The position numbers were made by a program, and so were the translations under genes. DNA of 64,000 nucleotides from Patescibacteria group bacterium (GTDB taxonomy: Bacteria > Patescibacteriota > Doudnabacteria > UBA920): contig WARV01000005.1 in NCBI GenBank assembly GCA_013387205.1, forward strand, positions 27,924 to 91,923, read 5' to 3'. How positions within the stretch are numbered: the stretch's first letter is position 1; each line of letters starts with the position of its first letter. The notes under the pieces were generated by a model. It was not told the origin of the DNA and made no database searches. It saw only the letters and a program-made list of their open reading frames with translations. This document shows, piece after piece, positions 1 to 64,000 of the stretch.

Positions 1-37
1 TCTGCGATTATCTGCGTATCAGTGGTAATATATTTTT

Positions 38-469
38 ATGTTCATAGGCGAGTATCAAGGTACAATTGATGAAAAGGGCAGGATCTCCATTCCTTCAAAG
101 TTCAGGTCCCAGCTTAAATCCAAAATTGTCGTCACCAGAGGATTGGACAATTCTTTATTTTTGTATGGGGTTGATGAATGGAAAAAGCTTGCGGAAAAAT
201 TGGCTAGTCTCCCAATTTCTACTGCCAACACCCGCGCTTTTTCCAGGTTGATGTTGGCGGGCGCAATGGACTGCGACGTCGACAAGCAGGGCAGGATCAT
301 TTTGCCGGGATATTTAAAAAACTTCGCCAAGATAAACAAGCATCTGGTTTTCGCAGGACTTTATAACCGTATTGAAATTTGGAGCGAAGAATTGTGGAAT
401 ATTTATAAGGAACAGACTGAAAAAGAAAGCACCAACATTGCCGAACAATTGGGAACCCTGGGTGTGTAA
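38..469 (+). CDS. mraZ: Transcriptional regulator MraZ
   Basis: 143 aa. Both halves show the duplicated MraZ fold (DEKGRISIPSKFR and DKQGRIILP). It is the first gene and sits directly upstream of rsmH, the classic dcw arrangement. Confidence 0.9.
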   Translation: MFIGEYQGTIDEKGRISIPSKFRSQLKSKIVVTRGLDNSLFLYGVDEWKKLAEKLASLPISTANTRAFSRLMLAGAMDCDVDKQGRIILPGYLKNFAKINKHLVFAGLYNRIEIWSEELWNIYKEQTEKESTNIAEQLGTLGV

Positions 470-536
470 ATTTTATCAGTTGTCCAATAAGTCCCATCAG
501 TACTATTTGACCTATAAGTCCTATCAATTTATTTAG

Positions 537-1490
537 ATGAATGATTACCACCACATCCCCGTATTGCTAAATGAAGTTATTAAGTACCTGGACCCGAAGC
601 CAGGGGAAAATTTCGTGGACGCGACTTTGGGCGGAGGGGGATATAGCCAGGCTATTTTAAAAAGAATACTTCCCAAAGGAAAACTGCTAGCGATAGATTT
701 GGATACTGAAGCGATAACAAATTTTGAAACAAATCTCAAATCACAAATCTCAAATCAAGAATCAGTAATTCTCGTTCACGACAATTTTAGAAATATAGAC
801 AAAATTGTTGAAAAGCACAAAATAAAAGGCGTGGATGGAATTGTGGCAGATATCGGACTCTCTTCCTACCAGTTAGACCAGTCGGGGCGGGGGATTACTT
901 TTCAAAAAAAAGAATTGCTGAACATGAGGTTTGATGCTTCGGTTGAACAGGTGGATGCGAAATTCATTTTAAACAATTACAGCTACCAGGAACTGGAAAA
1001 GATTTTTAAAGAATTCGGGGAAGAAAAATTCAGCAGGCAAATAGCCAAGAAAATCATAGAATTCAGAAGTAAGAATTCAGAATTAAGGTATACTACAGAT
1101 TTATATCAGGTTATAGAACAAGCGCTGCCAAAACCCGTAAAACACAAGGCGGCAGACAGTGCCAGAAGGATTTTCCAGGCATTGCGCATATCGGTTAACC
1201 ATGAATTGGATAATTTAAGAGAGCTGCTGGAAAAAGGGTTTGATTTGCTGGCGCCGGGCGGCAAGATGGGGATCGTGACGTTCCACTCGCTGGAAGACAG
1301 GATAGTAAAGCATTATTTTAAAGAATTAACAAAAGGCTGCATTTGCCCCATAGATTTTCCTAAGTGCGTATGCGGCAAAAATCCGCAAGGGCGGCTGGTG
1401 ACAAAAAAACCAGTAACCGCTTCTGCAGAAGAAATAAAAAATAACAGCCGGGCTAAGCCGGCAAAATTAAGGGTAATACAAAAAATTTAA
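537..1490 (+). CDS. rsmH: 16S rRNA (cytosine1402-N4)-methyltransferase RsmH/MraW
   Basis: 317 aa. SAM-binding GGGGYS motif, DIGLSSYQLD and FHSLEDR signatures. Follows mraZ. Confidence 0.9.
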   Translation: MNDYHHIPVLLNEVIKYLDPKPGENFVDATLGGGGYSQAILKRILPKGKLLAIDLDTEAITNFETNLKSQISNQESVILVHDNFRNIDKIVEKHKIKGVDGIVADIGLSSYQLDQSGRGITFQKKELLNMRFDASVEQVDAKFILNNYSYQELEKIFKEFGEEKFSRQIAKKIIEFRSKNSELRYTTDLYQVIEQALPKPVKHKAADSARRIFQALRISVNHELDNLRELLEKGFDLLAPGGKMGIVTFHSLEDRIVKHYFKELTKGCICPIDFPKCVCGKNPQGRLVTKKPVTASAEEIKNNSRAKPAKLRVIQKI

Positions 1491-1495
1491 ATTAA

Positions 1496-1657
1496 GAAGT
1501 AGTCTCAAAATCTCATTTTGGCTGCAATTTCAGAATTTCGACATCTTGCCGCAAAAAATTTATTCCGCTTAGCTTTAGCTAAACATCAAAATTTATTTGC
1601 GTCAATCTGCCCGAAATTCTGAAATTTCGCCTGAAAAGCAGCTTTTGAGACTACTTC
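1496..1657. repeat. MITE-like repeat, short subfamily (copy A)
   Basis: ~162 bp intergenic element bounded by terminal inverted repeats gaagtagtctcaaaa...ttttgagactacttc. The same element recurs at 13826-13988, and an extended form at 7245-7450 and 26635-26839. Confidence 0.7.
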
Positions 1658-1677
1658 TGGCCTAAAAAAAACAAAAA

Positions 1678-2061
1678 ATGACAAAAGCAATAGCCTCTCA
1701 AAACATCCTTTTATCCTTCATGCCGCTTAAGGCTGCAAGGAAAGTTAAATTCGCGCAACAGGACAACCGGACCATTTACTGGGCTTCGGTTGTGTTTTTG
1801 GCATTGAACATGGTAATGCTCGGAAGCTATTTGGCGGGAGTTAATAGTTACGCCGCGTCCGGATATGAAATTAAGAAGATGCAGACCAGGCTCGACAGCC
1901 TCAATGAAGAAAACAAAAAATTGACCATTAAGGTTTCCGAAGTTTCCTCCATTGCCAGCGTCCAGTCCAATTTCCAAAATTCTGACTACGTCCCTGCCGG
2001 CACCCCTAAATTCCTTGAGGTTAACCAGTTCTCCCAGTTGCCAAGCTCTTCAAGATACTAA
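1678..2061 (+). CDS. FtsL-like cell division membrane protein
   Basis: 127 aa with one TM helix (YWASVVFLALNMVMLGSYLAGV) followed by a coiled coil (KKMQTRLDSLNEENKKLTIKV). It occupies the ftsL position between rsmH and ftsI. Confidence 0.5.
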   Translation: MTKAIASQNILLSFMPLKAARKVKFAQQDNRTIYWASVVFLALNMVMLGSYLAGVNSYAASGYEIKKMQTRLDSLNEENKKLTIKVSEVSSIASVQSNFQNSDYVPAGTPKFLEVNQFSQLPSSSRY

Positions 2062-2079
2062 AATATAAAAAGGACGCGA

Positions 2080-2345
2080 ATTTCGCTATCCGCTAACTGG
2101 CGGAGGCGGAGCGAAATGAAATCAAATTGTCATTGCGAGGAGTCCGGAGTGCATCCGACCCATTCGATTTCACTCAGGGTCGGCCTGAGCAAGGTCGAAC
2201 GGCCGACGGGCGACGTGGCAATCTATTTGTGTAAAGATCCTTCGTCTTTCAAACACTAATGAAAGGCTCAGGATGACGCCAAGGGCGTTAAGATTGCTTC
2301 GCTTCGCTCGCAATGACACTGGATAATTACAACTGTCATTCGCAT
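2080..2345. repeat. Cluster of GTCATTGCGAG/CTCGCAATGAC palindromic units (REP-like family)
   Basis: Contains gtcattgcgag...ctcgcaatgac inverted termini, a ccgc-ta-actggcgg palindrome and the gattgcttcg motif. Related units occur at 9750-9912, 23985-24188, 50535-50648, 57440-57505 and 57805-58118. Confidence 0.55.
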
Positions 2346-2353
2346 TATGCCTT

Positions 2354-4084
2354 ATGGTTTCCAAACATCCGCAAAAAAACATATTCAGGTCCAGGCTGGC
2401 CGTTTTGACGGCTTTTTTATTGCTGGTTTTTCTTACCGTAATCTTCAGGCTGTTTAGCCTACAGGTAATCCGCGGCAGGCAAAACAGGCTCATGGCCGAA
2501 CAGCAGCACAGCATCTATAAAAAATTGCTGCCCAGCAGGGGAGAGATAAAAATTATTGACCAGTCCACTTTAGAAGCCAGCCCGCTTGCCACCAACATCA
2601 AAAAATACCTGGTTTACGCCGTGCCGGATGAAATAACCGACCCGGCGGTTGCGGCCAAAAGCTTGTCTGAAGCAATACAGCTTCCGGAAAAAGATTTGGA
2701 AGAAAAAATTTCCAACAAGGAAAAGAAATACGTTCCTTTAAAAAAACAGCTCACGGATGGCGAGCAGCAGAAAATTAAGGACTTAAACTTGTCCGGGATT
2801 TATTTTGATTCCGAAGAAACCAGGTTTTATCCGGAGAAAAATTTGCTCAGCCATGTGTTGGGATTTGTCGGTTACAAGAGCGATAAGAAAGTCGGACTTT
2901 ACGGTTTGGAAAGGTATTTTGAAAAAGATTTGGCTGGCAAAGGCGGCAGCTTGAAAGAAGAGAAAGATACGGCCGGAGCCTGGATTTTCGGCTCTAAAAG
3001 GGAAATTAGCCCGGCAGAAGACGGCATCAACTTAGTTTTGACAATAGACAAGACCATCCAGTTTAAAGTGGAAAGCGTGCTTAAAAACGCGGTTACCAAA
3101 AACGGGGCGGATTCAGGATCGGTGGTAGTTGCAGACCCCAAAACCGGAGCTATTTTAGCAATGGCCAACTATCCGGATTTTAATCCTAACGAATACAATA
3201 AAGTTGAGAATATCGGGATTTTTTCCAACGAAGCGGTAATGGGCAATTACGAACCGGGATCCGTGTTTAAGCCTATAACCATGGCTGCTGTCATTGACCA
3301 GGGTGCGGTTACGCCCGACACCACTTATAACGATACGGGAGCCGTGGTTATTGACGGCTATACCATAAAGAATTCCGATAACAAAGGGCATGGCATCCAG
3401 ACTATGACCCAGGTTTTGGAAAAATCTTTGAACACTGGAGTGATTTTTGCCAAAGACCAAATCGGCAACGATGCATTTTTCAGTTACATCAAAAATTTCG
3501 GCTTTGGTAAGGAGACAGGGATTGAGCTTCCTGAGCAAAAGGGGAATTTGGATAACTTAAAAGCCAACATCAAAGTGAATTTTGACACGGCCAGTTTCGG
3601 GCAGGGGATTTCCGTTACGCCTATTCAATTAATTCAAGCTTTTACTGCCATTGCCAATGAAGGCAAAATGATGAAGCCGTTTATTGTCCGGGAAAAAATT
3701 AACGCGTATGGCGATGTGGCGGTTACGCAGCCCGAGGAGGTTAAGGACGTGGTTTCCGCCAAGACTGCCAACACCGTAGCAGCCATGATGGTTAACGTGG
3801 TGGAAAACGGGCATGGGAAAAAGGCGGGTGTGCCGGGATTTTATATTGCGGGAAAAACCGGAACCGCGCAGGTGCCGAAAAAGGATGGGCGCGGCTATGA
3901 AGAAAATAACAACATCGGTTCATTCATCGGGTTTGGCCCGGTAGATAACCCGAAATTTTTAATGCTGGTCAGGGTTGACCATCCTCGGGACGTGAATTTC
4001 GCGGAGAGTACCGCAGCCCCGGCTTTCGGCGAACTGGCACAATTTATCTTGAATTATTACCATATAGAACCGACTAGGAAATAA
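2354..4084 (+). CDS. ftsI: Class B penicillin-binding protein (peptidoglycan D,D-transpeptidase FtsI/PBP2)
   Basis: 576 aa with an N-terminal TM segment and transpeptidase motifs GSVFKP (SxxK), SDN and KTGTAQ. Lies downstream of the ftsL-like gene in the dcw cluster. Confidence 0.9.
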   Translation: MVSKHPQKNIFRSRLAVLTAFLLLVFLTVIFRLFSLQVIRGRQNRLMAEQQHSIYKKLLPSRGEIKIIDQSTLEASPLATNIKKYLVYAVPDEITDPAVAAKSLSEAIQLPEKDLEEKISNKEKKYVPLKKQLTDGEQQKIKDLNLSGIYFDSEETRFYPEKNLLSHVLGFVGYKSDKKVGLYGLERYFEKDLAGKGGSLKEEKDTAGAWIFGSKREISPAEDGINLVLTIDKTIQFKVESVLKNAVTKNGADSGSVVVADPKTGAILAMANYPDFNPNEYNKVENIGIFSNEAVMGNYEPGSVFKPITMAAVIDQGAVTPDTTYNDTGAVVIDGYTIKNSDNKGHGIQTMTQVLEKSLNTGVIFAKDQIGNDAFFSYIKNFGFGKETGIELPEQKGNLDNLKANIKVNFDTASFGQGISVTPIQLIQAFTAIANEGKMMKPFIVREKINAYGDVAVTQPEEVKDVVSAKTANTVAAMMVNVVENGHGKKAGVPGFYIAGKTGTAQVPKKDGRGYEENNNIGSFIGFGPVDNPKFLMLVRVDHPRDVNFAESTAAPAFGELAQFILNYYHIEPTRK

Positions 4085-4215
4085 CACATCTACTAAATAC
4101 TAATATATACTAAAGATACTAAAGCTATATACCAATAGTGATACCAATTAAGTATACTTGATGTGATTTAGTATATTTAGTACCTTTTAGTATTTAGTAG
4201 AGAAATTAGTAGAGA
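4085..4215. repeat. Word-palindrome array built from inverted tactaaa/tttagta 7-mers
   Basis: The left half carries four tactaaa words and the right half four tttagta words. The right arm (4160-4215) is the exact reverse complement of 52268-52305. Confidence 0.5.
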
Positions 4216-4277
4216 TGGTTTGATTTATTTCGAAATAATGCTAAAATAACAACAATATTTAGCAATTAAATTTACCT

Positions 4278-5267
4278 ATGCCACAGACAATACAAAAACC
4301 ATTAGCCGAACTGCATGCCCATTTGGGAGGTTCGGTGGATCCTGTTATACTTTGGTCCATTGCCCATCGCCAGGGAATCAAGCTGCCTAGCAAGAATTTT
4401 TGGGATTTTGAAGACATGATCACCATGACGGGCAAGGAGAAGAACAAGAACCTGGACGAGATGCATAATAATTTTTACCACTGGACGGAATTGATCACCT
4501 CTTCGCCCGAAGCTGTAGAAGAGGTGGTTAAAAGCGTTATCGGTGGAGGATACAGGAAATGCAATATCGTTTTGAACGAGTTAAGGTTTAACCCGATGTT
4601 CCGCAACAGGGGCGGCGAGCGCGATTTGGACCATATTATTTTAGCGTCTTTATGGGGAGTGGAGCGCGCAATTTTGGAATATCCCCAGGTTAAAGCCGGG
4701 GTGATTTTGATGGTAGATCGGATGTTAACTCTCGAGCAGAATTCCATCATTGTCAAAAAAGCCATCAAGCACAAAAGCGCAGGGGTTTTAGGCATTGATT
4801 TGGGCGGCCCTGACCGCAAGAACTTTTCCATAAAAGACCACGCGAACCTGTTTAAGGAAGCCAAGGCCGCGGATTTGGGAATTACCATCCATTCAGGGGA
4901 GGTCGGCAGTCTTGATGAGTTAAGGTTCGTGGTTGAAGAGATAAAACCGCACCGCATCGGCCACGGGATAATGTGCGTAAAGGACAAAGATCTAATGCGG
5001 AAAATTTCCAAGCAGGGGATTGTACTGGAAATTTGCCCGACGTCCAATTTAAAAAATAGCGTGGTAAAAAATTTAGCGGAGATGAAAAATATCATCCGCA
5101 CTTTGTTGAAACATAAGATAAAATTCACAATTAATACCGACGGGCCGGAAATGTATAACACGCATATTTATTCCGAGCAGGAAATGCTGGTTAAAAACAA
5201 GATTTTAACCCAAAAAGAAGTTGACCAGTGCACCAAATGGGCCTTTGAAGCGAGTTTTGTAAAATAA
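4278..5267 (+). CDS. Adenosine/AMP deaminase-family amidohydrolase
   Basis: 329 aa with N-terminal LHAHLGGS metal-ligand motif, HSGE and C-terminal TINTDGP (cf. SLNTDDP) motifs of the adenosine deaminase superfamily. Confidence 0.65.
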   Translation: MPQTIQKPLAELHAHLGGSVDPVILWSIAHRQGIKLPSKNFWDFEDMITMTGKEKNKNLDEMHNNFYHWTELITSSPEAVEEVVKSVIGGGYRKCNIVLNELRFNPMFRNRGGERDLDHIILASLWGVERAILEYPQVKAGVILMVDRMLTLEQNSIIVKKAIKHKSAGVLGIDLGGPDRKNFSIKDHANLFKEAKAADLGITIHSGEVGSLDELRFVVEEIKPHRIGHGIMCVKDKDLMRKISKQGIVLEICPTSNLKNSVVKNLAEMKNIIRTLLKHKIKFTINTDGPEMYNTHIYSEQEMLVKNKILTQKEVDQCTKWAFEASFVK

Positions 5268-5286
5268 ATAATTTAAAGATATTACA

Positions 5287-5326
5287 AGAGGCATCCTTTA
5301 TCAGATAAAGGATGCCTCTTGTTTTG
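5287..5326 (+). terminator. Rho-independent terminator hairpin
   Basis: agaggcatcctttatcagataaaggatgcctct is a 13-bp perfect stem followed by tgttttg. It lies between two convergent genes. Confidence 0.7.
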
Positions 5327-5367
5327 ATTTGTTCCTAAATTCTATATTCTGGATTCCATATTCTAAT

Positions 5368-5670
5368 CTATTCACACTCCGGCAATCCTAACAAATAATC
5401 CGTCTCTTGCCCGTTTACCAAAATACGCGCGTACTTTCTCCCTTCGGGATTCTTGCCCACGCTAACTTCCAATCTTTTAACTTGTGTCGGGTCTCTCGGG
5501 TCAATAATAAAAGCCGCGCCCTTGTTTTGGATAAAGTCGCACAACTCTACCTGGGTGTAGAACCCCTCAAAAACCGTACCGTCTTCTACCCAGTGGAAAT
5601 GCTCAATATCCCAAACATTAGGGCTTTCCAGTTGCCCCTCAACGCATTTTTTAGTAAGGATAATATGCAT
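5368..5670 (-). CDS. Hypothetical protein
   Basis: 100-aa ORF with coding-like composition and no recognisable motif. Confidence 0.4.
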   Translation of the reverse strand: MHIILTKKCVEGQLESPNVWDIEHFHWVEDGTVFEGFYTQVELCDFIQNKGAAFIIDPRDPTQVKRLEVSVGKNPEGRKYARILVNGQETDYLLGLPECE

Positions 5671-5754
5671 ACGGCAATCTTAGGCTGCTCGTGTACTTTT
5701 ACGCCTCTATCATATACCCCAAAAACGAAATTGGCAAATAGGTTAATTTTAAGC

Positions 5755-6423
5755 CTAAATCTCCAGTAATAGGCGATGGTGGCTGAGCCACTGCTTTGCT
5801 GTTTTGAAATTCGGATAATATTTTTTCACCTCGTACCAGAATTTTTTTGAATGGTTGTGGTGCAAGATGTGTGCCAGCTCATGGACCGCCACGTAATCTA
5901 TTATTTCGAGCGGCGCCATTATTAGCCTGAAAGAAAAATTCAATGTTTGCTGGCTGGAACACGATCCCCAGCGGGTTTTGGCAGAAGTAATGGAAAGGCT
6001 TTTATAGCTTATTCCCATTTTTTCCGCGTAGTAATCTACGCGCTGTTTTATTATTTTTTGCGCCTGGGCTTTATACCACTTCCTAAATAATTGCTTGGCT
6101 TGGCCTTGAAAATGGGAAGACAGGATGAATTTTTCCCCGTCAAAATTTAGCCGCCTAAAGTAACTATCCGAAATTATCAAACCATACTGCTGCCCTAAAA
6201 ATAAAAACTTATCATCCTGCGAAAAATTGATTACAGATGCCCTTGGAAGTTGCTTAAGTTTGGCAAGGTGCTTAAAAATCCAAGCCTGCTTGTCTTTAAC
6301 CATGCTATCAATCTGCTTCTCGCTCACAAATTTTGGAGCCCTGACGATTATTTGGCCGTCAGGCTTTATTGCCAAAGCAATAGTCCTTCTTTTTGACCTT
6401 AAAATTTTGTATGTAAAATCCAT
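5755..6423 (-). CDS. YgjP/DUF45-family metal-dependent hydrolase (WLM/M48-like)
   Basis: 222 aa. The C-terminal HELAHILHHNHSKKFW zinc-binding signature is typical of DUF45/YgjP. Confidence 0.75.
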   Translation of the reverse strand: MDFTYKILRSKRRTIALAIKPDGQIIVRAPKFVSEKQIDSMVKDKQAWIFKHLAKLKQLPRASVINFSQDDKFLFLGQQYGLIISDSYFRRLNFDGEKFILSSHFQGQAKQLFRKWYKAQAQKIIKQRVDYYAEKMGISYKSLSITSAKTRWGSCSSQQTLNFSFRLIMAPLEIIDYVAVHELAHILHHNHSKKFWYEVKKYYPNFKTAKQWLSHHRLLLEI

Positions 6424-6511
6424 AGCAGGAGAAATTTATCTGAAAATAGCAATTTAAGTGTTAAAAACAGCCGTCGTCCTTAATTATAGTTTAACATTAA
6501 ATCCACTAATT

Positions 6512-6970
6512 ATGATAAAAAGGCAATTTAGATATACTGCCACAGCAATTGCTGTTGCGGCAATTCTGGCGGTTTCTTCTTTTTGGCGGGTTTCGCCAAG
6601 TTTTGCCGAATCGGCAAAAACCATAGCTAAAAATGAAGCTGCTATTCAAGCTCTTCATTCCAAAGAGAGCAAATCCCAGCTTCAGGCGACAACTTATCCG
6701 GCTCCAAGCAGTAGCGCTAAAACCGCTCCGAATACCGCAACTCCTGGAAAATACAACCAGGCTCAAGTCATGAACACCTTAAAATTGCTTTGCGTTTATT
6801 CCAGCCAGAACTCCTCGGTAAACGCATTAAGGCAGCACTCTAATGTGGAAGTAACGAACATTTCCAACAACACGACCAGCTTAATTTCTTTGGATAGCTT
6901 CTGCTCCCAGGCGTCCAACGCGAATTACGCCAATACTGTCCAAATTAGAAGAGTGGAAATATTGTTTTAG
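6512..6970 (+). CDS. Secreted hypothetical protein (signal peptide, S/T/N-rich)
   Basis: Start is placed at the internal ATG giving MIKRQFRYTATAIAVAAILAVSSFW, a signal peptide. The remainder is low-complexity and S/T/N/A-rich. Confidence 0.5.
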   Translation: MIKRQFRYTATAIAVAAILAVSSFWRVSPSFAESAKTIAKNEAAIQALHSKESKSQLQATTYPAPSSSAKTAPNTATPGKYNQAQVMNTLKLLCVYSSQNSSVNALRQHSNVEVTNISNNTTSLISLDSFCSQASNANYANTVQIRRVEILF

Positions 6971-7007
6971 AAGATGATAAAAACGTCCCGGAAATTTCCG
7001 GGACGTT

Positions 7008-7226
7008 TTAAAATTTCGGCGCAAAAGCAGTGTAGGTTATCCCGTCACTGCCTAAGCGGGTAATGGTTTGCCAGCCGGCTTTTTGCGCCCAGTCTTTTAC
7101 CACGCCGTTTTTTTCTTCCTGGGGAAGGCGCGAAAAATTTTGCAACATTTCGTCGCTTGGATTTTCGTTAAAAGCTGCTTTGTATAAATCGTTAAAACTA
7201 AAAGCGCATTCTGGATATTTTTTCAT
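7008..7226 (-). CDS. Hypothetical small protein
   Basis: 72-aa ORF between a secreted-protein gene and a MITE copy. No motif recognised. Confidence 0.35.
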   Translation of the reverse strand: MKKYPECAFSFNDLYKAAFNENPSDEMLQNFSRLPQEEKNGVVKDWAQKAGWQTITRLGSDGITYTAFAPKF

Positions 7227-7244
7227 AAGTCTAGTGGTTTAATT

Positions 7245-7450
7245 AGAGCTGGTTTCAAAGCCTGCTTTTCAGGCGAAATTTCAGAATTTCGGGCAGATTG
7301 ACGCAAATAAATTTTGATGTTTAGCTAAAGCTAAGCGGAATAAATTTTTTGCGGCAAGATGAGCTTTAATGGCAATCTGGCTCTGCCAGTTGCCAGCTTA
7401 ACCCCAAAATTCTGGAATTGCAGCCAAAATGAGGTTTTGAGACCAGCTCT
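7245..7450. repeat. MITE-like repeat, long subfamily (copy B, inverted relative to copy A)
   Basis: ~206 bp. Terminal inverted repeats are agagctggtttcaaag...ttttgagaccagctct. The interior aligns with copy A in reverse complement and carries an extra ~45 bp (atgagctttaatggcaatctggctctgccagttgccagctt). Confidence 0.7.
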
Positions 7451-7657
7451 TGCAATAAGCCAAAAAACCGTCAATTTTAAGCGATTTTATCCTTAGTGGT
7501 AAAAGTAACCGGGTAGCAAAAATCATTGAAATTTAGCCATATTTTGCGCTAACGCAAAATCGCTATATTTGTACATTTTAGCACATTTAAGATGACGAAT
7601 CCAAAACAGGGTTTAATAATGAAAAGGGCACCGCGGGGGCGCGGTGCCCTGTTGTCC

Positions 7658-8131
7658 TTAAGTCCTGCTTTTGCAATAACGGTGTGCAAGGACTGCAAAT
7701 GCCAAGTCCCCAAACTCATTACCGCATGCTACTGCAACTGCCTGATCGATAGACGCCAGATATGCGACAGCGGCAATCGAAATTTTTAAAGCCCCGGTCG
7801 CTGTTTCGATGAAGAAAAACCTCCAGAACAGGGCTTTTATTATGAACACAATAGCCAGTTGGTACATGCTTGCGCGGCGTTGCCTCATCACCATAAACCA
7901 GTAGTATATGGCGGAATCAATTAGCCACACAAGGAACCCTACAACTAACACATTGTTGATGGACAGGTGGTGGAAAAACTTTGCGGCTGCTAAGGATAAA
8001 ATCCATGATCCAAAGTAGGCCGCAATGCTCCAAAGCATAAAATCCTCCCTTAACTCATCTCTCTTTCCTTTCTTTCCCAGTGTTACAACTATTGTGGATT
8101 TTAGCACAAAAAATAAAAAAACGAAATCCAC
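7658..8131 (-). CDS. Hypothetical membrane protein
   Basis: Multiple hydrophobic segments (e.g. LWSIAAYFGSWILSLAAAKFF and VVGFLVWLIDSAIYYWF). The true start is uncertain. Confidence 0.35.
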   Translation of the reverse strand: MDFVFLFFVLKSTIVVTLGKKGKRDELREDFMLWSIAAYFGSWILSLAAAKFFHHLSINNVLVVGFLVWLIDSAIYYWFMVMRQRRASMYQLAIVFIIKALFWRFFFIETATGALKISIAAVAYLASIDQAVAVACGNEFGDLAFAVLAHRYCKSRT

Positions 8132-8220
8132 AATTTGGTAGGGTTAAAAACCCCTGGTTTTCCTGGACAATAAGCTAATTTTATGGTAAATTAGGATACA
8201 AATTCCAAGGAGGCGGATTC

Positions 8221-9627
8221 ATGAAATATAATACTTTTCCGCCTTCCGGCGGATTGAAAATGGTGGTAGTCCCAAGCCTGTTCTCACTAAGTGAGGGCCT
8301 GCTCGCTCATTCCGATATCTTGTGGGTAACTTATAAGCAGGCAATGTATTTTTCCTGTCCGGATGATATCCCAAAAAACGTCCGGCACGTTGTCATAGAT
8401 AACGCTATCTTGTCGGAATTTTATCTGAACAAGATTGTGACCTTGGCGTTTCAATGCGGGGTTGATGAAGTTTACGCAGTCAACGAGTTTAAGCGTATAA
8501 AGAAATGGGCCGAGGCTTTGCTTGCTTCAAGCAAGCCAGGACGCAGCCTGGAATTGGGCGCGAGACCAAAAAAATATGACGGAGAAAACCAGATGGAAAG
8601 CAGGTTAGATGTTAAGCTGGAAGAAGGAAAGAAGCTGCTGGTGTTGGATGAGGATATAAACACCATCCATTGCGGCGGCCGTGACATGAAAGCAAAGGTG
8701 GAGTTTTGGGGAATCTCGGAAATTAAGAAAGCCCTGGCTGCCCCTTTGCAAGCCGATTTGGCGAACATCCAGTCAGTGGCTATTGTCGCAAGCCTGCCTG
8801 ATAGGTACAAGACTGAAATGCGCAGGCTTTTAATTAATAGGAGAATCAGCGACATCCACGATGTTTCCAATAGAGGGGTTGTAACGCAATACATCAACAG
8901 CTTGGCTTTGTTAAGCCAGGTGCGCGTTGTTGAATCGCCAACATTTGCCAGTAGTTTGGCCGATGTGGTTGTAATGCCGCCAAAACCTCAGGACGAAACT
9001 CCCGATCCTGCCGTCGGCGGCAGCAAGAACCAAGAAAAAGATGTTTTGCAACGCGACGGCGCGGTCCATATTTCGGCTGGGACAGCAACGGGGAAGAAGG
9101 ATTCGCTGACCGAGTTTGTTCGTAAAGAGGCCAACTTTTTTCCCAAATTTCCGAGAGAAGAAATACAGAGACTGGTCGATTTGGCGCTGAGTAGGGATTA
9201 TGATACGGATTTCAAGAGGATGCAGTCATTGTATTACCAGGTTAGAGCCAAACACAATGGTCGTGGTAATAGTAATGGTGATTGCAAAAGTCCAATCCCT
9301 TTTCCGGCATCTGACCCGCAGTGTGCTCCGCAGGTGCAGGCAAACCAGCCTCCAAAACTCAAAGCCGAAGTCTTGATAAGCGGCAATAACGGAGCCGGCG
9401 GGGAATCCTTGGCTAAGTCATTAGACGACGCCATCCGCATGATTTGCGACGGACAGGCGCTCATTAGCAAAGGAATCAAGGCATTGGCAATTTTGATGCC
9501 TGAAGTCGCGGAAGTGGAGAAGCAGGCAGCGGGCACCAAGGAGATAAGCAAAGCGATAGCTGCTTTGACTGAAATCCAGCGGGTCGCGTCTGCAGTGATC
9601 CCGTCAACCCAAGGAGTAAAGAATTAA
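8221..9627 (+). CDS. Hypothetical protein, GC-rich orphan
   Basis: 468 aa. Preceded by a strong SD (aaggaggcggattcATG) and followed by a strong terminator. No recognisable domain. GC content is clearly above the local background. Confidence 0.55.
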   Translation: MKYNTFPPSGGLKMVVVPSLFSLSEGLLAHSDILWVTYKQAMYFSCPDDIPKNVRHVVIDNAILSEFYLNKIVTLAFQCGVDEVYAVNEFKRIKKWAEALLASSKPGRSLELGARPKKYDGENQMESRLDVKLEEGKKLLVLDEDINTIHCGGRDMKAKVEFWGISEIKKALAAPLQADLANIQSVAIVASLPDRYKTEMRRLLINRRISDIHDVSNRGVVTQYINSLALLSQVRVVESPTFASSLADVVVMPPKPQDETPDPAVGGSKNQEKDVLQRDGAVHISAGTATGKKDSLTEFVRKEANFFPKFPREEIQRLVDLALSRDYDTDFKRMQSLYYQVRAKHNGRGNSNGDCKSPIPFPASDPQCAPQVQANQPPKLKAEVLISGNNGAGGESLAKSLDDAIRMICDGQALISKGIKALAILMPEVAEVEKQAAGTKEISKAIAALTEIQRVASAVIPSTQGVKN

Positions 9628-9649
9628 TTTCATGAGCAGTACATCATAA

Positions 9650-9691
9650 ATCCGCGCTTTTCGAATGTCGAAAAGCGCGGATAGTTTTTTT
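9650..9691 (+). terminator. Rho-independent terminator
   Basis: tccgcgcttttcgaatgtcgaaaagcgcgga forms an 11-bp stem followed by tagttttttttacg. Confidence 0.75.
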
Positions 9692-9749
9692 TACGCTGCC
9701 ATCCCGGACCAGATATCTGGTACGGGGCAAGCTAGTGATAATGGTAAGT

Positions 9750-9912
9750 GATGTCATTGCGAGTGCATCCGACTTGTCCTCCGTAGCTTTAGCGAAGGGG
9801 GAAGCAGTCTTCCCCTGTTAGATTGCCACGCAATTTAAGCCAATCCGCCAGCTGGCGAACCTTAAATCGCTCGCAATGACATCGTTTACTGTCATTGCGG
9901 GTGCATTCGATA
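9750..9912. repeat. GTCATTGCGAG-family palindromic unit cluster
   Basis: Contains atgtcattgcgagtgcatccgac and gattgccacgcaatttaagccaatccgccagctggcgaaccttaaatcgctcgcaatgac. The latter recurs almost identically at 57865-57935. Confidence 0.55.
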
Positions 9913-9915
9913 CGA

Positions 9916-10437
9916 TTATTTCCCAATTTGGTAATAAATGTTTGTTCCGTTGGGACCGGTTTCAGAAGATTTAAATACGCCACCGCCGATTCCCGGAGTA
10001 GGGGAGGAGATGCCGGGAAGCGTTATTTCTTCCTTCTCGTTTTCAAAATTTGTGTACATGACGCAATGCCCGTCGCTGGAATACTGGTAGCGGTAGTTTG
10101 TTTTCGCGTCGCTGCCGGTTTTTGGGTCTTTGGGAAGCAGGTAAGAATATTGCACGTATTGCGGGTATTTGGTTTTCAGTTCGGGAACTAAATCCGCCAA
10201 ATCATAATCGCCGGGCCCTGCGCTGGGCTGGTAGCAGGAAGACGCGTACAAAAGCTTACCCATCTGTGCCATGTCGGTTTTCCTTTTGGCATCCCGCGCT
10301 TTTACCCTGGCTCCCGAGACGGCCACTAAAACCACTCCGGCCAAAATCCCGATTATGGCAATGACGACTAAAAGTTCAATTAACGTAAAGCCTTTTTTGC
10401 CATTCTTAATTTTTAAATTTTGTTTCAGTGTTTTCAT
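9916..10437 (-). CDS. Type IV pilin / pseudopilin (prepilin-type N-terminal cleavage/methylation domain)
   Basis: The N-terminus [26 protein letters not shown] is a canonical class III signal with the hydrophobic pilin helix. Confidence 0.85.
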
Positions 10438-10480
10438 AAAAAATATTGTATTATTAATATATCATTAAAATTAAATAAAT

Positions 10481-10517
10481 AAAAACCGGACCCGCTTTTG
10501 GTTGGCGGGTCCGTGGG
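10481..10517 (-). terminator. Rho-independent terminator for the peptidase gene
   Basis: On the minus strand, cacggacccgccaaccaaaagcgggtccg is a GC stem followed by gtttttatttatt. Confidence 0.6.
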
Positions 10518-10532
10518 TGTGAGCGCTGGGTG

Positions 10533-12029
10533 TCAGCGCGGCAGTAATCGTTCTTCGTTGGCAGCCTGGTAAACGACCCAGGCCGCAATCTGTGCGGCTT
10601 GCTTTAGGTTGGCCGGATAAATCCTTGATGAGACATCGGCTGTCGTATGCTGGATGTCTTCATCAATCGGATCTTGGAAAAATTCAAAGGCAGGAACGCC
10701 TTTTTCCAAGAATGACTCAAAGTCACTTTTTACCGGTTGCTTGGGGTTGAGCACAACAGTGTCCTCGCCGGTAGGCTTTAGCCATTTCTTGAGCAGAGGC
10801 TGAAAGCGGGGAGTTTTAACGGCATAAATGCCGCGGATCTTGCCGCCGCCGGAATCAAGATTAAAGTACATCTTCACATCATCTTTTAGCATAAGCGGTC
10901 TGGTATACTCCTTCGATCCCAGCAGTCCTTGTTCCTCGCCGCCCCAAAACGCAATGCGGATTGTCCGTTTCGGTTTTGGCAATCTTGAGATGATCCTTGC
11001 GGCTTCAAGCGCTACGGCAACACCTGCGGCGTTATCAGTCGCGCCTTGGCCATGGAACCAGGAATCCAGATGTGCTCCGAGTAAGATTACCTCATTCGGA
11101 CCCTTTCCCGGAATTTCCGCAATTATGTTGGTGCCGGCCACAGACTTTGCATACAGCCTGGATTTAACTTTAAGCTGCAGGCTGGCCTGTTTCGATGTAG
11201 CCAGATTCACAAGGCGCTTGTAATCTGCCTGGCTGACAACCGCGGTTGGCACGGGAGTGATATCGCTTATCATCCGAAAATCAATTGCCGGGCTTGCAAG
11301 AATGTCTCCGGGCGAACTGCTTGGAATAACAATGCCGGAAATTTTCTCATCAGCCAAAGCTTTCCAGTAGTCGTTCCTGAATTTGCGGTAGTTGTCGTAA
11401 ACCTGGTCAATCAGACTTTGGGGTGCAAGCGCGTAAAAACATCTCCTTTGCGCGGCATCCCTTGGTACAATCGGCTTTGGGTCGACAAGCGGCGGGCAGT
11501 CGAGCGGCTGTTCTTGCCTTTTTAAATCTTCGGCTGTCCATGGCTTTGATGTTTCAGCAGGTTTGGTATTTTCAACCAACTCGCTTAAAAGCACAATTTT
11601 GCCTGCCAGCTTGCCGCCGTATTGCTTGCGGTACTCTTCTGTTGTCTTGGTCGTTGGCGCGTATGCTACAACGCCAGAAATGTTGGCCGTCGGCGAATAG
11701 GGAAGCGGGATAGCTTTAACCGGTTTAGAGGCGGTTTCTGCCCCTTTGACTTCGCACTCGCTCCAGCTCCAGCCTTTTCCGTACGCAAAATTTTCATGGC
11801 GGATGTTCTTTAAGCCAATGGTTCTGGCCTTGTTATCAACCAGCCTGAGGGCTTTGCCAAAGGCCGGTGTGTTGGTTGGCCGTGCGCCGATGGCGCAGAG
11901 TTCGGCCGCGGTTTTGAAAACTATGTCTTCGTTTGAAGCTTGCCGTATTTTTTCCCATACCTGCAAGTCTGCGGCCTGGGAGGAAACGGCAAAATACATC
12001 ATCAAAACTACCGCAACAAACTTGTTCAT
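10533..12029 (-). CDS. M28-family zinc aminopeptidase, secreted
   Basis: 498 aa with a signal peptide (MNKFVAVVLMMYFAVSSQA). M28 metal-ligand block HLDSWFHGQGATDNAAGVAVALEAAR ... FWGGEEQGLLGS. Markedly GC-richer than its neighbours. Confidence 0.8.
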   Translation of the reverse strand: MNKFVAVVLMMYFAVSSQAADLQVWEKIRQASNEDIVFKTAAELCAIGARPTNTPAFGKALRLVDNKARTIGLKNIRHENFAYGKGWSWSECEVKGAETASKPVKAIPLPYSPTANISGVVAYAPTTKTTEEYRKQYGGKLAGKIVLLSELVENTKPAETSKPWTAEDLKRQEQPLDCPPLVDPKPIVPRDAAQRRCFYALAPQSLIDQVYDNYRKFRNDYWKALADEKISGIVIPSSSPGDILASPAIDFRMISDITPVPTAVVSQADYKRLVNLATSKQASLQLKVKSRLYAKSVAGTNIIAEIPGKGPNEVILLGAHLDSWFHGQGATDNAAGVAVALEAARIISRLPKPKRTIRIAFWGGEEQGLLGSKEYTRPLMLKDDVKMYFNLDSGGGKIRGIYAVKTPRFQPLLKKWLKPTGEDTVVLNPKQPVKSDFESFLEKGVPAFEFFQDPIDEDIQHTTADVSSRIYPANLKQAAQIAAWVVYQAANEERLLPR

Positions 12030-12249
12030 CTGATTCTCCTGGATCTTGATAGAAAACGAGAAATTACTGCAGTATTAGTCCTCCTGCAGGTTTTGACACA
12101 AAAGTATCTAATTTTAACATAATTTGGTTTAAATGTCAATAGTATGGTAAATAAAAAAAACCTGGAAAATTCACCAAGTTTTTTGGATTCTTTTGGGCCG
12201 CATATGCTACTGTGCTAGTAGATTAGTACACGTAAAAACGTAAAAATTT

Positions 12250-12795
12250 TCAGGTTTTTAGCAGTGAGATGAATTGTTTTTTCAGCTTTTCCAATTTCGG
12301 ATCAATGACTAACTGGCAGTATGGCAAGTTTTTATGGTTTTCGTAATATTTTTGATGGTAATCTTCGGCAATAAAAAAATTTTTCAAAGGCCTAACTTCT
12401 GTCACAATAGGTTTTCCAAAAAGATTTTGCTCCTCCAAATCTTTCACATATCTTAAAGCCTGCTGTTTTTGTTCTTCGTCCGCATAAAAAATTACGGACT
12501 GATATTGCGGGCCAATGTCCGCGCCCTGCCGGTTTTTTGTTGTCGGGTCGTGCGTGGCAAAAAATACGGCTAAAAGGTCTTTGTATGTAATTTGCGATTC
12601 GTCGAATTCGAATTTTATAACTTCAATATGTCCGGTATAGCCCTTAGTGACCTGTTCGTAGCCCGGGTTTTTTAAATCGCCGCCGCTGTATCCCGGCACA
12701 ACCGAAACCACGCCTTTAAGCTCGTTGAAAACCGCCTCAGTACACCAAAAGCAGCCTCCGCCGAATACTGCTGTCTTAATTTGTCCGTTTGCCAT
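12250..12795 (-). CDS. msrA: Peptide methionine sulfoxide reductase MsrA
   Basis: 181 aa. GGGCFWC active-site motif at the N-terminus and overall MsrA layout. Confidence 0.9.
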   Translation of the reverse strand: MANGQIKTAVFGGGCFWCTEAVFNELKGVVSVVPGYSGGDLKNPGYEQVTKGYTGHIEVIKFEFDESQITYKDLLAVFFATHDPTTKNRQGADIGPQYQSVIFYADEEQKQQALRYVKDLEEQNLFGKPIVTEVRPLKNFFIAEDYHQKYYENHKNLPYCQLVIDPKLEKLKKQFISLLKT

Positions 12796-12819
12796 AAAAC
12801 CCTCCGGTCAGGCAACTTG

Positions 12820-13812
12820 TCACGCTGCCATTTTCAGCTGGGAACAAATTTCCTGGATTTCCGCGCTTGGCAAAATCTGGTCCAAGACTCCGCGGATGAT
12901 TTTTTCGCGCTTGTCCTTATCCCATAATTTGTCAGGGCCTCCGGGAACCTTGCGGGCTTTCCATTTATTTAGCAGGTCAATGACATTTTTTATCGGGATG
13001 GTGATAAGTACCAAATCGTTCACAGGCATTTCTTCTCCCAGCCTGGTTTTAACTTTATTAATCTGGCTCTTTTTATGTTCAGTATTTTCCCTGCTGCTGT
13101 TTGTCGTCAATTGTATGCCAATGTCGTTTGCGTCTTTTTCCTGCTTAACCCCGACTCCGCGGTTATGCTTGACCCTTTGGATAATGAAATCAATTTTATT
13201 GTTGACATCGTCGGAAATCGCCACTTCTTTGATGAAAAATTTGTCATCCGAATCAATGGAAATTTTTTTCAGCATGCAGCGGACGATTTTTTCAGCCACA
13301 AGCCCGTTATGGGTTTCATCCGGTTCCATTTCGCGGGCCTGGTAGGCTTTCCGCTTGCCCTCATCTAAATTAAAATTATGCGATTCGTTTATTGCTATCT
13401 GCCTGTCTAATAAATTTCGAAGCTTTATGGCCGCAATTTGTTTAATATAATCTGCGCGAACGCTTTGGTCTACGGAAGGCCCTAATTTATAAAAAGTATC
13501 CCATTCGGCATCGGTAAAAATTTCGCCTTTAGTCAGGTTAGTCCTTTCTCCCGAGATACCAAACCCGCCGCTAAGTTCGCTAAAATCCACCTTCCTTGCT
13601 TCCTTGAATAATTTTTCCGGGTAACGGTTGTTCTTTATGGCCTGTAAATCTTCTTCCAAATGCTTTAAGATTTCTAACTTTAACCGCTCCAGTTCTTGCA
13701 CGCCTTTTTCAGCTCCAGTATTAATATTGCCGGAAAATTTATATGCCACCTCTAATTGGCTTTCTTCAATTTTTGGCATTTCCATAATGCCGTGTTCCTG
13801 TCCAAATTCCAT
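12820..13812 (-). CDS. Hypothetical protein
   Basis: 330 aa, charged and probably alpha-helical. No recognisable catalytic motif. Confidence 0.5.
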   Translation of the reverse strand: MEFGQEHGIMEMPKIEESQLEVAYKFSGNINTGAEKGVQELERLKLEILKHLEEDLQAIKNNRYPEKLFKEARKVDFSELSGGFGISGERTNLTKGEIFTDAEWDTFYKLGPSVDQSVRADYIKQIAAIKLRNLLDRQIAINESHNFNLDEGKRKAYQAREMEPDETHNGLVAEKIVRCMLKKISIDSDDKFFIKEVAISDDVNNKIDFIIQRVKHNRGVGVKQEKDANDIGIQLTTNSSRENTEHKKSQINKVKTRLGEEMPVNDLVLITIPIKNVIDLLNKWKARKVPGGPDKLWDKDKREKIIRGVLDQILPSAEIQEICSQLKMAA

Positions 13813-13825
13813 AAAGTTTGATATT

Positions 13826-13988
13826 GAAGTAGTCTTGAAAAGCTGCTTTTCAGGCGATGTTTCAGAATTTTGTGCAGATTGGCAGAAATAAATTTTAAGG
13901 TTTAGCTAAAGCTAAGCCGAGAAATTTTTTCTGGCAAGATGCCAAAATTCTGAAATTGCAGCCAAAATGAGGTTTTCAAGACTACTTC
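13826..13988. repeat. MITE-like repeat, short subfamily (copy C)
   Basis: Terminal inverted repeats gaagtagtcttgaaaag...ttttcaagactacttc. The interior is ~85% identical to copy A in reverse complement. Confidence 0.7.
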
Positions 13989-14093
13989 ATTAATTAAGAC
14001 CTGGTAAAAACAATATTCTTACCTTAATTATAGCAAATAAATACATAAGAGGCGCACAAGCTAAAGCAGATGCTGTGCGCCTCAAAGAGAATG

Positions 14094-15323
14094 TTATGCC
14101 AGCCTTGGGTTGGCTGGATTGGGCCATTGCTGCCCCGTTTCAGTGATAGTCTTGTTTTTCCTTTTCCGTTCAGTTATTGCTTCGGTAAGGATTTTCCTGG
14201 CTTCTTTGAAGTCGCCAGGAAGAGTTTTCAAGGCAAGCCTACAAGTCACTTCGGTTTCCATGAGCGACTTTTTGTCACCCGGGGTAATCGAGCGGAGTTG
14301 TTGGCAAAGCCCATCGATTTTTTTCTCACGGATTCTTTTTGGGTCTGCCGGCTGGGCCGAGATTGCATTGGCGAAAGCGTCCATAAGTTTCTGGTGCGCT
14401 TTCTTGGTTTCGTTCTCCTCTTGCCTCAATGCTTCCATCGTTTTCAAATGCTGCCTGCTCGCGAATTGGCGCATCGTGTTTTCCATGCAATGCTTTTCTC
14501 GGGCACTGAATGAAAAAATAAATTGCCAAAAGCTTAAGGCAGCTTCTTCCGATTTCCAGGCCGTCTCTTGGTACTCACGATAAACCATTTTGAGGATGGC
14601 CATGCCTAGCGCCGCTATAAATAGCATCAGCATAAAGCAGAAGCCGCAAGACAGGAGAATAGTTTGCCGCGATTTGTTAATGGCATTCCTGACTTTTTGG
14701 ACAAAGATTGGGAAGCTGTTGGTGCGATCGCTAAACTTCAGCGTGTGGCCGTAAGGGAAGGCTGCAGGCATTCCCAGGTATATCGTACCCAAGTTTATGT
14801 CCTTGCTTAATTCTCCTTCCCACCGCACCGCGGATAAGTCCAGCTTGACCCGCTGGATTACGGACGCTCTTTTTTTGCCGTCCAAAGTGCCGAACACCTT
14901 GTCAAAGACTGAATCAGAAAAGTCAATTTGTCCGGCGGCTGCGGGCCCGGCCTCAATACGGTAAATAGTCTGGCAGATTACATCGCCTTTATCCGTTGCC
15001 GCGAATACCGTCAGCGTAGGATATTGGACAACTCCTTCGCCGAATATTTTAATGGCAGAACCAGCGTCTTTGCAGGCTTCAAGGCTGGTTATAGCCTGGT
15101 AAGCCGAGACGAATTCGCCCTTGTGGTAGGCTTCTTCTGCCAGGACAAGGGCTACGTTTTTCGCGTAGTGCTTGCCTTTGGGAAAGCCGCGCAATATGAT
15201 GATGGCGCCGAAGATTAACAATAACGCCGCAAACAAACTGGCAATTACTATGACCAAGATGCTTTGGCGTCGCTGCTGTTCAGGTTTCGCCAGCAGGCTG
15301 AAACTGTCACTGTTTGAGCTCAT
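14094..15323 (-). CDS. Hypothetical membrane protein (two TM segments flanking a periplasmic domain, C-terminal cytoplasmic helical region)
   Basis: 409 aa. TM helices ILVIVIASLFAALLLIFGAIIIL and ILLSCGFCFMLMLFIAALGMAIL. GC-rich. No kinase or other output motif seen. Confidence 0.5.
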   Translation of the reverse strand: MSSNSDSFSLLAKPEQQRRQSILVIVIASLFAALLLIFGAIIILRGFPKGKHYAKNVALVLAEEAYHKGEFVSAYQAITSLEACKDAGSAIKIFGEGVVQYPTLTVFAATDKGDVICQTIYRIEAGPAAAGQIDFSDSVFDKVFGTLDGKKRASVIQRVKLDLSAVRWEGELSKDINLGTIYLGMPAAFPYGHTLKFSDRTNSFPIFVQKVRNAINKSRQTILLSCGFCFMLMLFIAALGMAILKMVYREYQETAWKSEEAALSFWQFIFSFSAREKHCMENTMRQFASRQHLKTMEALRQEENETKKAHQKLMDAFANAISAQPADPKRIREKKIDGLCQQLRSITPGDKKSLMETEVTCRLALKTLPGDFKEARKILTEAITERKRKNKTITETGQQWPNPANPRLA

Positions 15324-15419
15324 TCGTCCTCCTAGGGCGATTTTTGTGAGTGCATTATATAGAAAAACAGTTATTTCTTCAAGTAGCTGTTTGGGTATTA
15401 AGAACTGATGTAGGGATTA

Positions 15420-15845
15420 TTACGACGCAGTGTCCTGGTAATTTTTAAAAACCAAAACAATGAAGCGGATGAATTCAACTGCGGAAAGAGCGGCTAATAT
15501 AATCGAACAAATTAAAAAGGCCAGTTTTAACGGATTGGTGATATCAATTTTCAAAAAATAAAAGTTAAAAGGATATATCGCGTAAAGCTCGTATATGAAA
15601 ATTGCGCCCAATAAATTCAAAGGTGCCTGGGTTAAGGCTTTAAGCCATGGCCTGTAAAAAACCAGAAAAACCATGTTGAAAAAGATGGTCAGTGCCATGG
15701 ATATGTTTGAGACTACCAGCGGAATAGCAAACTTCGGGGTTATAAACTTAACATTCCATATTAGCAAATGGTTAAAAATATAAAGCAGCGCCAAATTTAC
15801 TATTATGGCTATTATAAAATCTAATTTTGTCGGTTGCTTTTTCAT
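15420..15845 (-). CDS. Hypothetical polytopic membrane protein
   Basis: 141 aa with about four hydrophobic helices. Confidence 0.5.
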   Translation of the reverse strand: MKKQPTKLDFIIAIIVNLALLYIFNHLLIWNVKFITPKFAIPLVVSNISMALTIFFNMVFLVFYRPWLKALTQAPLNLLGAIFIYELYAIYPFNFYFLKIDITNPLKLAFLICSIILAALSAVEFIRFIVLVFKNYQDTAS

Positions 15846-15846
15846 G

Positions 15847-16428
15847 TTAGTTTATTGATTTATTTTTTTCCCTCAGCTCCATATTTTTCAAAGAAAACAT
15901 GCAACCGCAATATTTTTGCAAATATATGCCCCGCTCTTTTACCATTTTATCCCTTTTTTCCTGGCGCCCTTTTTTCTTCCAGTCCTCGTCAAAAAATTCC
16001 AAACCATATTCGCATGCCGCAATTTTTCCAATCGGGTTAATTACTTCCGCCTTTTTAAACCTTCCCATGGTTAAAGTGGTGGAGAAATATTTACAGCCAA
16101 GATCTTTGGCTTTTTTGGCAGCCTCGCCTAGGCGCAAGATAAAGCATTGGCTGCACCTGGCACCACCTTCGGGTTCTTGTTCCAGTCCTTTTATGGCCGC
16201 AAACCATTTTTCGTTTTCATAGTCATCATCAACCATGTTAATTTTCCACTCCTTGCATAGCTTAATAACTTCCGCTTTTCGTTTTTTGTATTCCTCGAGC
16301 GGATAAATATTAGGGTTATAAAAATAAACGGTCAAATCGTAATTTTGGCGCAATTCATCAATAACCGCGATGCCGCAAGGCGCGCAGCAGGTATGCAATA
16401 AAAATTTTTGCCGGTTTTGTTCAGGCAT
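15847..16428 (-). CDS. queH: Epoxyqueuosine reductase QueH (DUF208)
   Basis: The N-terminal LLHTCCAPC cysteine motif and overall length match QueH. Confidence 0.85.
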   Translation of the reverse strand: MPEQNRQKFLLHTCCAPCGIAVIDELRQNYDLTVYFYNPNIYPLEEYKKRKAEVIKLCKEWKINMVDDDYENEKWFAAIKGLEQEPEGGARCSQCFILRLGEAAKKAKDLGCKYFSTTLTMGRFKKAEVINPIGKIAACEYGLEFFDEDWKKKGRQEKRDKMVKERGIYLQKYCGCMFSLKNMELREKNKSIN

Positions 16429-16473
16429 ATAATGTATTATACAGAAAAATGCAGCATGGTTTCAATAGCCGCG

Positions 16474-17088
16474 CTAAATATTCCTTTCAATCCTGCGGTC
16501 AGGTATAAACCAAATTACCGCAACCAAAATAATCAAAATATAAGAAATGGTAGGTCTTATAAAGGCAAATATTATCGCCAGTGCATAACTGGCAAACGAA
16601 ATTTTACCTTTAATATCACTGGAGAATTCCTGTGCCAGCTGGTCCTTGTTTTTGGCGTGAGCCAGTACTGCGCGCTGCAACAACAGATAAGCAGCAGCGC
16701 TTAGCAGTAAAATCGCCGCATACAAGACAGTGGGCCAGGTCCCGCCATGGCTTTCGCCTAGCCAACCGGAAGCGAAAGGGATTAATGACAGCCAAAACAG
16801 CAGGTGCAGATTCGCCCACATAATTCCGGCGCTGACATGCGAAGTAGCTTGCAAAAGATGATGATGGTTGTTCCAATAAGTTCCTATGGTTTGGAAGCTT
16901 ATCAGGTAGGTAAAAAATAAAGGCAATAGCGGCTTTAGGTTTGTGATATCAGCTCCCTGCGGCACCTTAATCCCCAATACCGTAATAGTGATAATTATGG
17001 CCATGACCCCGTCGCTGAAAGACTGTAGCCTGGCAGGGGAGAGCCTTTCGTGCCCATCGGAATCGTGGTTATGTTGATGGTTTTCCAT
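16474..17088 (-). CDS. TMEM175/DUF1211-family potassium channel-like membrane protein
   Basis: RLQSFSDGVMAIIITITVLGI matches the RxxxFSDGVxAIAITLLVL signature of DUF1211. Two repeats of three TM helices. Confidence 0.75.
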   Translation of the reverse strand: MENHQHNHDSDGHERLSPARLQSFSDGVMAIIITITVLGIKVPQGADITNLKPLLPLFFTYLISFQTIGTYWNNHHHLLQATSHVSAGIMWANLHLLFWLSLIPFASGWLGESHGGTWPTVLYAAILLLSAAAYLLLQRAVLAHAKNKDQLAQEFSSDIKGKISFASYALAIIFAFIRPTISYILIILVAVIWFIPDRRIERNI

Positions 17089-17140
17089 AAATTTAAATTA
17101 TATTATTGTAAGACTGTTATGCTAACTTCTGGTTAACTAC

Positions 17141-17172
17141 AAAAAACCCGGCCTTGCCGGGTTTTTGTTTTT
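17141..17172. terminator. Bidirectional rho-independent terminator
   Basis: aaaaaacccggccttgccgggtttttgtttttt is a GC hairpin flanked by an A-run and a T-run. Confidence 0.7.
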
Positions 17173-17221
17173 TATAGCTATTTCTTCTGTTTTATAATTA
17201 GGGCGAATTGGTAACTAAAAA

Positions 17222-17368
17222 TTATTTGAGTTTGAGTTTCTTCAGGTGCTCTTTGGAGTCGCGGCAGGTGCAATTTTTAGCATGCCCAGTATGCCACTTT
17301 ATCTTCTGCTCCAAAGTAGGATTCTTCGGCATCTTATTCTCCAAATGCCACTGCTTATTAATCGCCAT
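17222..17368 (-). CDS. Small hypothetical protein (48 aa), below the ORF-track cutoff
   Basis: Minus-strand ORF MAINKQWHLENKMPKNPTLEQKIKWHTGHAKNCTCRDSKEHLKKLKLK, ending 40 bp before the bidirectional terminator. Absent from the supplied track because it is under 60 aa. Confidence 0.3.
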   Translation of the reverse strand: MAINKQWHLENKMPKNPTLEQKIKWHTGHAKNCTCRDSKEHLKKLKLK

Positions 17369-17379
17369 GATGGTTATAT

Positions 17380-17856
17380 TTAATTAGGTAATCTAATATG
17401 TAATCTTTTTACTTTGTTTCTAGTTAGCTCGTATATATCAGTTAGGGGTTGAAATAATAATAGTATAGCAAAAAGCAAGGTTGGTATAGCAGGCAAGCCC
17501 CATATTGAAGCTTTAAAGAGAAAAGCCGTCAATCCATGAATAGGATTATTTTTATAAATAGCTATGTATAAAATTGGGATTATATAGGAGCTAATGCCAA
17601 TTAATAGTATAATTTTAAAAATTTTTAACAATTTCTCTGGCACCTTATTTTTTATGAATTGAAAAACAATATAATTCAACAGGTATATACTAACAACCAC
17701 ACTCCATGAGACTACAATATCATTTGATTTTTGTTCCGTCTTGTTGGCTAATTTAAAAAGGTTGTATAGTAGAGACGGGAAAAAAACAGAAAGCGTAATA
17801 ACAAATTCAAGTTTTTCCTCAATTTCCCTTATCAGATTTTTTAAATTCTCAACCAT
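17380..17856 (-). CDS. Hypothetical membrane protein in an extremely AT-rich islet
   Basis: 158 aa with about four TM helices. The DNA here is much more AT-rich than the surrounding genes. Confidence 0.5.
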   Translation of the reverse strand: MVENLKNLIREIEEKLEFVITLSVFFPSLLYNLFKLANKTEQKSNDIVVSWSVVVSIYLLNYIVFQFIKNKVPEKLLKIFKIILLIGISSYIIPILYIAIYKNNPIHGLTAFLFKASIWGLPAIPTLLFAILLLFQPLTDIYELTRNKVKRLHIRLPN

Positions 17857-17888
17857 AAAATTCGTAATTTAATGTATAATTTTGAATT

Positions 17889-18551
17889 TTAATATTTCGG
17901 AATATATTTATACACTTTAGAAAATAGGCAATCTTCCCTTTTAAAAGTCTTAATACCAGAAAGATCTTTGCTTATGGGAAATTCTATGAATATACCTTTT
18001 TTGTATTTGTATTCCGGTGACAAAACCAAAGTCGCCAGCTTTATTAAATCGTAAATACGAGATATGGCATTTGTATTGTTAGATTTTTTTGCCTCTATAA
18101 CAATATGATTTTTCTTTTTGCCTCTTTTATGAATAATAATGTCTGGATAAATTCTCTCTTTTAATACCTGATTATTTATTTTTATTAAAAACAAAAGCAC
18201 ATCCCGGTCTTCTAAGTATTCAAATTTTGGCTGGCACAATTGCTGTTTTAGGCTATTAATATCCTCAGGACTGACATTATTATGAAACATGTCACGTATT
18301 TTTGGCGCAAGCTCTCCCAGATGGTCTGCCATTTTGGAAAGAAGTAGTCTTGGCTCTATGGTGATTTCTTTTGGTCGTCTAAGATTTTTATTATATTCAC
18401 AGTCTACGTCCCAAGTACGAAATAATTTTTGATAATGCTCAGCTAGTTTATGGGTAATAGACCTTTCACTCAGGTTATTTTTTAGCAAATATCTATCGTC
18501 ATTCAGAAGAAAACTCAGACCGGTTTCAATTTTTAGGAAATCTGTTGACAT
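17889..18551 (-). CDS. Hypothetical protein with a PD-(D/E)xK-like nuclease motif
   Basis: 220 aa. YPDIIIHKRGKKKNHIVIEAKK gives PD ... (17 aa) ... E-A-K, the core restriction-endonuclease-fold signature. Part of the same AT-rich islet. Confidence 0.45.
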   Translation of the reverse strand: MSTDFLKIETGLSFLLNDDRYLLKNNLSERSITHKLAEHYQKLFRTWDVDCEYNKNLRRPKEITIEPRLLLSKMADHLGELAPKIRDMFHNNVSPEDINSLKQQLCQPKFEYLEDRDVLLFLIKINNQVLKERIYPDIIIHKRGKKKNHIVIEAKKSNNTNAISRIYDLIKLATLVLSPEYKYKKGIFIEFPISKDLSGIKTFKREDCLFSKVYKYIPKY

Positions 18552-18820
18552 TTAATTTATGACTTTTATCTGACATTTTACCATTATTAATTTCTAATGC
18601 CTCATAAACCCTTGCAGGCCCTTTAACCCTTGGAATGATAATTTTTACTAAAAACAAAATTTCTAAGCCATTGGTATGTAAAGAATAAAGATATTTGTCA
18701 TTCTACTTTTTCTAATCCTTGATTAAAATTCCTCCGCGGTGGCGGGTGACTTTTATTTTCTGTTTTTCTTTCCACTTTAGTTCCTGGATCAGGGAGGCGG
18801 GGAGAGTGAGTCCCAGGGGT

Positions 18821-19075
18821 TTATTTATACACACCTTGCCTATGACCTATGCGGATAATTAAGACGACAAGTTCATTTTTCTTTATTAAATAAATAATCC
18901 TGTAAGGCCACACTTCATAAGACCATTGGCCTTTGTGCTCTCCGTCTAAACCTTTGCCGATATAAGGGTTGCCGGCCAACGCGACTAGCGCGGCTTTTAC
19001 GCGGTTAATATAACGGCTATCGATTTTTTTTAGGTCTTTTTGAACCTTTTTTGGCAATATTACTTGATATTGCAT
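18821..19075 (-). CDS. RelE/ParE-family type II toxin
   Basis: Start set at MQYQVILPKKVQKDLKKID. The C-terminus SYEVWPYRIIYLIKKNELVVLIIRIGHRQGVYK is classic RelE/StbE. Confidence 0.8.
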   Translation of the reverse strand: MQYQVILPKKVQKDLKKIDSRYINRVKAALVALAGNPYIGKGLDGEHKGQWSYEVWPYRIIYLIKKNELVVLIIRIGHRQGVYK

Positions 19076-19379
19076 ATTTTTTCTTTGGCTTTTCTGCCAG
19101 GACAAAACCGTCTTTTGCTAAAAGCTCTTCTAAAGTTATATAGTCTCCTTTTTGGTATTCCTTTTCCGCTTCGGCTACATCTTTGCCTAAATCCGGGAAA
19201 ATCTTCATAACTTCCAAAGTTTCGGCCCATGATTCAAATTCGCTTGAAGACATTAATACCGCTTTGGGCTTGCCGTTTTCCGTAAAGGTAAAATACCTTC
19301 CGGGCTTTTGCACTTCTTCGGCAATATCGAAAATTTTGCTTCTGGCTTCTGAAATTGATAATGTTGTGTTATTGCGCAT
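19017..19379 (-). CDS. Phd/YefM-family antitoxin with a lysine-rich C-terminal extension
   Basis: The N-terminus ISEARSKIFDIAEEV ... GKPKAVLMSSSEFESWAETLEV is a typical Phd/YefM fold. The last ~25 aa (KPKKKYAISSNIAKKGSKRPKKNR) overlap the toxin start by 59 nt in another frame. Confidence 0.75.
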   Translation of the reverse strand: MRNNTTLSISEARSKIFDIAEEVQKPGRYFTFTENGKPKAVLMSSSEFESWAETLEVMKIFPDLGKDVAEAEKEYQKGDYITLEELLAKDGFVLAEKPKKKYAISSNIAKKGSKRPKKNR

Positions 19380-19512
19380 TGTATTGCTCCTTTGTAAGCA
19401 TTGGATTGCTTAGTGCTACCGACCAAGCATGTATGTACATTATTATGTACATTTACCGACAAGTCAAGCAGGTAACTCTTACAAGCAAGATAATGGCTTT
19501 AGCCGGAACGGT

Positions 19513-20175
19513 TTACAGGAAATTATGCTCTTTAAAGCTGTAATATCCGTTTTTAGTGGCGATGACGTGGTCGAGGAGGTTGATCCCTAGCAGTTTTCCG
19601 GCGTCGCATAGTCTTTTGGTAATGTTTATATCTTCGTCAGACGGTTCAAGGCTACCTGACGGGTGGTTGTGGGCGACAATTACGCTGGCTACCAAGTTTT
19701 TTACTGCAGGCTCAAAAACTTCCCGGGGATGGATTAAGCTTGCATTTAAAGTGCCCACGGAAATTATTTCCCTTTGGATTTCCTGGTTTTGGGTATTTAA
19801 AAAGAACACGGCAAAATGTTCCTTTTTGTTGTCCCTAATGTCCTTAAGTTGTTCCCAAACTTCGCGCGGTGATATTATGAGTGCGGCTTGTTTATCCTTT
19901 AGCAGCCTTCGTCCCAGCTCAAAGCAGGCAACAATTTCGCAGGCTTTGGACAGGCCTAATCCTTTGGCTGATATTAATTCTTCCACTCCGGCATTAGCCA
20001 GCCTGCAGCCGGGAAATTTATGTAAAATCTTGTTCGACAGTTCAATTACATTTATCCCTTTGCCGCCTGTTCGCAGCAAAATCGCCAGCAATTCGGAGTT
20101 AGATAATTTTCCAGCCCCATATTTTGTCAGTTTTTCTCTGGGCCGCTCAATTTTCGGCAGCTCTTTAATTTTCAT
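19513..20175 (-). CDS. radC: RadC-family JAB/MPN domain protein (UPF0758)
   Basis: 220 aa with N-terminal HhH-like region (SNSELLAILLRTG) and JAMM motif HNHPSGSLEPSDED. Confidence 0.9.
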   Translation of the reverse strand: MKIKELPKIERPREKLTKYGAGKLSNSELLAILLRTGGKGINVIELSNKILHKFPGCRLANAGVEELISAKGLGLSKACEIVACFELGRRLLKDKQAALIISPREVWEQLKDIRDNKKEHFAVFFLNTQNQEIQREIISVGTLNASLIHPREVFEPAVKNLVASVIVAHNHPSGSLEPSDEDINITKRLCDAGKLLGINLLDHVIATKNGYYSFKEHNFL

Positions 20176-20191
20176 TTTTGTATCTAATTAA

Positions 20192-20656
20192 TTATTTCTT
20201 AAAGCGGGGGAGGAGCATACTGGTTTGTTTGCGGTAAGCGCGGTAATCATCCATGAATTTTTCTTCCAAGGCGCGCTCTTCCAGGTTTGCCCAAAACAGC
20301 ATCACAACTGTCAGCCATATGACAGATGCGAGGATGGGGACAATGGGTGCAATTAAAAATATCGCCCAGGCTAAAATAATGTCCGCGGTGTAAATAGGGT
20401 GGCGGATATAAGCATAAATGCCCTCGGTAACAAGCTTGTCTATTGCTGCGGCGCTGCGGGCTGCTTTCCTATGCACGCTGCCGGCCAGAGACAGCAAATA
20501 TATCCAGTTGGCTAAAGCCATACCAAAGGCAATATAGGAAACCGACCCGACACTGAACATCTTTTCTTTTGGGAATATCAAAAAGCTTAAGGCCGCTCCT
20601 GCGAATATTATTACCCACATTAAAATTGGACTGACTAATTTTTGGTTTAGTTTCAT
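20192..20656 (-). CDS. Isoprenylcysteine carboxyl methyltransferase (ICMT)/phospholipid methyltransferase-family membrane protein
   Basis: 154 aa with four TM helices. The C-terminal RHPIYTADIILAWAIFL ... EERALEEKFMDDYRAYRKQT matches the ICMT/PEMT signature. Confidence 0.7.
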   Translation of the reverse strand: MKLNQKLVSPILMWVIIFAGAALSFLIFPKEKMFSVGSVSYIAFGMALANWIYLLSLAGSVHRKAARSAAAIDKLVTEGIYAYIRHPIYTADIILAWAIFLIAPIVPILASVIWLTVVMLFWANLEERALEEKFMDDYRAYRKQTSMLLPRFKK

Positions 20657-20714
20657 AAATTTATTTTAGTTATATAAGGTTATTTTATACCCGCCACAAA
20701 TCTTTTTCCAGCCT

Positions 20715-20812
20715 AGCCTGCTATTCTCTTATTCGCGCGAATAAGAGAACAGTTTGGGTTAATGATTTTTATATTGATATATTGATAGTTGATTATGTCT
20801 TGTTCGCTTATT
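20715..20812. promoter_or_regulatory. Pair of near-perfect palindromes between the helicase and ICMT genes (terminator and/or operator)
   Basis: ctcttattcgcgcgaataagag and ttgttcgcttattcgtacgaataagcgaacaa share the core cttattcg..cgaataag. They are flanked by cccgcc ... ggggcggg. Confidence 0.45.
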
Positions 20813-20840
20813 CGTACGAATAAGCGAACAAGGGGCGGGA

Positions 20841-22787
20841 TCATGCGGAGCTTGGGGAGTTTTTTTGGGTTTTAAAGCCGGACAGGAAGTTTACTACGCG
20901 CTGGTCGAGCAATACGTCTTTTGGCTGGACAGGCTGGCGCAGAATCAAGCCTTCTAAAGTGCGGCAGCGGGACAAGGCCACGTAAAGCTGTCCGTGTGCA
21001 AAGGTACCGGTGGCTAAATCCACGCAAACTTTATCAAAGGTTTTTCCTTGCGCTTTGTGGATGGTTAAAGCCCAAGCCAGTTTTAATGGGTATTGGGTGT
21101 AGGTACCCACGGTTTTGGCGTCGATTTTTTGGGTGTCCTTGTCCAAAACAAACTGGAACATTTCCCAGGTGTGCGGATAAACGTGCACTGTTTCGCCGGT
21201 TTCCAATTCTACAATAATCGTGTCTTTCTTTTTTTGCATCGTTTCTTCCACATGTTGCAATAAGCCTTCTCCTTCATTAAATTCATTATTGTTATCATCA
21301 TCTTCATTATCCGTTTTGGCAAAGCCGATTATTTTTCCCATGGTTCCGTTTACCCAGCGCTTCCTTTGGTCATTGTTGAGCATCATGACCTGTGCGCCGG
21401 TTTTAACCCGCAGCAGCAAATCGTTCGGCAAAGTTTTGTCTTCGAATTTGCCGTAAGCGCTGCCTTTGAACGAAAACTCTTCGGCCTTTATGCGGTCCAG
21501 GAAAAAATTATTGACCTGGTTGGCCCGCGCGTTGGTGGTGGTTAAATACACGGCAAACCTTTCGAACGTGAATTTTACCCCGGCCGTCTGGCTGCGCTGG
21601 TTTAAGATAGTCAGATGTTCGGAACTTGCCGTATTATTGCGGATGGCGTTTAAAATTTCCAGGAATACCTGGTCCTTTTGCCGGTAAACCTGCTTGAGTT
21701 CGGCAAAAGCAAAGTTTGCTTTTTTAAAACTGCGGGCATCAAAAAAGTAAGGGCTGTTGTATTCGGATATCAACCCCTGGCCGCCCGAAAAATCTTTTTC
21801 TACGGGCGGCAATTGGTAAAGGTCGCCAATAAATATCATCTGTATGCCGCCAAACGGCATTAAGTAAGTCGGCCCGTTCTGGCGCAGGAATTTATCCAAA
21901 CAATCCAAAAGGTCAGCCCTGACCATGGATATTTCATCGATGATAATTGTGTTGAGTTTTTGCAGTAACTGCTTCTTACCGCCCCATGGCGCCAGCTTTT
22001 TGACTTTGGACAAGGTTATGTCCGGGCCAAAGCCGCAAAATGAATGGATGGTTTGCCCGCCCACGTTTACTGCAGCTACGCCGGTCGGCGCCAGCACGAC
22101 CACGTTCTTTTTTGTGGTGTATTTGAAATACTGGAGCAGGGTAGATTTGCCCGTACCGGCCTCGCCGGTCAAAAAAATGTTTTGATTGGTCTCTTCAAAC
22201 AAACGCAAAGCGTTTGCCAGTTCTTGGTTTTGCGAAAAATCCATTTCCGGTATTTCCGGCTCGGGTCTTATCCTTTCAGCTTCGTCCTGCCACAGCAAAT
22301 CATTCCTTGTGAAAATTTTAAGGCCATCAACCAATTGGGAAAGCCTGGCTCTTACTGCTTTGCGGCTAATCCCTAATTTTCCACCGACCCTGTTTGCGAA
22401 TGCTTGGAAGGTTTCAGATTTTGAGCCTGCGTATTTTTTATATTCTTCGAGCAATACAGAATCATGCTCAGGCTTAACTCCGGCCAAAGATTCTTCCAGC
22501 TTCTGTAGGTTCCTTTGCTTTTCTTTTTCGTAATCCCAGCCGGGGATATCCTGGTAAAATTGCGCCAGGCGTCCTCTAATCCCGTTGATGTTCCGTCCGA
22601 ACTCAGGCGCTACATCAGTTAAAAATTTTTCAAAATCGCCGGAATTTTCTTCAAGAAAGTTTTGGTATATTTTTTTCAGTCTCTCGTCTTCCTCTTTTTC
22701 CCATTTCATAAAAGCCTTAGGATATGTCTTCCTAATTTCTTGCAGCCAATTGGGGTTTTTGGTTGTTTTGGCGGTTCGGTCTTCCAT
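20841..22787 (-). CDS. PIF1/RecD-like SF1 DNA helicase (AAA_30 + UvrD_C_2 type)
   Basis: 648 aa. Walker A is GEAGTGKST and Walker B IIIDEISMV. Further motifs: GDLYQLPPV, TIHKAQGKTFDKV and LYVALSRCRTLEGL. The N-terminal ~190 aa are unassigned. Confidence 0.8.
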   Translation of the reverse strand: MEDRTAKTTKNPNWLQEIRKTYPKAFMKWEKEEDERLKKIYQNFLEENSGDFEKFLTDVAPEFGRNINGIRGRLAQFYQDIPGWDYEKEKQRNLQKLEESLAGVKPEHDSVLLEEYKKYAGSKSETFQAFANRVGGKLGISRKAVRARLSQLVDGLKIFTRNDLLWQDEAERIRPEPEIPEMDFSQNQELANALRLFEETNQNIFLTGEAGTGKSTLLQYFKYTTKKNVVVLAPTGVAAVNVGGQTIHSFCGFGPDITLSKVKKLAPWGGKKQLLQKLNTIIIDEISMVRADLLDCLDKFLRQNGPTYLMPFGGIQMIFIGDLYQLPPVEKDFSGGQGLISEYNSPYFFDARSFKKANFAFAELKQVYRQKDQVFLEILNAIRNNTASSEHLTILNQRSQTAGVKFTFERFAVYLTTTNARANQVNNFFLDRIKAEEFSFKGSAYGKFEDKTLPNDLLLRVKTGAQVMMLNNDQRKRWVNGTMGKIIGFAKTDNEDDDNNNEFNEGEGLLQHVEETMQKKKDTIIVELETGETVHVYPHTWEMFQFVLDKDTQKIDAKTVGTYTQYPLKLAWALTIHKAQGKTFDKVCVDLATGTFAHGQLYVALSRCRTLEGLILRQPVQPKDVLLDQRVVNFLSGFKTQKNSPSSA

Positions 22788-22941
22788 AAAATTATATTAC
22801 CAGCCGAAATTGCCGTTGTCTATTTTGACTACTAGTAAGCGCACTTATATTTTCGTTTTTGCAGCAAAGTTTCGGGTTTACAAACGTCTATTATTATAAT
22901 TTTTACAATGAAAATTTTGGCTTATTTGAAAGCAGATAGGC

Positions 22942-22970
22942 TTGACAAAAGCGAGGAATTAGCGTAAAAT
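22942..22970 (+). promoter_or_regulatory. Canonical sigma70-type promoter
   Basis: TTGACA (22942-22947), a 17-nt spacer, then TAAAAT (22965-22970). It drives an ~85-nt leader and a 53-aa ORF with a strong SD. Confidence 0.6.
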
Positions 22971-23053
22971 GTTCGGGATGCCTTTTTAGGGTTCCGATGT
23001 GTTTATGCTCGGAATTCGGAGGATGGGAAAAAACCTAAAGGAGGAAAGTTTAG

Positions 23054-23215
23054 ATGGAAGCTAAAGAAAACGCAGTTCCAAACAATTGGTCCAAGTTGGG
23101 CAAGGAAGATAACGACTGGCTAAACCGCCAGACGTTAAACCGCATCAGATCGCTTGAAGCCCAGAAGCAAGTTCCGCCCAACACCGGAAGCCATTGTCCG
23201 GAACCGTATTTCTAA
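23054..23215 (+). CDS. Small hypothetical protein (53 aa), below the ORF-track cutoff
   Basis: MEAKENAVPNNWSKLGKEDNDWLNRQTLNRIRSLEAQKQVPPNTGSHCPEPYF. Preceded by aaaggaggaaagtttagATG and followed by a hairpin with a T-run. Confidence 0.4.
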   Translation: MEAKENAVPNNWSKLGKEDNDWLNRQTLNRIRSLEAQKQVPPNTGSHCPEPYF

Positions 23216-23225
23216 GCCTTAGCCC

Positions 23226-23270
23226 GCTCCGCGCATGTAAAAAACACCTACATGTCGAGCGGGTGTTTTT
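23226..23270. terminator. Terminator-like hairpin with T-run (probably bidirectional)
   Basis: cccgctccgcgcatgtaaaaaacacctacatgtcgagcgggtgtttttt is an imperfect stem followed by a T-run. Confidence 0.5.
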
Positions 23271-23575
23271 TAATTAATTTCTACCGGATAACCTTTGGAT
23301 AAAGCCGAAATTAAGTATTGCTTATATTGCATGGCTTCGTAATCGCTTAAATCCATTTTTTCTTCATTGGCGATTTCTGCCAAAGCCATGGTTGCGTATT
23401 CCTCAAGTTTTTCCTGAGCCAAGAAAAAACTGTTGGATTTTATCGGGCGGCCGCCATTCTGCAGATATAAAACTTTTAAAATATTTTCCGCATCAGATTC
23501 CGCTCTGGCTTGTATTATCTTGGCGCGATATTCCTGGTTTTCAATATTCGGTTGAGGTGTATACCTTTCGCCCAT
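23270..23575 (-). CDS. Hypothetical protein
   Basis: 101-aa ORF with no motif. Confidence 0.45.
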   Translation of the reverse strand: MGERYTPQPNIENQEYRAKIIQARAESDAENILKVLYLQNGGRPIKSNSFFLAQEKLEEYATMALAEIANEEKMDLSDYEAMQYKQYLISALSKGYPVEIN

Positions 23576-23579
23576 AAAA

Positions 23580-23918
23580 TTATTTTTTATTCTGGATTTG
23601 GTCCGGGTTTAAACTTTTCAAATCGAACTGCTTGAAATCCATTTGCTTAATGTTTTTTAAGGCATCCTGCAAATCTTTGTTTTGGGTCTGGGTTGCGCCC
23701 TGGATGCCTTGCAACTGGCTGTACATAGTGCCTATTTGGTTCAAGAAGGGCTGGAAATAAAAATATGCCCAGACCAGCGGCCCGACAATTATCACGAACT
23801 TTACAAATCCCCACACCCGCCCCCAGCGGGCGGCATTCCGCATGCTTAATAAAATTTTATTGTTTTCTTCAGAGAGAGTAACTGCCCTCTGTAGAACTTG
23901 CATTTCTTCTGGAGTCAT
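23580..23918 (-). CDS. Hypothetical protein with one TM helix
   Basis: 112 aa. Hydrophobic segment WGFVKFVIIVGPLVWAYFYF. Confidence 0.45.
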   Translation of the reverse strand: MTPEEMQVLQRAVTLSEENNKILLSMRNAARWGRVWGFVKFVIIVGPLVWAYFYFQPFLNQIGTMYSQLQGIQGATQTQNKDLQDALKNIKQMDFKQFDLKSLNPDQIQNKK

Positions 23919-23984
23919 TGTTTTAGGTTTTAGTTGTTAGTTTGTAGATATATAACTCAGCTATATTTTAGCATTTTTATAATG

Positions 23985-24188
23985 CGGCGTCATCCTGAGC
24001 CGTGAGCGAAGTTCTGCTCTTGATGCAAGAGCAGAACGAAGTCGAAGGGCGAAGGATCCCTTAATGAAAAATAAGAGATTCTTCGGTCGGATGCACTCCC
24101 TCGGAATGACGTCGTTTAAAGATTGCTTTGTCGTCGGATGCCCCAAAGGGGCCTCTTTGAGGCACTCCTCCTCGCAATGACAACAAAT
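23985..24188. repeat. GTCATTGCGAG-family palindromic unit cluster (variant termini gtcatcctgagc / cctcgcaatgac)
   Basis: Nested inverted repeats: gcagaacgaagtcgaagggcgaagg, ggatgcactccctcggaatgacgtcg, gtcgtcggatgcccc ... cctcctcgcaatgacaac. The overlapping track ORF 23961-24146 is probably spurious. Confidence 0.5.
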
Positions 24189-24193
24189 TAAAA

Positions 24194-25600
24194 TTAATCA
24201 CTTTTGCAGCGGTATATGCCAATAAAGTTATCCTGCTCGCCTGAAGTGCTGGGAAGTTTCGCTGCTGCCTGGCAGTATCTCTGCAAAAGCCCCGGGCTAA
24301 AATATCCGTCCATGCCGAAATCTTTAATGCCGAATTGCGGCAAATCTGTTACGCGGCCCAAAAGATATACGCCGTGCCTGACAGCGGAAGCGCTGGCCTC
24401 GCCGAGATCCTGCCCGCCGGAAGCAAAGGCTTGCGTGTTAGTGTCTATATAATTATTAAACAAGTTCCTGCCAGACATTAGCGCAATAAGAGGCGCCACC
24501 TCGTGCGAGCCGTAAAGTTCCATTTTATCAGGTAATTTTTTTACTGCTTCTGCCACTTCGGGCGCGTTCGTGAACCGGCCAATGGTATAAAATTCGTTTT
24601 TATAAACCCAAAAAGAAACAGAAGCAAACAGCAAATAAACAGCGAGGACGCCGAGTGCAATCTGTTTGCCGAAATATTTATAATCCCAAACTGCTGACAA
24701 AAATATAACCGCACCCAAAACCAAATACGCAAAAAAACTTTCCAAATAGAGATAGTACAAATCGGGAAATATCAGGAAAAAAGCAGCCGTGAAAATCAGC
24801 GGCAAAATCAAGATCTTCTTTTTTAAAATCATAACTCCTAAAATTCCAAATAAAACCAAGAGCCATTCTTTTTTCAAAAAGAATTGCCAGATGTACCATT
24901 TGTCGAGTCCTGGCGGCCTGTGCAGTTGGTGGCTGAACATGTAGCCGTAAACTTTGCCGAATGACAAAACCAGGAACGGGCCTAAAATCACGATACCGGC
25001 AATAAGCGCTCCGGCTAAAATCCTAAAAAACTTTTTAACCGGAGTTTTTGTAATTAGCAGATACAGCAAAAATCCCGCAAAGGCCGGCAGGGCGTACATT
25101 TTAGTTAAAATTGCCAAGGAAAAGCCAAGCCCGGAAAGTAGGGGGAAGTCGTATTCCCAAAATAGCAGGCCCAAGGTCATTAGCAAAACAGTCAGCTGGA
25201 TACCGGTTAAATAATCACTGGTGGCCAGAACAGTGAAAGAAAACAAATAAAAAACCGGACCAAAAAAAGCCAGGGGCTGCCGCCATTTTTTTAGAATAAA
25301 ATAAATCGCAATCGCTGTAAGGCTCTCCAAGAATATCGGCAGGACCTGGAATAATATCAATTTTTGTCCAAAAATAAGTTTGAAAGGAGCAAGAAATAAT
25401 ACTAAAAATGGGGGATCGGCCAAAAAGAAATCGCGGTAGGGAAGCTGGCCCTGCAGTAGCCCTTCGGCCATGTAAAGGTATGCGTTGCCATCGCCAAAAC
25501 GGAAAGTTAAAAATTCAAGCTTGTATATTAAAAAACCGGCCAGGATTAAGGCTAAAAAAATGGCTTCCAAGTATTTTTTTTGTTTCCAAAAAGCCTGCAT
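24194..25600 (-). CDS. GT-C fold membrane glycosyltransferase-like protein (ArnT/PMT-like)
   Basis: 468 aa with 12 or more TM helices and a C-terminal periplasmic domain of ~130 aa. The first extracytoplasmic loop DGNAYLYMAEGLLQGQLPYRDFFLADPP resembles GT-C glycosyltransferases. Confidence 0.6.
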   Translation of the reverse strand: MQAFWKQKKYLEAIFLALILAGFLIYKLEFLTFRFGDGNAYLYMAEGLLQGQLPYRDFFLADPPFLVLFLAPFKLIFGQKLILFQVLPIFLESLTAIAIYFILKKWRQPLAFFGPVFYLFSFTVLATSDYLTGIQLTVLLMTLGLLFWEYDFPLLSGLGFSLAILTKMYALPAFAGFLLYLLITKTPVKKFFRILAGALIAGIVILGPFLVLSFGKVYGYMFSHQLHRPPGLDKWYIWQFFLKKEWLLVLFGILGVMILKKKILILPLIFTAAFFLIFPDLYYLYLESFFAYLVLGAVIFLSAVWDYKYFGKQIALGVLAVYLLFASVSFWVYKNEFYTIGRFTNAPEVAEAVKKLPDKMELYGSHEVAPLIALMSGRNLFNNYIDTNTQAFASGGQDLGEASASAVRHGVYLLGRVTDLPQFGIKDFGMDGYFSPGLLQRYCQAAAKLPSTSGEQDNFIGIYRCKSD

Positions 25601-25639
25601 GTGCGTCTACGATTATTTTACCACATTGCAGGTTCGTTA

Positions 25640-25885
25640 TTAAGTGATGTTTCTTATTTTGGCCTTAACCTTGTTCTTTATTTCCCCAGCGCTCATGTTG
25701 TCTTTAACTTCTATATTAAATTGCCGCGCCAGGTCAGCAAGTTTTTCCCTGGCTTCTTCCGTATTCTCCCTGGCTAGGCCTTCGGTTTGGCGCAAAATGT
25801 CCTTAAACCTTTCATCGCTGGCTTTTGCCATGCCTTCAGCCTTGGTTTCCAGATTTTCCCATGAAGGGTTTTTAATTTCAGGCAT
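25640..25885 (-). CDS. Hypothetical small charged protein
   Basis: Start is probably MPEIKNPSWENLE. Lys/Glu-rich and helical. Confidence 0.4.
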   Translation of the reverse strand: MPEIKNPSWENLETKAEGMAKASDERFKDILRQTEGLARENTEEAREKLADLARQFNIEVKDNMSAGEIKNKVKAKIRNIT

Positions 25886-26019
25886 AAAGTTTCCTTTCAA
25901 GATAATTATTTGTCATTCCGGGCTTGACCTGGAATCTACGTTTTGATTTCACCAAAGTTTTGGATTTTCATCTTAAGGCGACGCGGGAATGGCAGATTGT
26001 GATGATTTTTCAAATAATC

Positions 26020-26619
26020 TTAGAAAAAGAAATCATCGTCCCGGGTTTCTGCCTGGCTTTTTTGCCTTACCGCTTCCTTGGCAGCGGATTCTGTTTTGGA
26101 ATTTTCTTCCCCAATTTGGCTTTCCATCCAGTCATAAAATTCCAGCGTGTCGTGGTAAAGCCTTTCCCTGTCTTCGTTCTGCCCGGCCCTGACCCTAGAC
26201 GCTTCCAAAGCCGCGGCAGACTTGAACGCCACCTGCATCAAAATTGACGACTGCCTTTTGGCTTCGCGCTTTTCCCAATACTCGAGCCCCGGCCGGCCGC
26301 CGCCCGCGCTTGTCCTGGCGCGCCACTGCGCGGCCGGGGTTACGGATGCTTTTTCTTCGGGCTGTCCGGTCGCCGGCTTAAAGAGCATGATGTTTTTTAT
26401 CACGCCGTCTTTGTATGGCACTTCCTTAAAAGTCACCATCACATTGTCGCCGATTTTATATTGCTGGTAGCTTTTATAAGCTTCGGTGTCTCCGCCATCT
26501 TTCTTTGATTTAAAGAAAGAATAAATCCTGCGGTTTTGGTCGCGGATTTTAATTTGTTGGCCGGTATCTTCGACGCTGGAAATGGTGATGTTTTCACTGT
26601 GTATTTCTTCGTTAGGCAT
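26020..26619 (-). CDS. Hypothetical protein
   Basis: 199 aa. The N-terminal half is beta-like and the C-terminal half charged. No motif. Confidence 0.45.
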   Translation of the reverse strand: MPNEEIHSENITISSVEDTGQQIKIRDQNRRIYSFFKSKKDGGDTEAYKSYQQYKIGDNVMVTFKEVPYKDGVIKNIMLFKPATGQPEEKASVTPAAQWRARTSAGGGRPGLEYWEKREAKRQSSILMQVAFKSAAALEASRVRAGQNEDRERLYHDTLEFYDWMESQIGEENSKTESAAKEAVRQKSQAETRDDDFFF

Positions 26620-26634
26620 AAAAACCCCCTTATA

Positions 26635-26839
26635 AGAGCTGGTTCCAGAACCTCATTTTGCCTGCAATTGCAAATTTTTGGGGTTAAGCTGGCAACTGGC
26701 AGAGCCAGATTGCCATTAAAGCTCATCTTGCCAGAAAAAAATTTTCGGCTTAGCCCTAGCTAAACCTCAAAATTTTTTTCTGCCAATCTGCCCAAAAATT
26801 TGCAATTTCGTCTTAAAAGCAGGTTTTGGAACCAGCTCT
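26635..26839. repeat. MITE-like repeat, long subfamily (copy D)
   Basis: Terminal inverted repeats agagctggttccagaacc...ggttttggaaccagctct. It shares with copy B the ~45-bp internal segment missing from copies A and C. Confidence 0.7.
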
Positions 26840-26950
26840 ATAAAACAATTTTCATCGTAATATTTGACGGATGTTACTTAAGCCTTAAAACTACCCTGCT
26901 TAATTTTGGGAAAATTAATTGTATAAAAAAGAGGTTTGTTTATGCGGAAA

Positions 26951-26980
26951 CGAATGGCTCAACCCACGGTTGAGCCATTC
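26951..26980. repeat. Conserved 30-bp hairpin (cgaatggctcaaccNacggttgagccattc), copy 1
   Basis: A 12-bp perfect stem. An almost identical copy lies at 56401-56430, differing at one loop base. Confidence 0.5.
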
Positions 26981-26990
26981 ATCAGGTACA

Positions 26991-27030
26991 ACAAAGGGGG
27001 TACCTTGCATTAATGCAAGGTACCCCCTTT
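26991..27030 (-). terminator. Long palindromic terminator for the anti-sigma/sigma operon
   Basis: caaagggggtaccttgcattaatgcaaggtaccccctttg is an 18-bp perfect stem. It lies immediately downstream of the minus-strand gene ending at 27053. Confidence 0.6.
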
Positions 27031-27052
27031 GTTAAATGTCGGTAGATGTTAG

Positions 27053-27838
27053 CTAATTATCTTCTGTTTTTTTGCTATTTTTTACATCAAGCAATTCTAT
27101 TTTTCCTGATGTATTGTTTTTCCTTGAAGCCTTGGAATTTTCCGAATCGCGCGAATCATTAGTCTGCTGGTTGTCCTGCCTGCGTTCCTTGTCATTTTGG
27201 CTGCGCTTGTCTTCTTTGGAAGGCTTTCCTTGGTTATCTTCAATTTTAACTCCTTGCTTTTTGGCTTCATTGCTTAAGTCTTCAATTTTCTTCCTGATCT
27301 CTGACGCGTTATCGTTATTGCCTTTTCGTTCGTAGTCCTTTTCCACTTTTTGCAAAGAATTTATCGCCTGGTTAACTTCGGTTTTGGCTCGCCCTAAAGC
27401 TTCTTCTTTTTGCGGCTGCTGGCTTTGTGGTGTTTGCGGGTTGTCAATCGCCTTGAGTTCGTTAAGCCTTTCTTGGGCATGGTTTGCTTTAATGTATGCT
27501 TTTTTCTGCGGGCTTGGGGTGATATTCAGTTCAACATTTTCTTTGGCCATCTTAAGTTTATAAAGCGCGGTTCCTGGCAAGGCCTGGCTGGATGCGTAAA
27601 CCGCGCCGCTTAAAATTACGAACACGACAGCCAAGGCAAAAGATAACCTGGCAAGGCCAAAAGTCCACGAGGTTTTTTTTACCAACGTTAATTTCTGGTC
27701 CTGGGTAATGTTTGATATTTGGGCAAGCACGGAATTTCTTATCTGCTTTTGACTGTCTTTTGGCAAATTAAAAGATTCGCTAAGCTTGCTTAGCTCGGAT
27801 TGAATATCATCTTTTTTTCGGTTGTCAGCGGAGTTCAT
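27053..27838 (-). CDS. Putative anti-sigma factor-like membrane protein (single TM, DUF5667-like extracytoplasmic segment, K/E/Q-rich tail)
   Basis: 261 aa. Overlaps the upstream ECF sigma gene by 14 nt. One TM helix (FGLARLSFALAVVFVILSGAVYA) followed by LPGTALYKLK, then a low-complexity charged tail. Confidence 0.55.
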   Translation of the reverse strand: MNSADNRKKDDIQSELSKLSESFNLPKDSQKQIRNSVLAQISNITQDQKLTLVKKTSWTFGLARLSFALAVVFVILSGAVYASSQALPGTALYKLKMAKENVELNITPSPQKKAYIKANHAQERLNELKAIDNPQTPQSQQPQKEEALGRAKTEVNQAINSLQKVEKDYERKGNNDNASEIRKKIEDLSNEAKKQGVKIEDNQGKPSKEDKRSQNDKERRQDNQQTNDSRDSENSKASRKNNTSGKIELLDVKNSKKTEDN

Positions 27839-28388
27839 GTTCAGGATATTGTTTGATTAGTGTTTGAAGTTTCTTTAAAGCCCGGTGCTGGGCCATTCTT
27901 ACGGAAAGCGAACTTTTGTTAAGCGCTTGGGCTGTTTCTTTTATGGATAAGTCAGATAAGAACCTTAACTCCAAAACTGTCCGGTAATTATCGGGAAGCT
28001 GTGAAAGCATCTGCCGCAGTTTTTCCGAGCTGAGATTTTTGTCCAAATCCTGCTCGCTGTTTAAAGATGCCGGGGCGTCTAAATTATCAAAAATTTCCAC
28101 GGTCTGGATGATGCGGGAATTTTTCCGGTAATGGTCGGTTATGGCATTGAGCGCTATTTTATAAAGCCAGCCGGAAAAACTTCCGGCGTCGGGATTAAAC
28201 AAAGGCAAGCCCTTCCAGGCTTTGATGAAAGTTTCCTGAAGCAGATCTTCGGCTTGCTGGTTGCCGCTGGTTTTAGCGCGGATAAACCTGTAGAGCGGCT
28301 GGCTGAATTGGTCATAAATCACGCCAAAAGATTCCGTACTGCCGGACTGCGCTTTTTTTATATGGTTTGAAAGTTCGTCCTTTTCCAA
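27825..28388 (-). CDS. ECF-type RNA polymerase sigma factor (sigma-70 family regions 2 and 4)
   Basis: 187 aa. Region 2 (QETFIKAWKGLPLF, SGWLYKIALNAITDHYRK) and region 4 HTH (LSIKETAQALNKSSLSVRMAQHRALKKL). Confidence 0.85.
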   Translation of the reverse strand: MEKDELSNHIKKAQSGSTESFGVIYDQFSQPLYRFIRAKTSGNQQAEDLLQETFIKAWKGLPLFNPDAGSFSGWLYKIALNAITDHYRKNSRIIQTVEIFDNLDAPASLNSEQDLDKNLSSEKLRQMLSQLPDNYRTVLELRFLSDLSIKETAQALNKSSLSVRMAQHRALKKLQTLIKQYPEHELR

Positions 28389-28670
28389 TTTGGTAAACGA
28401 TAATTTATTGGCCTTTGTTTCTATATCTACTATTTAAATATTACAGCTTTGGGGAATTGTTGGCAAAAGCCGTTTTTGATAAAAAACAGGCTTGCGCGGC
28501 ATTTTATTGCCGCGCAAACCTCATTTGCCTTCCTTAAAATCGCTCGAGCCGCCTTAAGGAAAGCGTGTTTCCATGGGTTTTTCCAAAATTACCCAACTAC
28601 ATATACGTTGGCAATAAAATTTTGTTTCTTTTGTATAGAAAAATCATCGTTGGAAATTAGTAGGTATTTT

Positions 28671-28701
28671 AAAAACACCAACCGATCGGTTGGTGTTTTT
28701 A
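28671..28701. terminator. Bidirectional terminator (perfect palindrome)
   Basis: aaaaacaccaaccgatcggttggtgttttt is an 11-bp stem with an A-run on one side and a T-run on the other. Confidence 0.65.
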
Positions 28702-28877
28702 TGGCTGAACAAGACTGTCTGGTACGGGTATTGTAAGGGATTTAGGGAGTCTTTGCTAGCCCTTAGGAGGCACTACGGTCACTTTTGGCTACAAACAAAA
28801 TGTTACAAATGTTACACCATTTCGTGGGGTACTGTAACATGTAATTTTTTAGGGTTGGCGCAACTCCAAATCAACGC

Positions 28878-30011
28878 TCAAAGTTTCTTCAAAGCTTCAA
28901 TAAAACTGGGGTCATTTATGTACGCTTCGACGATGATTTTAATGTAATTAAAAGCAATTTCCACAAAATCAAACATATCACTATCTTTCCGTCCCGTTAC
29001 ACTCCTCATGTACCGATCCAAAGCGTTCCAGTCCCCGTGGGCAATCATGGACCTAATGTCGTAAAGATTTTTAAGCTTTTTAACTGCGGCTGCAAAATCA
29101 CCCTTGTTTTTTTGTTTTATTAGTACTCCAGCTTTCAGTTGAAACTGTTTGCTAATAGAGTCTTCGACATTAAACCTTGAGTAATCCGGATTATGGGTCA
29201 GTAAAAATTCTATGATGCTAACAAGCATGAGTAATTGCATTCTAGAATTGATCGTATTTTCATTGACATTGCGGATCATCTCGCCGACAAACATCAATTT
29301 CCCTTTTTGCTCCGACGATAGCAAATCAATTCTTTCACCCCAACGCACCATGTCATCTATCCGCCCCATCACTGTTTGGTAGTCAAACTCCTTGAATTTT
29401 TTATCAGGAAAAGATAATTGATGCAGGTATATGAACAATTCTTGGGTGAGTGAACGTTTTTCAGTTTCCAGTTCAATGGTCTTAGTCAAACGCCCCTCAA
29501 AAACATCTAAAAATAGTAAGGATAGGATAGCTGCAAAATTTGAAGCGTTTTCTTCCCTAACAGCACCAACTTCATTGCCTTGTAAAATAAACAACCCCCG
29601 TTCCTTGCGCTTTCTCATTTGCCGTTGCTCTTCTCTGAGTTTTTCAAAAAAACCTTCATCATCAAAACGTACAATGAGCCAGCTATTAGCTAGGTAATTA
29701 AAAGCTTCTTTTGGATCGTAATGTTTTAGGAAAGTTTTATCAATGTATTCATTTTTTTGACTTTTTTGTTTAAGCCCAATAAGTATTTTCTTTAGGTATT
29801 TTTTATGCAAAATAGTTTTCCCCTCAGACATAAAAAAATAATTTTTTAGCCTTTTATCATCGTCCCGAAATTCAATGTGCTCTTCTAAAAGCTGCCGAAA
29901 GTAAGATTGTTCGTTAGGGGTGCGTGGGTTGTCTAGTTCAATTTTCCAATATTTTGATAAGGTAATTTTTTTGTTTAAAGGGAAGACTCCTTTTAGTGGA
30001 ATTATATTCAT
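28878..30011 (-). CDS. Hypothetical protein with C-terminal HEPN-like Rx4H motif (Abi-like)
   Basis: 377 aa. The C-terminus LKNLYDIRSMIAHGDW contains R-x4-H (RSMIAH), the minimal HEPN RNase motif seen in Abi_2/AbiD/AbiF-type proteins. The N-terminal 300 aa are unassigned. Confidence 0.45.
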   Translation of the reverse strand: MNIIPLKGVFPLNKKITLSKYWKIELDNPRTPNEQSYFRQLLEEHIEFRDDDKRLKNYFFMSEGKTILHKKYLKKILIGLKQKSQKNEYIDKTFLKHYDPKEAFNYLANSWLIVRFDDEGFFEKLREEQRQMRKRKERGLFILQGNEVGAVREENASNFAAILSLLFLDVFEGRLTKTIELETEKRSLTQELFIYLHQLSFPDKKFKEFDYQTVMGRIDDMVRWGERIDLLSSEQKGKLMFVGEMIRNVNENTINSRMQLLMLVSIIEFLLTHNPDYSRFNVEDSISKQFQLKAGVLIKQKNKGDFAAAVKKLKNLYDIRSMIAHGDWNALDRYMRSVTGRKDSDMFDFVEIAFNYIKIIVEAYINDPSFIEALKKL

Positions 30012-30022
30012 GTATTTAAAAT

Positions 30023-31039
30023 TTATTCGTTTGCTAACTTATTATTTTTCGTTCTTTGCGCCAAATTTTCCGGACCTTTCGGCCCAGTCTTATCAATACA
30101 GTCTACATTCATTATATTCTTGGCACCGGCTGGCAGTTGGAAGCTTAGATCGTGGATATTTTTTTGGACTTCTTTTTCGGTAAGGGTTTGCATATAGCCC
30201 AGAATCTTATAATCCTTCAGCGCTTCCATGGGGTTTGTATGGTAAATCCATGGCTCCGAATGGTACCAGTCCTCTCCATCCTTTTTAAACTTAATTAAAG
30301 GCCATTTAGTAAGCTTTTTGGGCGGCAGGACGTCTTTTTGATCATCTATCAGGAAAACCTGGCAATGCGCCCGTCCTGAAGCATTAGGGATTATCCTGGG
30401 TTTGAGCAGTTCTTCCTTAACCAGCCTTTTTAAGCCGTAGCGGTTAATAAAAAAGCTGTGTTCCAGATCCAGGGCCGAATACCAGGTTTCCTCGTCGCTG
30501 GCGACGGTTGCCGGGATGATATTATCATCAATCGCTTTCTGGCAGATAAGACATTTAACCCCGTGCTCGTCGTACCAGGTTTCCTGGTCAGATACTGACC
30601 TGCCGCAAATAGCGCAGGAATAGCCCTGGCCTTCCAAATGGAATCCTTTGGGAAATTCTTTCAGTTTTTCTTTGCGTTTCCATTCTGTGAGGCCGATATC
30701 ATACATCACTTCAGCATACTGCTTCAGCCAAAATTCGGACTCGTTCAATTCTGATTCGGTCACCTCCCGGCCCGTATGCTTTTCCAGGATGTCTTTCAGC
30801 TCGGCTTTCATCTTATCCCTGTTTTTCTGCGCCTTGATTTCCGAAGACTTAGTCCGGTGTATTATTGGAGGGATGTAATGGGGAGGTTCTTTTAAGATTG
30901 GCTCTTGGGGTGCCGCTTTGAGAATATCGTCATTTTTTAAATCCGTTTTTAAAGCAGGCTGAACACGCACGGCTGTTCCGCACTGGCCGCAAAATTTATC
31001 ACCCATTTCCAATTTGTTGCCGCAATTCGTGCAGAACAT
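30023..31039 (-). CDS. Hypothetical protein with N-terminal zinc ribbon and an internal Cys4 cluster
   Basis: 338 aa. CTNCGNKLEMGDKFCGQCG at the N-terminus and CAICGRSVSDQETWYDEHGVKCLICQ internally. Separated from the HEPN-like gene by only 11 nt. Confidence 0.5.
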   Translation of the reverse strand: MFCTNCGNKLEMGDKFCGQCGTAVRVQPALKTDLKNDDILKAAPQEPILKEPPHYIPPIIHRTKSSEIKAQKNRDKMKAELKDILEKHTGREVTESELNESEFWLKQYAEVMYDIGLTEWKRKEKLKEFPKGFHLEGQGYSCAICGRSVSDQETWYDEHGVKCLICQKAIDDNIIPATVASDEETWYSALDLEHSFFINRYGLKRLVKEELLKPRIIPNASGRAHCQVFLIDDQKDVLPPKKLTKWPLIKFKKDGEDWYHSEPWIYHTNPMEALKDYKILGYMQTLTEKEVQKNIHDLSFQLPAGAKNIMNVDCIDKTGPKGPENLAQRTKNNKLANE

Positions 31040-31043
31040 ATTT

Positions 31044-31316
31044 TTAATTTGGGATTATGTTACAGAACAACATATGTGTCCCGCCATACCTAATATCAAA
31101 CAAAGTATAGTAACTTATTTCTACGCTGTTAATACTCCGCTCGGTGATCTTTGCCGTACGATAAAGCGAATTAGGAAATTTAGATACTTCCTGCTGAGCC
31201 AGCTTTACGCAGGGGCCGGAACCTAAACCAGCATTTCGAATAAGGACTTTGGGTATTGCGAGGCCGATTATCAGAATCAGGATAAGAGTTGTAAGGATAA
31301 CAACCGATTTTTTCAT
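31044..31316 (-). CDS. Small hypothetical membrane/secreted protein
   Basis: 90 aa with an N-terminal hydrophobic helix (VVILTTLILILIIGLAI). The stop is 4 nt from the next gene, and the gene abuts the mltG stop. Confidence 0.4.
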   Translation of the reverse strand: MKKSVVILTTLILILIIGLAIPKVLIRNAGLGSGPCVKLAQQEVSKFPNSLYRTAKITERSINSVEISYYTLFDIRYGGTHMLFCNIIPN

Positions 31317-32368
31317 TACTGGTTTTTTAAGTACTGGTTGATATTGGCCTGGTGTTCCTCATAAGTCTTGGCACAATGAATCTGCTTGTTGGAATCATGC
31401 AGATAATACAGACACTCGGTTTCTGCTGGGTATAGCGCAGCTTTAATAGCATCAATTCCCGGGTTGTCTATCGGGTGGGGCGGCAGGCCTTTGTAGAGAT
31501 ATGTATTGTAGGGCGAATCGATCTTTTCATCGGCAGGGGTAATCGGCGTCCACCAGGTGCCGTCGATTTTATAGTTTGTGCTCTGGTAAAGCCCGGGCTC
31601 CTTGCCGTAGTGGGCCAGGCTGTCGCGAGCGTACTGCACCGTAGCGTCTATCTCCAACTTCATGCCCTTAAGCAGGCGGTTCCAGATTACACCTGATATT
31701 ACTGGAGCATCGTCTTTGCCTGCCGCTTCCCGCTGGACTATGGAAGCGACTTTCAGCAACGTGTCCCATTTGATGTTCTGGTTTAAGGCTTCCTTGGAGT
31801 AAGGTGCAAATTCTTCATTAAATTTAACCCTTAGGCGCTGGGCGGTTTGCAGCGGCGTTTCGCTTACCGGAATCAAATAGGTATCGGGAAAATACACCCC
31901 TTCCAGATAGTCAAAATTTAAGGCTGTATAATTGGTTATGAATTTATCCTGGTCTTCGTCGCTCCAGCCTAAGTTTTTGGCCATGATGGAAGCGATTTGT
32001 TCTTTACGCAAACCTTCGGGAATAGTAACCCATTTCATATCAGGCTCACGGGTTAAATGGTTTTCCACCAAGTCCCAAGCAGAAGAACTTTTAGAAATGC
32101 TATAGCTGCCCGGCTTAATGGTTGCACCCCTGCCTTCAATTTTCATAGCCCAATTAAAACCTAACTTACTCTTGATGAAGCCTTTGGTATAGAGGCTGTT
32201 AACGATATCCTGCTGGGAAGCGTTTTGGGAAACCGTGAAAGCTTCGGGCTTAGCTCCTTTTTCGGGAGCACCAAATAATGCCAAATAGGCAAAAATTATA
32301 GTTGCGGCAATGACGATTATGCCGCCAAATGCCGTTCCTGCAATTATTGCAAGCTTTTTATTAAACAT
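31316..32368 (-). CDS. mltG: Endolytic murein transglycosylase MltG (YceG family)
   Basis: 350 aa with an N-terminal TM helix. YceG signatures GVYFPDTY, ASIVQREAA and VIWNRL. Confidence 0.9.
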   Translation of the reverse strand: MFNKKLAIIAGTAFGGIIVIAATIIFAYLALFGAPEKGAKPEAFTVSQNASQQDIVNSLYTKGFIKSKLGFNWAMKIEGRGATIKPGSYSISKSSSAWDLVENHLTREPDMKWVTIPEGLRKEQIASIMAKNLGWSDEDQDKFITNYTALNFDYLEGVYFPDTYLIPVSETPLQTAQRLRVKFNEEFAPYSKEALNQNIKWDTLLKVASIVQREAAGKDDAPVISGVIWNRLLKGMKLEIDATVQYARDSLAHYGKEPGLYQSTNYKIDGTWWTPITPADEKIDSPYNTYLYKGLPPHPIDNPGIDAIKAALYPAETECLYYLHDSNKQIHCAKTYEEHQANINQYLKNQ

Positions 32369-32407
32369 ATTTTACCCCTATAGTTAATTTGTAAATTTAG
32401 TTTATAT

Positions 32408-34885
32408 TTATACAAAACTTTCTGCTTCAAATATTAATATATCGTTTTCGTTATTGGTTTTCATCGTATCGATAAGATTCTGGCGGTACTGGACTACGTC
32501 TTGCTCTAAGTCAAAGCTTAAAAATTCCTGGTATTTTTCATTCAGCAATTTTGCTAATTCCATTGAAAAACCATTTTTCAATAAACAGATAATGTGCGGA
32601 TTATTTGTTCCGTATTTAACGTGGTCGTAAAAATCCGAATCAACCAAATCGAGGTCTTTCAAAATTTCCAGATACTTGAGGATATAGAAATCTACAAATT
32701 CCTGCTCTTCTTTTATTTTGGCTACGGCTAGGTTTATCCTCTGTACCTCGTTTTTTTCGCTGATGTTCACATATAAGCTTTGGTGCCCGTCTCCGCCGGT
32801 GCGGTCGCCCCACTTGGCGCCAACGTACACTAGGACATCTCCTCCCGCCTCCCTCCTTTTCCAGTAAGCGAGAAAACGGCTAATCATGAGCGGATACGGA
32901 GCCCCTTGGGACCGCCATGCTATAAACATGGAGTAAAAATTTCTCGCGATTTCATTGCCCTTTATACGGGCAATATTATCACTGCCACTTTTTAAGGTTA
33001 TGCCTTCAAAGAAAATCTTAACGATGGCATTGATTAAAGTTTCTGCACTGTTCATTTTTGGATTGCCCACTTCATTATAGTAAGCAAGATTGGCATTCAG
33101 TATTTGCTCGCTTTCTAAGATATTAAAGTCGTGTATATTGTTAGCAAAACACAGCCTACCCAATTCAGTTGCCGGAGCCGGTATGTCCGTAAGGCCGGAA
33201 GATCCGGGTTCAACATTTTCCAAGTAGGAAAGGACCTGCTTTGTTTTTTCTGTGTTTTCAGACTTCTCTAATAAAGGATTTTCTACAGTGTCTTCATGCT
33301 TGACCCCGGAATTCACCTTTTTATGATAAAAGGAGAGGGGCGAAAAACCCTTCGGAGAATAGGCTCCCCTCATCAAATAAATTTCCGGCTCAAGCAGCTT
33401 AAGGCTGCCCGATTCCAAGTCAAAAACTTCCTTGAAGCGGCAGACCCGGCCTATAAGATTTTTAAACTGGGAAGCGCTGAGGTGGCTCCTGCCTTTTTTA
33501 GGATTTAGTATGAAAATTTTCTGCGCCGGAATATTAACCCCTTCCAATAAAGTCGAGGTTGTGATGATAAATTCAAATTCTGGATTTTTTGAGAATATTT
33601 CTTCGATGTATAATTTTATAACATCGGGAATTCCGCCATGGTGGTAGAGTATCCCGTGCTTTATGCACTCAATTAGATTATATTCGGGATGGATTAGTTC
33701 GCTGATGGATTCGATAACCTTGTTTATTACCGGTGTTAAGGCTATGGGATTTTTTTGCCGTGCAAAGCTTAACGAAAAATCTTCAACGGTAACAGGCCGG
33801 TTAAGATAAATGATATTTTTATTAGCTTTGTGAGCCATGATGAACGCCACATCCGTGCGGTAATGTTTATTTGGTATGGGAAACGCCTGATCTAAAAATT
33901 GGTCATAAAAGTGCATGTTTTGCGTTCTGGTATCGTAAGCGTAAAACCTTTCGACTTTCATATACTCCTCGATCTTTTGGCCCCTCACCGCAATCTGGTG
34001 GTTTTTGATGCTCAGACTGCCAGTGTCTATCAGAAAGGGCGTAAAAAAATTTACCAGAGCCCTCTCGTTGCGCTTCTTTAATATCAGCAATACCTGAGCC
34101 AGCAGATGCGCTCGCTCGGAATCTTCCAAAATATTATGGGCTTCGTCAACCAGAGCCAAGTCCAAAGACAGCTGCTGGTGCTTCTGCAGCAAAATTAAAA
34201 GCCGCTCCTGGGTTAATACTGCCAAAAACGACTGGTCGGTTTCCCTGAACATATCGGGGTGGGTAATAATCTTTTTGAAATTTTGCCTTATCATCCCGTC
34301 TTTCAATAAGTTATGTTTGGTCTGCGCCAACAAGGCTTTGCTGGGTACGACGATACATATTTTTTTGTTTGGATAATTCCGAACCTTTCGCACGATCATC
34401 TCTGACTTTCCATAAGAAGTCGGGGCGACCACGGCGATATTGTCCTCAGTCAGGGAAAATTTGTTTAAAGCCAACTGACCTAACGACCTGTATAGGTTGG
34501 CGCCGTCCCCCTCGATTTTAAAAGATTCCTGGTATGCAGAAATGTAGAGATTGGAAAACGAATCCCTGCTATTTTCTCCGTTGGCATACTTGTTCTCAAT
34601 AAATTTTACTATGGGAATGTAGTCCCTGCTCAGCGCGACGTCTCTAAGGGGTTCGTAATCGCTAAATTGGTTTGCATACTTAAGTATGATCCTATAACCA
34701 AGCCGCTCGATATCAGGATCATCAGAGTTAAGGAAATAAACCGCAACTTTTAAAATAAATATTTTATTTTCTTCGGAAATATTTGCGCCGCCCAAGACTA
34801 ATTTTTTATAGACATTTAGAAACAGTGAGCCGTCAAGGTTCTTTTTGTTCCGGATCTTTTTTAGCGTCAGTTCGTAAATGTCCAT
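32408..34885 (-). CDS. hamB: SF2 (Ski2/Hel308-like) helicase, Hachiman HamB-like
   Basis: 825 aa. Motif I VVAPTSYGKS, motif II LVDEAHN, motif V ITTSTLLEGVNIP, motif VI QFKNLIGRVCR. Start overlaps the stop of the upstream DUF1837-like gene (shared nt 34885). Confidence 0.6.
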   Translation of the reverse strand: MDIYELTLKKIRNKKNLDGSLFLNVYKKLVLGGANISEENKIFILKVAVYFLNSDDPDIERLGYRIILKYANQFSDYEPLRDVALSRDYIPIVKFIENKYANGENSRDSFSNLYISAYQESFKIEGDGANLYRSLGQLALNKFSLTEDNIAVVAPTSYGKSEMIVRKVRNYPNKKICIVVPSKALLAQTKHNLLKDGMIRQNFKKIITHPDMFRETDQSFLAVLTQERLLILLQKHQQLSLDLALVDEAHNILEDSERAHLLAQVLLILKKRNERALVNFFTPFLIDTGSLSIKNHQIAVRGQKIEEYMKVERFYAYDTRTQNMHFYDQFLDQAFPIPNKHYRTDVAFIMAHKANKNIIYLNRPVTVEDFSLSFARQKNPIALTPVINKVIESISELIHPEYNLIECIKHGILYHHGGIPDVIKLYIEEIFSKNPEFEFIITTSTLLEGVNIPAQKIFILNPKKGRSHLSASQFKNLIGRVCRFKEVFDLESGSLKLLEPEIYLMRGAYSPKGFSPLSFYHKKVNSGVKHEDTVENPLLEKSENTEKTKQVLSYLENVEPGSSGLTDIPAPATELGRLCFANNIHDFNILESEQILNANLAYYNEVGNPKMNSAETLINAIVKIFFEGITLKSGSDNIARIKGNEIARNFYSMFIAWRSQGAPYPLMISRFLAYWKRREAGGDVLVYVGAKWGDRTGGDGHQSLYVNISEKNEVQRINLAVAKIKEEQEFVDFYILKYLEILKDLDLVDSDFYDHVKYGTNNPHIICLLKNGFSMELAKLLNEKYQEFLSFDLEQDVVQYRQNLIDTMKTNNENDILIFEAESFV

Positions 34886-35700
34886 TATTGTGGTACAGGC
34901 TGTTGAATTGCCCGCAGCTCTTCATTTAAAAACTGTTCAATTTTGGAATAGGTCGACTTTTGAATGCAAAACAAAATAAGGCCTGCGAAAGCACCTTCTC
35001 CTTTTATAGCAGTCAAGCGGTCTCGGACCGCCTCGTGGGAAATTTTATTCGTGATGTCATGGAATAAAACAGAAACTAAGATCGCGTTTTTCTTGGTTCC
35101 TGGAGTTTGTTGGATTTCAGTAATGTCCCCATCCAACAATTCCTTTACCTTTTTCCTGTCGCCCTGGGCCAAGCTTAGGCTGACGTCCATAATAACGCTT
35201 TGCCACAAGTTCGGCCGTCTCCCTTGAAGAAATTCCTGCATCGCAGTTTTTGACTCGTCCAGCAACTTTTTGTTTTTTGCATCCGGCCCCTCGTCGTTGC
35301 CGGTCTCGCCTGATTTAACTTCGCCATACCAAATAGCGTTGCCACTGACCTCAACATATGTCAGGTCAAATCCCTTTCTTATGCTCTGTTCTTCCTTATT
35401 AAAAAAGATTGTAATTTTTTTCAGGTTCGGCAAAAATTTATCAATAACGAGGTGGGCAATGAATTCTCCCATCATGCCTTTTTTTGTCTGCGATGACTTG
35501 CTGGAGTATCGCTTGATAAATTCAGCCAAAGTGTTTTTATACGAATGGATTCCCAGCGTAAATTCTTTTACTTCATTTTTGCCATGACAAATAGCGCTTA
35601 ATTCGCTTCTGATTAAGCCTTTAATTTCCTCGCTCAATTCGTTTATGTGGCAAACTACAAACCCGTCTTCTTGCGTAACGTTTATGCCCTTCATACGCAT
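34885..35700 (-). CDS. hamA: HamA-like (DUF1837-type) predicted PD-(D/E)xK nuclease
   Basis: 271 aa, the typical HamA size. Candidate catalytic core GFDLTYVEV ... YGEVKSG (D ... E-V-K). Directly coupled to the helicase gene. Confidence 0.55.
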   Translation of the reverse strand: MRMKGINVTQEDGFVVCHINELSEEIKGLIRSELSAICHGKNEVKEFTLGIHSYKNTLAEFIKRYSSKSSQTKKGMMGEFIAHLVIDKFLPNLKKITIFFNKEEQSIRKGFDLTYVEVSGNAIWYGEVKSGETGNDEGPDAKNKKLLDESKTAMQEFLQGRRPNLWQSVIMDVSLSLAQGDRKKVKELLDGDITEIQQTPGTKKNAILVSVLFHDITNKISHEAVRDRLTAIKGEGAFAGLILFCIQKSTYSKIEQFLNEELRAIQQPVPQ

Positions 35701-35822
35701 TAATCTTAATTAACCCTTAAATTAAGCTAATTTTACCATTTTTTGGCTCATTCATAAAGATGCTTCCAATCGCTCAATATTAAAAGCCGCAAGCGCAATC
35801 GCCAACGGCTTTTAATAGTTTA

Positions 35823-36254
35823 CTAACTTGCTTTTTGTCTAATGTTTACGCTGCGTAAATATTTGTAAAAGACAGCCATCCCGTCTGAATCCCCCGAAGG
35901 AACTAGTGAACCATTGGCATCCAGAGTTACGGTCAGCTGACAGGTTTTACCTGGGCGGTTGCCGTAAATCATATAGAGGATACCAGGGATGATAGCAAGC
36001 CAGAGCAGTAGAAACGCCACCAGGCAGCTACCTTTCTGGGCAGGAATAACTTTCTGGTAGCTGAGCAGAGTTGCGGATTTATTGGCCAGTACCCAGCCCC
36101 TACCATAAGAGGCCATGAATTGTTCAAATGACTGAAGATGGGTTTGATTAGCAGGTGTCTGCTGGCCGGAACCTTCGGCCAAATCCCGGTTGCAGTACTT
36201 GCAAAATACAGCAGCGTCCTGGATTTCCTCAAAACAAAATGGACATTTCTTCAT
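35823..36254 (-). CDS. Zinc-ribbon membrane protein (paralog 1)
   Basis: 143 aa. N-terminal MKKCPFCFEEIQDAAVFCKYC zinc ribbon, then a TM segment (CLVAFLLLWLAIIPGILYMIY). Confidence 0.5.
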   Translation of the reverse strand: MKKCPFCFEEIQDAAVFCKYCNRDLAEGSGQQTPANQTHLQSFEQFMASYGRGWVLANKSATLLSYQKVIPAQKGSCLVAFLLLWLAIIPGILYMIYGNRPGKTCQLTVTLDANGSLVPSGDSDGMAVFYKYLRSVNIRQKAS

Positions 36255-36258
36255 AGGG

Positions 36259-37416
36259 TTATTGATTGTTCTTTAACGCCGCATAAGTTGCCAGCACATT
36301 CTGCATAGCCGTCTTTTCTGCCGCTGTGATGTCGCGGTCTTTGTAGTACTTATCACCCTCGTAGCGCATCTTGGTTTTCGTTCCGGCAAGGACAGCGTTG
36401 ATAATTTTCATTTCGTCATCACCAACCAGGGTGACCGAAGTTTCCCAGACCGTGCTGTTATTATCCCGGCTGACTGAGAGCGGAATGTAGTTATAGTTTA
36501 CTCCGTCTATGTTGAAGATATATTTGTTAACGAACAGCCAGTCGTCGCCGTGGTAAGTCACTTTCATCCAGAGAGTCGGTTGTCCGTTATCCGGTTTGTC
36601 GATCAGCAGCATTACAACGCTCTGCCAATAGCTGGGAGGAAAGCCCTTGTCATAATAAGTCGTGGTCTTTTTAATATCATCATAATCAGAACCCATTTTA
36701 GACAGGACGGCTTTGGTCTTTGCGTCAGCTTCTGCTTTGGCCTTTGCCTGGGCTTCCTGGTCGACCTTGGCTTTAGCGGCAGCTTCAGCATCAGCCTGCG
36801 TCTTGGCTGTTTTTTCTTCCTCGGTGAAGATGCGTTTTACGCTTAAAGTATTAGTAGTCTTTTTGCCGCCATTAGTAGCAGTAATATTAATTTGGTTTCT
36901 GCCTTCGTTCGGGACAGGAGTCTGGTAATCAAAGCTGCCATCTTTTTGAACAGTAACTCGTTTATTGTTTATGAGCAGCATTGACCCTGCTGGATTGACC
37001 TTGCCTTTGACGCTGACTGTTTTGGCCTGGACGGTATAGCCACTCGCAGGTTCAGTAATAGTAAGGGAAGGCGCACGGCCTGCATAAGCAGTGGAGATTT
37101 TTAAAACCGCAAATACCAGGACGATAGCTACAGTGGCAATCGTGTTGGTCTTTGCGGTAAACTTGGTTTTTTTCCAGAGGAACCAGATTCCGGCACCTGG
37201 GATAGTCAGGTACCACAGGAACGGAGTTAGGATAACTAATAGCACTATAGCGGAAATCTTTAAGATCTTTTTGATTCCCGCTGACTGGCTTGGCATGTGC
37301 GGCAGGGCTGCCGCAACTGCTGGTTGTGCAGAGGCCGGGACAAGGCTCTTTTTGCAGTGCCTGCAAACGGTAGCCTGATCCTGGATGTCCTCGGCGCAAT
37401 AGGGACATTTTTTCAT
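36259..37416 (-). CDS. Zinc-ribbon membrane protein with extracytoplasmic Ig-like and A/K-rich segments (paralog 2)
   Basis: Start set at MKKCPYCAEDIQDQATVCRHC (13 codons inside the track ORF). Two TM helices, a beta-rich domain, then an AKAKAEADAKTKA-type low-complexity stretch. GC-rich. Confidence 0.55.
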   Translation of the reverse strand: MKKCPYCAEDIQDQATVCRHCKKSLVPASAQPAVAAALPHMPSQSAGIKKILKISAIVLLVILTPFLWYLTIPGAGIWFLWKKTKFTAKTNTIATVAIVLVFAVLKISTAYAGRAPSLTITEPASGYTVQAKTVSVKGKVNPAGSMLLINNKRVTVQKDGSFDYQTPVPNEGRNQINITATNGGKKTTNTLSVKRIFTEEEKTAKTQADAEAAAKAKVDQEAQAKAKAEADAKTKAVLSKMGSDYDDIKKTTTYYDKGFPPSYWQSVVMLLIDKPDNGQPTLWMKVTYHGDDWLFVNKYIFNIDGVNYNYIPLSVSRDNNSTVWETSVTLVGDDEMKIINAVLAGTKTKMRYEGDKYYKDRDITAAEKTAMQNVLATYAALKNNQ

Positions 37417-37440
37417 TGTAGTTTCCTTGATCGGTTTTTC

Positions 37441-37570
37441 CTGGCCGGATAACATAAAGGCCCCCGCCAGGAGCTCGACCCTTTCGGGCCGAACGCATGG
37501 GTTTCCCCATACGACCGATCAAGGAACCCTGACGAGGGGTTCTATATCTTGATCGGATTTTTTGACCATA
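37441..37570. other. GC-rich structured element (candidate ncRNA or structured 5' leader)
   Basis: An ~130-nt island of ~60% GC in AT-rich DNA. Long-range stem ccttgatcgg ... ccgatcaagg encloses ggcccccgccaggagctcgaccctttcgggcc. An extra hairpin gaaccctgacgaggggttc and a third cttgatcgg copy follow. The overlapping track ORF 37052-37522 is probably spurious. Confidence 0.3.
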
Positions 37571-37958
37571 TCCCTTAGAAGTATAAGGGGGTTAGGTCGT
37601 TGAGTTGTTAAGATAATTATACGACATTTAAGCCGATTAATCCAGTCCATTTTAACTTAGTATTGGAAGGTTGCGAAGTACTAGTTATCTACTGCTGTGG
37701 ATATCTTTATATTGACTCGATAGTGGGCAGTGCTATCATTTTATATAGAACAACTACATATAAAAACACGCTCGCCCGACTCTGATCCGGGGTCACAAAT
37801 TGCGGATCAAATTAATTATTAACGAATTACTTATTTAACTGAATTGGGGCTTGACACTTAGCTGTGTCAGGCTTACACCAATTCAGATTTTTTGTAAGCC
37901 GACCTAGCTTTGTGTCGGCTGTTTTGATGTGTGGCTAAAAATCATTAATTAGAACCAT

Positions 37959-39257
37959 ATGTCAACACAAAAAGGAACGAAAACAACTTGCTTGCAATGG
38001 CACAACGAAAAGCGCAGGGTCAAAGACCTGCTGCCGTGGGATAAAAATCCCAGAACTCTTTCCGAAGAGCAGGAAGAACACCTAAAGGAATCTATCTCCA
38101 AATTTAATTTGGCAGAGATTCCCGTAATCAACCTGGACAATAAAATTGCCGCGGGACATCAACGTTTGAAAATTCTGCATCTGCTCGGCAGGAGCAATGA
38201 GATAATCGATGTAAGGGTGCCAAACCGCAAACTGACCCAAAAAGAGTTTGAGGAGTATAACCTCAGGAGCAATGCAAACGTGGGCTCATGGAATTATGAA
38301 ATGCTTTTGGAGCACTTTGAGATCGACACTCTCTTGGAGATCGGGTTTGACGAGCAGGCTTTGGCAGACGTGTGGGATGGCATGCTCGAAACGGAGGACG
38401 ATAATTTGGACTTGGAAAAAGAAATCAAAAAAGCCCAGAGCACCAAAATTAAGCCTGGGGATATGTTTTCCTTAGGCAGGCACACTTTACTCTGCGCCGA
38501 TAGCCTTGAACTTAAAAACATTAAGCGCCTGGTCTGCAACCAAAAAATGGACGTGTTGTATGTAGATTTACCCTATAATACAAAACTCTCGTACTCTGAA
38601 GGCGTTGGCAAGAAGCGCAACTATGGCGGCCATACCAATGACAACAAAACCGATGCCGAATATGAGCAGTTTGTTACGACTATGGTTAGCAATGGATTGG
38701 CAGTTTCCAAACCCGATGTCCATAGTTTCTTCTGGTGTGATGAAAGGTATATTGGGTTATTTCAGAAAGTCTTTGCCAACTGCGGCATTAATTCGCTCCG
38801 CGTATGTTACTGGCTCAAGAACGGCTTTAACGTGACACCGCATGTGGCCTTTAATAAAGTTTTGGAAGCTTGCGTCTACGGTACGGTTGGCAAGCCCTAC
38901 TTAAATCCAAACGCTACAAATTTGCATGAGTTGCTTAACAAAGAACTCGGCACTGGTAACCAGTTGGCTGATGACATTTTGGATCAGTTTAACATTTGGC
39001 TGGCCAAGCGTGATGCCGGGCAAGATTACGAGCACCCGACCCAGAAGCCAATTACATTAGCCGAGCGCCCATTAAGGCGTTGCAGCAAACCAGGCGACAA
39101 TGTGCTGGACTTAACGGCTGGTAGCGGCTCGACAATATTGTCGTGCGAGCAACTTAAACGCCGCTGCTTTGCCTGCGAGATCGAACCAGTGTTTTGCCAG
39201 GTAATCATTAACAGATTTGAAACTTATGCCAAACAAAAAGTTAAAAAACTCAACTAA
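37959..39257 (+). CDS. ParB-like nuclease domain fused to N6-adenine/N4-cytosine DNA methyltransferase
   Basis: 432 aa. N-terminal ParB/Srx-like region (WDKNPRTLSEEQEEHLKESISKFNLAEIPVI). C-terminal MTase motifs: DLPYN (motif IV variant), HPTQKP, DLTAGSGST (motif I). Confidence 0.75.
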   Translation: MSTQKGTKTTCLQWHNEKRRVKDLLPWDKNPRTLSEEQEEHLKESISKFNLAEIPVINLDNKIAAGHQRLKILHLLGRSNEIIDVRVPNRKLTQKEFEEYNLRSNANVGSWNYEMLLEHFEIDTLLEIGFDEQALADVWDGMLETEDDNLDLEKEIKKAQSTKIKPGDMFSLGRHTLLCADSLELKNIKRLVCNQKMDVLYVDLPYNTKLSYSEGVGKKRNYGGHTNDNKTDAEYEQFVTTMVSNGLAVSKPDVHSFFWCDERYIGLFQKVFANCGINSLRVCYWLKNGFNVTPHVAFNKVLEACVYGTVGKPYLNPNATNLHELLNKELGTGNQLADDILDQFNIWLAKRDAGQDYEHPTQKPITLAERPLRRCSKPGDNVLDLTAGSGSTILSCEQLKRRCFACEIEPVFCQVIINRFETYAKQKVKKLN

Positions 39258-40008
39258 AGAAATTGAAATCAAATACGGTGACCAGTTTGCACTTGGCGAG
39301 CATAAGTTACTGTGTGCGGATGCCGCTGACACCAAAACCATTTCCGCTTTCATCGGCAACGCTAAAATCAGCCAGATAAACTGTGATGTTCCATACGGAA
39401 TTGAGTATGCCCAATCGAAGGCTGGCTTTGGCAAAATTAAGGTGGACAAGGAAATTTTAAACGACGATTTTGTCTCAGACAGCCAGTATGCAGCCTTTAC
39501 CAAATCCTGGCTGGATGCCGTGGTACCACACCTGGCCAAAAAGAATTCCGTGTATATCTTTAACTGCGATAAAATGTTGTTTGCCCTTCGTGACGGTATG
39601 CAGCAAGCTGGAGTGAAATTTTCCCAGCTTCTCATCTGGATCAAGAGCCAGGCAGTCATTGGACGCAAAGATTATCTGCCAGCCCACGAACTTATTGCTT
39701 ATGGCTGGGCCGGAACTCACGAGTTCCACCGTTCCAAAGACAAAAGCGTACTGTATTATCCTAAGCCTTCCAAAAGTCCACTTCACCCGACTCAAAAACC
39801 AGTTGGCCTTATTCGTAAGTTAATTCTGAATAACACGAAAATTGGGGATACGGTTTACGACTGCTTTAGTGGTAGCGGAACTTGTTTAATTGCTTGCGAG
39901 CAAACCAGGCGTAAATGCTTGGCGGTTGAACTTGACCCACAGTATTGCCAGACTATTATTACCCGCTACGAAAAATTAACAGGTATTAAGGCTAAAAAGT
40001 TAACTTAA
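39217..40008 (+). CDS. DNA methyltransferase (N6-A/N4-C, beta-class), paralog of the preceding MTase domain
   Basis: 263 aa. DVPYG (DPPY variant), HPTQKP and DCFSGSGT motifs. Overlaps the previous gene by 41 nt. Confidence 0.75.
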   Translation: MKLMPNKKLKNSTKEIEIKYGDQFALGEHKLLCADAADTKTISAFIGNAKISQINCDVPYGIEYAQSKAGFGKIKVDKEILNDDFVSDSQYAAFTKSWLDAVVPHLAKKNSVYIFNCDKMLFALRDGMQQAGVKFSQLLIWIKSQAVIGRKDYLPAHELIAYGWAGTHEFHRSKDKSVLYYPKPSKSPLHPTQKPVGLIRKLILNNTKIGDTVYDCFSGSGTCLIACEQTRRKCLAVELDPQYCQTIITRYEKLTGIKAKKLT

Positions 40009-40012
40009 GTTT

Positions 40013-40447
40013 ATGATTACCGACAAACAAAAACAATTATTACTTGAGCAATTGAGAAAAACGCCGATCATCCAGTTGGCTACTGAAAAAACCGGCATCT
40101 CTCGCATGACTTACTATCGCTGGAGACGGGAAAGCCAAAAGTTTAAAAGGGCGGCTGACGAAGCCTTGGCCCAGGGAGAGCTCCTGATTAACGATTTATC
40201 TGAAGGGGTGCTCATATCTTTAATTAAGGAGAAAAATTTTCAGGCAGTTTCCCTGTGGCTAAAACAACACCATCCTAAGTATGCGGCAAGGTTAGAAATT
40301 TCCGGCCGCATCGAGCATGAAGACGGCAATCTTTCGGCTAAGCAAAAAGCCATTATTAAGCAGGCCCTGCGCCTGTCTATGATTAACAAACAAAACTACT
40401 ATGAACAAAGAAAAGGAGTTCCAAAAGATCCAGCACTGGATGCTTAG
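40013..40447 (+). CDS. Terminase small subunit-like HTH protein
   Basis: 144 aa. HTH (LATEKTGISRMTYYRWRRE) and an LWLKQHHPKYA-type segment typical of phage TerS. Immediately upstream of terL and overlapping it. Confidence 0.5.
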   Translation: MITDKQKQLLLEQLRKTPIIQLATEKTGISRMTYYRWRRESQKFKRAADEALAQGELLINDLSEGVLISLIKEKNFQAVSLWLKQHHPKYAARLEISGRIEHEDGNLSAKQKAIIKQALRLSMINKQNYYEQRKGVPKDPALDA

Positions 40448-41900
40448 TGACATTAAAGTCAGGAGGGAAATCGTTACCAAAGACCACAGTTGGTTTTTCA
40501 GCTATTACTTAACCGGCCACCACGACCTGGAAACCGCCCCTTTCCAGCACGAGATGCTGGCTATCACCGAAGACCCAAAAGTCGATTTGGCGGTGATAAC
40601 CGCCTTTAGGGACAGCGGCAAAAGTACTATTTGTACCCTGTCTGGCGTATTGTGGTCGGTCTTAGGATGCCAAAAGAAAAAGCTGGTTATCATTATCGGC
40701 AAGACTTTAGACAAAGCCCAGACCCATCTGGTCAACATCAAGCACGAGTTGGAAAATAATGAGATGCTCAGGAAAGACTTAGGGCCTTTCCAAGAAATCA
40801 GTGGTCAGTGGGGCCTTCAGGCTTTGATTATTCCAAAGTACAATGCCAAGATCATGGTAAGCTCAGTCGGCCAATCCGTGCGTGGTGAAAAATATTTGCA
40901 AAGCCGCCCTGACCTGATTATTTTGGACGACGTGGAAGATCTGGAATCCGTCAAAACCAAAGAGAGCCGTGACGGCCTCTGGAACTGGTTTGTCGGCGAA
41001 GTCCTGCCTGCCAGAAGCCATAACAATTCCAAAGTCATCGTGGTAGGCAACCACCTGCACGAAGATTCGCTGCTTAAAAAGCTTCAAAAGAAAATTGAAG
41101 CCGGGGAAATTGACGGGATCTACCGTGAATATCCGATTATGGATAAAGATAAAAATCCCTTGTGGCCAGCCAGGTATCCTGACATGGCGGCTATCGAAGC
41201 CAAAAGAAAAAGTACTATGGACGAGCGAGCCTGGTACCGCGAGTTTTTGCTAATTATTCTGCCTGACGACGACCAAATCGTTAAGTCTGAATGGCTGCAG
41301 GAGTACGAACCTGGACAGCTTCCTGATAAGGATTTTCGCTATGCGGCGATGGGTGTGGATCTGGCTATCTCCCAACGCAGTAAGGCAGATAGTACCGCAA
41401 TAATTCCGGTTTATGTTTACGGAAACCAAGAAAACCTCAAAGTTTACCTGCTGCCACACCCAATCAACAAGCAGATGACAGGGTTGGAAACTTTGCAAAC
41501 ACTTAAAAATCTGTCTGACACTTTAAGCACAAGAGGCCGTGCCAAAATTTTTATCGAGAACAACGGCATGCAGCAGGTATTTGTTGAACAATTACAGAAC
41601 GCAGGATATCCGGCAGTAGGTATGCCTTCTTACGGCTCTGACAAACCGGGTAGGTTTAAATCCATCAGCCACTTGATCCAGGGAGCTAAAGTTTTCTTTC
41701 CCAAAGGGTGTTATCAAGAACTGCGGCAGCAGATGCTGGGCTTTGGCGTGGAAGCCCATGATGACTTGGTTGACGCCCTGACTTTACTGCTCCAAGGTGT
41801 AATGAAGGAAGATAGGCCAGCATGCAGGACTGGATGTTTTCCAGTGCCGACATGGTCAACCGGTAGGACTGAGTTCGGAAAAAGCATTGCGGTGTATTAA
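40401..41900 (+). CDS. Phage terminase large subunit
   Basis: 499 aa. Walker A AFRDSGKST, Walker B LIILDDVEDL, and a C-terminal RNase H-like nuclease region with conserved acidic residues (GVDLAIS ... EAHDDLVDAL). Confidence 0.8.
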   Translation: MNKEKEFQKIQHWMLSDIKVRREIVTKDHSWFFSYYLTGHHDLETAPFQHEMLAITEDPKVDLAVITAFRDSGKSTICTLSGVLWSVLGCQKKKLVIIIGKTLDKAQTHLVNIKHELENNEMLRKDLGPFQEISGQWGLQALIIPKYNAKIMVSSVGQSVRGEKYLQSRPDLIILDDVEDLESVKTKESRDGLWNWFVGEVLPARSHNNSKVIVVGNHLHEDSLLKKLQKKIEAGEIDGIYREYPIMDKDKNPLWPARYPDMAAIEAKRKSTMDERAWYREFLLIILPDDDQIVKSEWLQEYEPGQLPDKDFRYAAMGVDLAISQRSKADSTAIIPVYVYGNQENLKVYLLPHPINKQMTGLETLQTLKNLSDTLSTRGRAKIFIENNGMQQVFVEQLQNAGYPAVGMPSYGSDKPGRFKSISHLIQGAKVFFPKGCYQELRQQMLGFGVEAHDDLVDALTLLLQGVMKEDRPACRTGCFPVPTWSTGRTEFGKSIAVY

Positions 41901-41908
41901 AATGGCCG

Positions 41909-42604
41909 CTAACAAACGAATTTTTTCTGTTTTTTGCTGTATGAACACTTAACCGCATCAGTTTTGCCGTCTGATAAGCATTGCCTTACCAACTCGATCA
42001 GCTGGTCAGATATGACTTTGCCTTTTTGGTATGCATAATGGTAACCGAAGTTGCCTTTGCTCGGATGCGGTACGCCAATGATTTTGCGATTAGGATAAAC
42101 GTAAGCCAGTAACTCAAAAGCGTGATTGCCCACAGCAATCAGCGGCGTATTTTCCGGTATTAGAGAAATTTCTTTACTGAGGTAATTGCTGATGCTGTAG
42201 CGTATGGTGTTGAGAGATAAGGCTTTAACGTTTTTATTGCTTTGGCATTTAACTAATTCTGTCCAGAGGATTGGGCCGGTTAAACCAGTCTTGTCAGCCA
42301 AGTCCCGTAGCGGACCATAAAAATTTATATAGTCTTTGCGATTGAGTTCCCAGTAGCGCACAGCAGCTGGGTAATTTCGGTTTGCCTTGTCTGTAAAATA
42401 TATGGTTTCCTCCGGCCTTGCACGGCCAGGGTTCATGCCGACAATGATAGCACTTTTGCCCTTGCGGCCGTCTATTTCGTAGTAAAGGCATCGGGCGATG
42501 ATGCCTTGTTCGGGTTGGTAGTCGATATCAGAAAAGCTTTGCCAGGTTTTGTCATCCATCATGCGCTGGCCAATTACGGCGATTTGTTCGGAGATTGATT
42601 GCAT
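41909..42604 (-). CDS. Uracil-DNA glycosylase superfamily protein (MUG/SMUG-like motifs)
   Basis: 231 aa. Motif A IIVGMNPGRA and motif B GVPHPSKGNFGY are spaced ~130 aa apart, as in the UDG fold. Confidence 0.55.
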   Translation of the reverse strand: MQSISEQIAVIGQRMMDDKTWQSFSDIDYQPEQGIIARCLYYEIDGRKGKSAIIVGMNPGRARPEETIYFTDKANRNYPAAVRYWELNRKDYINFYGPLRDLADKTGLTGPILWTELVKCQSNKNVKALSLNTIRYSISNYLSKEISLIPENTPLIAVGNHAFELLAYVYPNRKIIGVPHPSKGNFGYHYAYQKGKVISDQLIELVRQCLSDGKTDAVKCSYSKKQKKFVC

Positions 42605-42610
42605 AGCTTT

Positions 42611-43261
42611 TTAAGTTTTAATTTTCAGAGGCATGCCTGCCTTTGTGACTTCCCATCCTTTCAAGTACCGAAAAAGAATCCCCGTAATTTCCATAAAAGC
42701 CATAAGCGCTTCCAGATAACCAGAGTCTGGTATAGCTTCGTCCATGGAGCTGATTTTAATCACTACAGTATGTTCGGATTCGTTGGGTTTGCTCAAAGCA
42801 TTGGCAAAATGTTTGTCCGAAAGATGGATGTATCCTGAAGTATGTTCGTAGACATTTTTTAATTGCGGGTACTCCTGGGCAAGGCTTTCGATAAGGTAGC
42901 CGTCTTTTAGTTTTCGGCCATCTTTATCTTTCAGCGTATTAATTTTGGTTCCTTTAAAAACTTCCATGGCAAAATCATGAAGATCTTTTACCAGCCACGC
43001 TGCTCGGTAGCGCAGTAAATTATCCAGTTGCATGCGAATCAGCGGGGCTGCGGCTATAAAATTATGTTTTTCAATCAGATCGCAGAATCCCGACATTAGG
43101 CATAATGAGCGGTTCATGACTGCAAAAGAAAACAGATCCATAGGATACAGTTTTCCATCAGCTGCCCTCATTATTTTTTCTCCCACTTCTTTATGGTCAT
43201 TGACCGTAGAACGCAGACTTGCAATTGCTTGCTTGATTTTGTCAGAAAGCTCTATTTCCAT
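42611..43261 (-). CDS. Hypothetical protein
   Basis: 216 aa with no motif recognised. The gap to the UDG-like gene is 6 nt and to the HEPN-like gene 20 nt. Confidence 0.45.
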   Translation of the reverse strand: MEIELSDKIKQAIASLRSTVNDHKEVGEKIMRAADGKLYPMDLFSFAVMNRSLCLMSGFCDLIEKHNFIAAAPLIRMQLDNLLRYRAAWLVKDLHDFAMEVFKGTKINTLKDKDGRKLKDGYLIESLAQEYPQLKNVYEHTSGYIHLSDKHFANALSKPNESEHTVVIKISSMDEAIPDSGYLEALMAFMEITGILFRYLKGWEVTKAGMPLKIKT

Positions 43262-43281
43262 GTTTTTGTCCCAATGGCTAA

Positions 43282-44619
43282 TTAAGAAATTTTTACCAGT
43301 AGTAATGCTATGACATTTTCCATTGATTTAAATACAAGCGACAAAGTTTTGTCATCTTTTAAAATAAATCCTTTATGAGCATAAGCGCACCGTAATTTGT
43401 AAAGATCATTAAACCACGGCAGCAATTCCGGCTTTAGCGCATGAATGCCGCCGACAATATATTTCTTGTTGTCGCTATTCACATTTTTAGGTACAAAAAG
43501 GTGTTCCAAGCTGCAATACATAAGCAAAATTTTAGCGCCAAGATCTGGAATCTGAGTGGCAGAACTCAAGATGTCCAGCGTAGGTTGAATATCATTGACA
43601 CTCCTCTCAGTCCAAGGGTTTTTCAAGCTATCCAAAATTTTTTGGTTTTCTAAAAAGAACTTTTCTATTCCGCCAAACGTACGATCGTCGATATACATCT
43701 TAGCCAGGCCTCGGTAGCCGTAAGACAAAAACAGGCAGCCATCGGGCGTCTTTAGCCAAGGTTCTCTTTTGTCTTCGTCCCAACTAAAAACTCCCAAGTA
43801 GCCGCTGTTTAGAAGGACAGGCGAAGTTGGCGCTTCCAGCCTAACGTCAGATTGCCCGAAATCCATCTGTGGCCGGTAGATGAAACTGGCGATTCGCAGC
43901 ATATTAAAAAAAGTTCTGAGCCAAGCGGAAGCGTACCAGTAGGCATAAGTCATCGATCCTTCGGTTGCAAATCCTATGGAAGGAGAGTGAAAAAAATTTT
44001 TGGCTTCTTTTTTATTATACTGTCGTAAATGGGGTTGGTATTGTTGATGTTTGGCAACAAGCTGGCTGGCTTTCAAAAAACAGACAAACGGCAGACTAAG
44101 TTTTGCAAATAAGCCGTCAAAAAATGCCTGCACGTCTCCAAATGGAGTATCGAAATACGAGACTGTGGTTACTAACGTCTGCGATTGAACAAATCCTTTC
44201 AAGCGCTCGAAATATTCCTCAATGATTGCCTGATATCCTTTTGTTTTATCACGCCAAGGCACTACGAATTGACTTTCGTCAACATACGACCCGCCCCCAA
44301 CCCTTTTGTGATATTCCTTTTCATCACTAAATTCAAAAGCCATTTTGCAGCGAAATAAAATATTAGTTACGTCAGCGGGAGAAATTTTCAGGCCTTTATC
44401 GACGAAGTATTCGCACTCTTTCTGTATTAAAGGCAGCAAAAAACGCTGGTGATAATATTGTTCTTTACCCCATTTATCAACGGGTGGCATCAATTTGGCA
44501 AGAGAGGCTTCTGTATCAGCCACTCGCTCGAGATGTAGCCACATCTGCTCACCAATTTGGTTTTTGACGGTTTGTAAAAAAGAAGTCGGCATAGATATAT
44601 TGTAGCACTTTTCGGCCAA
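43282..44619 (-). CDS. Hypothetical protein with C-terminal HEPN-like Rx4H motif
   Basis: 445 aa. The C-terminus NDLYKLRCAYAHKGF contains RCAYAH (R-x4-H), analogous to the motif in the 28878-30011 protein. Confidence 0.45.
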   Translation of the reverse strand: MAEKCYNISMPTSFLQTVKNQIGEQMWLHLERVADTEASLAKLMPPVDKWGKEQYYHQRFLLPLIQKECEYFVDKGLKISPADVTNILFRCKMAFEFSDEKEYHKRVGGGSYVDESQFVVPWRDKTKGYQAIIEEYFERLKGFVQSQTLVTTVSYFDTPFGDVQAFFDGLFAKLSLPFVCFLKASQLVAKHQQYQPHLRQYNKKEAKNFFHSPSIGFATEGSMTYAYWYASAWLRTFFNMLRIASFIYRPQMDFGQSDVRLEAPTSPVLLNSGYLGVFSWDEDKREPWLKTPDGCLFLSYGYRGLAKMYIDDRTFGGIEKFFLENQKILDSLKNPWTERSVNDIQPTLDILSSATQIPDLGAKILLMYCSLEHLFVPKNVNSDNKKYIVGGIHALKPELLPWFNDLYKLRCAYAHKGFILKDDKTLSLVFKSMENVIALLLVKIS

Positions 44620-44722
44620 ACTAGCGGCTTTTCCTTAGCTTTCCGGGGTCTGGACTTCCTCTGCAATTTGAGTCATTCCTTTGATTGTGAGTGATATTTT
44701 GTATATAATTAATAAAGAAGCT

Positions 44723-45643
44723 ATGTCAAAAATTACAAAACCTGTGTTAATAACAGAATATGGACACCTTTATAAGGGTGATTGTTTACAGATAATGAGA
44801 GGGATAAAATCTGAAAGCGTTGACCTGTTTTTTGCCGACCCTCCATTTAACCTGAATAAATCTTACGGGAATGGTGTCAGGGATGACTTGCAGGAAAGCG
44901 AATATCTGGAATGGTGCCACAAGTGGATTGATGAAGGCGTGCGCGTCCTTAAACCCGGAGGTTCATTTTTTCTCTATAATATTCCCAAATGGAATGTCCA
45001 GCTGGCAAGCTATATTTCCAAGTCTTTAAATTTCCGGAGCTGGATAGCAATAGAAATAACTTTTTCTCTTCCGATTAAAGGCAGGCTATATCCGTCTCAT
45101 TACTCCTTGCTCTATTTTGTAAAAGGTAAGAAGCCCAACACTTTTGAACCGCCAAGACTTCCAATGCAGGTTTGCCGTCACTGTGGTGGGGAAATAAAGG
45201 ATTACGGCGGATATAAAAATAAGATGAATCCCAAAGGGATCAACTTATCTGATATCTGGACTGATATACCGCCCGTTAGGCACAAGAAGTACAAAAATCG
45301 CGAAGCCAATGCTCTAAGCCTAAAACTGCTCGACAGGATCTTGGATATGTCCTCTAAAGAAGGTGATGTAATACTAGACCCTTTTGGTGGCAGCGGGACG
45401 ACTTATATAGCAGCCGAATTGAAAATGCGGAAATGGATTGGAATGGAGATATCTACCACTGATGAAATCACGAGACGATTTAAGAGCATGGCCAAGGATA
45501 AGGAATACTATGACTGCTTAAGAGAAAATGTAAATGTTTTATTTACAAAGAAAGCTTTGGAATTACGAAAAAAACACGGCCACCATAACGGTAAGTACGT
45601 GCTTAGCGAAACAAATATTACAAAACAAAAAGCGTTGTTCTAA
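44723..45643 (+). CDS. DNA methyltransferase (N4-C/N6-A, beta-class) of a candidate type II R-M pair
   Basis: Start set at MSKITKPVL. Motif IV FADPPFN, motif I DPFGGSGTT. A CxxC ... zinc-finger insertion (CRHCGG) is present. Confidence 0.75.
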   Translation: MSKITKPVLITEYGHLYKGDCLQIMRGIKSESVDLFFADPPFNLNKSYGNGVRDDLQESEYLEWCHKWIDEGVRVLKPGGSFFLYNIPKWNVQLASYISKSLNFRSWIAIEITFSLPIKGRLYPSHYSLLYFVKGKKPNTFEPPRLPMQVCRHCGGEIKDYGGYKNKMNPKGINLSDIWTDIPPVRHKKYKNREANALSLKLLDRILDMSSKEGDVILDPFGGSGTTYIAAELKMRKWIGMEISTTDEITRRFKSMAKDKEYYDCLRENVNVLFTKKALELRKKHGHHNGKYVLSETNITKQKALF

Positions 45644-45646
45644 AAA

Positions 45647-46291
45647 CTATAATAAGGCTCTGCCATCCGTACCTTTTGGAATGCGCGGAGCTTTTTTATT
45701 TAGTCCGTCCTGCTCTACTACAATAATATAGATTACACCATTTTTGTACGGGATACTTTGCCAGAGCGGCAGGTATGGCGCTATTTCCCTGAAGTTACCG
45801 ACCCGGTCAGTAAGATAGGGATAGAGATTTGTAGATGGTAAAACCAATACTCCACCGGCGAGTTCTTTATTTAAAACTCCTAAGCAGATTTTATTCAGTG
45901 CCCTGTGGCTGGATGATATATTGCCAGTTTCCCATTCAATAGCAAACAGACCGAAAGGTGTTTCCCGGACAGCATCAAGAGGGCCTGTACCGGCCACTCC
46001 GCGCGGACGCAGGCGCAATTCATCCTTCCAGCCCTTGGTTTTCAAATAAGTTATACAAGCTTCTTTGATAGGTTTGACGCCGTTTCCCTCACCACGGCCT
46101 TTGCCTTTTGAGTTAGGATTTAAGTAAAAACCAGCAGAACCGGGAGGCCAGGAAATTTTACTAATCGCAGCCTTTATCTCTTTTTCTATTTGAACCATTA
46201 TTAAAGAGCGCGGTAAAGGACCTTTTTTCAAAATATATTTTGTATCAACGATTTTCATATTTCTGGCTAAAGTATAAATTAATTGTATCAC
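45647..46291 (-). CDS. Putative type II restriction endonuclease (BamHI/BglII-like D...ExE signature)
   Basis: 214 aa. LDAVRETPFGLFAIEWETGN gives D ... E-W-E, as in BamHI-like catalytic cores. Convergent with the MTase gene. Confidence 0.4.
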   Translation of the reverse strand: MIQLIYTLARNMKIVDTKYILKKGPLPRSLIMVQIEKEIKAAISKISWPPGSAGFYLNPNSKGKGRGEGNGVKPIKEACITYLKTKGWKDELRLRPRGVAGTGPLDAVRETPFGLFAIEWETGNISSSHRALNKICLGVLNKELAGGVLVLPSTNLYPYLTDRVGNFREIAPYLPLWQSIPYKNGVIYIIVVEQDGLNKKAPRIPKGTDGRALL

Positions 46292-46390
46292 TAAATTTAC
46301 CAGCAGTCACTACCAAGCCCATCAAAGAAAATACGACGTTTTTCCTAGCTTTGCGGGGTCTGGACTTACTTTGGAATTAGCGTCATTCCT

Positions 46391-47731
46391 TTGCTTGTAG
46401 AGATTATTAACTTTTACAAGCATATGCAAGCAAACCAAGGGGTTTTGGCGGGCAGTGTTGAGTACTGCCTGTATGCTCGGAAAAGTACCGAGCAGGATGA
46501 GCGACAGGCTTTGTCCATTGATTCCCAGATCAAGGAAATGATGAGCCTGGCCGAGCGGGAGAACTTAACTATTAAGGAAATCAGGCGGGAGAGCCATTCA
46601 GCAAAAAACTCCGGCTGTAGGCCCGTATACAACGAGCTGATTTTAGATGTCCGAAGCGGCAAGTTTTCGGGCATCCTGACTTGGGCACCGGACAGGTTAA
46701 GTAGGAATGCAGGTGACTTGGGAGCCATTGTGGATTTAATGGATCAGGGTCACTTAAAGGAAATCAGAACCCACGGCCAAAGGTTTACCAATTCGCCGAA
46801 CGAAAAATTCTTGCTAATGATCCTTTGTAGCCAGGCTAAGCTGGAAAACGACAACCGGGGCATTAACGTCAAGCGTGGCCAAAAGACCAAAGTGGAAATG
46901 GGTATGCGGCCATGCATGGCACCACTGGGATACCTGCAAATCATGGACGGCCGAAGCAGAAGGAGCAAGACCATAGTAGATTCAGAAAGAGCGCCCATAA
47001 TCAAAGACATTTTTGAATACGTAGCCTACGGCCACGCCTCAGGCCGGGACATTCTAAAGTGGATTAACAACAACACCAATTTTAAAACCCGAAAAAATAA
47101 ACCCGTAGCTTTAAGCATGGTCTATAACATGCTGAGAAACCCATTCTACTACGGCGAGTTTGAATACCCCAAAAACAGCGGCAAATGGTATCATGGTTTG
47201 CACGAGCCGCTGATTACCAAAGAGCTGTTCGACAAAGCCCAAGAAAAGCTGGATCAGGCACCCACAGCCAAAAGTTGGAACGCCAAGGTGTTTGATTACA
47301 CCAAGCTATTCCAGTGCGGCGTGTGCGGCTCTGGGGTTACAGCGCAGGAAAAGTTCAAGAAAATCAAGGACGGCAGCATGAGGCGGTATGTCTACTATAA
47401 CTGCACGGGAGGATTAAACCGGGAGTGTAAACAGCCATATATTAGGGAAGAAGAGCTGCAAAGCCAGCTGCTGGAATTAATCGACCAGGTCAACCTTGAT
47501 CAGATGGGTATCCAACAAAAAGTCATCGAGGAAGTGGAACGGTACAAAAAGCTGCTGCATGGCGTATTCGGGCAAAAAGACCAGCTAATTAAAATGTACG
47601 AGGTAGACCCCAAAGCTTATGCCAAACACATTCTTAGAGAGGGAACCAAAGACGAAAAGCGGGAAATATTATCCTGCTTTAAGGACCAGATTTACCTTAA
47701 GGACAAAAAGATTTATCTAAGTAAAAAGTAG
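46391..47731 (+). CDS. Large serine recombinase (resolvase N-terminal domain + recombinase domain + zinc ribbon)
   Basis: 446 aa. N-terminal YARKSTEQDERQALSIDSQ (catalytic Ser region), DRLSRN motif, recombinase-domain segment YGHASGRDILKWIN, and C-terminal CGVCGS ... YYNC zinc ribbon. Confidence 0.85.
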   Translation: MLVEIINFYKHMQANQGVLAGSVEYCLYARKSTEQDERQALSIDSQIKEMMSLAERENLTIKEIRRESHSAKNSGCRPVYNELILDVRSGKFSGILTWAPDRLSRNAGDLGAIVDLMDQGHLKEIRTHGQRFTNSPNEKFLLMILCSQAKLENDNRGINVKRGQKTKVEMGMRPCMAPLGYLQIMDGRSRRSKTIVDSERAPIIKDIFEYVAYGHASGRDILKWINNNTNFKTRKNKPVALSMVYNMLRNPFYYGEFEYPKNSGKWYHGLHEPLITKELFDKAQEKLDQAPTAKSWNAKVFDYTKLFQCGVCGSGVTAQEKFKKIKDGSMRRYVYYNCTGGLNRECKQPYIREEELQSQLLELIDQVNLDQMGIQQKVIEEVERYKKLLHGVFGQKDQLIKMYEVDPKAYAKHILREGTKDEKREILSCFKDQIYLKDKKIYLSKK

Positions 47732-47739
47732 CTCCTAAA

Positions 47740-48759
47740 TTAAGCCTCAAGAAGTTTTGCCCGAATTTCATTTAAATGGACCGATCCGGACTGATCGGGC
47801 GGAAATATTTCTCTTAACGAATACGGAAAATATCCGCTAATGGCTGGCCAGAGGCGGTATGAATCAATAATAAAATTCCCGGCTTCAAATTTGTCCGGCG
47901 CTGTAGTTGTCAAAATATATAATTTTAGACCGTGATTTTTGGCCGCATCCCAGATAATTTTATTGACATGCTTATCGTGAAATCCGTAACCGATGACCAG
48001 CAATTTTTTATTGCCTTCCTTGAGGACAGCCTTAAATAATTCCAGATAATACTTCAGTAAGGGCTCGTTGTTTATTTCTTGTTCCTTGTTGACCCCAATA
48101 ATCATTTGGCTGCCGCCGTGCGCCGACCTCCAGCCGAACGAGCCATGCAGTTTTATGTAATGTAGGGTGTTAGTATTTTGAATAATTTCTTTTTCAGCCA
48201 AATCAGCGGCATTTTCGCCCGGCAAGGTAACGGAGTAAGTTGGCAAAAATTCCCTTTGTGATAGAGTAGTAAACTCCTGAGGGAATCTCGGCGCACCCGG
48301 GGACATAAAATTGTTTCTTCTTTCCATAAAGATATCCTGATTTAAGGTGAAAAAGAAACCTCTCTCTGAGGGAGTACCTACAAACAGATTCAAAAGCTCG
48401 CCAAGCTTATAAGTGTCTAAGGAGGTCGGATTATCGTCGTTCATCTGCCATGTCCGTATGGAATCGTCGAGTTGTTTGTAAACTTGTTCCATCACTGACT
48501 GCAAAACTTGCTTCTCTTCTTCAGTAAAAGCCGGGGTAGGCAGGCTGGTATTACCATCGCTATCAATTCCATGCACGACTTTGGAATAAACAGACTCGAA
48601 ATCATAATCCATGCTAAGCAGATTTTTGATACGTTCTTGCCGACTAATCTGAGCATGGTTAAAAATCTTTGACCACATTTCGCGGGCAAGAAAACCATTG
48701 AAGTTTTTGGTAAATCCAGCTCCAGTCAGTAAAACAAGGCGTTTTGAGGCAATAGGCAT
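47740..48759 (-). CDS. SIR2_2-family (Sir2-like NADase-type) protein, standalone
   Basis: 339 aa. LLTGAGFTKNFNG (Rossmann GAGxS), FTLNQD (TxNYD-like), IKLHGS (catalytic His) and LLVIGYGFHDKHVN. Confidence 0.7.
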   Translation of the reverse strand: MPIASKRLVLLTGAGFTKNFNGFLAREMWSKIFNHAQISRQERIKNLLSMDYDFESVYSKVVHGIDSDGNTSLPTPAFTEEEKQVLQSVMEQVYKQLDDSIRTWQMNDDNPTSLDTYKLGELLNLFVGTPSERGFFFTLNQDIFMERRNNFMSPGAPRFPQEFTTLSQREFLPTYSVTLPGENAADLAEKEIIQNTNTLHYIKLHGSFGWRSAHGGSQMIIGVNKEQEINNEPLLKYYLELFKAVLKEGNKKLLVIGYGFHDKHVNKIIWDAAKNHGLKLYILTTTAPDKFEAGNFIIDSYRLWPAISGYFPYSLREIFPPDQSGSVHLNEIRAKLLEA

Positions 48760-48770
48760 GCGGGATAAAT

Positions 48771-48920
48771 TTAGTGTTCAATATTCCTTTCCTCTTCTGG
48801 CGACATCAGCAAACCTCCACCGCACACCGAACAGTCAGCAATATCAATAGTGACCTCTCGCCATTGCTGGCAATCCGAACAAAACCTTTTTACCACTAGT
48901 TCTCCGTTTTTAAATCTCAT
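48771..48920 (-). CDS. Small zinc-ribbon protein (49 aa) upstream of the SIR2-like gene, below the ORF-track cutoff
   Basis: MRFKNGELVVKRFCSDCQQWREVTIDIADCSVCGGGLLMSPEEERNIEH (CxxC ... CxxC). Stop lies 11 nt before the SIR2 start. An extended -10 (TGGTAAAAT) sits 6 nt upstream of the ATG, suggesting a leaderless transcript. Confidence 0.3.
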   Translation of the reverse strand: MRFKNGELVVKRFCSDCQQWREVTIDIADCSVCGGGLLMSPEEERNIEH

Positions 48921-49034
48921 AATAGTATTTTACCACTATATGAGATAAGGGGGAATTCGCGCCACGTAAGTATCGAACCAAAAATTATACAGCCTTTACC
49001 GCAGTTCTAGACCGGAAAGCATCAAGGACAAATT

Positions 49035-49067
49035 TAAAAACCATGGGGACAAAATTTCCATGGTTTT
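49035..49067. terminator. Bidirectional terminator-like palindrome
   Basis: aaaaaccatggggacaaaatttccatggttttt is a 10-bp stem with an A-run on one side and a T-run on the other. Confidence 0.5.
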
Positions 49068-49136
49068 TAAATCTTTGGACTGTTAATACAATAGTTTTGT
49101 TGGAAGACACTACGGTCTTCCAGAACCAAGTATTAG

Positions 49137-49211
49137 TGGCTGGGGTGGAAGGATTCGAACCTTCGAATGGCGCCTCCAAAGGGCGCTGCCTTACCACTTG
49201 GCGACACCCCA
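49137..49211 (-). tRNA. tRNA-Gln (anticodon UUG)
   Basis: 75 nt: UGGGGUG acceptor with U1:A72, D-arm GCCAAGUGGUAAGGC, anticodon stem GCGCC/GGCGC with loop CUUUGGA, T-arm GAAGGUUCGAAUCCUUC, discriminator G, encoded CCA. Confidence 0.8.
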
Positions 49212-49348
49212 AAAAGACAGCTAACATATTATAAAATATTTAGGGAAAAAAGAAAAGACCTCGTTATGGTTTGTGTATGAGTATTGCTCAAAATATTAGT
49301 AGGTATTAAAATAGCTTTAAGAACATTTTTAAACAAATCATTAAATTT

Positions 49349-50014
49349 ATGGAATTAAAAGACAAAATTGTGGTTATAACCGGCGGCACCAAAGGATTAG
49401 GAAAAGCTTTGGCTTTGGAGTTTGAACAATCAGGAGCTAAGGTTATTGTTAGTTCGCGACAAGGAAATGATACAGAAAATTATATTAAAGCTGATGTTAG
49501 AAATGAAAACGAAGTCCAAAGCTTGGCTAAAACAGTTATTGATAAATACGGGCGAATTGATATATGGATAAATAATGCCGGTATTTGGTTGCCTCATGCT
49601 CCAGTGGAAGAAATTGATATGAAGCGGGTGCATGATATGGTTGAGGTAAATCTATTCGGCACCATGTATGGCGCAAAAGCAGCTATTATTCAAATGCGAA
49701 AACAGAATTTTGGAACCATAATTAATATTCTTTCTACCAGTGCTTTAGAAGGAAGGGCAGGTATCTCTGGTTATGGCGCCAGCAAGTTTGCGGCAATGGG
49801 TTTTACCCAGGCCATCAGGAAAGAAGTGGAGGAAGCTGGTATTAAAGTCGTTAGTATTTATCCGGGCGGTATGCAAACTAATTTTTTTGATGAAAAGCAG
49901 CCGGCAAATTATCAAAAATATATGGACCCTCAAGAAGTGGCCAGTAAAATAGTCCAAAACCTACAAAAAGATATACCGGAAGAAGAGTTGATTATAAAGC
50001 GCCCGACCGCTTAA
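49349..50014 (+). CDS. Short-chain dehydrogenase/reductase (SDR)
   Basis: 221 aa. TGGTKGLGKA cofactor motif, NNAG and YGASKFA (YxxxK catalytic). Confidence 0.85.
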   Translation: MELKDKIVVITGGTKGLGKALALEFEQSGAKVIVSSRQGNDTENYIKADVRNENEVQSLAKTVIDKYGRIDIWINNAGIWLPHAPVEEIDMKRVHDMVEVNLFGTMYGAKAAIIQMRKQNFGTIINILSTSALEGRAGISGYGASKFAAMGFTQAIRKEVEEAGIKVVSIYPGGMQTNFFDEKQPANYQKYMDPQEVASKIVQNLQKDIPEEELIIKRPTA

Positions 50015-50157
50015 TAGAGATACAAGTTATCTTTTTAAATATAAAAAAAGACTGACAGGGGTTTTGCGTCTGATGTATTATATAAACAGCAATTGTTTTG
50101 ATGGTGACCATCCCGATGGTCACCATCAAGGTTGATAAAATTTAATCAATACGATAT

Positions 50158-50529
50158 ATGAGCGAACATTATAAGGAAACAAGGCCGTGGGGGAATTTTG
50201 AAATATTAAGCGAGTTTGAGGTTAAGGATGAAAAAGGCCAAGATGTCACAGTAAAAAAAATAACGGTTAACCCCAAATCCCGCCTGTCATACCAATCCCA
50301 CAAATTCCGAGATGAACATTGGACCATTGTCCAGGGCCAAGGCAGCGTGATATTGAACGATGTTGAAAAAAGCGTGAAGGCAGGGGATACGGTAGAAATT
50401 TTAAAGACCACCAAGCACAGGGTGGTAAACAATGATGAAAATCAAGTTTTGGTTTTTATAGAAGTTTCCACCGGGCATTTTGACGAGAATGACAACACCC
50501 GCTACGAAGACGATTACGGCCGAGTATAA
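50158..50529 (+). CDS. Cupin-domain protein (mannose-6-phosphate isomerase type II C-terminal-like)
   Basis: 123 aa. Beta-barrel metal-site motifs (SYQSHKFRDEHWTIVQGQG ... GDTVEI ... KHRV). Confidence 0.65.
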   Translation: MSEHYKETRPWGNFEILSEFEVKDEKGQDVTVKKITVNPKSRLSYQSHKFRDEHWTIVQGQGSVILNDVEKSVKAGDTVEILKTTKHRVVNNDENQVLVFIEVSTGHFDENDNTRYEDDYGRV

Positions 50530-50534
50530 AAGGT

Positions 50535-50648
50535 TGTGTCATCGCGAGTGCAGCCGAAGCGATCTTTCGCTGCCTGTTAGATTGCTTCGCTCCTTTCAGT
50601 CGCTCGCAATGACATCAGTCTTGTGGTCAAAGAGCACCTTTGACCAAA
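50535..50648. repeat. GTCATTGCGAG-family palindromic unit
   Basis: gtgtcatcgcgagtgcagccgaagcgatctttcgctgcctgttagattgcttcgctcctttcagtcgctcgcaatgacatcagtcttgtggtcaaagagcacctttgaccaaa. Its tail ctcgcaatgacat..ggtcaaagag..ctttg recurs at 57930-57960. Confidence 0.5.
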
Positions 50649-50692
50649 AGAACGGCTAAAACACTTATTTATTACGTTTTGCCGTTCTTTTG
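50646..50692 (+). terminator. Terminator-like hairpin after the cupin gene
   Basis: aaaagaacggc ... gccgttctttt forms an 11-bp stem. Confidence 0.5.
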
Positions 50693-50877
50693 TACCACCT
50701 CCCCCTCGCTTCGCTCGGGTACTCCTCCTATATTAGGAGGAGAGACTACTGCAGTTCTCCCTGCAAAGGGAAGGCGGCCCGCGAAGCGAGACGGAAGGGT
50801 ATTTATACCACCTGGTAGGAGGAGAGAAAACTGCGGGATGGTTGATTCAAACCAATAACATTGGTATAATTTTATGC

Positions 50878-51507
50878 ATGAATCAAGAAAAAAATGTTCC
50901 TGCTCTTGGAGCAATTGCTGCTTCTTTATACGTTTCTTTCCAGCTTATTGCCAATGTGCTGTCTACTAAAATCGCGCTGCTGCCCTGGCTTAACTGGTCC
51001 ATAGATGGCGGCACTGTTATCTACCCCCTAACTTTTACATTAAGGGATTTCGTACACAAAACTTTAGGCAAAAAAAGCGCCAGGCAAATTGTGGTATTAG
51101 CCGCAGCCATCAACCTGGCTATGGCTTTACTGTTTATCCTTATTGGCAAAGTAAAACCCGACCCGACCTGGCAGTACCAGGTCGCATACGAAAAAATCCT
51201 CCTTCCGGTATGGAGGATAACTTTGGGCAGCATTATCGCCCAGGTTATTTCTGAGCTTTTGGATACCGAAATTTTCAGCGTAGCTTACAGGAAAATGGAT
51301 GACGTGGCGGCGGTATTGTTTTCCAATTCGGTTTCCCTTGTTGCGGACAGCTTTATTTTTGCGATAATAGCTTTTGCTTTTTTCCTGCCATGGATTACGG
51401 TTTGGCAGATAATTTTTACCAACATTATCGTGAAAACGGCAATGAGCCTGCTTTCTGCGCCAAGTATTAAGCTTGTGCCCAGGACTGTGGAGTTTGAGCA
51501 GATATAA
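50878..51507 (+). CDS. Queuosine-precursor transporter YhhQ family (DUF165)
   Basis: Start set at MNQEKN. GGTVIYPLTFTLRDFV matches the YhhQ signature. Six TM helices. An extended -10 TGGTATAAT at 50861-50869 ends 8 nt before the ATG, suggesting a leaderless transcript. Confidence 0.75.
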   Translation: MNQEKNVPALGAIAASLYVSFQLIANVLSTKIALLPWLNWSIDGGTVIYPLTFTLRDFVHKTLGKKSARQIVVLAAAINLAMALLFILIGKVKPDPTWQYQVAYEKILLPVWRITLGSIIAQVISELLDTEIFSVAYRKMDDVAAVLFSNSVSLVADSFIFAIIAFAFFLPWITVWQIIFTNIIVKTAMSLLSAPSIKLVPRTVEFEQI

Positions 51508-51587
51508 TCTGCAAGATATAATCCCTCAAGACGTTATAAGAAGTAGTCTCAAAATCACGTTTTGAGATAGCTGCTAATTATAAGATT

Positions 51588-52262
51588 ATGAGTTCTGCAG
51601 ATTTAATACAACAAGGAATTGATTTGCGCGAAAGAGGCCAGCTTCCCCAGGCTTTGAAAATTCTGGGGCAGGCCGTGAATGCGGCTGCCAAAGAAAAAGA
51701 TTTCATCAGGATGATAACCGCCCTTGGGGAAAGAGGCCTGGTTTGGAAGCATTTTCATCTTGAAACCAAGGATCGCGCGTTTTTGGTGCTGGCCAGGAAA
51801 GACATTGAAGCAATGCAGCTGATAAGCGAATTGAAATCGGTTGACATTAAGCGCCACACCATAAGTTTTTTACTGGGCCAGACGGACATGCTGCTGGGTG
51901 ATTTTAAAAACGCGATTATAAATTTTCGGAAAGCCCTAAGGATTTTTAAAGGATTATCATCTGAAAAAGGGGATTGGAGATACCATTTGGGCGAAGCTTA
52001 TTACAAAGCGGGAGACAAGGAAAAAGGCAAAAAAACTATTTTTGAAGGGATCGAAGAAATAAAGAAAGGCTCCGAAGAAGCGCCTAAGTTTTTATGCAAC
52101 GTTTGGCTTTCCGGAGCCTTTATGAGATTGGCTGATTTGTTGAGGCTGGATGAACCAAAAGAAGCAAAAAAATATTTAGGGCAGGCGGAAGACATAATAG
52201 ATAAAACAAAAGGATTGGTTATGAGAAGAAGGCAGCTTCAAAGGCTAAAAAGGAAATTTTAA
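51588..52262 (+). CDS. Tetratricopeptide-repeat protein
   Basis: 224 aa with TPR-like helical repeats (e.g. LGEAYYKAGDKEKGKK, ALRIFKGL). Confidence 0.6.
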   Translation: MSSADLIQQGIDLRERGQLPQALKILGQAVNAAAKEKDFIRMITALGERGLVWKHFHLETKDRAFLVLARKDIEAMQLISELKSVDIKRHTISFLLGQTDMLLGDFKNAIINFRKALRIFKGLSSEKGDWRYHLGEAYYKAGDKEKGKKTIFEGIEEIKKGSEEAPKFLCNVWLSGAFMRLADLLRLDEPKEAKKYLGQAEDIIDKTKGLVMRRRQLQRLKRKF

Positions 52263-52400
52263 ATACTCTACTAAATACTAAAAGGTACTAAATATACTAA
52301 AATATCAATACGTGTTTAATTGATATCAATGCCGGTATATGATTTAGTATCTTTAGTATTATTTAGTATTTAGTAGAGGGATAGTATTTAGTAGAGTATT
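52262..52400. repeat. Word-palindrome array (tactaaa/tttagta), inverted copy of the 4085-4215 element
   Basis: The left arm ctctactaaatactaaaaggtactaaatatactaaa is the reverse complement of 4160-4215. The right arm again carries tttagta words (gatttagtatctttagtattatttagtatttagtagag). Confidence 0.5.
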
Positions 52401-53317
52401 TATATCTCGAAATGCGTCAGTTGTTTAAATTGCGAAAACCTATTAGCAATTTCTTCCTGGCTGATTTCTTCCAAAGCCTTAGCGCCCATCTGCTCTACGC
52501 AAAAAGAAGCCATTATTGAGCCTGCTACAGAGGCTCTTTTTAAATTCTCCCAGGAATGATCGCCGGTTTTCGCTAAAAATCCCATAAACCCTCCGGCAAA
52601 GGAGTCGCCTGCGCCGGTTGGATCGAAAACGTTTTCTAAAGGAAAAGCCGGAAGATGGAAAGTCTTGCCGCCTTTAAAAAGGAATAGTCCAAATTCACCC
52701 TGCTTGATAATTAAAGCAGGATCTTTTTTTTCATCCATCATCCCCAAAATTTTATTAGCAGCCTTAAAGAGATTGTATTCTTGGGACAGCTCCCGGCATT
52801 CAGAGTCATTGATGATAAAAATATTTACCCGCTTTAAGACTTCCAAAAGCTCTTGACGGCTGTTTTCTATCCAAAGGTTCATGGAATCCAGGCCGACAAA
52901 TTTTGCGCCTTGTGCCTGCTGTAAAACTTTATTTTGCAAAGCCGGGTGGATATTGCCCAAAAACAGGTACTGACAAGTTTTAAAATTATCCGGCAAGACA
53001 GGGTTAAAATTTTCAAAGACATTCAATTCAGTAAAAAGCGTTTCGCGGTTGTTCAAATCAAAACCGTATTTGCCGCCCCAGCGGAATGTTTTACCTTCCG
53101 TCTTTTTTATTGCAGATACGTCTACGCCTTTTTGTTCTAACATGGAAAGATGGGAATCCTTAAAGTCTTCACCAACCACAGCTAAAATTTTTGGCTTGGT
53201 AAAATAGCTGGCTGCCAAAGAAAAATACGTGCCGCTGCCGCCGAGCGCATCATCAACTTTGCCAAAAGGCGTTTCAATTGTGTCGTATGCCACTGACCCG
53301 ATAATTAAAATGTCCAT
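52400..53317 (-). CDS. PfkB-family carbohydrate/nucleoside kinase (ribokinase-like)
   Basis: 305 aa. C-terminal DPTGAGDSFAGGF signature, plus N-terminal GG motif region. Confidence 0.85.
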   Translation of the reverse strand: MDILIIGSVAYDTIETPFGKVDDALGGSGTYFSLAASYFTKPKILAVVGEDFKDSHLSMLEQKGVDVSAIKKTEGKTFRWGGKYGFDLNNRETLFTELNVFENFNPVLPDNFKTCQYLFLGNIHPALQNKVLQQAQGAKFVGLDSMNLWIENSRQELLEVLKRVNIFIINDSECRELSQEYNLFKAANKILGMMDEKKDPALIIKQGEFGLFLFKGGKTFHLPAFPLENVFDPTGAGDSFAGGFMGFLAKTGDHSWENLKRASVAGSIMASFCVEQMGAKALEEISQEEIANRFSQFKQLTHFEI

Positions 53318-53524
53318 ACAACGATTATAGCATTTTTATAAGTTAACAGATATGGTTAAGGGTTGCGATTGGCTAAGGATTACGGATCTGTATATCCGTA
53401 ATAGATCAGTAATCTCTAACCCTATTATTGGTAATATAGTTTTTTACGTGATAAAATTTATATAGATGCCAATTAGCCTGTGGATAACCTAAAATAGGCT
53501 TAAATTTAAGGTTTTATATATTCC

Positions 53525-54136
53525 ATGGCAAAATCTATAACTTTAAACATTGCGATTTTCCCGCCCGAGACAGTCAGCCGCAAGGCTATGCTTTTAAGCA
53601 GGCAGTTAAAACAGCATAGCGGCATGTTTATATTGGACGGCAAAAATTTCCATCCGCACGTGACGATTTATTTGGCGGAATTCCCCAAAAAGAATTTGAA
53701 AAAAATCCAGCTTGCCGTAAAAAAGATCGCAGCAGGCTGTAAGACTTTTTTATTAAAATCGACAGAATACAGCCAGAATGCAAACCTATATATTGCCGTT
53801 GGCTTTAAAAATAGCAAAGAAATTTATGGCTTGCATAAAAAAATTGTCACTGATTTGAATCCTTTAAGGGAAGGCTTGCTCAGGCAAAAAGACATAAACA
53901 GGTTAAAAGAGTTCAGCAAGGAGGCACAGAAAAATCTTACGGAATACGGATATAACAACGCCCTAAAAAAATATTTCCCTCACTTAACTTTTTCCAAACT
54001 GGCGGATGATAATAAGGAAGCCATAAAACGCCTGCCAAAAATGGATTTTTCCTTCTTGGCTGAAAAAATCGTAATTTTCCAGTCCGGTGATCATCAAAAA
54101 ATCCTGGCGGAGCTCAATTTTTCTAAGAAAAAATAA
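53525..54136 (+). CDS. 2H phosphoesterase superfamily protein (LigT/2'-5' RNA ligase-like)
   Basis: 203 aa with two HxT/S motifs (HPHVTI and FPHLTF) ~100 aa apart. Confidence 0.65.
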   Translation: MAKSITLNIAIFPPETVSRKAMLLSRQLKQHSGMFILDGKNFHPHVTIYLAEFPKKNLKKIQLAVKKIAAGCKTFLLKSTEYSQNANLYIAVGFKNSKEIYGLHKKIVTDLNPLREGLLRQKDINRLKEFSKEAQKNLTEYGYNNALKKYFPHLTFSKLADDNKEAIKRLPKMDFSFLAEKIVIFQSGDHQKILAELNFSKKK

Positions 54137-54326
54137 GCCACTTTACAAGATAGTGTTATTTATATATCATTTGCATATGAACCAGCAATCTTTTGTAAAA
54201 TCTATCACAATGTGGATGCCCCTTTCTACCAAGGGCTGGTTTTAACTGCATTAATTTGCAATAACAACTGCCAAGCCCTTTTGAGAGGGTTTTTATTTTA
54301 TCGAAACAGATAAGGAGGATGTTGTC

Positions 54327-54500
54327 ATGGTTATCGCAACGACGGAAAATAAAGGAACTTGCCCGAAATGCAAGAAGGAGGTCAATTTCCTGGTCAACGA
54401 CAGCACTAACACGGGACCGGTGGTCTACGAATGCCGTGAATGCAGAGAGGTAATTGAGGCTAATAACCTCGAGGAATTACAGGAAAAATTGGCTGCATGA
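54327..54500 (+). CDS. Small zinc-ribbon protein (57 aa), below the ORF-track cutoff
   Basis: MVIATTENKGTCPKCKKEVNFLVNDSTNTGPVVYECRECREVIEANNLEELQEKLAA. Preceded by an SD (aaggagg) 7 nt upstream and followed directly by a strong terminator. Confidence 0.5.
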   Translation: MVIATTENKGTCPKCKKEVNFLVNDSTNTGPVVYECRECREVIEANNLEELQEKLAA

Positions 54501-54511
54501 TCGGCCGTACA

Positions 54512-54558
54512 AAAAGGACGGAACGCGAATCTTCGCGTTCCGTCCGGTTTTTTTTATA
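54512..54558 (+). terminator. Strong rho-independent terminator
   Basis: ggacggaacgcgaatcttcgcgttccgtcc is a 13-bp stem followed by ggtttttttttat. Confidence 0.8.
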
Positions 54559-54594
54559 TTCAATTAATATTTTGGTTTAATCTTGTCATTATCA

Positions 54595-54720
54595 GTATTG
54601 TGAATCAGTCTTTTATTAGTGACAAAAGCTACCAATCTACTAATCTATCCGAATACTACCAATACCTACTAATCTTCTTAGATGGACATTTGTAGGTATT
54701 TGTAGATTGGTATTAATTGG
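54595..54720. repeat. Word-palindrome array (ctaccaat/ctactaat left; attggta/atttgtag right)
   Basis: Same architecture as the tactaaa arrays but built from different 7-8-mers. It lies directly upstream of pcm. Confidence 0.45.
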
Positions 54721-54735
54721 TAGATTTGTAGTTTT

Positions 54736-55356
54736 ATGACTAGAGACCATCTAAAACACGAACTTATTATTCAGGACGTATTAGATACGCCGGAGCTGTC
54801 CGCGGCTTTTGATGAAATTGACCGCGCGGATTTTGTGCCCGAAGATTTTAAAGACGCGGCATACGAAAATTTGCCGCTGCCGATTGGTTTTAACCAGACA
54901 ATATCCCAGCCTTTTACCGTGTTTTTTATGCTCGGCCTTTTGGATGTGAAAAAAGGGGATAGGGTATTGGAAATTGGCACGGGCAGCGGATGGCAAACTG
55001 CTTTGCTTAGTTTTTTGGCAGGCAAAAATGGAAAAGTGGTATCACTAGAAAGGATTTTTGAACTTGTAGAATTCGCCAAAAATAATTTATCTCAATACTC
55101 CGAATATTATCGTGCTAGTAAAGTAGTACACGGGGATGGTAGTTTTGGGATGCCCGAATTCGCGCCGTTTGATAAAATTATCGCCGCAGCCGCGGCAGCG
55201 GAAATTCCCAAAGCGTGGAAAGAGCAGCTTAAAGTAGGTGGTAAAATAATCGCGCCTGTTGAACATGATATCATTATGCTGCAAAAAAACTCTTCCGATG
55301 ATTTTAAAAAAACCGTATTCGAAGGCTTCGCCTTTGTGCCATTGGTTAGTGAATGA
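54736..55356 (+). CDS. pcm: Protein-L-isoaspartate O-methyltransferase
   Basis: 206 aa. SAM motif VLEIGTGSGWQTALL, plus post-I and motif II/III spacing typical of PCMT. Confidence 0.8.
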   Translation: MTRDHLKHELIIQDVLDTPELSAAFDEIDRADFVPEDFKDAAYENLPLPIGFNQTISQPFTVFFMLGLLDVKKGDRVLEIGTGSGWQTALLSFLAGKNGKVVSLERIFELVEFAKNNLSQYSEYYRASKVVHGDGSFGMPEFAPFDKIIAAAAAAEIPKAWKEQLKVGGKIIAPVEHDIIMLQKNSSDDFKKTVFEGFAFVPLVSE

Positions 55357-55363
55357 TTATACA

Positions 55364-55396
55364 AAAACACCCCAACTTAATATTGGGGTGTTTTTG
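55364..55396 (+). terminator. Rho-independent terminator
   Basis: aaaaacaccccaacttaatattggggtgttttt is a 10-bp stem with a T-run. Confidence 0.7.
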
Positions 55397-55450
55397 GAGC
55401 TCCTTAGTCATGAATATTAGAACCGAGGTGATGAAAATGTTTATTAGTTT

Positions 55451-56083
55451 TTAACTAATCTTTTGTAATTTTATTAAGGATAGTTTTGCTTCCACCTTGT
55501 TAGAATCTCTATAGTCCATAAGGTTGCCTTTAGGAATTTCTTCTTTACTGATAGTTTTGTTATTTATCATTTCTTCAAGAATCTGATCAAATATAGATTC
55601 TAATATTTTTTGATGCGGGATTGTATTTTCACGTGTCACCCTACCTAATTTAATGTAACCTTTCACTTGTAGGACTCTAAGCATTTCTTCTAAAACCTCT
55701 TTGACCTTTTTCTTTGCTGGGTTAGAATTACCTGCCAATAATTGTTCTTTTATTTCCTTATCCATAAGAACAAAAAAAGGGAAAGCCGCATTGGAAACCA
55801 CAAGTTCAAATTCCCCATCTTTAAATGGTAATTTTTCTGCTGAGCCAACGATTGAATTTTTTACTCCTTCTACAGGTTGCCTTGGATCAATGGAATAAAT
55901 TTTTGAACTTAAATCTCGCTCTGCTGATTTTTTCGCAAATTTACCCAAACCACCTCCCACATCTAACATTTTTCTTTGAAAATCATCATGCGTAAGATCT
56001 AATTGTTGTATATAATCATCAACAATATCTAACTTTTCTTTATTAACTTCTGGATACTGGTACGGCCTCTTTTCAGTATTCAT
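55451..56083 (-). CDS. Class I SAM-dependent methyltransferase
   Basis: 210 aa. Motif I LDVGGGLGKFA and motif II-like EFELVVSNAAF. Confidence 0.7.
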   Translation of the reverse strand: MNTEKRPYQYPEVNKEKLDIVDDYIQQLDLTHDDFQRKMLDVGGGLGKFAKKSAERDLSSKIYSIDPRQPVEGVKNSIVGSAEKLPFKDGEFELVVSNAAFPFFVLMDKEIKEQLLAGNSNPAKKKVKEVLEEMLRVLQVKGYIKLGRVTRENTIPHQKILESIFDQILEEMINNKTISKEEIPKGNLMDYRDSNKVEAKLSLIKLQKIS

Positions 56084-56123
56084 ACAAAAATCTTTAGTTT
56101 AGTAGGGAGCTCTTGCTACATAT

Positions 56124-56196
56124 GGAGCGGGTAACGGGAATCGGACCCGTGTCTCAACCTTGGGAAGGTCGCATACTACCATTGTACTATACCCGC
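56124..56196 (-). tRNA. tRNA-Gly (anticodon CCC)
   Basis: 73 nt: acceptor GCGGGUA/UACCCGC, D-arm GUAC-AAUGGUA-GUAU, anticodon stem CGACC/GGUUG with loop UUCCCAA, T-arm ACGGG-UCCGAUU-CCCGU, discriminator U, encoded CCA. Confidence 0.8.
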
Positions 56197-56229
56197 ACAT
56201 TGATTATGTTTTAAAGTTTTTTATTTTGT

Positions 56230-56290
56230 TATATATCCAATTTTACACCCGCCTCATCGGCGGGCTGCCGAAGAGGCAGCTACTATTGTA
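56230..56290 (-). other. tRNA-like fragment / pseudo-tRNA (duplicate of the tRNA-Gly 5' half)
   Basis: The minus-strand sequence GCUGGUAUAGUACAAUAGUAGCU... matches the acceptor and D-arm of the adjacent tRNA-Gly at about 20 of 24 positions. It lacks a canonical anticodon arm, T-loop and 3' acceptor strand. Confidence 0.3.
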
Positions 56291-56400
56291 CTATACCAGC
56301 AAGAAATAAATTTTGACTGTATTTATGATACTAAATTTTTACCCCAAATTCAATAGTTATTTTTCGAAGTTTGAAAATTGCCATTTTTTTTAGGAAACGA

Positions 56401-56430
56401 ATGGCTCAACCTACGGTTGAGCCATTCATG
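56401..56430. repeat. Conserved 30-bp hairpin (cgaatggctcaacctacggttgagccattc), copy 2
   Basis: Near-identical to 26951-26980. It sits just upstream of the probable Nudix start codon and inside the long track ORF. Confidence 0.5.
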
Positions 56431-56479
56431 GTATAATGGGGTTGGAAAGATTGTCATTCTAAATTTAGATACCAAAACC

Positions 56480-56995
56480 ATGTCCGCTGAAAAAATTAGC
56501 ATTGAAAACGCCAAACAGGATAAATTGTTTTATTTTGTGGCCAATGTCGTTATTTACCGCGAAAGCGACAAGCGCTGCCTGGTTTTAAAGCGCAGCGAGC
56601 GGGAAAAAGTACATCCGGGGAAATTTGGGGTACCGGGAGGTAAACTGGAATGGAAAGATTTGGATTTGAGTAATCCTACCCGCAGGAATGGTGATGTGCT
56701 GGATTTTGAAAATGCAACGGAGATGCTTTTAAAGCGCGAAGCTTTGGAAGAAGCCGGGGTAGAAATAGGCAGTCAGTTAAAATACATTAACAGCGTGGCG
56801 TTTATCAGGCCAGACGGGATTCCTGTGGTTTTAGTAAAATTTGCAGCCAAATATAAATCCGGGGAAATTAAGCTAGAGGACGGCGCGTTTACGGATTACG
56901 CCTGGGTTAATGAGGAAGAAGTGGAAAAATTGGATTGCATTTTAGGCGTGCCTGAAGAAGTCAGCGAAACAATAAAATTATTTTCAAAACCATGA
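56480..56995 (+). CDS. Nudix hydrolase
   Basis: Start set at MSAEKISIENAK. Nudix box GGKLEWKDLDLSNPTRRNGDVLDFENATEMLLKREALEEAGV. Confidence 0.8.
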   Translation: MSAEKISIENAKQDKLFYFVANVVIYRESDKRCLVLKRSEREKVHPGKFGVPGGKLEWKDLDLSNPTRRNGDVLDFENATEMLLKREALEEAGVEIGSQLKYINSVAFIRPDGIPVVLVKFAAKYKSGEIKLEDGAFTDYAWVNEEEVEKLDCILGVPEEVSETIKLFSKP

Positions 56996-57402
56996 ACATT
57001 TTTTTATCTTTCCGTTTTACCGGGGCAGATATGGCGGAGACGGATAAGTTTTTAGGCCAGGTTTGCGAGCAGTTAAGTCAAGCAGGGCATGATCCAATCT
57101 GCACTTTTTGGAAAGAACCGTTTTTCCAGGAAAACAAATACAATTTAAAACAGGTATTCAATTACGCATTTAAAGAACTAGATAAAGCGGATATGCTTTT
57201 GGCTTTGGTTGATAGTCCTGAAAAAAGCACGGGGATGCTTTTAGAGATTGGCTATGCTAAGGCTAAGGGTAAAAAAATAATCATGGCTGTAAAAAAAGGA
57301 GTTAACGCCGGTACCTTGCCCGAATTTGCGGATGAGGTTTTTGAATTTTATAAAGTAGAAGATATTATTAAGGCTATTGAGGAAGTCCTGGTGAGATTAT
57401 AA
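56992..57402 (+). CDS. Nucleoside 2-deoxyribosyltransferase-like (NDT/SLOG-fold) protein
   Basis: 136 aa. N-terminal MNIFLSFRF and C-terminal LLEIGYAKAKGKKII resemble the NDT-family ExGyA...gKpv signature. Overlaps the Nudix gene by 4 nt. Confidence 0.5.
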   Translation: MNIFLSFRFTGADMAETDKFLGQVCEQLSQAGHDPICTFWKEPFFQENKYNLKQVFNYAFKELDKADMLLALVDSPEKSTGMLLEIGYAKAKGKKIIMAVKKGVNAGTLPEFADEVFEFYKVEDIIKAIEEVLVRL

Positions 57403-57439
57403 GGTTTAAGCATTTGCCAAAAGTGCTTTTTGATAAACG

Positions 57440-57505
57440 TTGCATCGCATCATGTCATTGCGAGGAGTCAAAGGGCTTTGTCTTTGATGACGAAGCAATC
57501 TAAAT
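57440..57505. repeat. GTCATTGCGAG-family palindromic unit
   Basis: catgtcattgcgaggagtcaaagggctttgtctttgatgacgaagcaatct. Confidence 0.5.
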
Positions 57506-57515
57506 CTCAAGGTCT

Positions 57516-57806
57516 ATGAGCAAGCAATATTATGTTTATATACTGACTAATTTTACAAATACAGTTTTGTATACTGGCATTACTAACGATTTAGTGCGCC
57601 GCATTTACGAACACAAGAATCATTTAGCTAAAGGATTTACTGATAAATATAATGTGACTAAACTTGTATACTTTGAGAATACCGACAGTGTAGAAAGCGC
57701 GATTGCTAGAGAAAAGCAGATTAAGGCCGGATCAAGGCAAAGGAAAATTGATTTAATTAATTCAAACAATCCTAGCTGGGAAGATTTGTGCAATACAATC
57801 ATATAA
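57516..57806 (+). CDS. GIY-YIG nuclease-domain protein (YhbQ-like)
   Basis: 96 aa. YYVYILTN ... LYTGITNDLVRRIYEH ... REKQIK is the canonical GIY-YIG layout. Confidence 0.85.
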   Translation: MSKQYYVYILTNFTNTVLYTGITNDLVRRIYEHKNHLAKGFTDKYNVTKLVYFENTDSVESAIAREKQIKAGSRQRKIDLINSNNPSWEDLCNTII

Positions 57807-58118
57807 CGTCATCGCGGGAAGGGGTGCAGTCGACGACAAAGTAACCTCTATTACAAAGGAATGATTGCCACGCAATTTAAGCCAGTCCGCCAGCTGGCGG
57901 ACCTTAAATTGCTCGCAATGACATTGGCTTTATGGTCAAAGAGTATCTTTGGCATTTTTATATTTCCCGTAAAAATGGTATAATTAATGCAAGAATTATT
58001 CAATACTATCCCAAAACGTGAGGGATTAATAGTTTGTCATCGCGAGGGAATGCATTTGGTCGCGGCGATCTTTCAATAGATTGCTTCGTCGTATAACTCC
58101 TCGCAATGACAAGGAGCC
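57805..58118. repeat. Cluster of GTCATTGCGAG-family palindromic units up to the hisS ribosome-binding site
   Basis: Includes gattgccacgcaatttaagccagtccgccagctggcggaccttaaattgctcgcaatgac (≈ 9820-9880), ttgtcatcgcgagggaatgcatttggtcgcggcgatc and gattgcttcgtcgtataactcctcgcaatgacaaggag. The last unit supplies the hisS SD. Confidence 0.55.
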
Positions 58119-58121
58119 GTA

Positions 58122-59429
58122 ATGAACCAACAAAATAAACTATCTTTAGAATCGTATAAAGGCACTAGGGATTTTTATCCGGAAGACCAATTCGTTCAGA
58201 ATTATATTTTTGGCGTGTGGCGCAAAGTGGCGGAAAAGTACGGATATTTAGAATACAATGCTTCAATTCTGGAAGAGGCGGCTTTGTATAAGGCCAAGAG
58301 CGGGGAAGAAATTGTCAACGAGCAGACTTATACGTTTATTGACCGTGGGGGCAGGGAAGTCACAATCCGCCCGGAAATGACGCCGACTGTGGCCAGGATG
58401 GTCGCGCAAAAACGCAAAGAGCTGGCGTTTCCTTTGCGCTGGTTCAGTATTCCTAATTTGTTTAGATACGAGCGCCCGCAGCGCGGCCGTTTGCGCGAGC
58501 ACTGGCAATTGAACGTGGACATGTTCGGAGTAGAATCTATAGGCGCGGATTTGGAAATTGTTTCCGTGGCTTACGACATTATGAAAGCTTTTGGCGCCAA
58601 AGACGAATCTTTCGCCATAAAAATCAACAGCCGCAAGTTTTTGAATTTCCTAATGGATACTTTTTTAAGGCTTAACGGGCAGCAGGCGCATCAAATATCC
58701 AAACTTTTGGACCGCATGCACAAAATTAGCGGTGAAGATTTTATTGCCCAAGCTAAAGAAATTTTAGGCGACGACAGTAAAGTAGAAGCCTTGGCTACTA
58801 TCACCAGAATTAAAAATTTAGACGAGCTGCCGGAAGAAGTTAAAGCGCACGAATCGGTTGCGGAATTAAAATCTTTCCTGGCCAGAATGGAAACTTTGGG
58901 AATTAAGAACGCTATTTTTGATGTCAGCTTGGTGCGTGGGTTTGATTACTACACCGGCATTGTATTCGAGGTTAATGACACAAGCCCGGCAAACCCGAGG
59001 GCTTTGTTTGGTGGCGGCAGGTATGACGATTTGGTGGGGATTTTCGGCGTGGAAAAAGTGCCTGGGATAGGGTTTGGCATGGGGGATGTGACAATTCGTG
59101 ATTTTTTAGAAACATACAGCCTGCTCCCGTCGTATGAATCTATAGTGGATTTGTATATCTGCAAGTTTGACGAGTCTTTTGCAGGTTTCGCCAGCCAGCT
59201 GGCATCTGATTTGCGCAAAGAGGGCATAAATGCGGCCGTGGATTTAACTGACAAGAAAGTATCGGCGCAGGTAAAAACTGCAGACCGGCAAAAGATCCCG
59301 TTCGTGCTGGTAGTCGGCGAAGAAGAAACAAAAAGCAATAAATTCAAATTAAAGAACCTGTCGGAATCGAAAGAAATTGAAGTCAGCCGGGAAGATTTGG
59401 CAAAAACAATCAAATCTTTGGAATCGTAA
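58122..59429 (+). CDS. hisS: Histidine--tRNA ligase
   Basis: 435 aa. KGTRDFYPED motif, class II aaRS motifs (FRYERPQRGRLREHWQ, GGGRYD) and a C-terminal anticodon-binding domain. Confidence 0.9.
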   Translation: MNQQNKLSLESYKGTRDFYPEDQFVQNYIFGVWRKVAEKYGYLEYNASILEEAALYKAKSGEEIVNEQTYTFIDRGGREVTIRPEMTPTVARMVAQKRKELAFPLRWFSIPNLFRYERPQRGRLREHWQLNVDMFGVESIGADLEIVSVAYDIMKAFGAKDESFAIKINSRKFLNFLMDTFLRLNGQQAHQISKLLDRMHKISGEDFIAQAKEILGDDSKVEALATITRIKNLDELPEEVKAHESVAELKSFLARMETLGIKNAIFDVSLVRGFDYYTGIVFEVNDTSPANPRALFGGGRYDDLVGIFGVEKVPGIGFGMGDVTIRDFLETYSLLPSYESIVDLYICKFDESFAGFASQLASDLRKEGINAAVDLTDKKVSAQVKTADRQKIPFVLVVGEEETKSNKFKLKNLSESKEIEVSREDLAKTIKSLES

Positions 59430-59467
59430 ACTTATGCATTTCTTCACTACTTCGAAGTAGTAAAGTT

Positions 59468-59911
59468 TTGTCAAAATTTGAAATTATGGATAAAAAAGAG
59501 GTTGTCCTGCAAGTTGGAGTTAAGGTGCTGCTTAAAAACAGCGAAGGGAAATATTTGCTGGTCAGGAGGAATCCGAAAAAATATCCGGAAGTGGGCCCCA
59601 AGTGGGACATTGTCGGCGGCAGGATTGACCCTGGCTCGCCGCTTTTAGATAACCTAAAGCGCGAAGTTAAGGAAGAAACAAATTTGGATTTATCAATAGA
59701 GCCAAAGCTGGTTGCCGCCCAAGATATTTTGCGCGTGGAAGGCCGGCATGTGGTCAGGTTATCATACATAGGCGAAATTGAAGGCAGTCCGCAGCTCGAC
59801 GATGATCATCTGGAATTTAAATGGTTTACGGGGGAAGAAATAAAATCGTTATCCGAAGAGGAATTGGATATTTATTTCAAGGAATTAGCGGATAAGGGCG
59901 TGATGTTATAA
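59468..59911 (+). CDS. Nudix hydrolase
   Basis: 147 aa. Nudix box GGRIDPGSPLLDNLKREVKEETNL. The start may instead be the ATG at 59486. Confidence 0.75.
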   Translation: MSKFEIMDKKEVVLQVGVKVLLKNSEGKYLLVRRNPKKYPEVGPKWDIVGGRIDPGSPLLDNLKREVKEETNLDLSIEPKLVAAQDILRVEGRHVVRLSYIGEIEGSPQLDDDHLEFKWFTGEEIKSLSEEELDIYFKELADKGVML

Positions 59912-59999
59912 TTCGAAAACCGCGAAATAGCATGCGAATTATGCGAAAGTATTTTTTTGCGGCATTCGCATAATAATTTGTAGTTTCGCATTATTCCAT

Positions 60000-60572
60000 A
60001 TGGACTATAACCACTCCGAAAATTTCATACTTGGGCTTATTGAAGAAGATGAATGGATGATGGATATTTTGCAAGTCGCAAAAAGTTTTAGCTTGCCCGA
60101 TTGGTGGGTGGCAGCCGGGTTTGTCAGGAATAAGGCTTGGGACCATTTGCACGGATTTAAAAAAAGGACATATGGAGGCGGCATGGATGTTGACGTTATA
60201 TATTTTGACCCGAAAGATTTGTCGGAGACCGCGGAAAAAGAAATGGAATTAAAATTTTATATAGCCAAGCCGGGAATTCCCTGGTCAGTAAAAAACCAGG
60301 CCAGGATGCACGTACAAAACGGAGATGGTCCTTACAAAGATTCAGTTGACGCTATGGCCAAATGGCCGGAAACAGCAACATGCGTGGGGGTTAAAATAGG
60401 AAATGACGGCAAATTGGTTTTGGCGGCCCCGCTTGGCGTTAGTGATGTCGTGAACATGGTTTTGCGGCCAAATCAGAATTGCAAAAGAAATCCGCAAGCT
60501 TTTATATCCCGAATGGAAAAAAAGAATTGGCTAAACAAATGGCCGAAAACAATTATTATTGACAAAAATTAA
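60000..60572 (+). CDS. Nucleotidyltransferase-family protein (NTP_transf_6/DUF925-like)
   Basis: 190 aa. DWWVAAGFVRNKAWDHLHG resembles the DUF925 signature. Preceded by an inverted-repeat region (atgcgaat...attcgcat). Confidence 0.55.
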   Translation: MDYNHSENFILGLIEEDEWMMDILQVAKSFSLPDWWVAAGFVRNKAWDHLHGFKKRTYGGGMDVDVIYFDPKDLSETAEKEMELKFYIAKPGIPWSVKNQARMHVQNGDGPYKDSVDAMAKWPETATCVGVKIGNDGKLVLAAPLGVSDVVNMVLRPNQNCKRNPQAFISRMEKKNWLNKWPKTIIIDKN

Positions 60573-60650
60573 AAAAATGACAAAAGTGACAAAAATAACT
60601 GCAGTATTAATTTTGTCATTTCCGTCGTTTTTGTCATTTATGTCATTTCT
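60560..60650. repeat. Word-palindrome array (tgacaaa / tttgtca)
   Basis: The left arm is tgacaaaagtgacaaaaata. The right arm is ttttgtcatttccgtcgtttttgtcatttatgtcattt. Confidence 0.45.
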
Positions 60651-60653
60651 TTT

Positions 60654-61349
60654 ATGATCATTGTTGCCCATAGAGGCGCGAGTAAAATTGCCCCGGAAAA
60701 TACCCTGCAAGCTTTCCAAAAAGCCATTGATATTGGCGCTGATATGCTTGAATTCGACGTACGGAAGACCCAAGACGGCGCATTGGTTGTTTTTCACGAT
60801 CCTGACTGTCAGGGCTTGCAAATAAATACCATCACTTTAAAAAAGCTGAAAGAATTGTCTTATGGCTTTATTCCGACTTTGGAAGAAGCGCTTCAGGTTA
60901 CGGCCGGAAAAATAAAACTGGATGTTGAGTTAAAAGAAAAAGGCTGCGCCAAGGAAGCTGTGCCGCTGCTTTTAAAATATTTTTCCGTTAATAATTTTTT
61001 TATCAGTTCTTTTAAAAAGCCAATTTTGGCAGAAGTTTTTAAAGAGAATCCTTCTGTCAGGCTCGGGTGGATCTTGGGCAATGACGGATTCCAAAGCAGG
61101 CTTAAAATCCTTTTTGATATTTTAAAAGTCGTAATCAATCCCAGTACCACTGACCGTTACCAGTATTTAATTGTAAACAAGCATATTTACAACCACCAAA
61201 CATTCAGCTTTTTGCCTTATCAGAAAAAGCAAGTTTTTATTTGGACGGTGGACAATGAAAAAATGATCAATATGATTTGCGGCGATAGCCGCGTAAATGG
61301 CGTAATTACCAATGTTCCGGATTTGGCTTTAAAAATCCGGAATGAATAA
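60654..61349 (+). CDS. Glycerophosphodiester phosphodiesterase (GDPD family)
   Basis: 231 aa. N-terminal IIVAHRGASKIAPENT ... EFDVRKTQDGALVVFHD catalytic motifs. Confidence 0.85.
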   Translation: MIIVAHRGASKIAPENTLQAFQKAIDIGADMLEFDVRKTQDGALVVFHDPDCQGLQINTITLKKLKELSYGFIPTLEEALQVTAGKIKLDVELKEKGCAKEAVPLLLKYFSVNNFFISSFKKPILAEVFKENPSVRLGWILGNDGFQSRLKILFDILKVVINPSTTDRYQYLIVNKHIYNHQTFSFLPYQKKQVFIWTVDNEKMINMICGDSRVNGVITNVPDLALKIRNE

Positions 61350-61374
61350 TCTAATAACTAAATTTTATTGCCAT

Positions 61375-61470
61375 TCCCGATCTAGATCGGGAATCTAAAA
61401 CTTTGATTATTATCGACGCATGGATTCCGGATAGCTCTCGGCCTGCGACCTCGTGGCTTCCGGAATGACA
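61375..61470. repeat. Palindromic units (attcccgatctagatcgggaat; gtcattccgg-type variant)
   Basis: A perfect 9-bp stem around a ctag loop, then ggattccggatagctctcggcctgcgacctcgtggcttccggaatgacaagt. Related to 25905-25935 (ttgtcattccggg ... ctggaat). Confidence 0.4.
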
Positions 61471-61518
61471 AGTGGTGTTAATCTAATTACTAATTACTAT
61501 TCACTAATCACTATAAAA

Positions 61519-61785
61519 ATGACCGAACAAGAATGGAAAGATGTTTTGGCAAGCGAAGGTTTTAGCGATATTTACATTTGGCACGATGATGCTAATGTGG
61601 AATATCCCGACCATCTCCATGAAAAAATTACTGCCCATGTCATTTTAAGCGGCGGCATGGAACTAAATGACCACGGCCATGTAAAAATTTTAAAGGCCGG
61701 AGAAAGGTTTGATATCAAAGCCGGGACAACGCATTCGGCAAAAATCGGACCAGACGGCTGCAGGTATGTAGTGGGAGAAAAATAA
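61519..61785 (+). CDS. Cupin-domain protein
   Basis: Start set at MTEQEWKDVL. HLHEKITAHVILSGGME ... GTTHSAKIG shows cupin metal-site residues. Flanked on both sides by cactaat/attagtg word arrays. Confidence 0.55.
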   Translation: MTEQEWKDVLASEGFSDIYIWHDDANVEYPDHLHEKITAHVILSGGMELNDHGHVKILKAGERFDIKAGTTHSAKIGPDGCRYVVGEK

Positions 61786-61870
61786 TTTATTATCCACGAA
61801 CACACTAATTATCACGAATATCACTAATATAGCATTAGTGTAATTAGTGTTTATTCGTGAATTAGTGGAT
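61786..61870. repeat. Word-palindrome array (cactaat/attagtg, cacgaa/ttcgtg)
   Basis: ccacgaacacactaattatcacgaatatcactaat ... attagtgtaattagtgtttattcgtgaattagtgg. A partner half-array (ctaattactaattactattcactaatcac) lies at 61470-61510 upstream of the cupin gene. Confidence 0.45.
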
Positions 61871-61879
61871 GAGTAATAT

Positions 61880-62749
61880 ATGAGCAAAAGAATTACATTT
61901 TTACTAATTTTAATAGCAGCAATTTTAGTCTGGAATTACCGGGATAAAATTATGCATGGCCAGTTTGGCCTGGGTAATTTTAAAAACCAGGCCACTTTCG
62001 ACAATACTATTGTCGAGGCTTTGAAAAAGGAAATTCTGACTTCCGGCCCTTTGCGCAGCAAGACAAATTATCCGAACTCGGTTTTGACTCAAGCGGGGAT
62101 TATCGCGGAGACGAATGTGCAAAGAGGCATGTTTGGCGTATCAATCTTAAAAGAAAACCAAAAGCTCAACGAAGCGGCTGCGCTTAAGGTTAAAGACATG
62201 TTTAGACGGCAGTATTTTGAACATTTGTCCCCGGACGGCAAAGGTCCTTCTGATTTAGCCGGAAACGTTCATTACGATTATATCGCCATTGGAGAAAATT
62301 TGGCTTTGGGAAATTTCAAAGACGATGCTGCATTGCTTGAAGCCTGGATGAACAGCCCGGGGCACAAAGCCAATATTATCAACAGTAAGTTTACGGAGAT
62401 TGGCGTTGCCGTAGGGCAGGGAGAATATGAAGGGAAAACCGTCTGGTTAGCTGTGCAGGAATTCGGCAAGCCAGTGTCAGATTGCCCGGTTGTAGATGTT
62501 GGGTTAAAAGCCAAGCTCGACGGAATAAAGCTGGACACAGGAGAATTAGAGCTTCAAATTAATTTGCTGAAAAAAGAAATAGAGGCAATAAACCCTAAAG
62601 ATTCCCAGCGGCAGGACGAGTATAATGCTAAAGTCTCTGAATATAATAACTTAATCCAGAATTATAACAATAAAGTGGATTCCCTAAAGTTACTGGCAGG
62701 CCAGTATAACCAGCAGGTAAACGCTTTCAACAGGTGTCTTGGGAAATGA
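61880..62749 (+). CDS. CAP/SCP (YkwD-like) domain secreted protein with C-terminal coiled coil
   Basis: 289 aa with a signal/TM anchor. GHKANIINSKFTEIGVAV is the CAP signature. The C-terminal ~90 aa are coiled-coil (LQINLLKKEIEAINPK ...). Confidence 0.7.
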   Translation: MSKRITFLLILIAAILVWNYRDKIMHGQFGLGNFKNQATFDNTIVEALKKEILTSGPLRSKTNYPNSVLTQAGIIAETNVQRGMFGVSILKENQKLNEAAALKVKDMFRRQYFEHLSPDGKGPSDLAGNVHYDYIAIGENLALGNFKDDAALLEAWMNSPGHKANIINSKFTEIGVAVGQGEYEGKTVWLAVQEFGKPVSDCPVVDVGLKAKLDGIKLDTGELELQINLLKKEIEAINPKDSQRQDEYNAKVSEYNNLIQNYNNKVDSLKLLAGQYNQQVNAFNRCLGK

Positions 62750-62752
62750 AAC

Positions 62753-63442
62753 ATGGCATATCGCACAAAGGTTTTAAGTAAAAAATCCATAGCGCCGAAT
62801 GTTGTCGAACTGGCAGTCGAACTTGTCGAGCCGGGGAAAATTGTTTTTACGGCAGGGCAGTTCATGCAGTTTGAAATAGGCACTCAATTAAGATCTTATT
62901 CTATCGTCTCTGCTCCTGGTGACAGGAAGGATTTGTCTTTTTGCATTGAACTTGTTAAAGAAGGTTTGGGCTCTGAGTTTGTCAGAAATTTGAAAGAAGG
63001 CGATTTGATTTCAATGAAAGGGCCGTTCGGCGTTTTTACTTTAAAGGATTTCCAAAAAAGCGCGGCTTTTGTGGCAACTGGAGTCGGGGTGGCTCCGTTC
63101 AAGCCGATGATAGAAGAAGCTTTAAAATACGGCTATAAAAAACCGGTTTTGCTGCTTTTCGGCATAAGGACCCAGGACGATGCAATTTATTTCGAAGACT
63201 TCCATAAACTATCATCAGAATATAAAAATTTTGAATTTATCCCCATCCTGAGCAAGCCAAACGGTAAGGAGTGGAACGGCGAGACTGGCAGGGTGACATT
63301 ATTTTTAGAAACCAATTATGAAAAATACAAGGACCGATTGTTTTATCTTTGCGGCGGAATGCAAATGATAAAGGATGCCAGGGGGGTGCTGCTGGAAAAA
63401 GGACATAGTCCGCTTAATATCAAACTGGAAATTTTTTCCTGA
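62753..63442 (+). CDS. Ferredoxin-NADP+ reductase-like FAD/NAD(P)-binding oxidoreductase
   Basis: 229 aa. RSYSIVS (RxYS FAD-binding), GVGVAPF (NAD-binding glycine-rich) and a C-terminal LCGGMQMI-type motif. Confidence 0.75.
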   Translation: MAYRTKVLSKKSIAPNVVELAVELVEPGKIVFTAGQFMQFEIGTQLRSYSIVSAPGDRKDLSFCIELVKEGLGSEFVRNLKEGDLISMKGPFGVFTLKDFQKSAAFVATGVGVAPFKPMIEEALKYGYKKPVLLLFGIRTQDDAIYFEDFHKLSSEYKNFEFIPILSKPNGKEWNGETGRVTLFLETNYEKYKDRLFYLCGGMQMIKDARGVLLEKGHSPLNIKLEIFS

Positions 63443-63546
63443 AATAAGCGTCTTATTAAGCAGGTTGTCCTTTTTAAGGCAAAAAATACCCCATATCCCC
63501 AGCATATTTATGGTATAATAACTATAGAATTAAATTTAAAAAATTT

Positions 63547-64000
63547 ATGGCAAAAAAATTTTTTGTTTTGAGTTTGTTCGCTTGTTTGTGTGTGTTTTCC
63601 ACGGCCAAAGCCGCGGAATTCATTGCCGCGCCAAAAGGCCAACCAAATATAACCTTGGGCGCGTCCGAAACGCATAAAAACCTTTACGCGGCAGGAGGCA
63701 GCGTTAATGTAAACAGCGCTACGCTGGGTGACTTATACGTTGCCGGCGGAACCATTAATGCCGACGGTCCGGTTGAGCAGGACTCCAGCATTGCCGGCGG
63801 AACCGTAACAACTAGCGGCACAATTGGCGGCGACTTGAGAATTGGCGGCGGCAATATAACCGTTAACAGCGCGGTTGGCGGCGACGTTTTGGTGGGCGGC
63901 GGCAATATTACCATTTCTGATAAATCAAACGTTGGCGGTGATTTGGTAATTGGCGGAGGAAATGTGGTTGTTGATGCTCCTGTCAAAGGCAATGTAAAAA
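63547..64000 (+). CDS. Secreted beta-helix repeat protein (bactofilin/adhesin-like GG-x-I/V repeats), 3' truncated by the window end
   Basis: Signal peptide MAKKFFVLSLFACLCVFSTAKA, then degenerate ~20-aa repeats (LYVAGGTINADG, LRIGGGNITVNS, VLVGGGNITISD, LVIGGGNVVVDA). It is absent from the track because no stop codon falls inside the window. Confidence 0.5.
   Translation, partial: MAKKFFVLSLFACLCVFSTAKAAEFIAAPKGQPNITLGASETHKNLYAAGGSVNVNSATLGDLYVAGGTINADGPVEQDSSIAGGTVTTSGTIGGDLRIGGGNITVNSAVGGDVLVGGGNITISDKSNVGGDLVIGGGNVVVDAPVKGNVK

Follow-up and report, generated by a model that had tools for sequence, protein, structure and literature searches.

The three minus-strand genes that follow the terL-like gene in the window, i.e., the whole stretch of 64,000 nucleotides of contig WARV01000005.1 (Patescibacteria group bacterium) analysed here, are probably a stack of independent cargo genes and not the parts of one system. 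They are best read as three independent candidates for single-gene defence, with putative functions: a Brig-like glycosylase (gene A), a DUF5677 protein (gene B) and an ApeA-like HEPN RNase (gene C). The initial annotation had proposed one undescribed three-part system, in which a glycosylase sensor is coupled to an RNase effector; this proposal was not supported, because homologues of the three genes were not genomically associated in any locus examined. Had the glycosylase and the HEPN protein formed one system, this would have amounted to a new kind of immunity; the evidence points the other way. The families of A, B and C are uncharacterised and absent from PADLOC and NCBIfam, and for each of them a testable single-gene hypothesis can now be formulated.

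Gene order and linkage of the three genes

The ORFs of genes A, B and C are arranged exactly as had been described before, with 6 nt between A and B (positions 42605–42610) and 20 nt between B and C (43262–43281) according to the ORF list (Table 1). Their position between a terminase and a restriction-modification (R-M) pair was also found again, with the terL-like ORF on one side and a methylase with a BamHI-family endonuclease on the other, and translation confirmed the positions of the motifs GMNPG and HPS in A and RCAYAH in C. The length of 445 amino acids given for gene C corresponds to an existing ORF, which depends on a TTG start at 44619; a protein of 436 amino acids starting with ATG at 44592 (MPTSF...) is more likely, because homologues of 432–445 amino acids align from there.

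Table 1. Positions of genes, motifs and repeats at the locus (numbering of the window).
Feature	Position	Strand	Remarks
Element backbone: two N6_N4 methylases, terS-like HTH protein, terL-like gene	37959-41900	+	Pfam
terL-like ORF	ends 41900	+	converging on gene A; Terminase_6C, E 1.5e-5
Gene A	41909-42604	-	231 aa
Gene A, motif 2 HPS	42059-42067	-	translation
Gene A, motif 1 GMNPG	42425-42439	-	translation
Gene B	42611-43261	-	216 aa
Gene C, likelier ORF	43282-44592	-	436 aa from ATG
Gene C, listed ORF	43282-44619	-	445 aa, TTG start
Gene C, C-terminal HEPN-like helical bundle	43285-43620	-	residues ~325-436
Gene C, RCAYAH (R401, H406)	43375-43392	-	translation
Gene C, LEHLF (E363, H364)		-	upstream of RCAYAH within the HEPN-like bundle
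60-nt direct repeat, left copy	44629-44688	+	between C and methylase
Type II R-M cassette	44681-46291	mixed	
N6_N4 methylase	44681-45643	+	Pfam, cassette E 7.9e-41
BamHI-family endonuclease	45647-46291	-	Pfam, cassette E 6.7e-52
60-nt direct repeat, right copy	46339-46398	+	immediately preceding the serine recombinase gene
Large serine recombinase	46391-47731	+	Resolvase, Recombinase and Zn_ribbon_recom domains

Promoter or terminator signals above chance level were not found inside the trio, and the G+C content of A, B and C could not be distinguished from that of the surrounding DNA. Judged from the spacing alone, co-transcription is plausible; the three genes would probably be transcribed together here and yet not constitute a functional unit. 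So close a packing would also agree with an operon of genes that act jointly in this lineage alone.

Linkage was surveyed with family HMMs, which recovered A, B and C in the window as a positive control. Neither A nor B was present within ±10 kb of C homologues in any of 30 genome loci; around homologues of B, neither A nor C was detected in about 100 loci (0 of 84 from metagenomes and 0 of 16 viral), the metagenome contigs being mostly short (flanks of 1.5 kb or more on each side of B in only 28 of 80 loci). The seven loci with A homologues, including the closest one, of 81% identity, whose neighbours are wholly unlike those in the window, contained neither B nor C. Among 139 loci, A, B and C occurred together in the window only. 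A tblastn search of the window genes against 143 loci yielded nothing contrary to this absence of linkage, and the trio, whose recurrence in other genomes had been suggested as a check, was seen in none of the other loci; joint recurrence across genomes, which would be expected of a multi-gene system, was not found. Clustering of flanking ORFs showed no conserved neighbours of B or C except recombinases and R-M enzymes; other apparent conserved neighbours were mostly antisense shadow ORFs within the genes themselves. Contigs of the same sizes (16933 and 9877 bp) had suggested a co-location of B and C, which was not borne out, since there is no B-C adjacency in the loci concerned (L031 and L034); the ORF of 449 amino acids with which L034 ends does not belong to the homologues of C.

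A three-part system restricted to this lineage, with a glycosylase that would produce or recognise lesions in modified phage DNA and activate the HEPN RNase by way of the middle protein, would be in accordance with the common orientation, the short gaps without an internal terminator signal, the defence-rich surroundings, the intact catalytic motifs of A and the HEPN motif of C. It is nevertheless very improbable: the homologues co-occur in no locus examined, every family travels alone among changing neighbours, B is accompanied by a KAP NTPase instead in a related element (L035), and C has a constant full-length architecture and a partner nowhere. The reading as a stack implies that three single-gene cargo items would each have been acquired separately and placed side by side locally. 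Scans of A, B and C with PADLOC, NCBIfam and PHROGs gave nothing usable; the lack of PADLOC matches agrees with the earlier statement that no named system was recognised.

Genes A and B

Gene A is a divergent member of the UDG superfamily and, by its sequence, a candidate DNA glycosylase. It was matched by Pfam PF03167 over residues 52–184 (E 2.7e-7), with a score of 31.2 bits, which is above the curated cutoff of 24.3 bits. In 30 homologues the residues G56, N58, P59, W114, T115, K119, C120, G177, P179 and H180 are invariant, so that both motif 1 (G56, N58, P59) and motif 2 (G177, P179, H180) are conserved; score and invariant catalytic-motif residues together uphold the original assignment to this superfamily. 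Sequence comparisons of A and of the A-family profile with solved UDG structures gave no meaningful match (phmmer and profile, E up to 10): the closest was the family 4 enzyme 1ui0 with a marginal E of 0.42, and solved SMUG1 was not matched by either method. Gene A resembles SMUG1 (family 3 UDG) in its motif 1, GMNPG, and in a motif 2 beginning with HPS. It differs in that this motif continues with KGN, where SMUG1 has PRN, so that HPSKGN is found and not the full HPSPRN of SMUG1; within the A family, motif 1 is invariant just in its G, N and P, the Met being variable, and motif 2 just in its His.

Beyond the island in the window, homologues of A were found inside a type I R-M operon, next to MazE/PIN and next to an Mrr nuclease; for all three genes, enrichment near defence genes was assessed on a small number of annotated neighbourhoods. 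The gene thus occurs as a stand-alone UDG-superfamily gene in defence or mobile settings, with no conserved partner gene. Brig1 and Brig2 are antiviral glycosylases with a UDG fold (PMC11078745; bioRxiv 10.1101/2025.10.29.685425), and A would appear to be comparable to them by setting and superfamily, being likewise a stand-alone gene, annotated as hypothetical, in defence islands and mobile elements; motif 1 of A is of the Asn type (GxNPG), and its motif 2 includes a His. Brig1 lies near a gene with a SIR2 domain, and the window carries SIR2_2 nearby. By analogy, A could be a stand-alone glycosylase of the UDG fold which would remove modified or unusual bases from the DNA of invaders; a role in defence is a tentative assignment, to which somewhat less than an even chance is given.

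Gene B codes for an all-helical protein. From the sequences it is probably a divergent relative of DUF5677 (PF18928), perhaps with a HEPN-like fold lacking the Arg. The window protein itself is below detection by the PF18928 model, with no match at E up to 1, whereas E values of 0.1 or lower, with a minimum of 9.2e-7, were obtained for 16 of 30 members of the B family. Profile comparison of B with solved structures gave no meaningful match, and the phage collection contained no match to gene B. In six loci B is situated immediately after enzymes of the Eco57I/MmeI type. DUF5677 was reported to be enriched near serine recombinases, and the only DUF5677 gene assayed elsewhere failed to protect against the six phages used (PMC12632615); similarly, B is near a serine recombinase both in the window and in L035. 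The protein may be described as a DUF5677 helical protein which would travel with recombinases and R-M enzymes; any more specific role is doubtful. The notion of B as a partner or antitoxin of C was dropped, since B and C are not linked.

Gene C

The predicted structure of C (pLDDT 87, pTM 0.89) consists of an N-terminal part of mixed alpha/beta type and a C-terminal part which matches the HEPN helical-bundle fold. The motif R-x4-H arises in 29% of shuffled C sequences and, taken alone, is within chance; its weight derives from the invariance of R401 and H406 in 27 sequences of the family and from the fold match, by which the HEPN-like C-terminus proposed in the initial annotation was borne out. 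Curated HEPN models of Pfam or NCBIfam did not match C; one member of the family only gave sub-threshold scores (HEPN_Swt1, E 0.019; RiboL-PSP, 0.081; Apea, 0.19). No solved structure corresponding to the N-terminal ~320 residues was found in a fold search (Foldseek against the PDB), and a profile comparison of C with solved structures likewise gave no meaningful match. The N-terminal part contains a strongly conserved segment W-D-E-D...P-D-G...G-Y-R-G.

C has 213 homologues, none of them annotated, with 46–57% identity across phyla. When 1.84 billion representatives were searched with the profile of C, only C's own family was returned and no remote relatives tying it to a named one; the family is sharply isolated. 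Some records of C homologues are labelled as archaeal.

The closest counterpart would appear to be ApeA, which provides abortive-infection defence by a single HEPN protein (bioRxiv 10.64898/2026.01.26.701840). Each consists of one polypeptide, and the two are of about the same length; a HEPN RNase domain (putative in C) with R-x4-H stands at the C-terminus, preceded by a non-catalytic N-terminal portion, and both are without a partner gene and carried as mobile defence cargo. C differs from ApeA in that neither Pfam ApeA_NTD1 nor the PADLOC models matched, the HEPN_Apea score mentioned above being the best obtained, and in that nothing of comparable structure was found for its N-terminal part; C can thus not be counted as a member of ApeA, as defined by ApeA_NTD1 plus HEPN_Apea or by the PADLOC model. 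DARNA (PD-T7-3) was rejected as the identity of C, since the order of domains is reversed (bioRxiv 10.64898/2026.02.22.705581): its HEPN domain is N-terminal, that of C is C-terminal, and its second domain is all-helical and Pds5-like, while that of C is mixed alpha/beta.

By analogy with ApeA, C could be a self-contained abortive-infection protein, the N-terminal part of which would sense infection and thereby release the C-terminal HEPN RNase (R401/H406); homodimerisation would be needed for the active site. The chances that C is a HEPN RNase acting in defence are considered about even. A bolder, joint proposal sees in C the founder of a family, not described so far, of HEPN proteins that act alone in abortive infection; their N-terminal sensor of ~320 residues would have a fold without a solved counterpart, and large serine recombinases and integrases would have distributed the family, especially among candidate-phyla-radiation bacteria. 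In the same proposal A represents a new clade of Brig-like antiviral glycosylases; this combination is possible, with the balance slightly against it.

The genes might also be unrelated to phage defence, A being a UDG for host repair, C an addiction toxin which stabilises the island, and B an unrelated helical protein. This is improbable, as the A family is small (79 matches), patchily distributed over phyla and found in variable settings of defence type rather than in conserved housekeeping ones; no conserved neighbour of the size of an antitoxin, or any other conserved adjacent gene as in HEPN-MNT or two-gene toxin-antitoxin pairs, was present next to C in 30 loci, and B and C are unlinked.

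The mobile island and its recombinase

The surroundings of the trio had been described as defence genes on a mobile element, which was corroborated by the presence of Hachiman, SIR2_2, the R-M pair and the large serine recombinase. For the stack of independent genes, a mobile island is suggested as the location, more exactly its variable bay; the island would have been integrated by this recombinase, and two DNA methylases, the terS-like HTH protein and the recombinase would form the backbone, and different relatives would hold different defence genes in between. The related element L035 retains the two methylases (39% and 52% identity), an HTH/terS-like gene and the recombinase, without terL, and carries in its bay a type III R-M system, a KAP NTPase, B and a bPH protein. 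L035 and the window together delineate a group of islands with serine recombinases in bacteria of the candidate phyla radiation, in which the backbone is constant and the defence genes in the bay are exchangeable. Serine recombinases have been described as markers of defence genes ("RADS") in a study which covers Bacillota (PMC12632615). The islands are alike in having a large serine recombinase flanked by shifting cargo (R-M, KAP NTPase, DUF5677 and Abi-like genes); the element family described here differs by its occurrence in candidate-phyla-radiation genomes and by its methylase-methylase-HTH backbone. Such islands could guide the discovery of further defence genes in these poorly studied bacteria.

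Relatives of the recombinase (51–61% identity) were found beside B in L035 and beside C in four loci, all from the candidate phyla radiation and with the recombinase within about 4 kb: in L002 it is located upstream of C at a distance of 38 nt, in L030 downstream at 614 nt, and in L029 and L015 it is 2–4 kb away. In a further locus (L117) C follows a tyrosine integrase after 14 nt, and in another (L119) it is located within a prophage, adjoining the integrase. C was absent from 2.9 million viral contigs, 50,697 phage genomes and the plasmid collection; its link to mobile elements therefore rests on the neighbouring recombinases.

Service to the phage-like element itself, as counter-defence or replication accessories and not as host protection, would be another function of the trio; for example, a UDG could clear uracil from the DNA of the element, and a HEPN RNase could act in host shut-off or in competition between elements. 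The location between the terL-like gene and the recombinase, the orphan-looking methylases of the element, the viral contigs with distant relatives of B (16) or a relative of A (one) and the C homologue inside a prophage would be in favour. This explanation is improbable in view of the absence of C from the viral and phage collections, the occurrence of homologues of A and B in R-M operons, toxin-antitoxin loci and plasmids free of phage genes, and the lack of capsid or portal genes after terL in the element; moreover, genes at the integrase end of prophages commonly protect the host.

A direct repeat derived from tRNA-Gln was searched for as a border of the island and none was present. The only notable repeat, of 60 nt, is absent from related loci; its two copies, which are 85% identical, bracket the R-M cassette between C and the recombinase, and its core is confined to these two sites, with 0 occurrences expected by chance.

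Arrangement of the trio and its surroundings

The three adjacent minus-strand genes A (UDG-superfamily protein), B (probable DUF5677 relative) and C (protein with a HEPN-like C-terminus) were confirmed as open reading frames at the coordinates of the initial annotation, with gaps of 6 nt (A/B) and 20 nt (B/C), and the motifs GMNPG, HPS and RCAYAH were verified by translation (see table). The placement between a terminase and a restriction-modification (R-M) pair was also correct: a terL-like gene (Terminase_6C, E 1.5e-5), which is convergent with A, lies on one side, an N6_N4 methylase and a BamHI-family endonuclease on the other. The length of 445 aa proposed for C depends on a TTG start; since the homologue alignment begins at an ATG at 44592, a protein of 436 aa is more likely. 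Solely from the spacing we infer co-transcription of the trio, since promoter-like and terminator-like matches in this region were not more frequent than in shuffles.

Features of the window and their positions
Feature	Position	Strand	Remarks
Hachiman-type pair	32408-35700	minus	HamA and DEAD/ResIII helicase
LOOT RNA	37476-37598	minus	full-length match, Rfam RF03000, 77.5 bits (gathering score 46.4)
Two methylases, terS-like HTH protein, terL-like gene	37959-41900	plus	
Gene A	41909-42604	minus	231 aa
HPS (A)	42059-42067	minus	
GMNPG (A)	42425-42439	minus	
Gene B	42611-43261	minus	216 aa
Gene C	43282-44619	minus	445 aa if TTG start used
RCAYAH (C)	43375-43392	minus	
60-nt direct repeat, left copy	44629-44688		just upstream of plus-strand methylase gene
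60-nt direct repeat, right copy	46339-46398		just upstream of plus-strand serine recombinase gene
Large serine recombinase	46391-47731	plus	
Stand-alone SIR2_2 protein	47740-48759	minus	
tRNA-Gln	49137-49211		just beyond the defence-rich stretch

No structural genes, such as those for portal or capsid, were found after the terL-like gene, and the backbone of methylases, terS-like and terL-like genes looks like a phage remnant or a satellite-like element rather than a prophage. The segment of the window between 32 and 49 kb abounds in defence genes, since the Hachiman (HamA/HamB) genes and the SIR2_2 gene flank the element on opposite sides. The two copies of the 60-nt repeat are 85% identical, and their core is unique to these two sites in the window. 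They enclose precisely the cassette of methylase and BamHI-like endonuclease which separates C from the recombinase gene; this fits a history in which C and the recombinase gene were once neighbours and the cassette was inserted between them, and the repeats look like a scar or a duplicated upstream region from that event. The repeat was absent from related loci.

The LOOT RNA adjoins the methylase backbone at its left end and is situated directly upstream of a gene for a 398-aa protein with zinc-ribbon and Ig-like domains (36259-37455); the literature open to search yielded no paper on it.

Linkage of the three families

HMMs were built from the homologue sets and run on six-frame ORFs of every fetched locus; as a positive control, all three genes were recovered in the window. 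Neither A nor B was detected in any of the 30 C genome loci (±10 kb flank), nor B or C in the seven A loci, including that of an 81%-identical homologue. A and C were likewise absent from 80 metagenome B loci, many on short contigs (flank of at least 1.5 kb on one side in 56, on both in 28), from four further B loci, and from 16 viral contigs with distant B relatives. Among the fetched loci, the window is the only one with more than one of the families. Apart from shadow ORFs, recombinases and (near B) type IIG R-M enzymes, clustering of flanking ORFs yielded no conserved neighbour of B or C. The initial annotation had put forward A, B and C as a candidate for one immunity or anti-modification module; by its own criterion, genomic association of homologues, this is refuted, as they co-occur in none of the fetched loci except the window, and the trio does not form a genuine system. 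The observation itself and, largely, the domain-level reading stood, but not the system-level one. What is gained are three testable single-gene candidates.

Domain assignments and possible functions

The domain assignments hold at the levels given here. A scored 31.2 bits against the Pfam UDG superfamily, above the curated threshold of 24.3; in 30 homologues G56, N58 and P59 (motif 1), G177, P179 and H180 (motif 2), and a family-specific GPILWTELVKC block were invariant, in agreement with the proposed UDG relationship. The family is small (79 matches), with a patchy distribution across Patescibacteria, Bathyarchaeota, Nitrospirae, Planctomycetota and Bacteroidota. Its divergence was too great for a sequence match to solved UDGs, and a relationship to SMUG1 was not demonstrable, although the window protein, this one member, has GMNPG. 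Homologues occur within a type I R-M operon (Saccharicrinis), next to MazE/PIN (a Nitrospirae genome) and, in the 81%-identical case, with an Mrr-type nuclease on one side and small unrelated genes on the other. A is a new clade inside the known superfamily, with a plausible defence role. It could act like Brig1 and Brig2, stand-alone UDG-fold enzymes which excise modified phage bases (PMC11078745; bioRxiv 10.1101/2025.10.29.685425).

The 213 homologues of C (46-57% identity), all annotated as hypothetical, came from widely separated phyla; among the labelled records are Peregrinibacteria, Minisyncoccia, Magasanikbacteria, Verrucomicrobia and Marinimicrobia, one record bears the label Pacearchaeota, and a genome-contig scan added many Acidobacteriota. 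Among 1.84 billion cluster representatives, a profile search retrieved no more than 85 proteins, each of them a full-length member or a fragment with this one architecture; thus the family is isolated. An R-x4-H by itself is unremarkable, since 29% of shuffles of C contain one. The HEPN-like reading of the C-terminus was supported by the invariance of R401 and H406 (also of E363 and H364), and by one member whose last 125 residues matched three different Pfam HEPN models below threshold, each time over the R-x4-H stretch. The AlphaFold model was confident (pLDDT 87, pTM 0.89); Foldseek hits were weak (best E 0.7, to 3mfn). C is a family new to description, of a type already known. In ApeA a sensor-held HEPN RNase aborts infection (bioRxiv 10.64898/2026.01.26.701840); similarly, a sensor part of C might keep a putative HEPN RNase inactive until infection, when it would cut tRNA or other RNA and abort the infection. 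C gave no match to Pfam ApeA_NTD1, HEPN_Apea or PADLOC models and is not assigned to ApeA; in DARNA the domain order is opposite.

The best-conserved stretch of C outside the HEPN region (43678-43782, residues about 271-305) reads W-D-E-D-K..P-W..P-D-G-C-L-F-L-S-F-G-Y-R-G...D.R; residues 287-296 within it have a pLDDT below 50, and the stretch could form a loop for ligand binding or regulation. The C homologue is split over at least two ORFs or frames in about six of the 30 genome loci (L006, L010, L023, L024, L025, L027), perhaps through pseudogenisation or faulty assembly; pseudogenisation would fit a costly, toxic gene, often inactivated.

For B, 128 homologues were obtained. No Pfam model matched the window protein; 16 of 30 family members matched DUF5677 (best E 9e-7). 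R51, R76, D80, R84, D120, Y138, H146 and S148 were invariant, and no R-x4-6-H was. Profile-profile comparison aligned W..VY..TSGYIH of B weakly (E 0.21) with W..LY.LRCAYAH of C; if accepted, this is a hint, and only that, that H146 corresponds to the HEPN histidine. One B homologue of 377 aa (L034, 4477-5610) carries an N-terminal extension of about 160 residues, hydrophobic and probably membrane-spanning; some members may therefore be membrane-anchored.

The serine-recombinase islands

The families are associated with recombinases and R-M genes. In four loci a relative of the window recombinase (51-61% identity) accompanies a C homologue: it lies 38 nt upstream in L002 (labelled only as uncultured bacterium), 614 nt downstream in L030 and at a distance of 2-4 kb in L029 and L015; the labels of these other three are, in no given order, Patescibacteria-group, Kaiserbacteria and Saccharibacteria. 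In other loci, C comes 14 nt after a tyrosine integrase (L117), sits in a prophage at the end with the integrase (L119) or lies near TraC/TraG-like genes (L121). On plasmids of Bacteroides and Vibrio, B is next to integrases or transposases. DUF5677 was reported to be enriched near serine recombinases, but the one member tested gave no protection (PMC12632615). On several metagenome contigs (L055, L058, L067, L075, L034) B homologues are directly downstream of large Eco57I/MmeI-type (type IIG) R-M enzymes, in L034 also near an EVE-domain gene.

L035, the best of the B loci, is a relative of the window element with conserved synteny. It retains a terS-like HTH gene, the serine recombinase at 54% identity and the two methylases at 39% and 52%, and lacks A, C and terL; the cargo between the retained genes comprises type III R-M genes (one pair), a KAP P-loop NTPase, B and a bPH protein. 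Together with the window, it outlines an island family with a swappable defence bay in candidate-phyla-radiation genomes. KAP NTPases have been described elsewhere as defence proteins with varied effector domains. In L035 (5941-8606) the stop of the 681-aa KAP NTPase, downstream of the type III R-M pair, overlaps the start of B by 4 nt, and the two might work together there.

What the first reader, a model, noticed from the sequence alone, without database searches (positions are those of the whole stretch)
47740..48920. Standalone SIR2_2-family protein preceded by a 49-aa zinc-ribbon micro-ORF, at the tRNA-proximal end of the element
The 339-aa protein has the Rossmann GAGFT, TLNQD and KLHGS motifs of SIR2_2 NADase-type defence domains. 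It lacks the fused partner domains found in the familiar SIR2 defence proteins, such as SLOG, HerA, STAND, pAgo or DSR-type extensions. The only adjacent candidate partner is an unannotated 49-aa CxxC ... CxxC ORF ending 11 nt upstream, which appears to have a leaderless promoter. A minimal SIR2 plus a zinc-ribbon micro-protein pair could be a compact NAD-depleting abortive-infection module.
Basis: partly seen in the sequence, partly recalled or inferred. Interest (0 to 1): 0.6.

Follow-up and report, generated by a model that had tools for sequence, protein, structure and literature searches.

The report
Solo SIR2 enzyme beside unrelated zinc-ribbon gene
The 339-aa gene is a real single-domain SIR2-type enzyme, predicted to break down NAD+, from a large partner-less family found near defence and mobile-element genes; the 49-aa zinc-ribbon gene upstream is also real, but it is an independent small gene, not a conserved partner.

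Summary
The three SIR2 motifs, the 11-nt gap and the nearby tRNA-Gln are all correct.

**The SIR2 protein**
- It is a confident single-domain SIR2_2 protein (AlphaFold2 pLDDT 92).
- It has no cysteines, so it has no sirtuin zinc module.
- Its catalytic Asn, Asp and His are invariant across 78 homologues.
- It belongs to a family of more than 1,100 proteins of about 330 aa, found in candidate-phyla-radiation bacteria (CPR/Patescibacteria), several other bacterial phyla and archaea.
- Its closest solved relatives are the SIR2 subunits of SIR2-HerA systems, not CobB-like deacetylases.
- No HerA and no other conserved neighbour was found in the loci examined. Neighbours are often restriction-modification genes, OLD-type ATPases, DUF4238, AbiE, PycTM-like proteins and serine recombinases.
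- In this window it sits next to a prophage remnant that carries Hachiman and a BamHI-type restriction-modification system.

**The micro-ORF**
- It is a genuine gene. It has homologues of 44-49 aa with conserved cysteines, under purifying selection.
- None of the 85 SIR2 loci checked carries it, and none of the 7 distinct micro-ORF loci carries a SIR2 gene.

The proposed two-gene module is therefore not supported. The most likely reading is a stand-alone NAD+-depleting defence effector, which is inferred and not shown. A single-protein "sole-Sir2" defence system has already been described in a preprint, so novelty is modest.

The parts
47740..48759 (-). 339-aa single-domain SIR2_2 ('sirim') protein. 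It carries GAGFT (48709-48723), TLNQD (48334-48348; N140, D142) and KLHGS (48139-48153; H205). It has no cysteines.
   Evidence: Searches give the ORF and motifs. PF13289, 34.6 bits. PADLOC SIR2, E 1.4e-16. T12, G13, A14, N140, Q141, D142 and H205 are invariant in 26 and 78 homologues. AlphaFold2 pLDDT 92.3, pTM 0.91; closest solved relatives are the SIR2 subunits of SIR2-HerA.
48760..48770 (-). 11-nt spacer between the micro-ORF stop and the SIR2 start. It has no Shine-Dalgarno-like sequence and no terminator, so co-transcription is likely (inferred).
   Evidence: sequence; no terminator reported between the two ORFs.
48771..48920 (-). 49-aa zinc-ribbon protein gene (C14xxC17...C30xxC33). It is a real gene, conserved elsewhere, but it is not linked to SIR2 in other genomes.
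   Evidence: codon-usage score 0.093 per codon, against 0.186 +/- 0.081 for real genes and -0.05 +/- 0.10 for spurious ORFs; homologues P0126, P0128 and P0129; alignments with the first cysteine pair invariant and the second conserved in the full-length members; pN/pS 0.11-0.41 in 20 of 21 pairs. AlphaFold2 pLDDT 85.5, beta-hairpins at the CxxC knuckles; the nearest folds, none statistically significant, are mostly zinc-ribbon or zinc-knuckle modules; no SIR2 in its homologues' loci.
48927..48935 (-). Extended -10-like motif TGgTAAAAT that ends 6 nt before the micro-ORF ATG. It is compatible with a leaderless transcript but is unverified.
   Evidence: sequence. It was not picked up by the -35/-10 consensus scan.
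48984..48989 (-). Perfect TATAAT hexamer about 64 nt upstream of the micro-ORF ATG. This is an alternative promoter -10 element and is unverified.
   Evidence: sequence.
49032..49072 (-). Perfect 15-bp inverted repeat with an 11-nt loop, followed by a T-rich stretch. It looks like a terminator for tRNA-Gln and would insulate the micro-ORF/SIR2 transcription unit.
   Evidence: inverted repeat I5, 100% complementary; predicted fold.
49137..49211 (-). tRNA-Gln (anticodon TTG). Its 3' end faces the micro-ORF, the SIR2 gene and the recombinase gene.
   Evidence: ARAGORN; Rfam tRNA, 64 bits.
46391..47731 (+). Large serine recombinase (integrase), convergent with SIR2; the two stop codons are 8 nt apart. 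This is the commonest neighbour type across the SIR2 family.
   Evidence: Resolvase + Recombinase + Zn_ribbon_recom; phrog_95 integrase, E 5.7e-63; a homologous recombinase lies within 5 kb in 10 of 81 loci.
32408..46291 (.). Context: a prophage remnant and defence island. It contains Hachiman (HamB 32408-34885, HamA 34885-35700), three N6/N4 DNA methyltransferases (37959-40008 and 44681-45643), terminase small and large subunits (40013-41900), a UDG-like gene (41909-42604) and a BamHI-type endonuclease (45647-46291).
   Evidence: Pfam; PADLOC HamB, E 2.3e-71; phrog_38 terminase large subunit, E 1.3e-76.

Best explanation
The 339-aa gene encodes a stand-alone, single-domain SIR2_2 enzyme that most likely hydrolyses NAD+. 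It belongs to a large, strongly conserved family of about 330-aa proteins with no conserved partner gene.

The most likely role is a one-protein abortive-infection or defence effector carried in defence islands and integrative elements. On this model, the enzyme is kept inactive until infection. It is then switched on by a change in its own oligomeric state or by direct binding of a phage product or small molecule, and it depletes NAD+ to stop phage replication.

**Shown:** the fold, the catalytic residues, family size, absence of a partner, genomic context.

**Inferred:** NADase activity, the defence role, the activation mode.

The upstream 49-aa ORF is a genuine zinc-ribbon protein gene of unknown function that is conserved on its own in other genomes. 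In this genome SIR2 lies 11 nt downstream of it and probably uses its promoter. The two are not a dedicated module.
For: **SIR2 identity and active site**
- GAG, N140, Q141, D142 and H205 are invariant in 78 sequences.
- single domain, pLDDT 92.3.

**Closest relatives are antiphage SIR2s**
- Profile against PDB sequences: 8yhx E 6.9e-13, 8j4u E 3.1e-11, 8w9l E 8.7e-5. All are SIR2 subunits of SIR2-HerA.
- Foldseek: SIR2-HerA chains E 2e-7 to 1e-5 with TM 0.5-0.6, then ThsA (7uxt) and KomBC (9v12). No canonical sirtuin scored E <= 0.001.

**Partner-less family**
- More than 1,150 homologues; the top 120 are 267-359 aa.
- 254 hits among 185,579 species genomes, spread over many phyla and archaea.
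- Clustering neighbours from 81 loci finds no gene shared by more than 10 loci.
- Pfam censuses of 75 upstream and 69 downstream neighbours show no recurrent family and no HerA.

**Defence and mobile-element context**
- Window: Hachiman, BamHI-type restriction-modification, terminase remnant, serine integrase.
- Type I restriction-modification (L081, L096).
- AAA_15/21 ATPase + HEPN_AbiU2 between two recombinases (L082).
- OLD/AriA-like ATPase, DUF4238 and a PycTM-like protein directly upstream.
- AbiEii, DpnII and DUF2726; DUF4238 downstream; methyltransferase + MutH-like gene.

**Turnover.** About 9 of 80 copies look interrupted, as is typical of accessory genes.

**Precedent.** A stand-alone 'sole-Sir2' has NADase activity, and a homologue of it protects against phages T2 and T4 (bioRxiv 10.1101/2024.12.27.630466). 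Stand-alone FAM118B needs filament formation for activity (PMC12700824).

**Micro-ORF independence.**
Against: - No experiment supports NADase activity or phage protection for this family.
- Many neighbours of homologues are ordinary housekeeping genes such as AcrB, ACS/CODH, aminoacyl-tRNA synthetase and glycosyltransferases. No matched control for defence-gene enrichment was run.
- No full-length match to any PADLOC or NCBIfam defence model. NF042942 scores 33.8 bits against a cut-off of 500.
- A 339-aa enzyme has no visible sensor, so the trigger is unknown.
- The tight 11-nt spacing, with no ribosome-binding site before SIR2, leaves room for a local functional link with the micro-ORF in this one genome.
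Confidence: 0.58

Rival explanations
1. SIR2 and the 49-aa zinc-ribbon protein form a dedicated two-gene NAD-depleting abortive-infection module, with the micro-protein acting as sensor, regulator or antitoxin.
For: The two ORFs are on the same strand with an 11-nt gap and no terminator, and SIR2 has no ribosome-binding site of its own. The micro-ORF is a real protein-coding gene.
Against: - The pair is not conserved in either direction. None of 80 genomic SIR2 loci has a homologous CxxC small ORF upstream, and tblastn finds no relative in 85 loci.
- The closest SIR2 homologues have unrelated upstream genes: P0002 (57% identity) a 183-aa ORF, P0004 a divergent gene.
- tblastn finds no SIR2 in any of the 9 fetched micro-ORF loci, which represent 7 distinct places. 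Their neighbours are rpsL-rpsG, membrane proteins and a putative NYN-domain protein.
Confidence: 0.06
2. The protein is a housekeeping sirtuin-type protein deacylase (CobB-like) that regulates metabolism.
For: It shares the SIR2 superfamily Rossmann fold and the catalytic histidine.
Against: - No PF02146 match at E <= 1.
- No cysteines, hence no Cys4 zinc module. This module is described as absent from sirims and present in sirtuins.
- No canonical sirtuin among PDB sequence or fold hits at E <= 0.001.
- Present in only about 0.14% of species genomes, patchily across phyla and archaea, often next to recombinases and restriction-modification genes.
Confidence: 0.03
3. It is an NAD-using enzyme serving the mobile element rather than host immunity. 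Examples would be an addiction or competition toxin, or an ADP-ribosyltransferase acting on a protein or nucleic-acid target, rather than a bulk NADase.
For: It recurs close to large serine recombinases (10 of 81 loci) and at element ends (window, L001, L003, L006, L082, L095). The chemistry cannot be told from sequence.
Against: Its closest relatives, by both sequence and fold, are NADase effectors of antiphage systems. Many copies are not next to any recombinase. No antitoxin-like conserved partner exists.
Confidence: 0.17
4. It is an effector used in trans. The solo SIR2 would be activated by a signal or partner encoded elsewhere, for example a HerA-like ATPase, a nucleotide second messenger, or a neighbouring system such as Hachiman or a Pycsar-like operon.
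For: Its closest relatives need HerA for activation (papers listed). In L007 the gene is translationally coupled to a PycTM-like gene; in L004 and L013 it follows OLD-type and KAP-type ATPases.
Against: No partner type recurs, and the upstream genes are mutually unrelated. There is no ligand-binding domain such as SLOG or Macro. No HerA family appears in the window genes scanned (about 28-51 kb) or among the 25 commonest Pfam families of each neighbour census.
Confidence: 0.1

Closest known systems
SIR2 subunit of SIR2-HerA (Nezha) antiphage systems (PDB 8yhx, 8j4u/8su9/8sub, 8w9l/8wld)
   Same: This is the closest solved relative by sequence profile (E 6.9e-13, 3.1e-11, 8.7e-5) and by fold (Foldseek E about 2e-7, TM 0.5-0.6). 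It shares the TxNxD and HGS motifs and the C-terminal GYGFxDxH motif, and it also lacks a zinc module.
   Different: The solved proteins are 380-430 aa against 339 aa here, at 14-18% identity. The NCBIfam equivalog NF042942 scores far below its cut-off (33.8 against 500 bits). No HerA gene lies next to this gene or its homologues.
sole-Sir2 (a CRISPR-supervised 'CRISIS' system; bioRxiv 10.1101/2024.12.27.630466)
   Same: It is a single-protein SIR2 system with no partner gene. The preprint reports NAD+ to ADP-ribose conversion in vitro, and a homologue that protects E. coli against T2 and T4. It is the best functional precedent.
   Different: sole-Sir2 is about 440 aa, with an extra N-terminal substructure and a SIR2 domain said to resemble that of DSR2. 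The protein here is 339 aa, is SIR2 only, and is closest to HerA-type SIR2s.
ThsA (Thoeris type I effector), DSR1/DSR2 and SPARSA SIR2-APAZ
   Same: All carry a SIR2_2 NADase domain with the same catalytic Asn and His. ThsA 7uxt is a weaker fold hit (E 1.6e-4), and Aga_SIR2 models give partial hits.
   Different: All of these have fused sensor or ligand domains (SLOG or Macro, roughly 700-aa C-terminal sensor regions, APAZ) or obligatory partners (ThsB, a short pAgo). None of these is present here.
Vertebrate FAM118B / SIRanc (a stand-alone SIR2_2 protein)
   Same: It has a similar size (about 350 aa) and a single SIR2_2 domain with no zinc module. Its NAD processing depends on self-assembly into filaments. 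It offers a model for how a sensor-less SIR2 can be regulated.
   Different: No detectable sequence match, and no FAM118 chain among the significant PDB hits. The FAM118 paper places it closest to ThsA rather than to HerA-type SIR2s. This is an analogy, not family membership.

Membership tests
SIR2_2 / 'sirim' (Pfam PF13289) | Match to PF13289 above the gathering threshold | tested here: met
   34.6 bits against a cut-off of 24.5, E 2.4e-8. All but one of the 120 listed homologues carry PF13289.
SIR2_2 / 'sirim' (Pfam PF13289) | NAD-pocket and catalytic residues: Rossmann GAG, Asn/Asp of the TxNxD motif, and the catalytic His | tested here: met
   G13-A14-G15, N140, D142 and H205 are present. 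T12, G13, A14, N140, Q141, D142 and H205 are invariant in 78 sequences.
SIR2_2 / 'sirim' (Pfam PF13289) | Absence of the sirtuin Cys4 zinc-binding module (criterion from bioRxiv 10.1101/2024.09.18.613514) | tested here: met
   The protein has 0 cysteines (translation). No cysteine column is conserved in the family.
SIR2_2 / 'sirim' (Pfam PF13289) | Central beta-sheet with seven or more strands | tested here: inconclusive
   DSSP on the model gives six long strands plus several 1-2-residue bridges. Sheet topology was not inspected.
SIR2_2 / 'sirim' (Pfam PF13289) | NAD+ hydrolase activity | not testable with these tools
   Requires biochemistry.
Canonical sirtuin deacylases (CobB/Sir2, PF02146) | PF02146 match, a Cys4 zinc module, and structural similarity to solved sirtuins | tested here: not met
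   No PF02146 hit at E <= 1. No cysteines. No sirtuin among PDB hits at E <= 0.001.
SIR2-HerA (Nezha) | An adjacent HerA-type ATPase gene | tested here: not met
   The gene downstream in the window is a convergent serine recombinase. HerA is not among the 25 commonest Pfam families of 75 upstream and 69 downstream neighbours. No shared neighbour cluster exists.
SIR2-HerA (Nezha) | The SIR2 subunit matches the equivalog model NF042942 | tested here: not met
   33.8 bits against a cut-off of 500; only residues 243-284 align.
Thoeris ThsA | A SLOG or Macro ligand-binding domain fused to SIR2, plus a TIR-domain ThsB gene | tested here: not met
   Single domain of 339 aa. No TIR gene in the window genes scanned, and TIR is not among the 25 commonest neighbour families.
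DSR1/DSR2 | A protein of about 1,000 aa with a large C-terminal phage-sensing region | tested here: not met
   339 aa, with stop codons bounding the ORF.
SPARSA (SIR2-APAZ + short pAgo) | An APAZ domain and an adjacent short Argonaute | tested here: not met
   Only partial Aga_SIR2 matches to the Rossmann C-terminal half. No pAgo appears among neighbours.
sole-Sir2 (CRISIS preprint) | A single protein of about 440 aa with an N-terminal extra substructure and a DSR2-like SIR2 domain | not tested
Length (339 aa) and nearest relatives (HerA-type SIR2s) differ from the description.
Proposed two-gene module (SIR2 + zinc-ribbon micro-protein) | Conserved co-occurrence of the two genes | tested here: not met
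   0 of 80 SIR2 loci have a homologous CxxC small ORF upstream. tblastn finds no relative in 85 loci. tblastn finds no SIR2 in the 9 fetched micro-ORF loci, 7 distinct places.

The most novel reading that the evidence does not exclude
The roughly 330-aa family is an autonomous, minimal SIR2 immune protein. A bare SIR2_2 domain, with only its helical insert and conserved C-terminal tail (GYFPY...FPxxQ), would both sense infection and deplete NAD+. It would probably do so by triggered self-assembly, as in FAM118B or ThsA filaments. It is spread by horizontal transfer through CPR bacteria, several other phyla and archaea.

A less likely add-on is that, in this genome, the resident zinc-ribbon gene has been co-opted as a translationally coupled regulator.
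Probability: 0.3. Interest if true: 0.55.

Novelty: new variant of a known kind. Interest (0 to 1): 0.3.

Why it matters
If the family really works alone, it would be the smallest SIR2 defence protein known. That would make it a simple model for how a SIR2 NADase is held off and switched on without a sensor domain or partner. It would also add a defence gene to CPR/Patescibacteria and archaea, whose immune repertoires are poorly charted.

For the scan itself, the main lesson is negative. Tight spacing with a small cysteine-rich ORF did not indicate a functional pair. The small ORF turned out to be a separate, conserved micro-protein family that gene callers often miss.

Tried and rejected
**Micro-ORF as a chance ORF or orphan.**
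- A word-based search of 5.8 billion proteins found nothing.
- A first metagenome scan with the single sequence also found nothing.
- A full phmmer scan and a scan with the alignment then found real homologues. The 'orphan or chance ORF' idea was dropped.

**A known RNA element in the 377-nt leader.** Rfam gave only the tRNA plus two sub-threshold hits. The fold shows only terminator-like hairpins.

**Invertible cassette or att repeats.**
- No meaningful inverted repeats flank SIR2.
- No duplicated tRNA-Gln fragment exists anywhere in the window.
- The only notable direct repeat brackets the restriction-modification cassette.
- Whether SIR2 lies inside or just outside the recombinase-borne element therefore stays open.

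**Phage origin.**
- Only 9 weak-to-moderate hits in 2.9 million viral contigs.
- No BFVD structural match.
- Only one weak PHROG hit.

**Hidden conserved partner at low sequence identity.** The 28 tightly spaced upstream genes were inspected and partly scanned. They fall into unrelated families: OLD, DUF4238, PycTM, KAP NTPase, DUF4145, DUF2726 and unknowns.

- The window's own SIR2 protein is not indexed for contig look-up.
Full report
**Observation**

The two ORFs are exactly as described. A 339-aa ORF lies at 47740-48759 (-) and a 49-aa ORF at 48771-48920 (-). They are separated by 11 nt. The quoted motifs are in the sequence:
- GAGFT: residues 13-17, 48709-48723.
- TLNQD: residues 138-142, 48334-48348.
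- KLHGS: residues 203-207, 48139-48153.

tRNA-Gln(ttg) lies at 49137-49211 (-) (Rfam 64 bits). A large serine recombinase gene (46391-47731, +) converges on the SIR2 gene, and the two stop codons are 8 nt apart.

Upstream of the micro-ORF there is an extended -10-like TGgTAAAAT that ends 6 nt before the ATG, and a TATAAT further up. A perfect 15-bp hairpin at 49032-49072 separates this unit from the tRNA. A leaderless start is therefore plausible. The consensus scan did not call a promoter there, and its hit count for the region was at chance level.

**What the 339-aa protein is**

It matches Pfam SIR2_2 above threshold and many PADLOC SIR2 models, the best at E 1.4e-16, but only partially. 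It scores far below the NCBIfam equivalog for the antiphage SIR2 (33.8 against 500 bits).

A database search found 1,150 homologues at E <= 0.001. The 120 best are 267-359 aa and 39-59% identical, and nearly all are annotated only as SIR2_2. In alignments of 26 and 78 members, T12-G13-A14, N140-Q141-D142, H205-G206-S207 and a C-terminal GYGFxD motif are invariant. The active site is therefore under strong constraint.

AlphaFold2 with the 78-sequence alignment gives one compact domain (pLDDT 92.3, pTM 0.91). The protein has no cysteines, so it lacks the Cys4 zinc module that defines canonical sirtuins and that is absent from the immune 'sirim' branch.

The only solved proteins found by a family profile are SIR2 subunits of SIR2-HerA systems (E 6.9e-13, 3.1e-11, 8.7e-5). 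Foldseek against the PDB gives the same chains first (E about 2e-7, TM 0.5-0.6, 14-18% identity). ThsA (7uxt) and KomBC (9v12) follow. No canonical sirtuin scored E <= 0.001.

**Is there a partner?**

A scan of one genome per species found 254 relatives among 185,579 species, and 80 loci were fetched. They come from many CPR/Patescibacteria lineages, Desulfobacterota, Nitrospirota, Planctomycetota (Scalindua), Elusimicrobia, Legionella and archaea (ANME-2, Methanoperedens).

- In the large majority of loci an in-frame stop lies within about 100 nt upstream of the start, so those proteins have no N-terminal fusion. Four loci leave room for up to about 100 extra residues. About nine copies look interrupted.
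- Clustering all neighbours within 5 kb found no gene shared by more than 10 of 81 loci. The commonest is a large serine recombinase.
- Pfam censuses of 75 upstream and 69 downstream neighbours showed no recurrent family and no HerA.

Many neighbours are defence or mobile-element genes:
- Type I restriction-modification next to the 57%-identical P0002, and next to P0018.
- An AAA_15/21 ATPase + HEPN_AbiU2 between two recombinases around P0004.
- Two recombinase-bearing elements around P0012.
- An OLD/AriA-like ATPase, DUF4238 and a PycTM-like protein directly upstream in L004, L008 and L007.
- A KAP NTPase, DUF4145 and a methyltransferase + MutH-like pair.
- AbiEii, DpnII and DUF2726.
- DUF4238 downstream in L098.

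Other neighbours are plainly housekeeping genes, and no control for enrichment was run.

In the window itself the gene borders a prophage remnant. This remnant carries terminase small and large subunits, three DNA methyltransferases, a BamHI-type endonuclease and a Hachiman system.

**The micro-ORF**

It first looked like an orphan:
- No CxxC small ORF of this type lies upstream of any of the 80 homologues.
- tblastn found nothing in 85 SIR2 loci.
- A word-based protein search found nothing.
- A single-sequence metagenome scan found nothing.

Its codon usage, however, fits genes better than spurious ORFs, and only 2 of 458 small ORFs in the window have the double CxxC pattern.

An exhaustive phmmer scan of 1.84 billion representatives then found same-length relatives: P0126 (49 aa, 62% identity, E 1.1e-10), P0128 (48 aa) and P0129 (37 aa, truncated). 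A profile search added P0133, and a second metagenome scan gave six loci at 55-62% identity.

- GEL-VKR-C-x2-CQ...EV-ID is invariant, and the second CxxC is conserved in the full-length members.
- Non-synonymous differences are 0.11-0.41 times as frequent per site as synonymous ones in 20 of 21 pairs.
- AlphaFold2 gives beta-hairpins with the CxxC knuckles (pLDDT 85.5). Its nearest PDB folds, none statistically significant, are mostly zinc ribbons or zinc knuckles such as the MCM N-terminal domain, Nop10, Rpb12/RpoP and the rubredoxin-like domain of rubrerythrin.

The micro-ORF is therefore a real zinc-ribbon protein gene. None of its homologues is next to a SIR2 gene: tblastn with the SIR2 protein found nothing in these loci. 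Their neighbours are rpsL-rpsG, membrane proteins, a putative NYN-domain protein and a putative 5'-3' exonuclease.

The likeliest history is that SIR2 landed just downstream of a resident small gene. Across the family, 28 of 76 upstream neighbours are same-strand genes within 80 nt, and they are mutually unrelated.

**Mechanism**

- **Shown:** an intact, conserved SIR2_2 active site; a single domain; no partner; an accessory, horizontally spread distribution; frequent defence or mobile-element neighbours.
- **Inferred from established knowledge of SIR2_2 effectors:** these include SIR2-HerA, ThsA and DSR2, which deplete NAD+ on infection (papers listed), sole-Sir2 and filament-dependent FAM118B. 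By analogy, the protein would hydrolyse NAD+ and be regulated through its assembly state or by direct binding of a phage factor.

I put about 0.55-0.6 on a stand-alone NADase defence effector and about 0.06 on the two-gene module. The remainder is split between an element-serving or non-NADase role, an effector used in trans, and a housekeeping role.

**Comparison and novelty**

The protein is a member of the SIR2_2/sirim superfamily. It fails the defining tests for SIR2-HerA (no HerA; equivalog score far below cut-off), ThsA, DSR and SPARSA.

A single-protein SIR2 defence ('sole-Sir2', about 440 aa) has already been reported in a preprint. The concept is therefore not new. This shorter, HerA-type-related, CPR-rich family is best called a new variant of a known kind. 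Literature searches found no description of it.

**Limits**

- The boundaries of the element could not be fixed: no att repeats were found and no empty site was available for comparison.
- The organism is inferred to be a CPR bacterium only from the taxonomy of the nearest homologues.

Noticed in passing
window 44629-44688 and 46339-46398: A 60-nt direct repeat (85% identical) brackets the BamHI-type restriction-modification cassette (methyltransferase 44681-45643, endonuclease 45647-46291). The second copy overlaps the start of the serine recombinase ORF. It looks as if the cassette was inserted with duplication of a 5' region.
   Followed up: no
L064 5435-7069; L082 10049-11712; L052 11969-13664; L001 6732-9175: In several CPR loci the 3' end of a large serine recombinase gene overlaps or abuts a tRNA gene on the opposite strand (tRNA-Gly, tRNA-His, tRNA-Arg). 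This suggests tRNA-targeting serine-integrase elements. L001 has the same recombinase - SIR2 - tRNA-Gln order as the window, but with SIR2 on the other strand.
   Followed up: partly
window 32408-35700: A complete-looking Hachiman system (HamB helicase, PADLOC E 2.3e-71; HamA/DUF1837) lies about 12 kb from the SIR2 gene, next to a prophage remnant with terminase genes but no structural genes in between.
   Followed up: partly
L102-L107, L099-L101 (micro-ORF homologues): There is a conserved family of 44-49-aa zinc-ribbon proteins (consensus MxxKNGELKVKRxCxECQKWYEVSIDxDECxxCGExLLM + an acidic tail). Only a handful were detectable as called proteins: four in the 5.8-billion-protein search and three of matching length in the 1.84-billion-representative search. 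One is labelled 'Nob1' by JGI. In L104 it follows rpsL-rpsG. Its function is unknown.
   Followed up: partly
L007 6794-8996: In a Gracilibacteria genome assembled from a metagenome, a 240-aa unknown gene, a PycTM-like two-transmembrane effector (PADLOC E 9.8e-33) and the SIR2 homologue form an overlapping three-gene operon. A methyltransferase + MutH-like pair follows. This may be a composite system.
   Followed up: partly
L097 3393-7993: A 1,207-aa protein with no Pfam or PADLOC match overlaps the start of the SIR2 homologue by 16 nt. It is a possible lineage-specific partner.
   Followed up: no
window 54327-54500 (+): This is the second small ORF in the window with a CxxC...CxxC pattern (57 aa, MVIATTENKGTCPKCKKEV...YECRECREV...). 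It may be another unannotated zinc-ribbon micro-protein.
   Followed up: no
P0125 (2,847 aa, not in the window): The best phmmer hit of the micro-ORF is a very large protein with 8 repeated stretches that match residues 21-40 of the micro-ORF (E 1.8e-12). It appears to be a repeat protein built from similar zinc-knuckle units.
   Followed up: no
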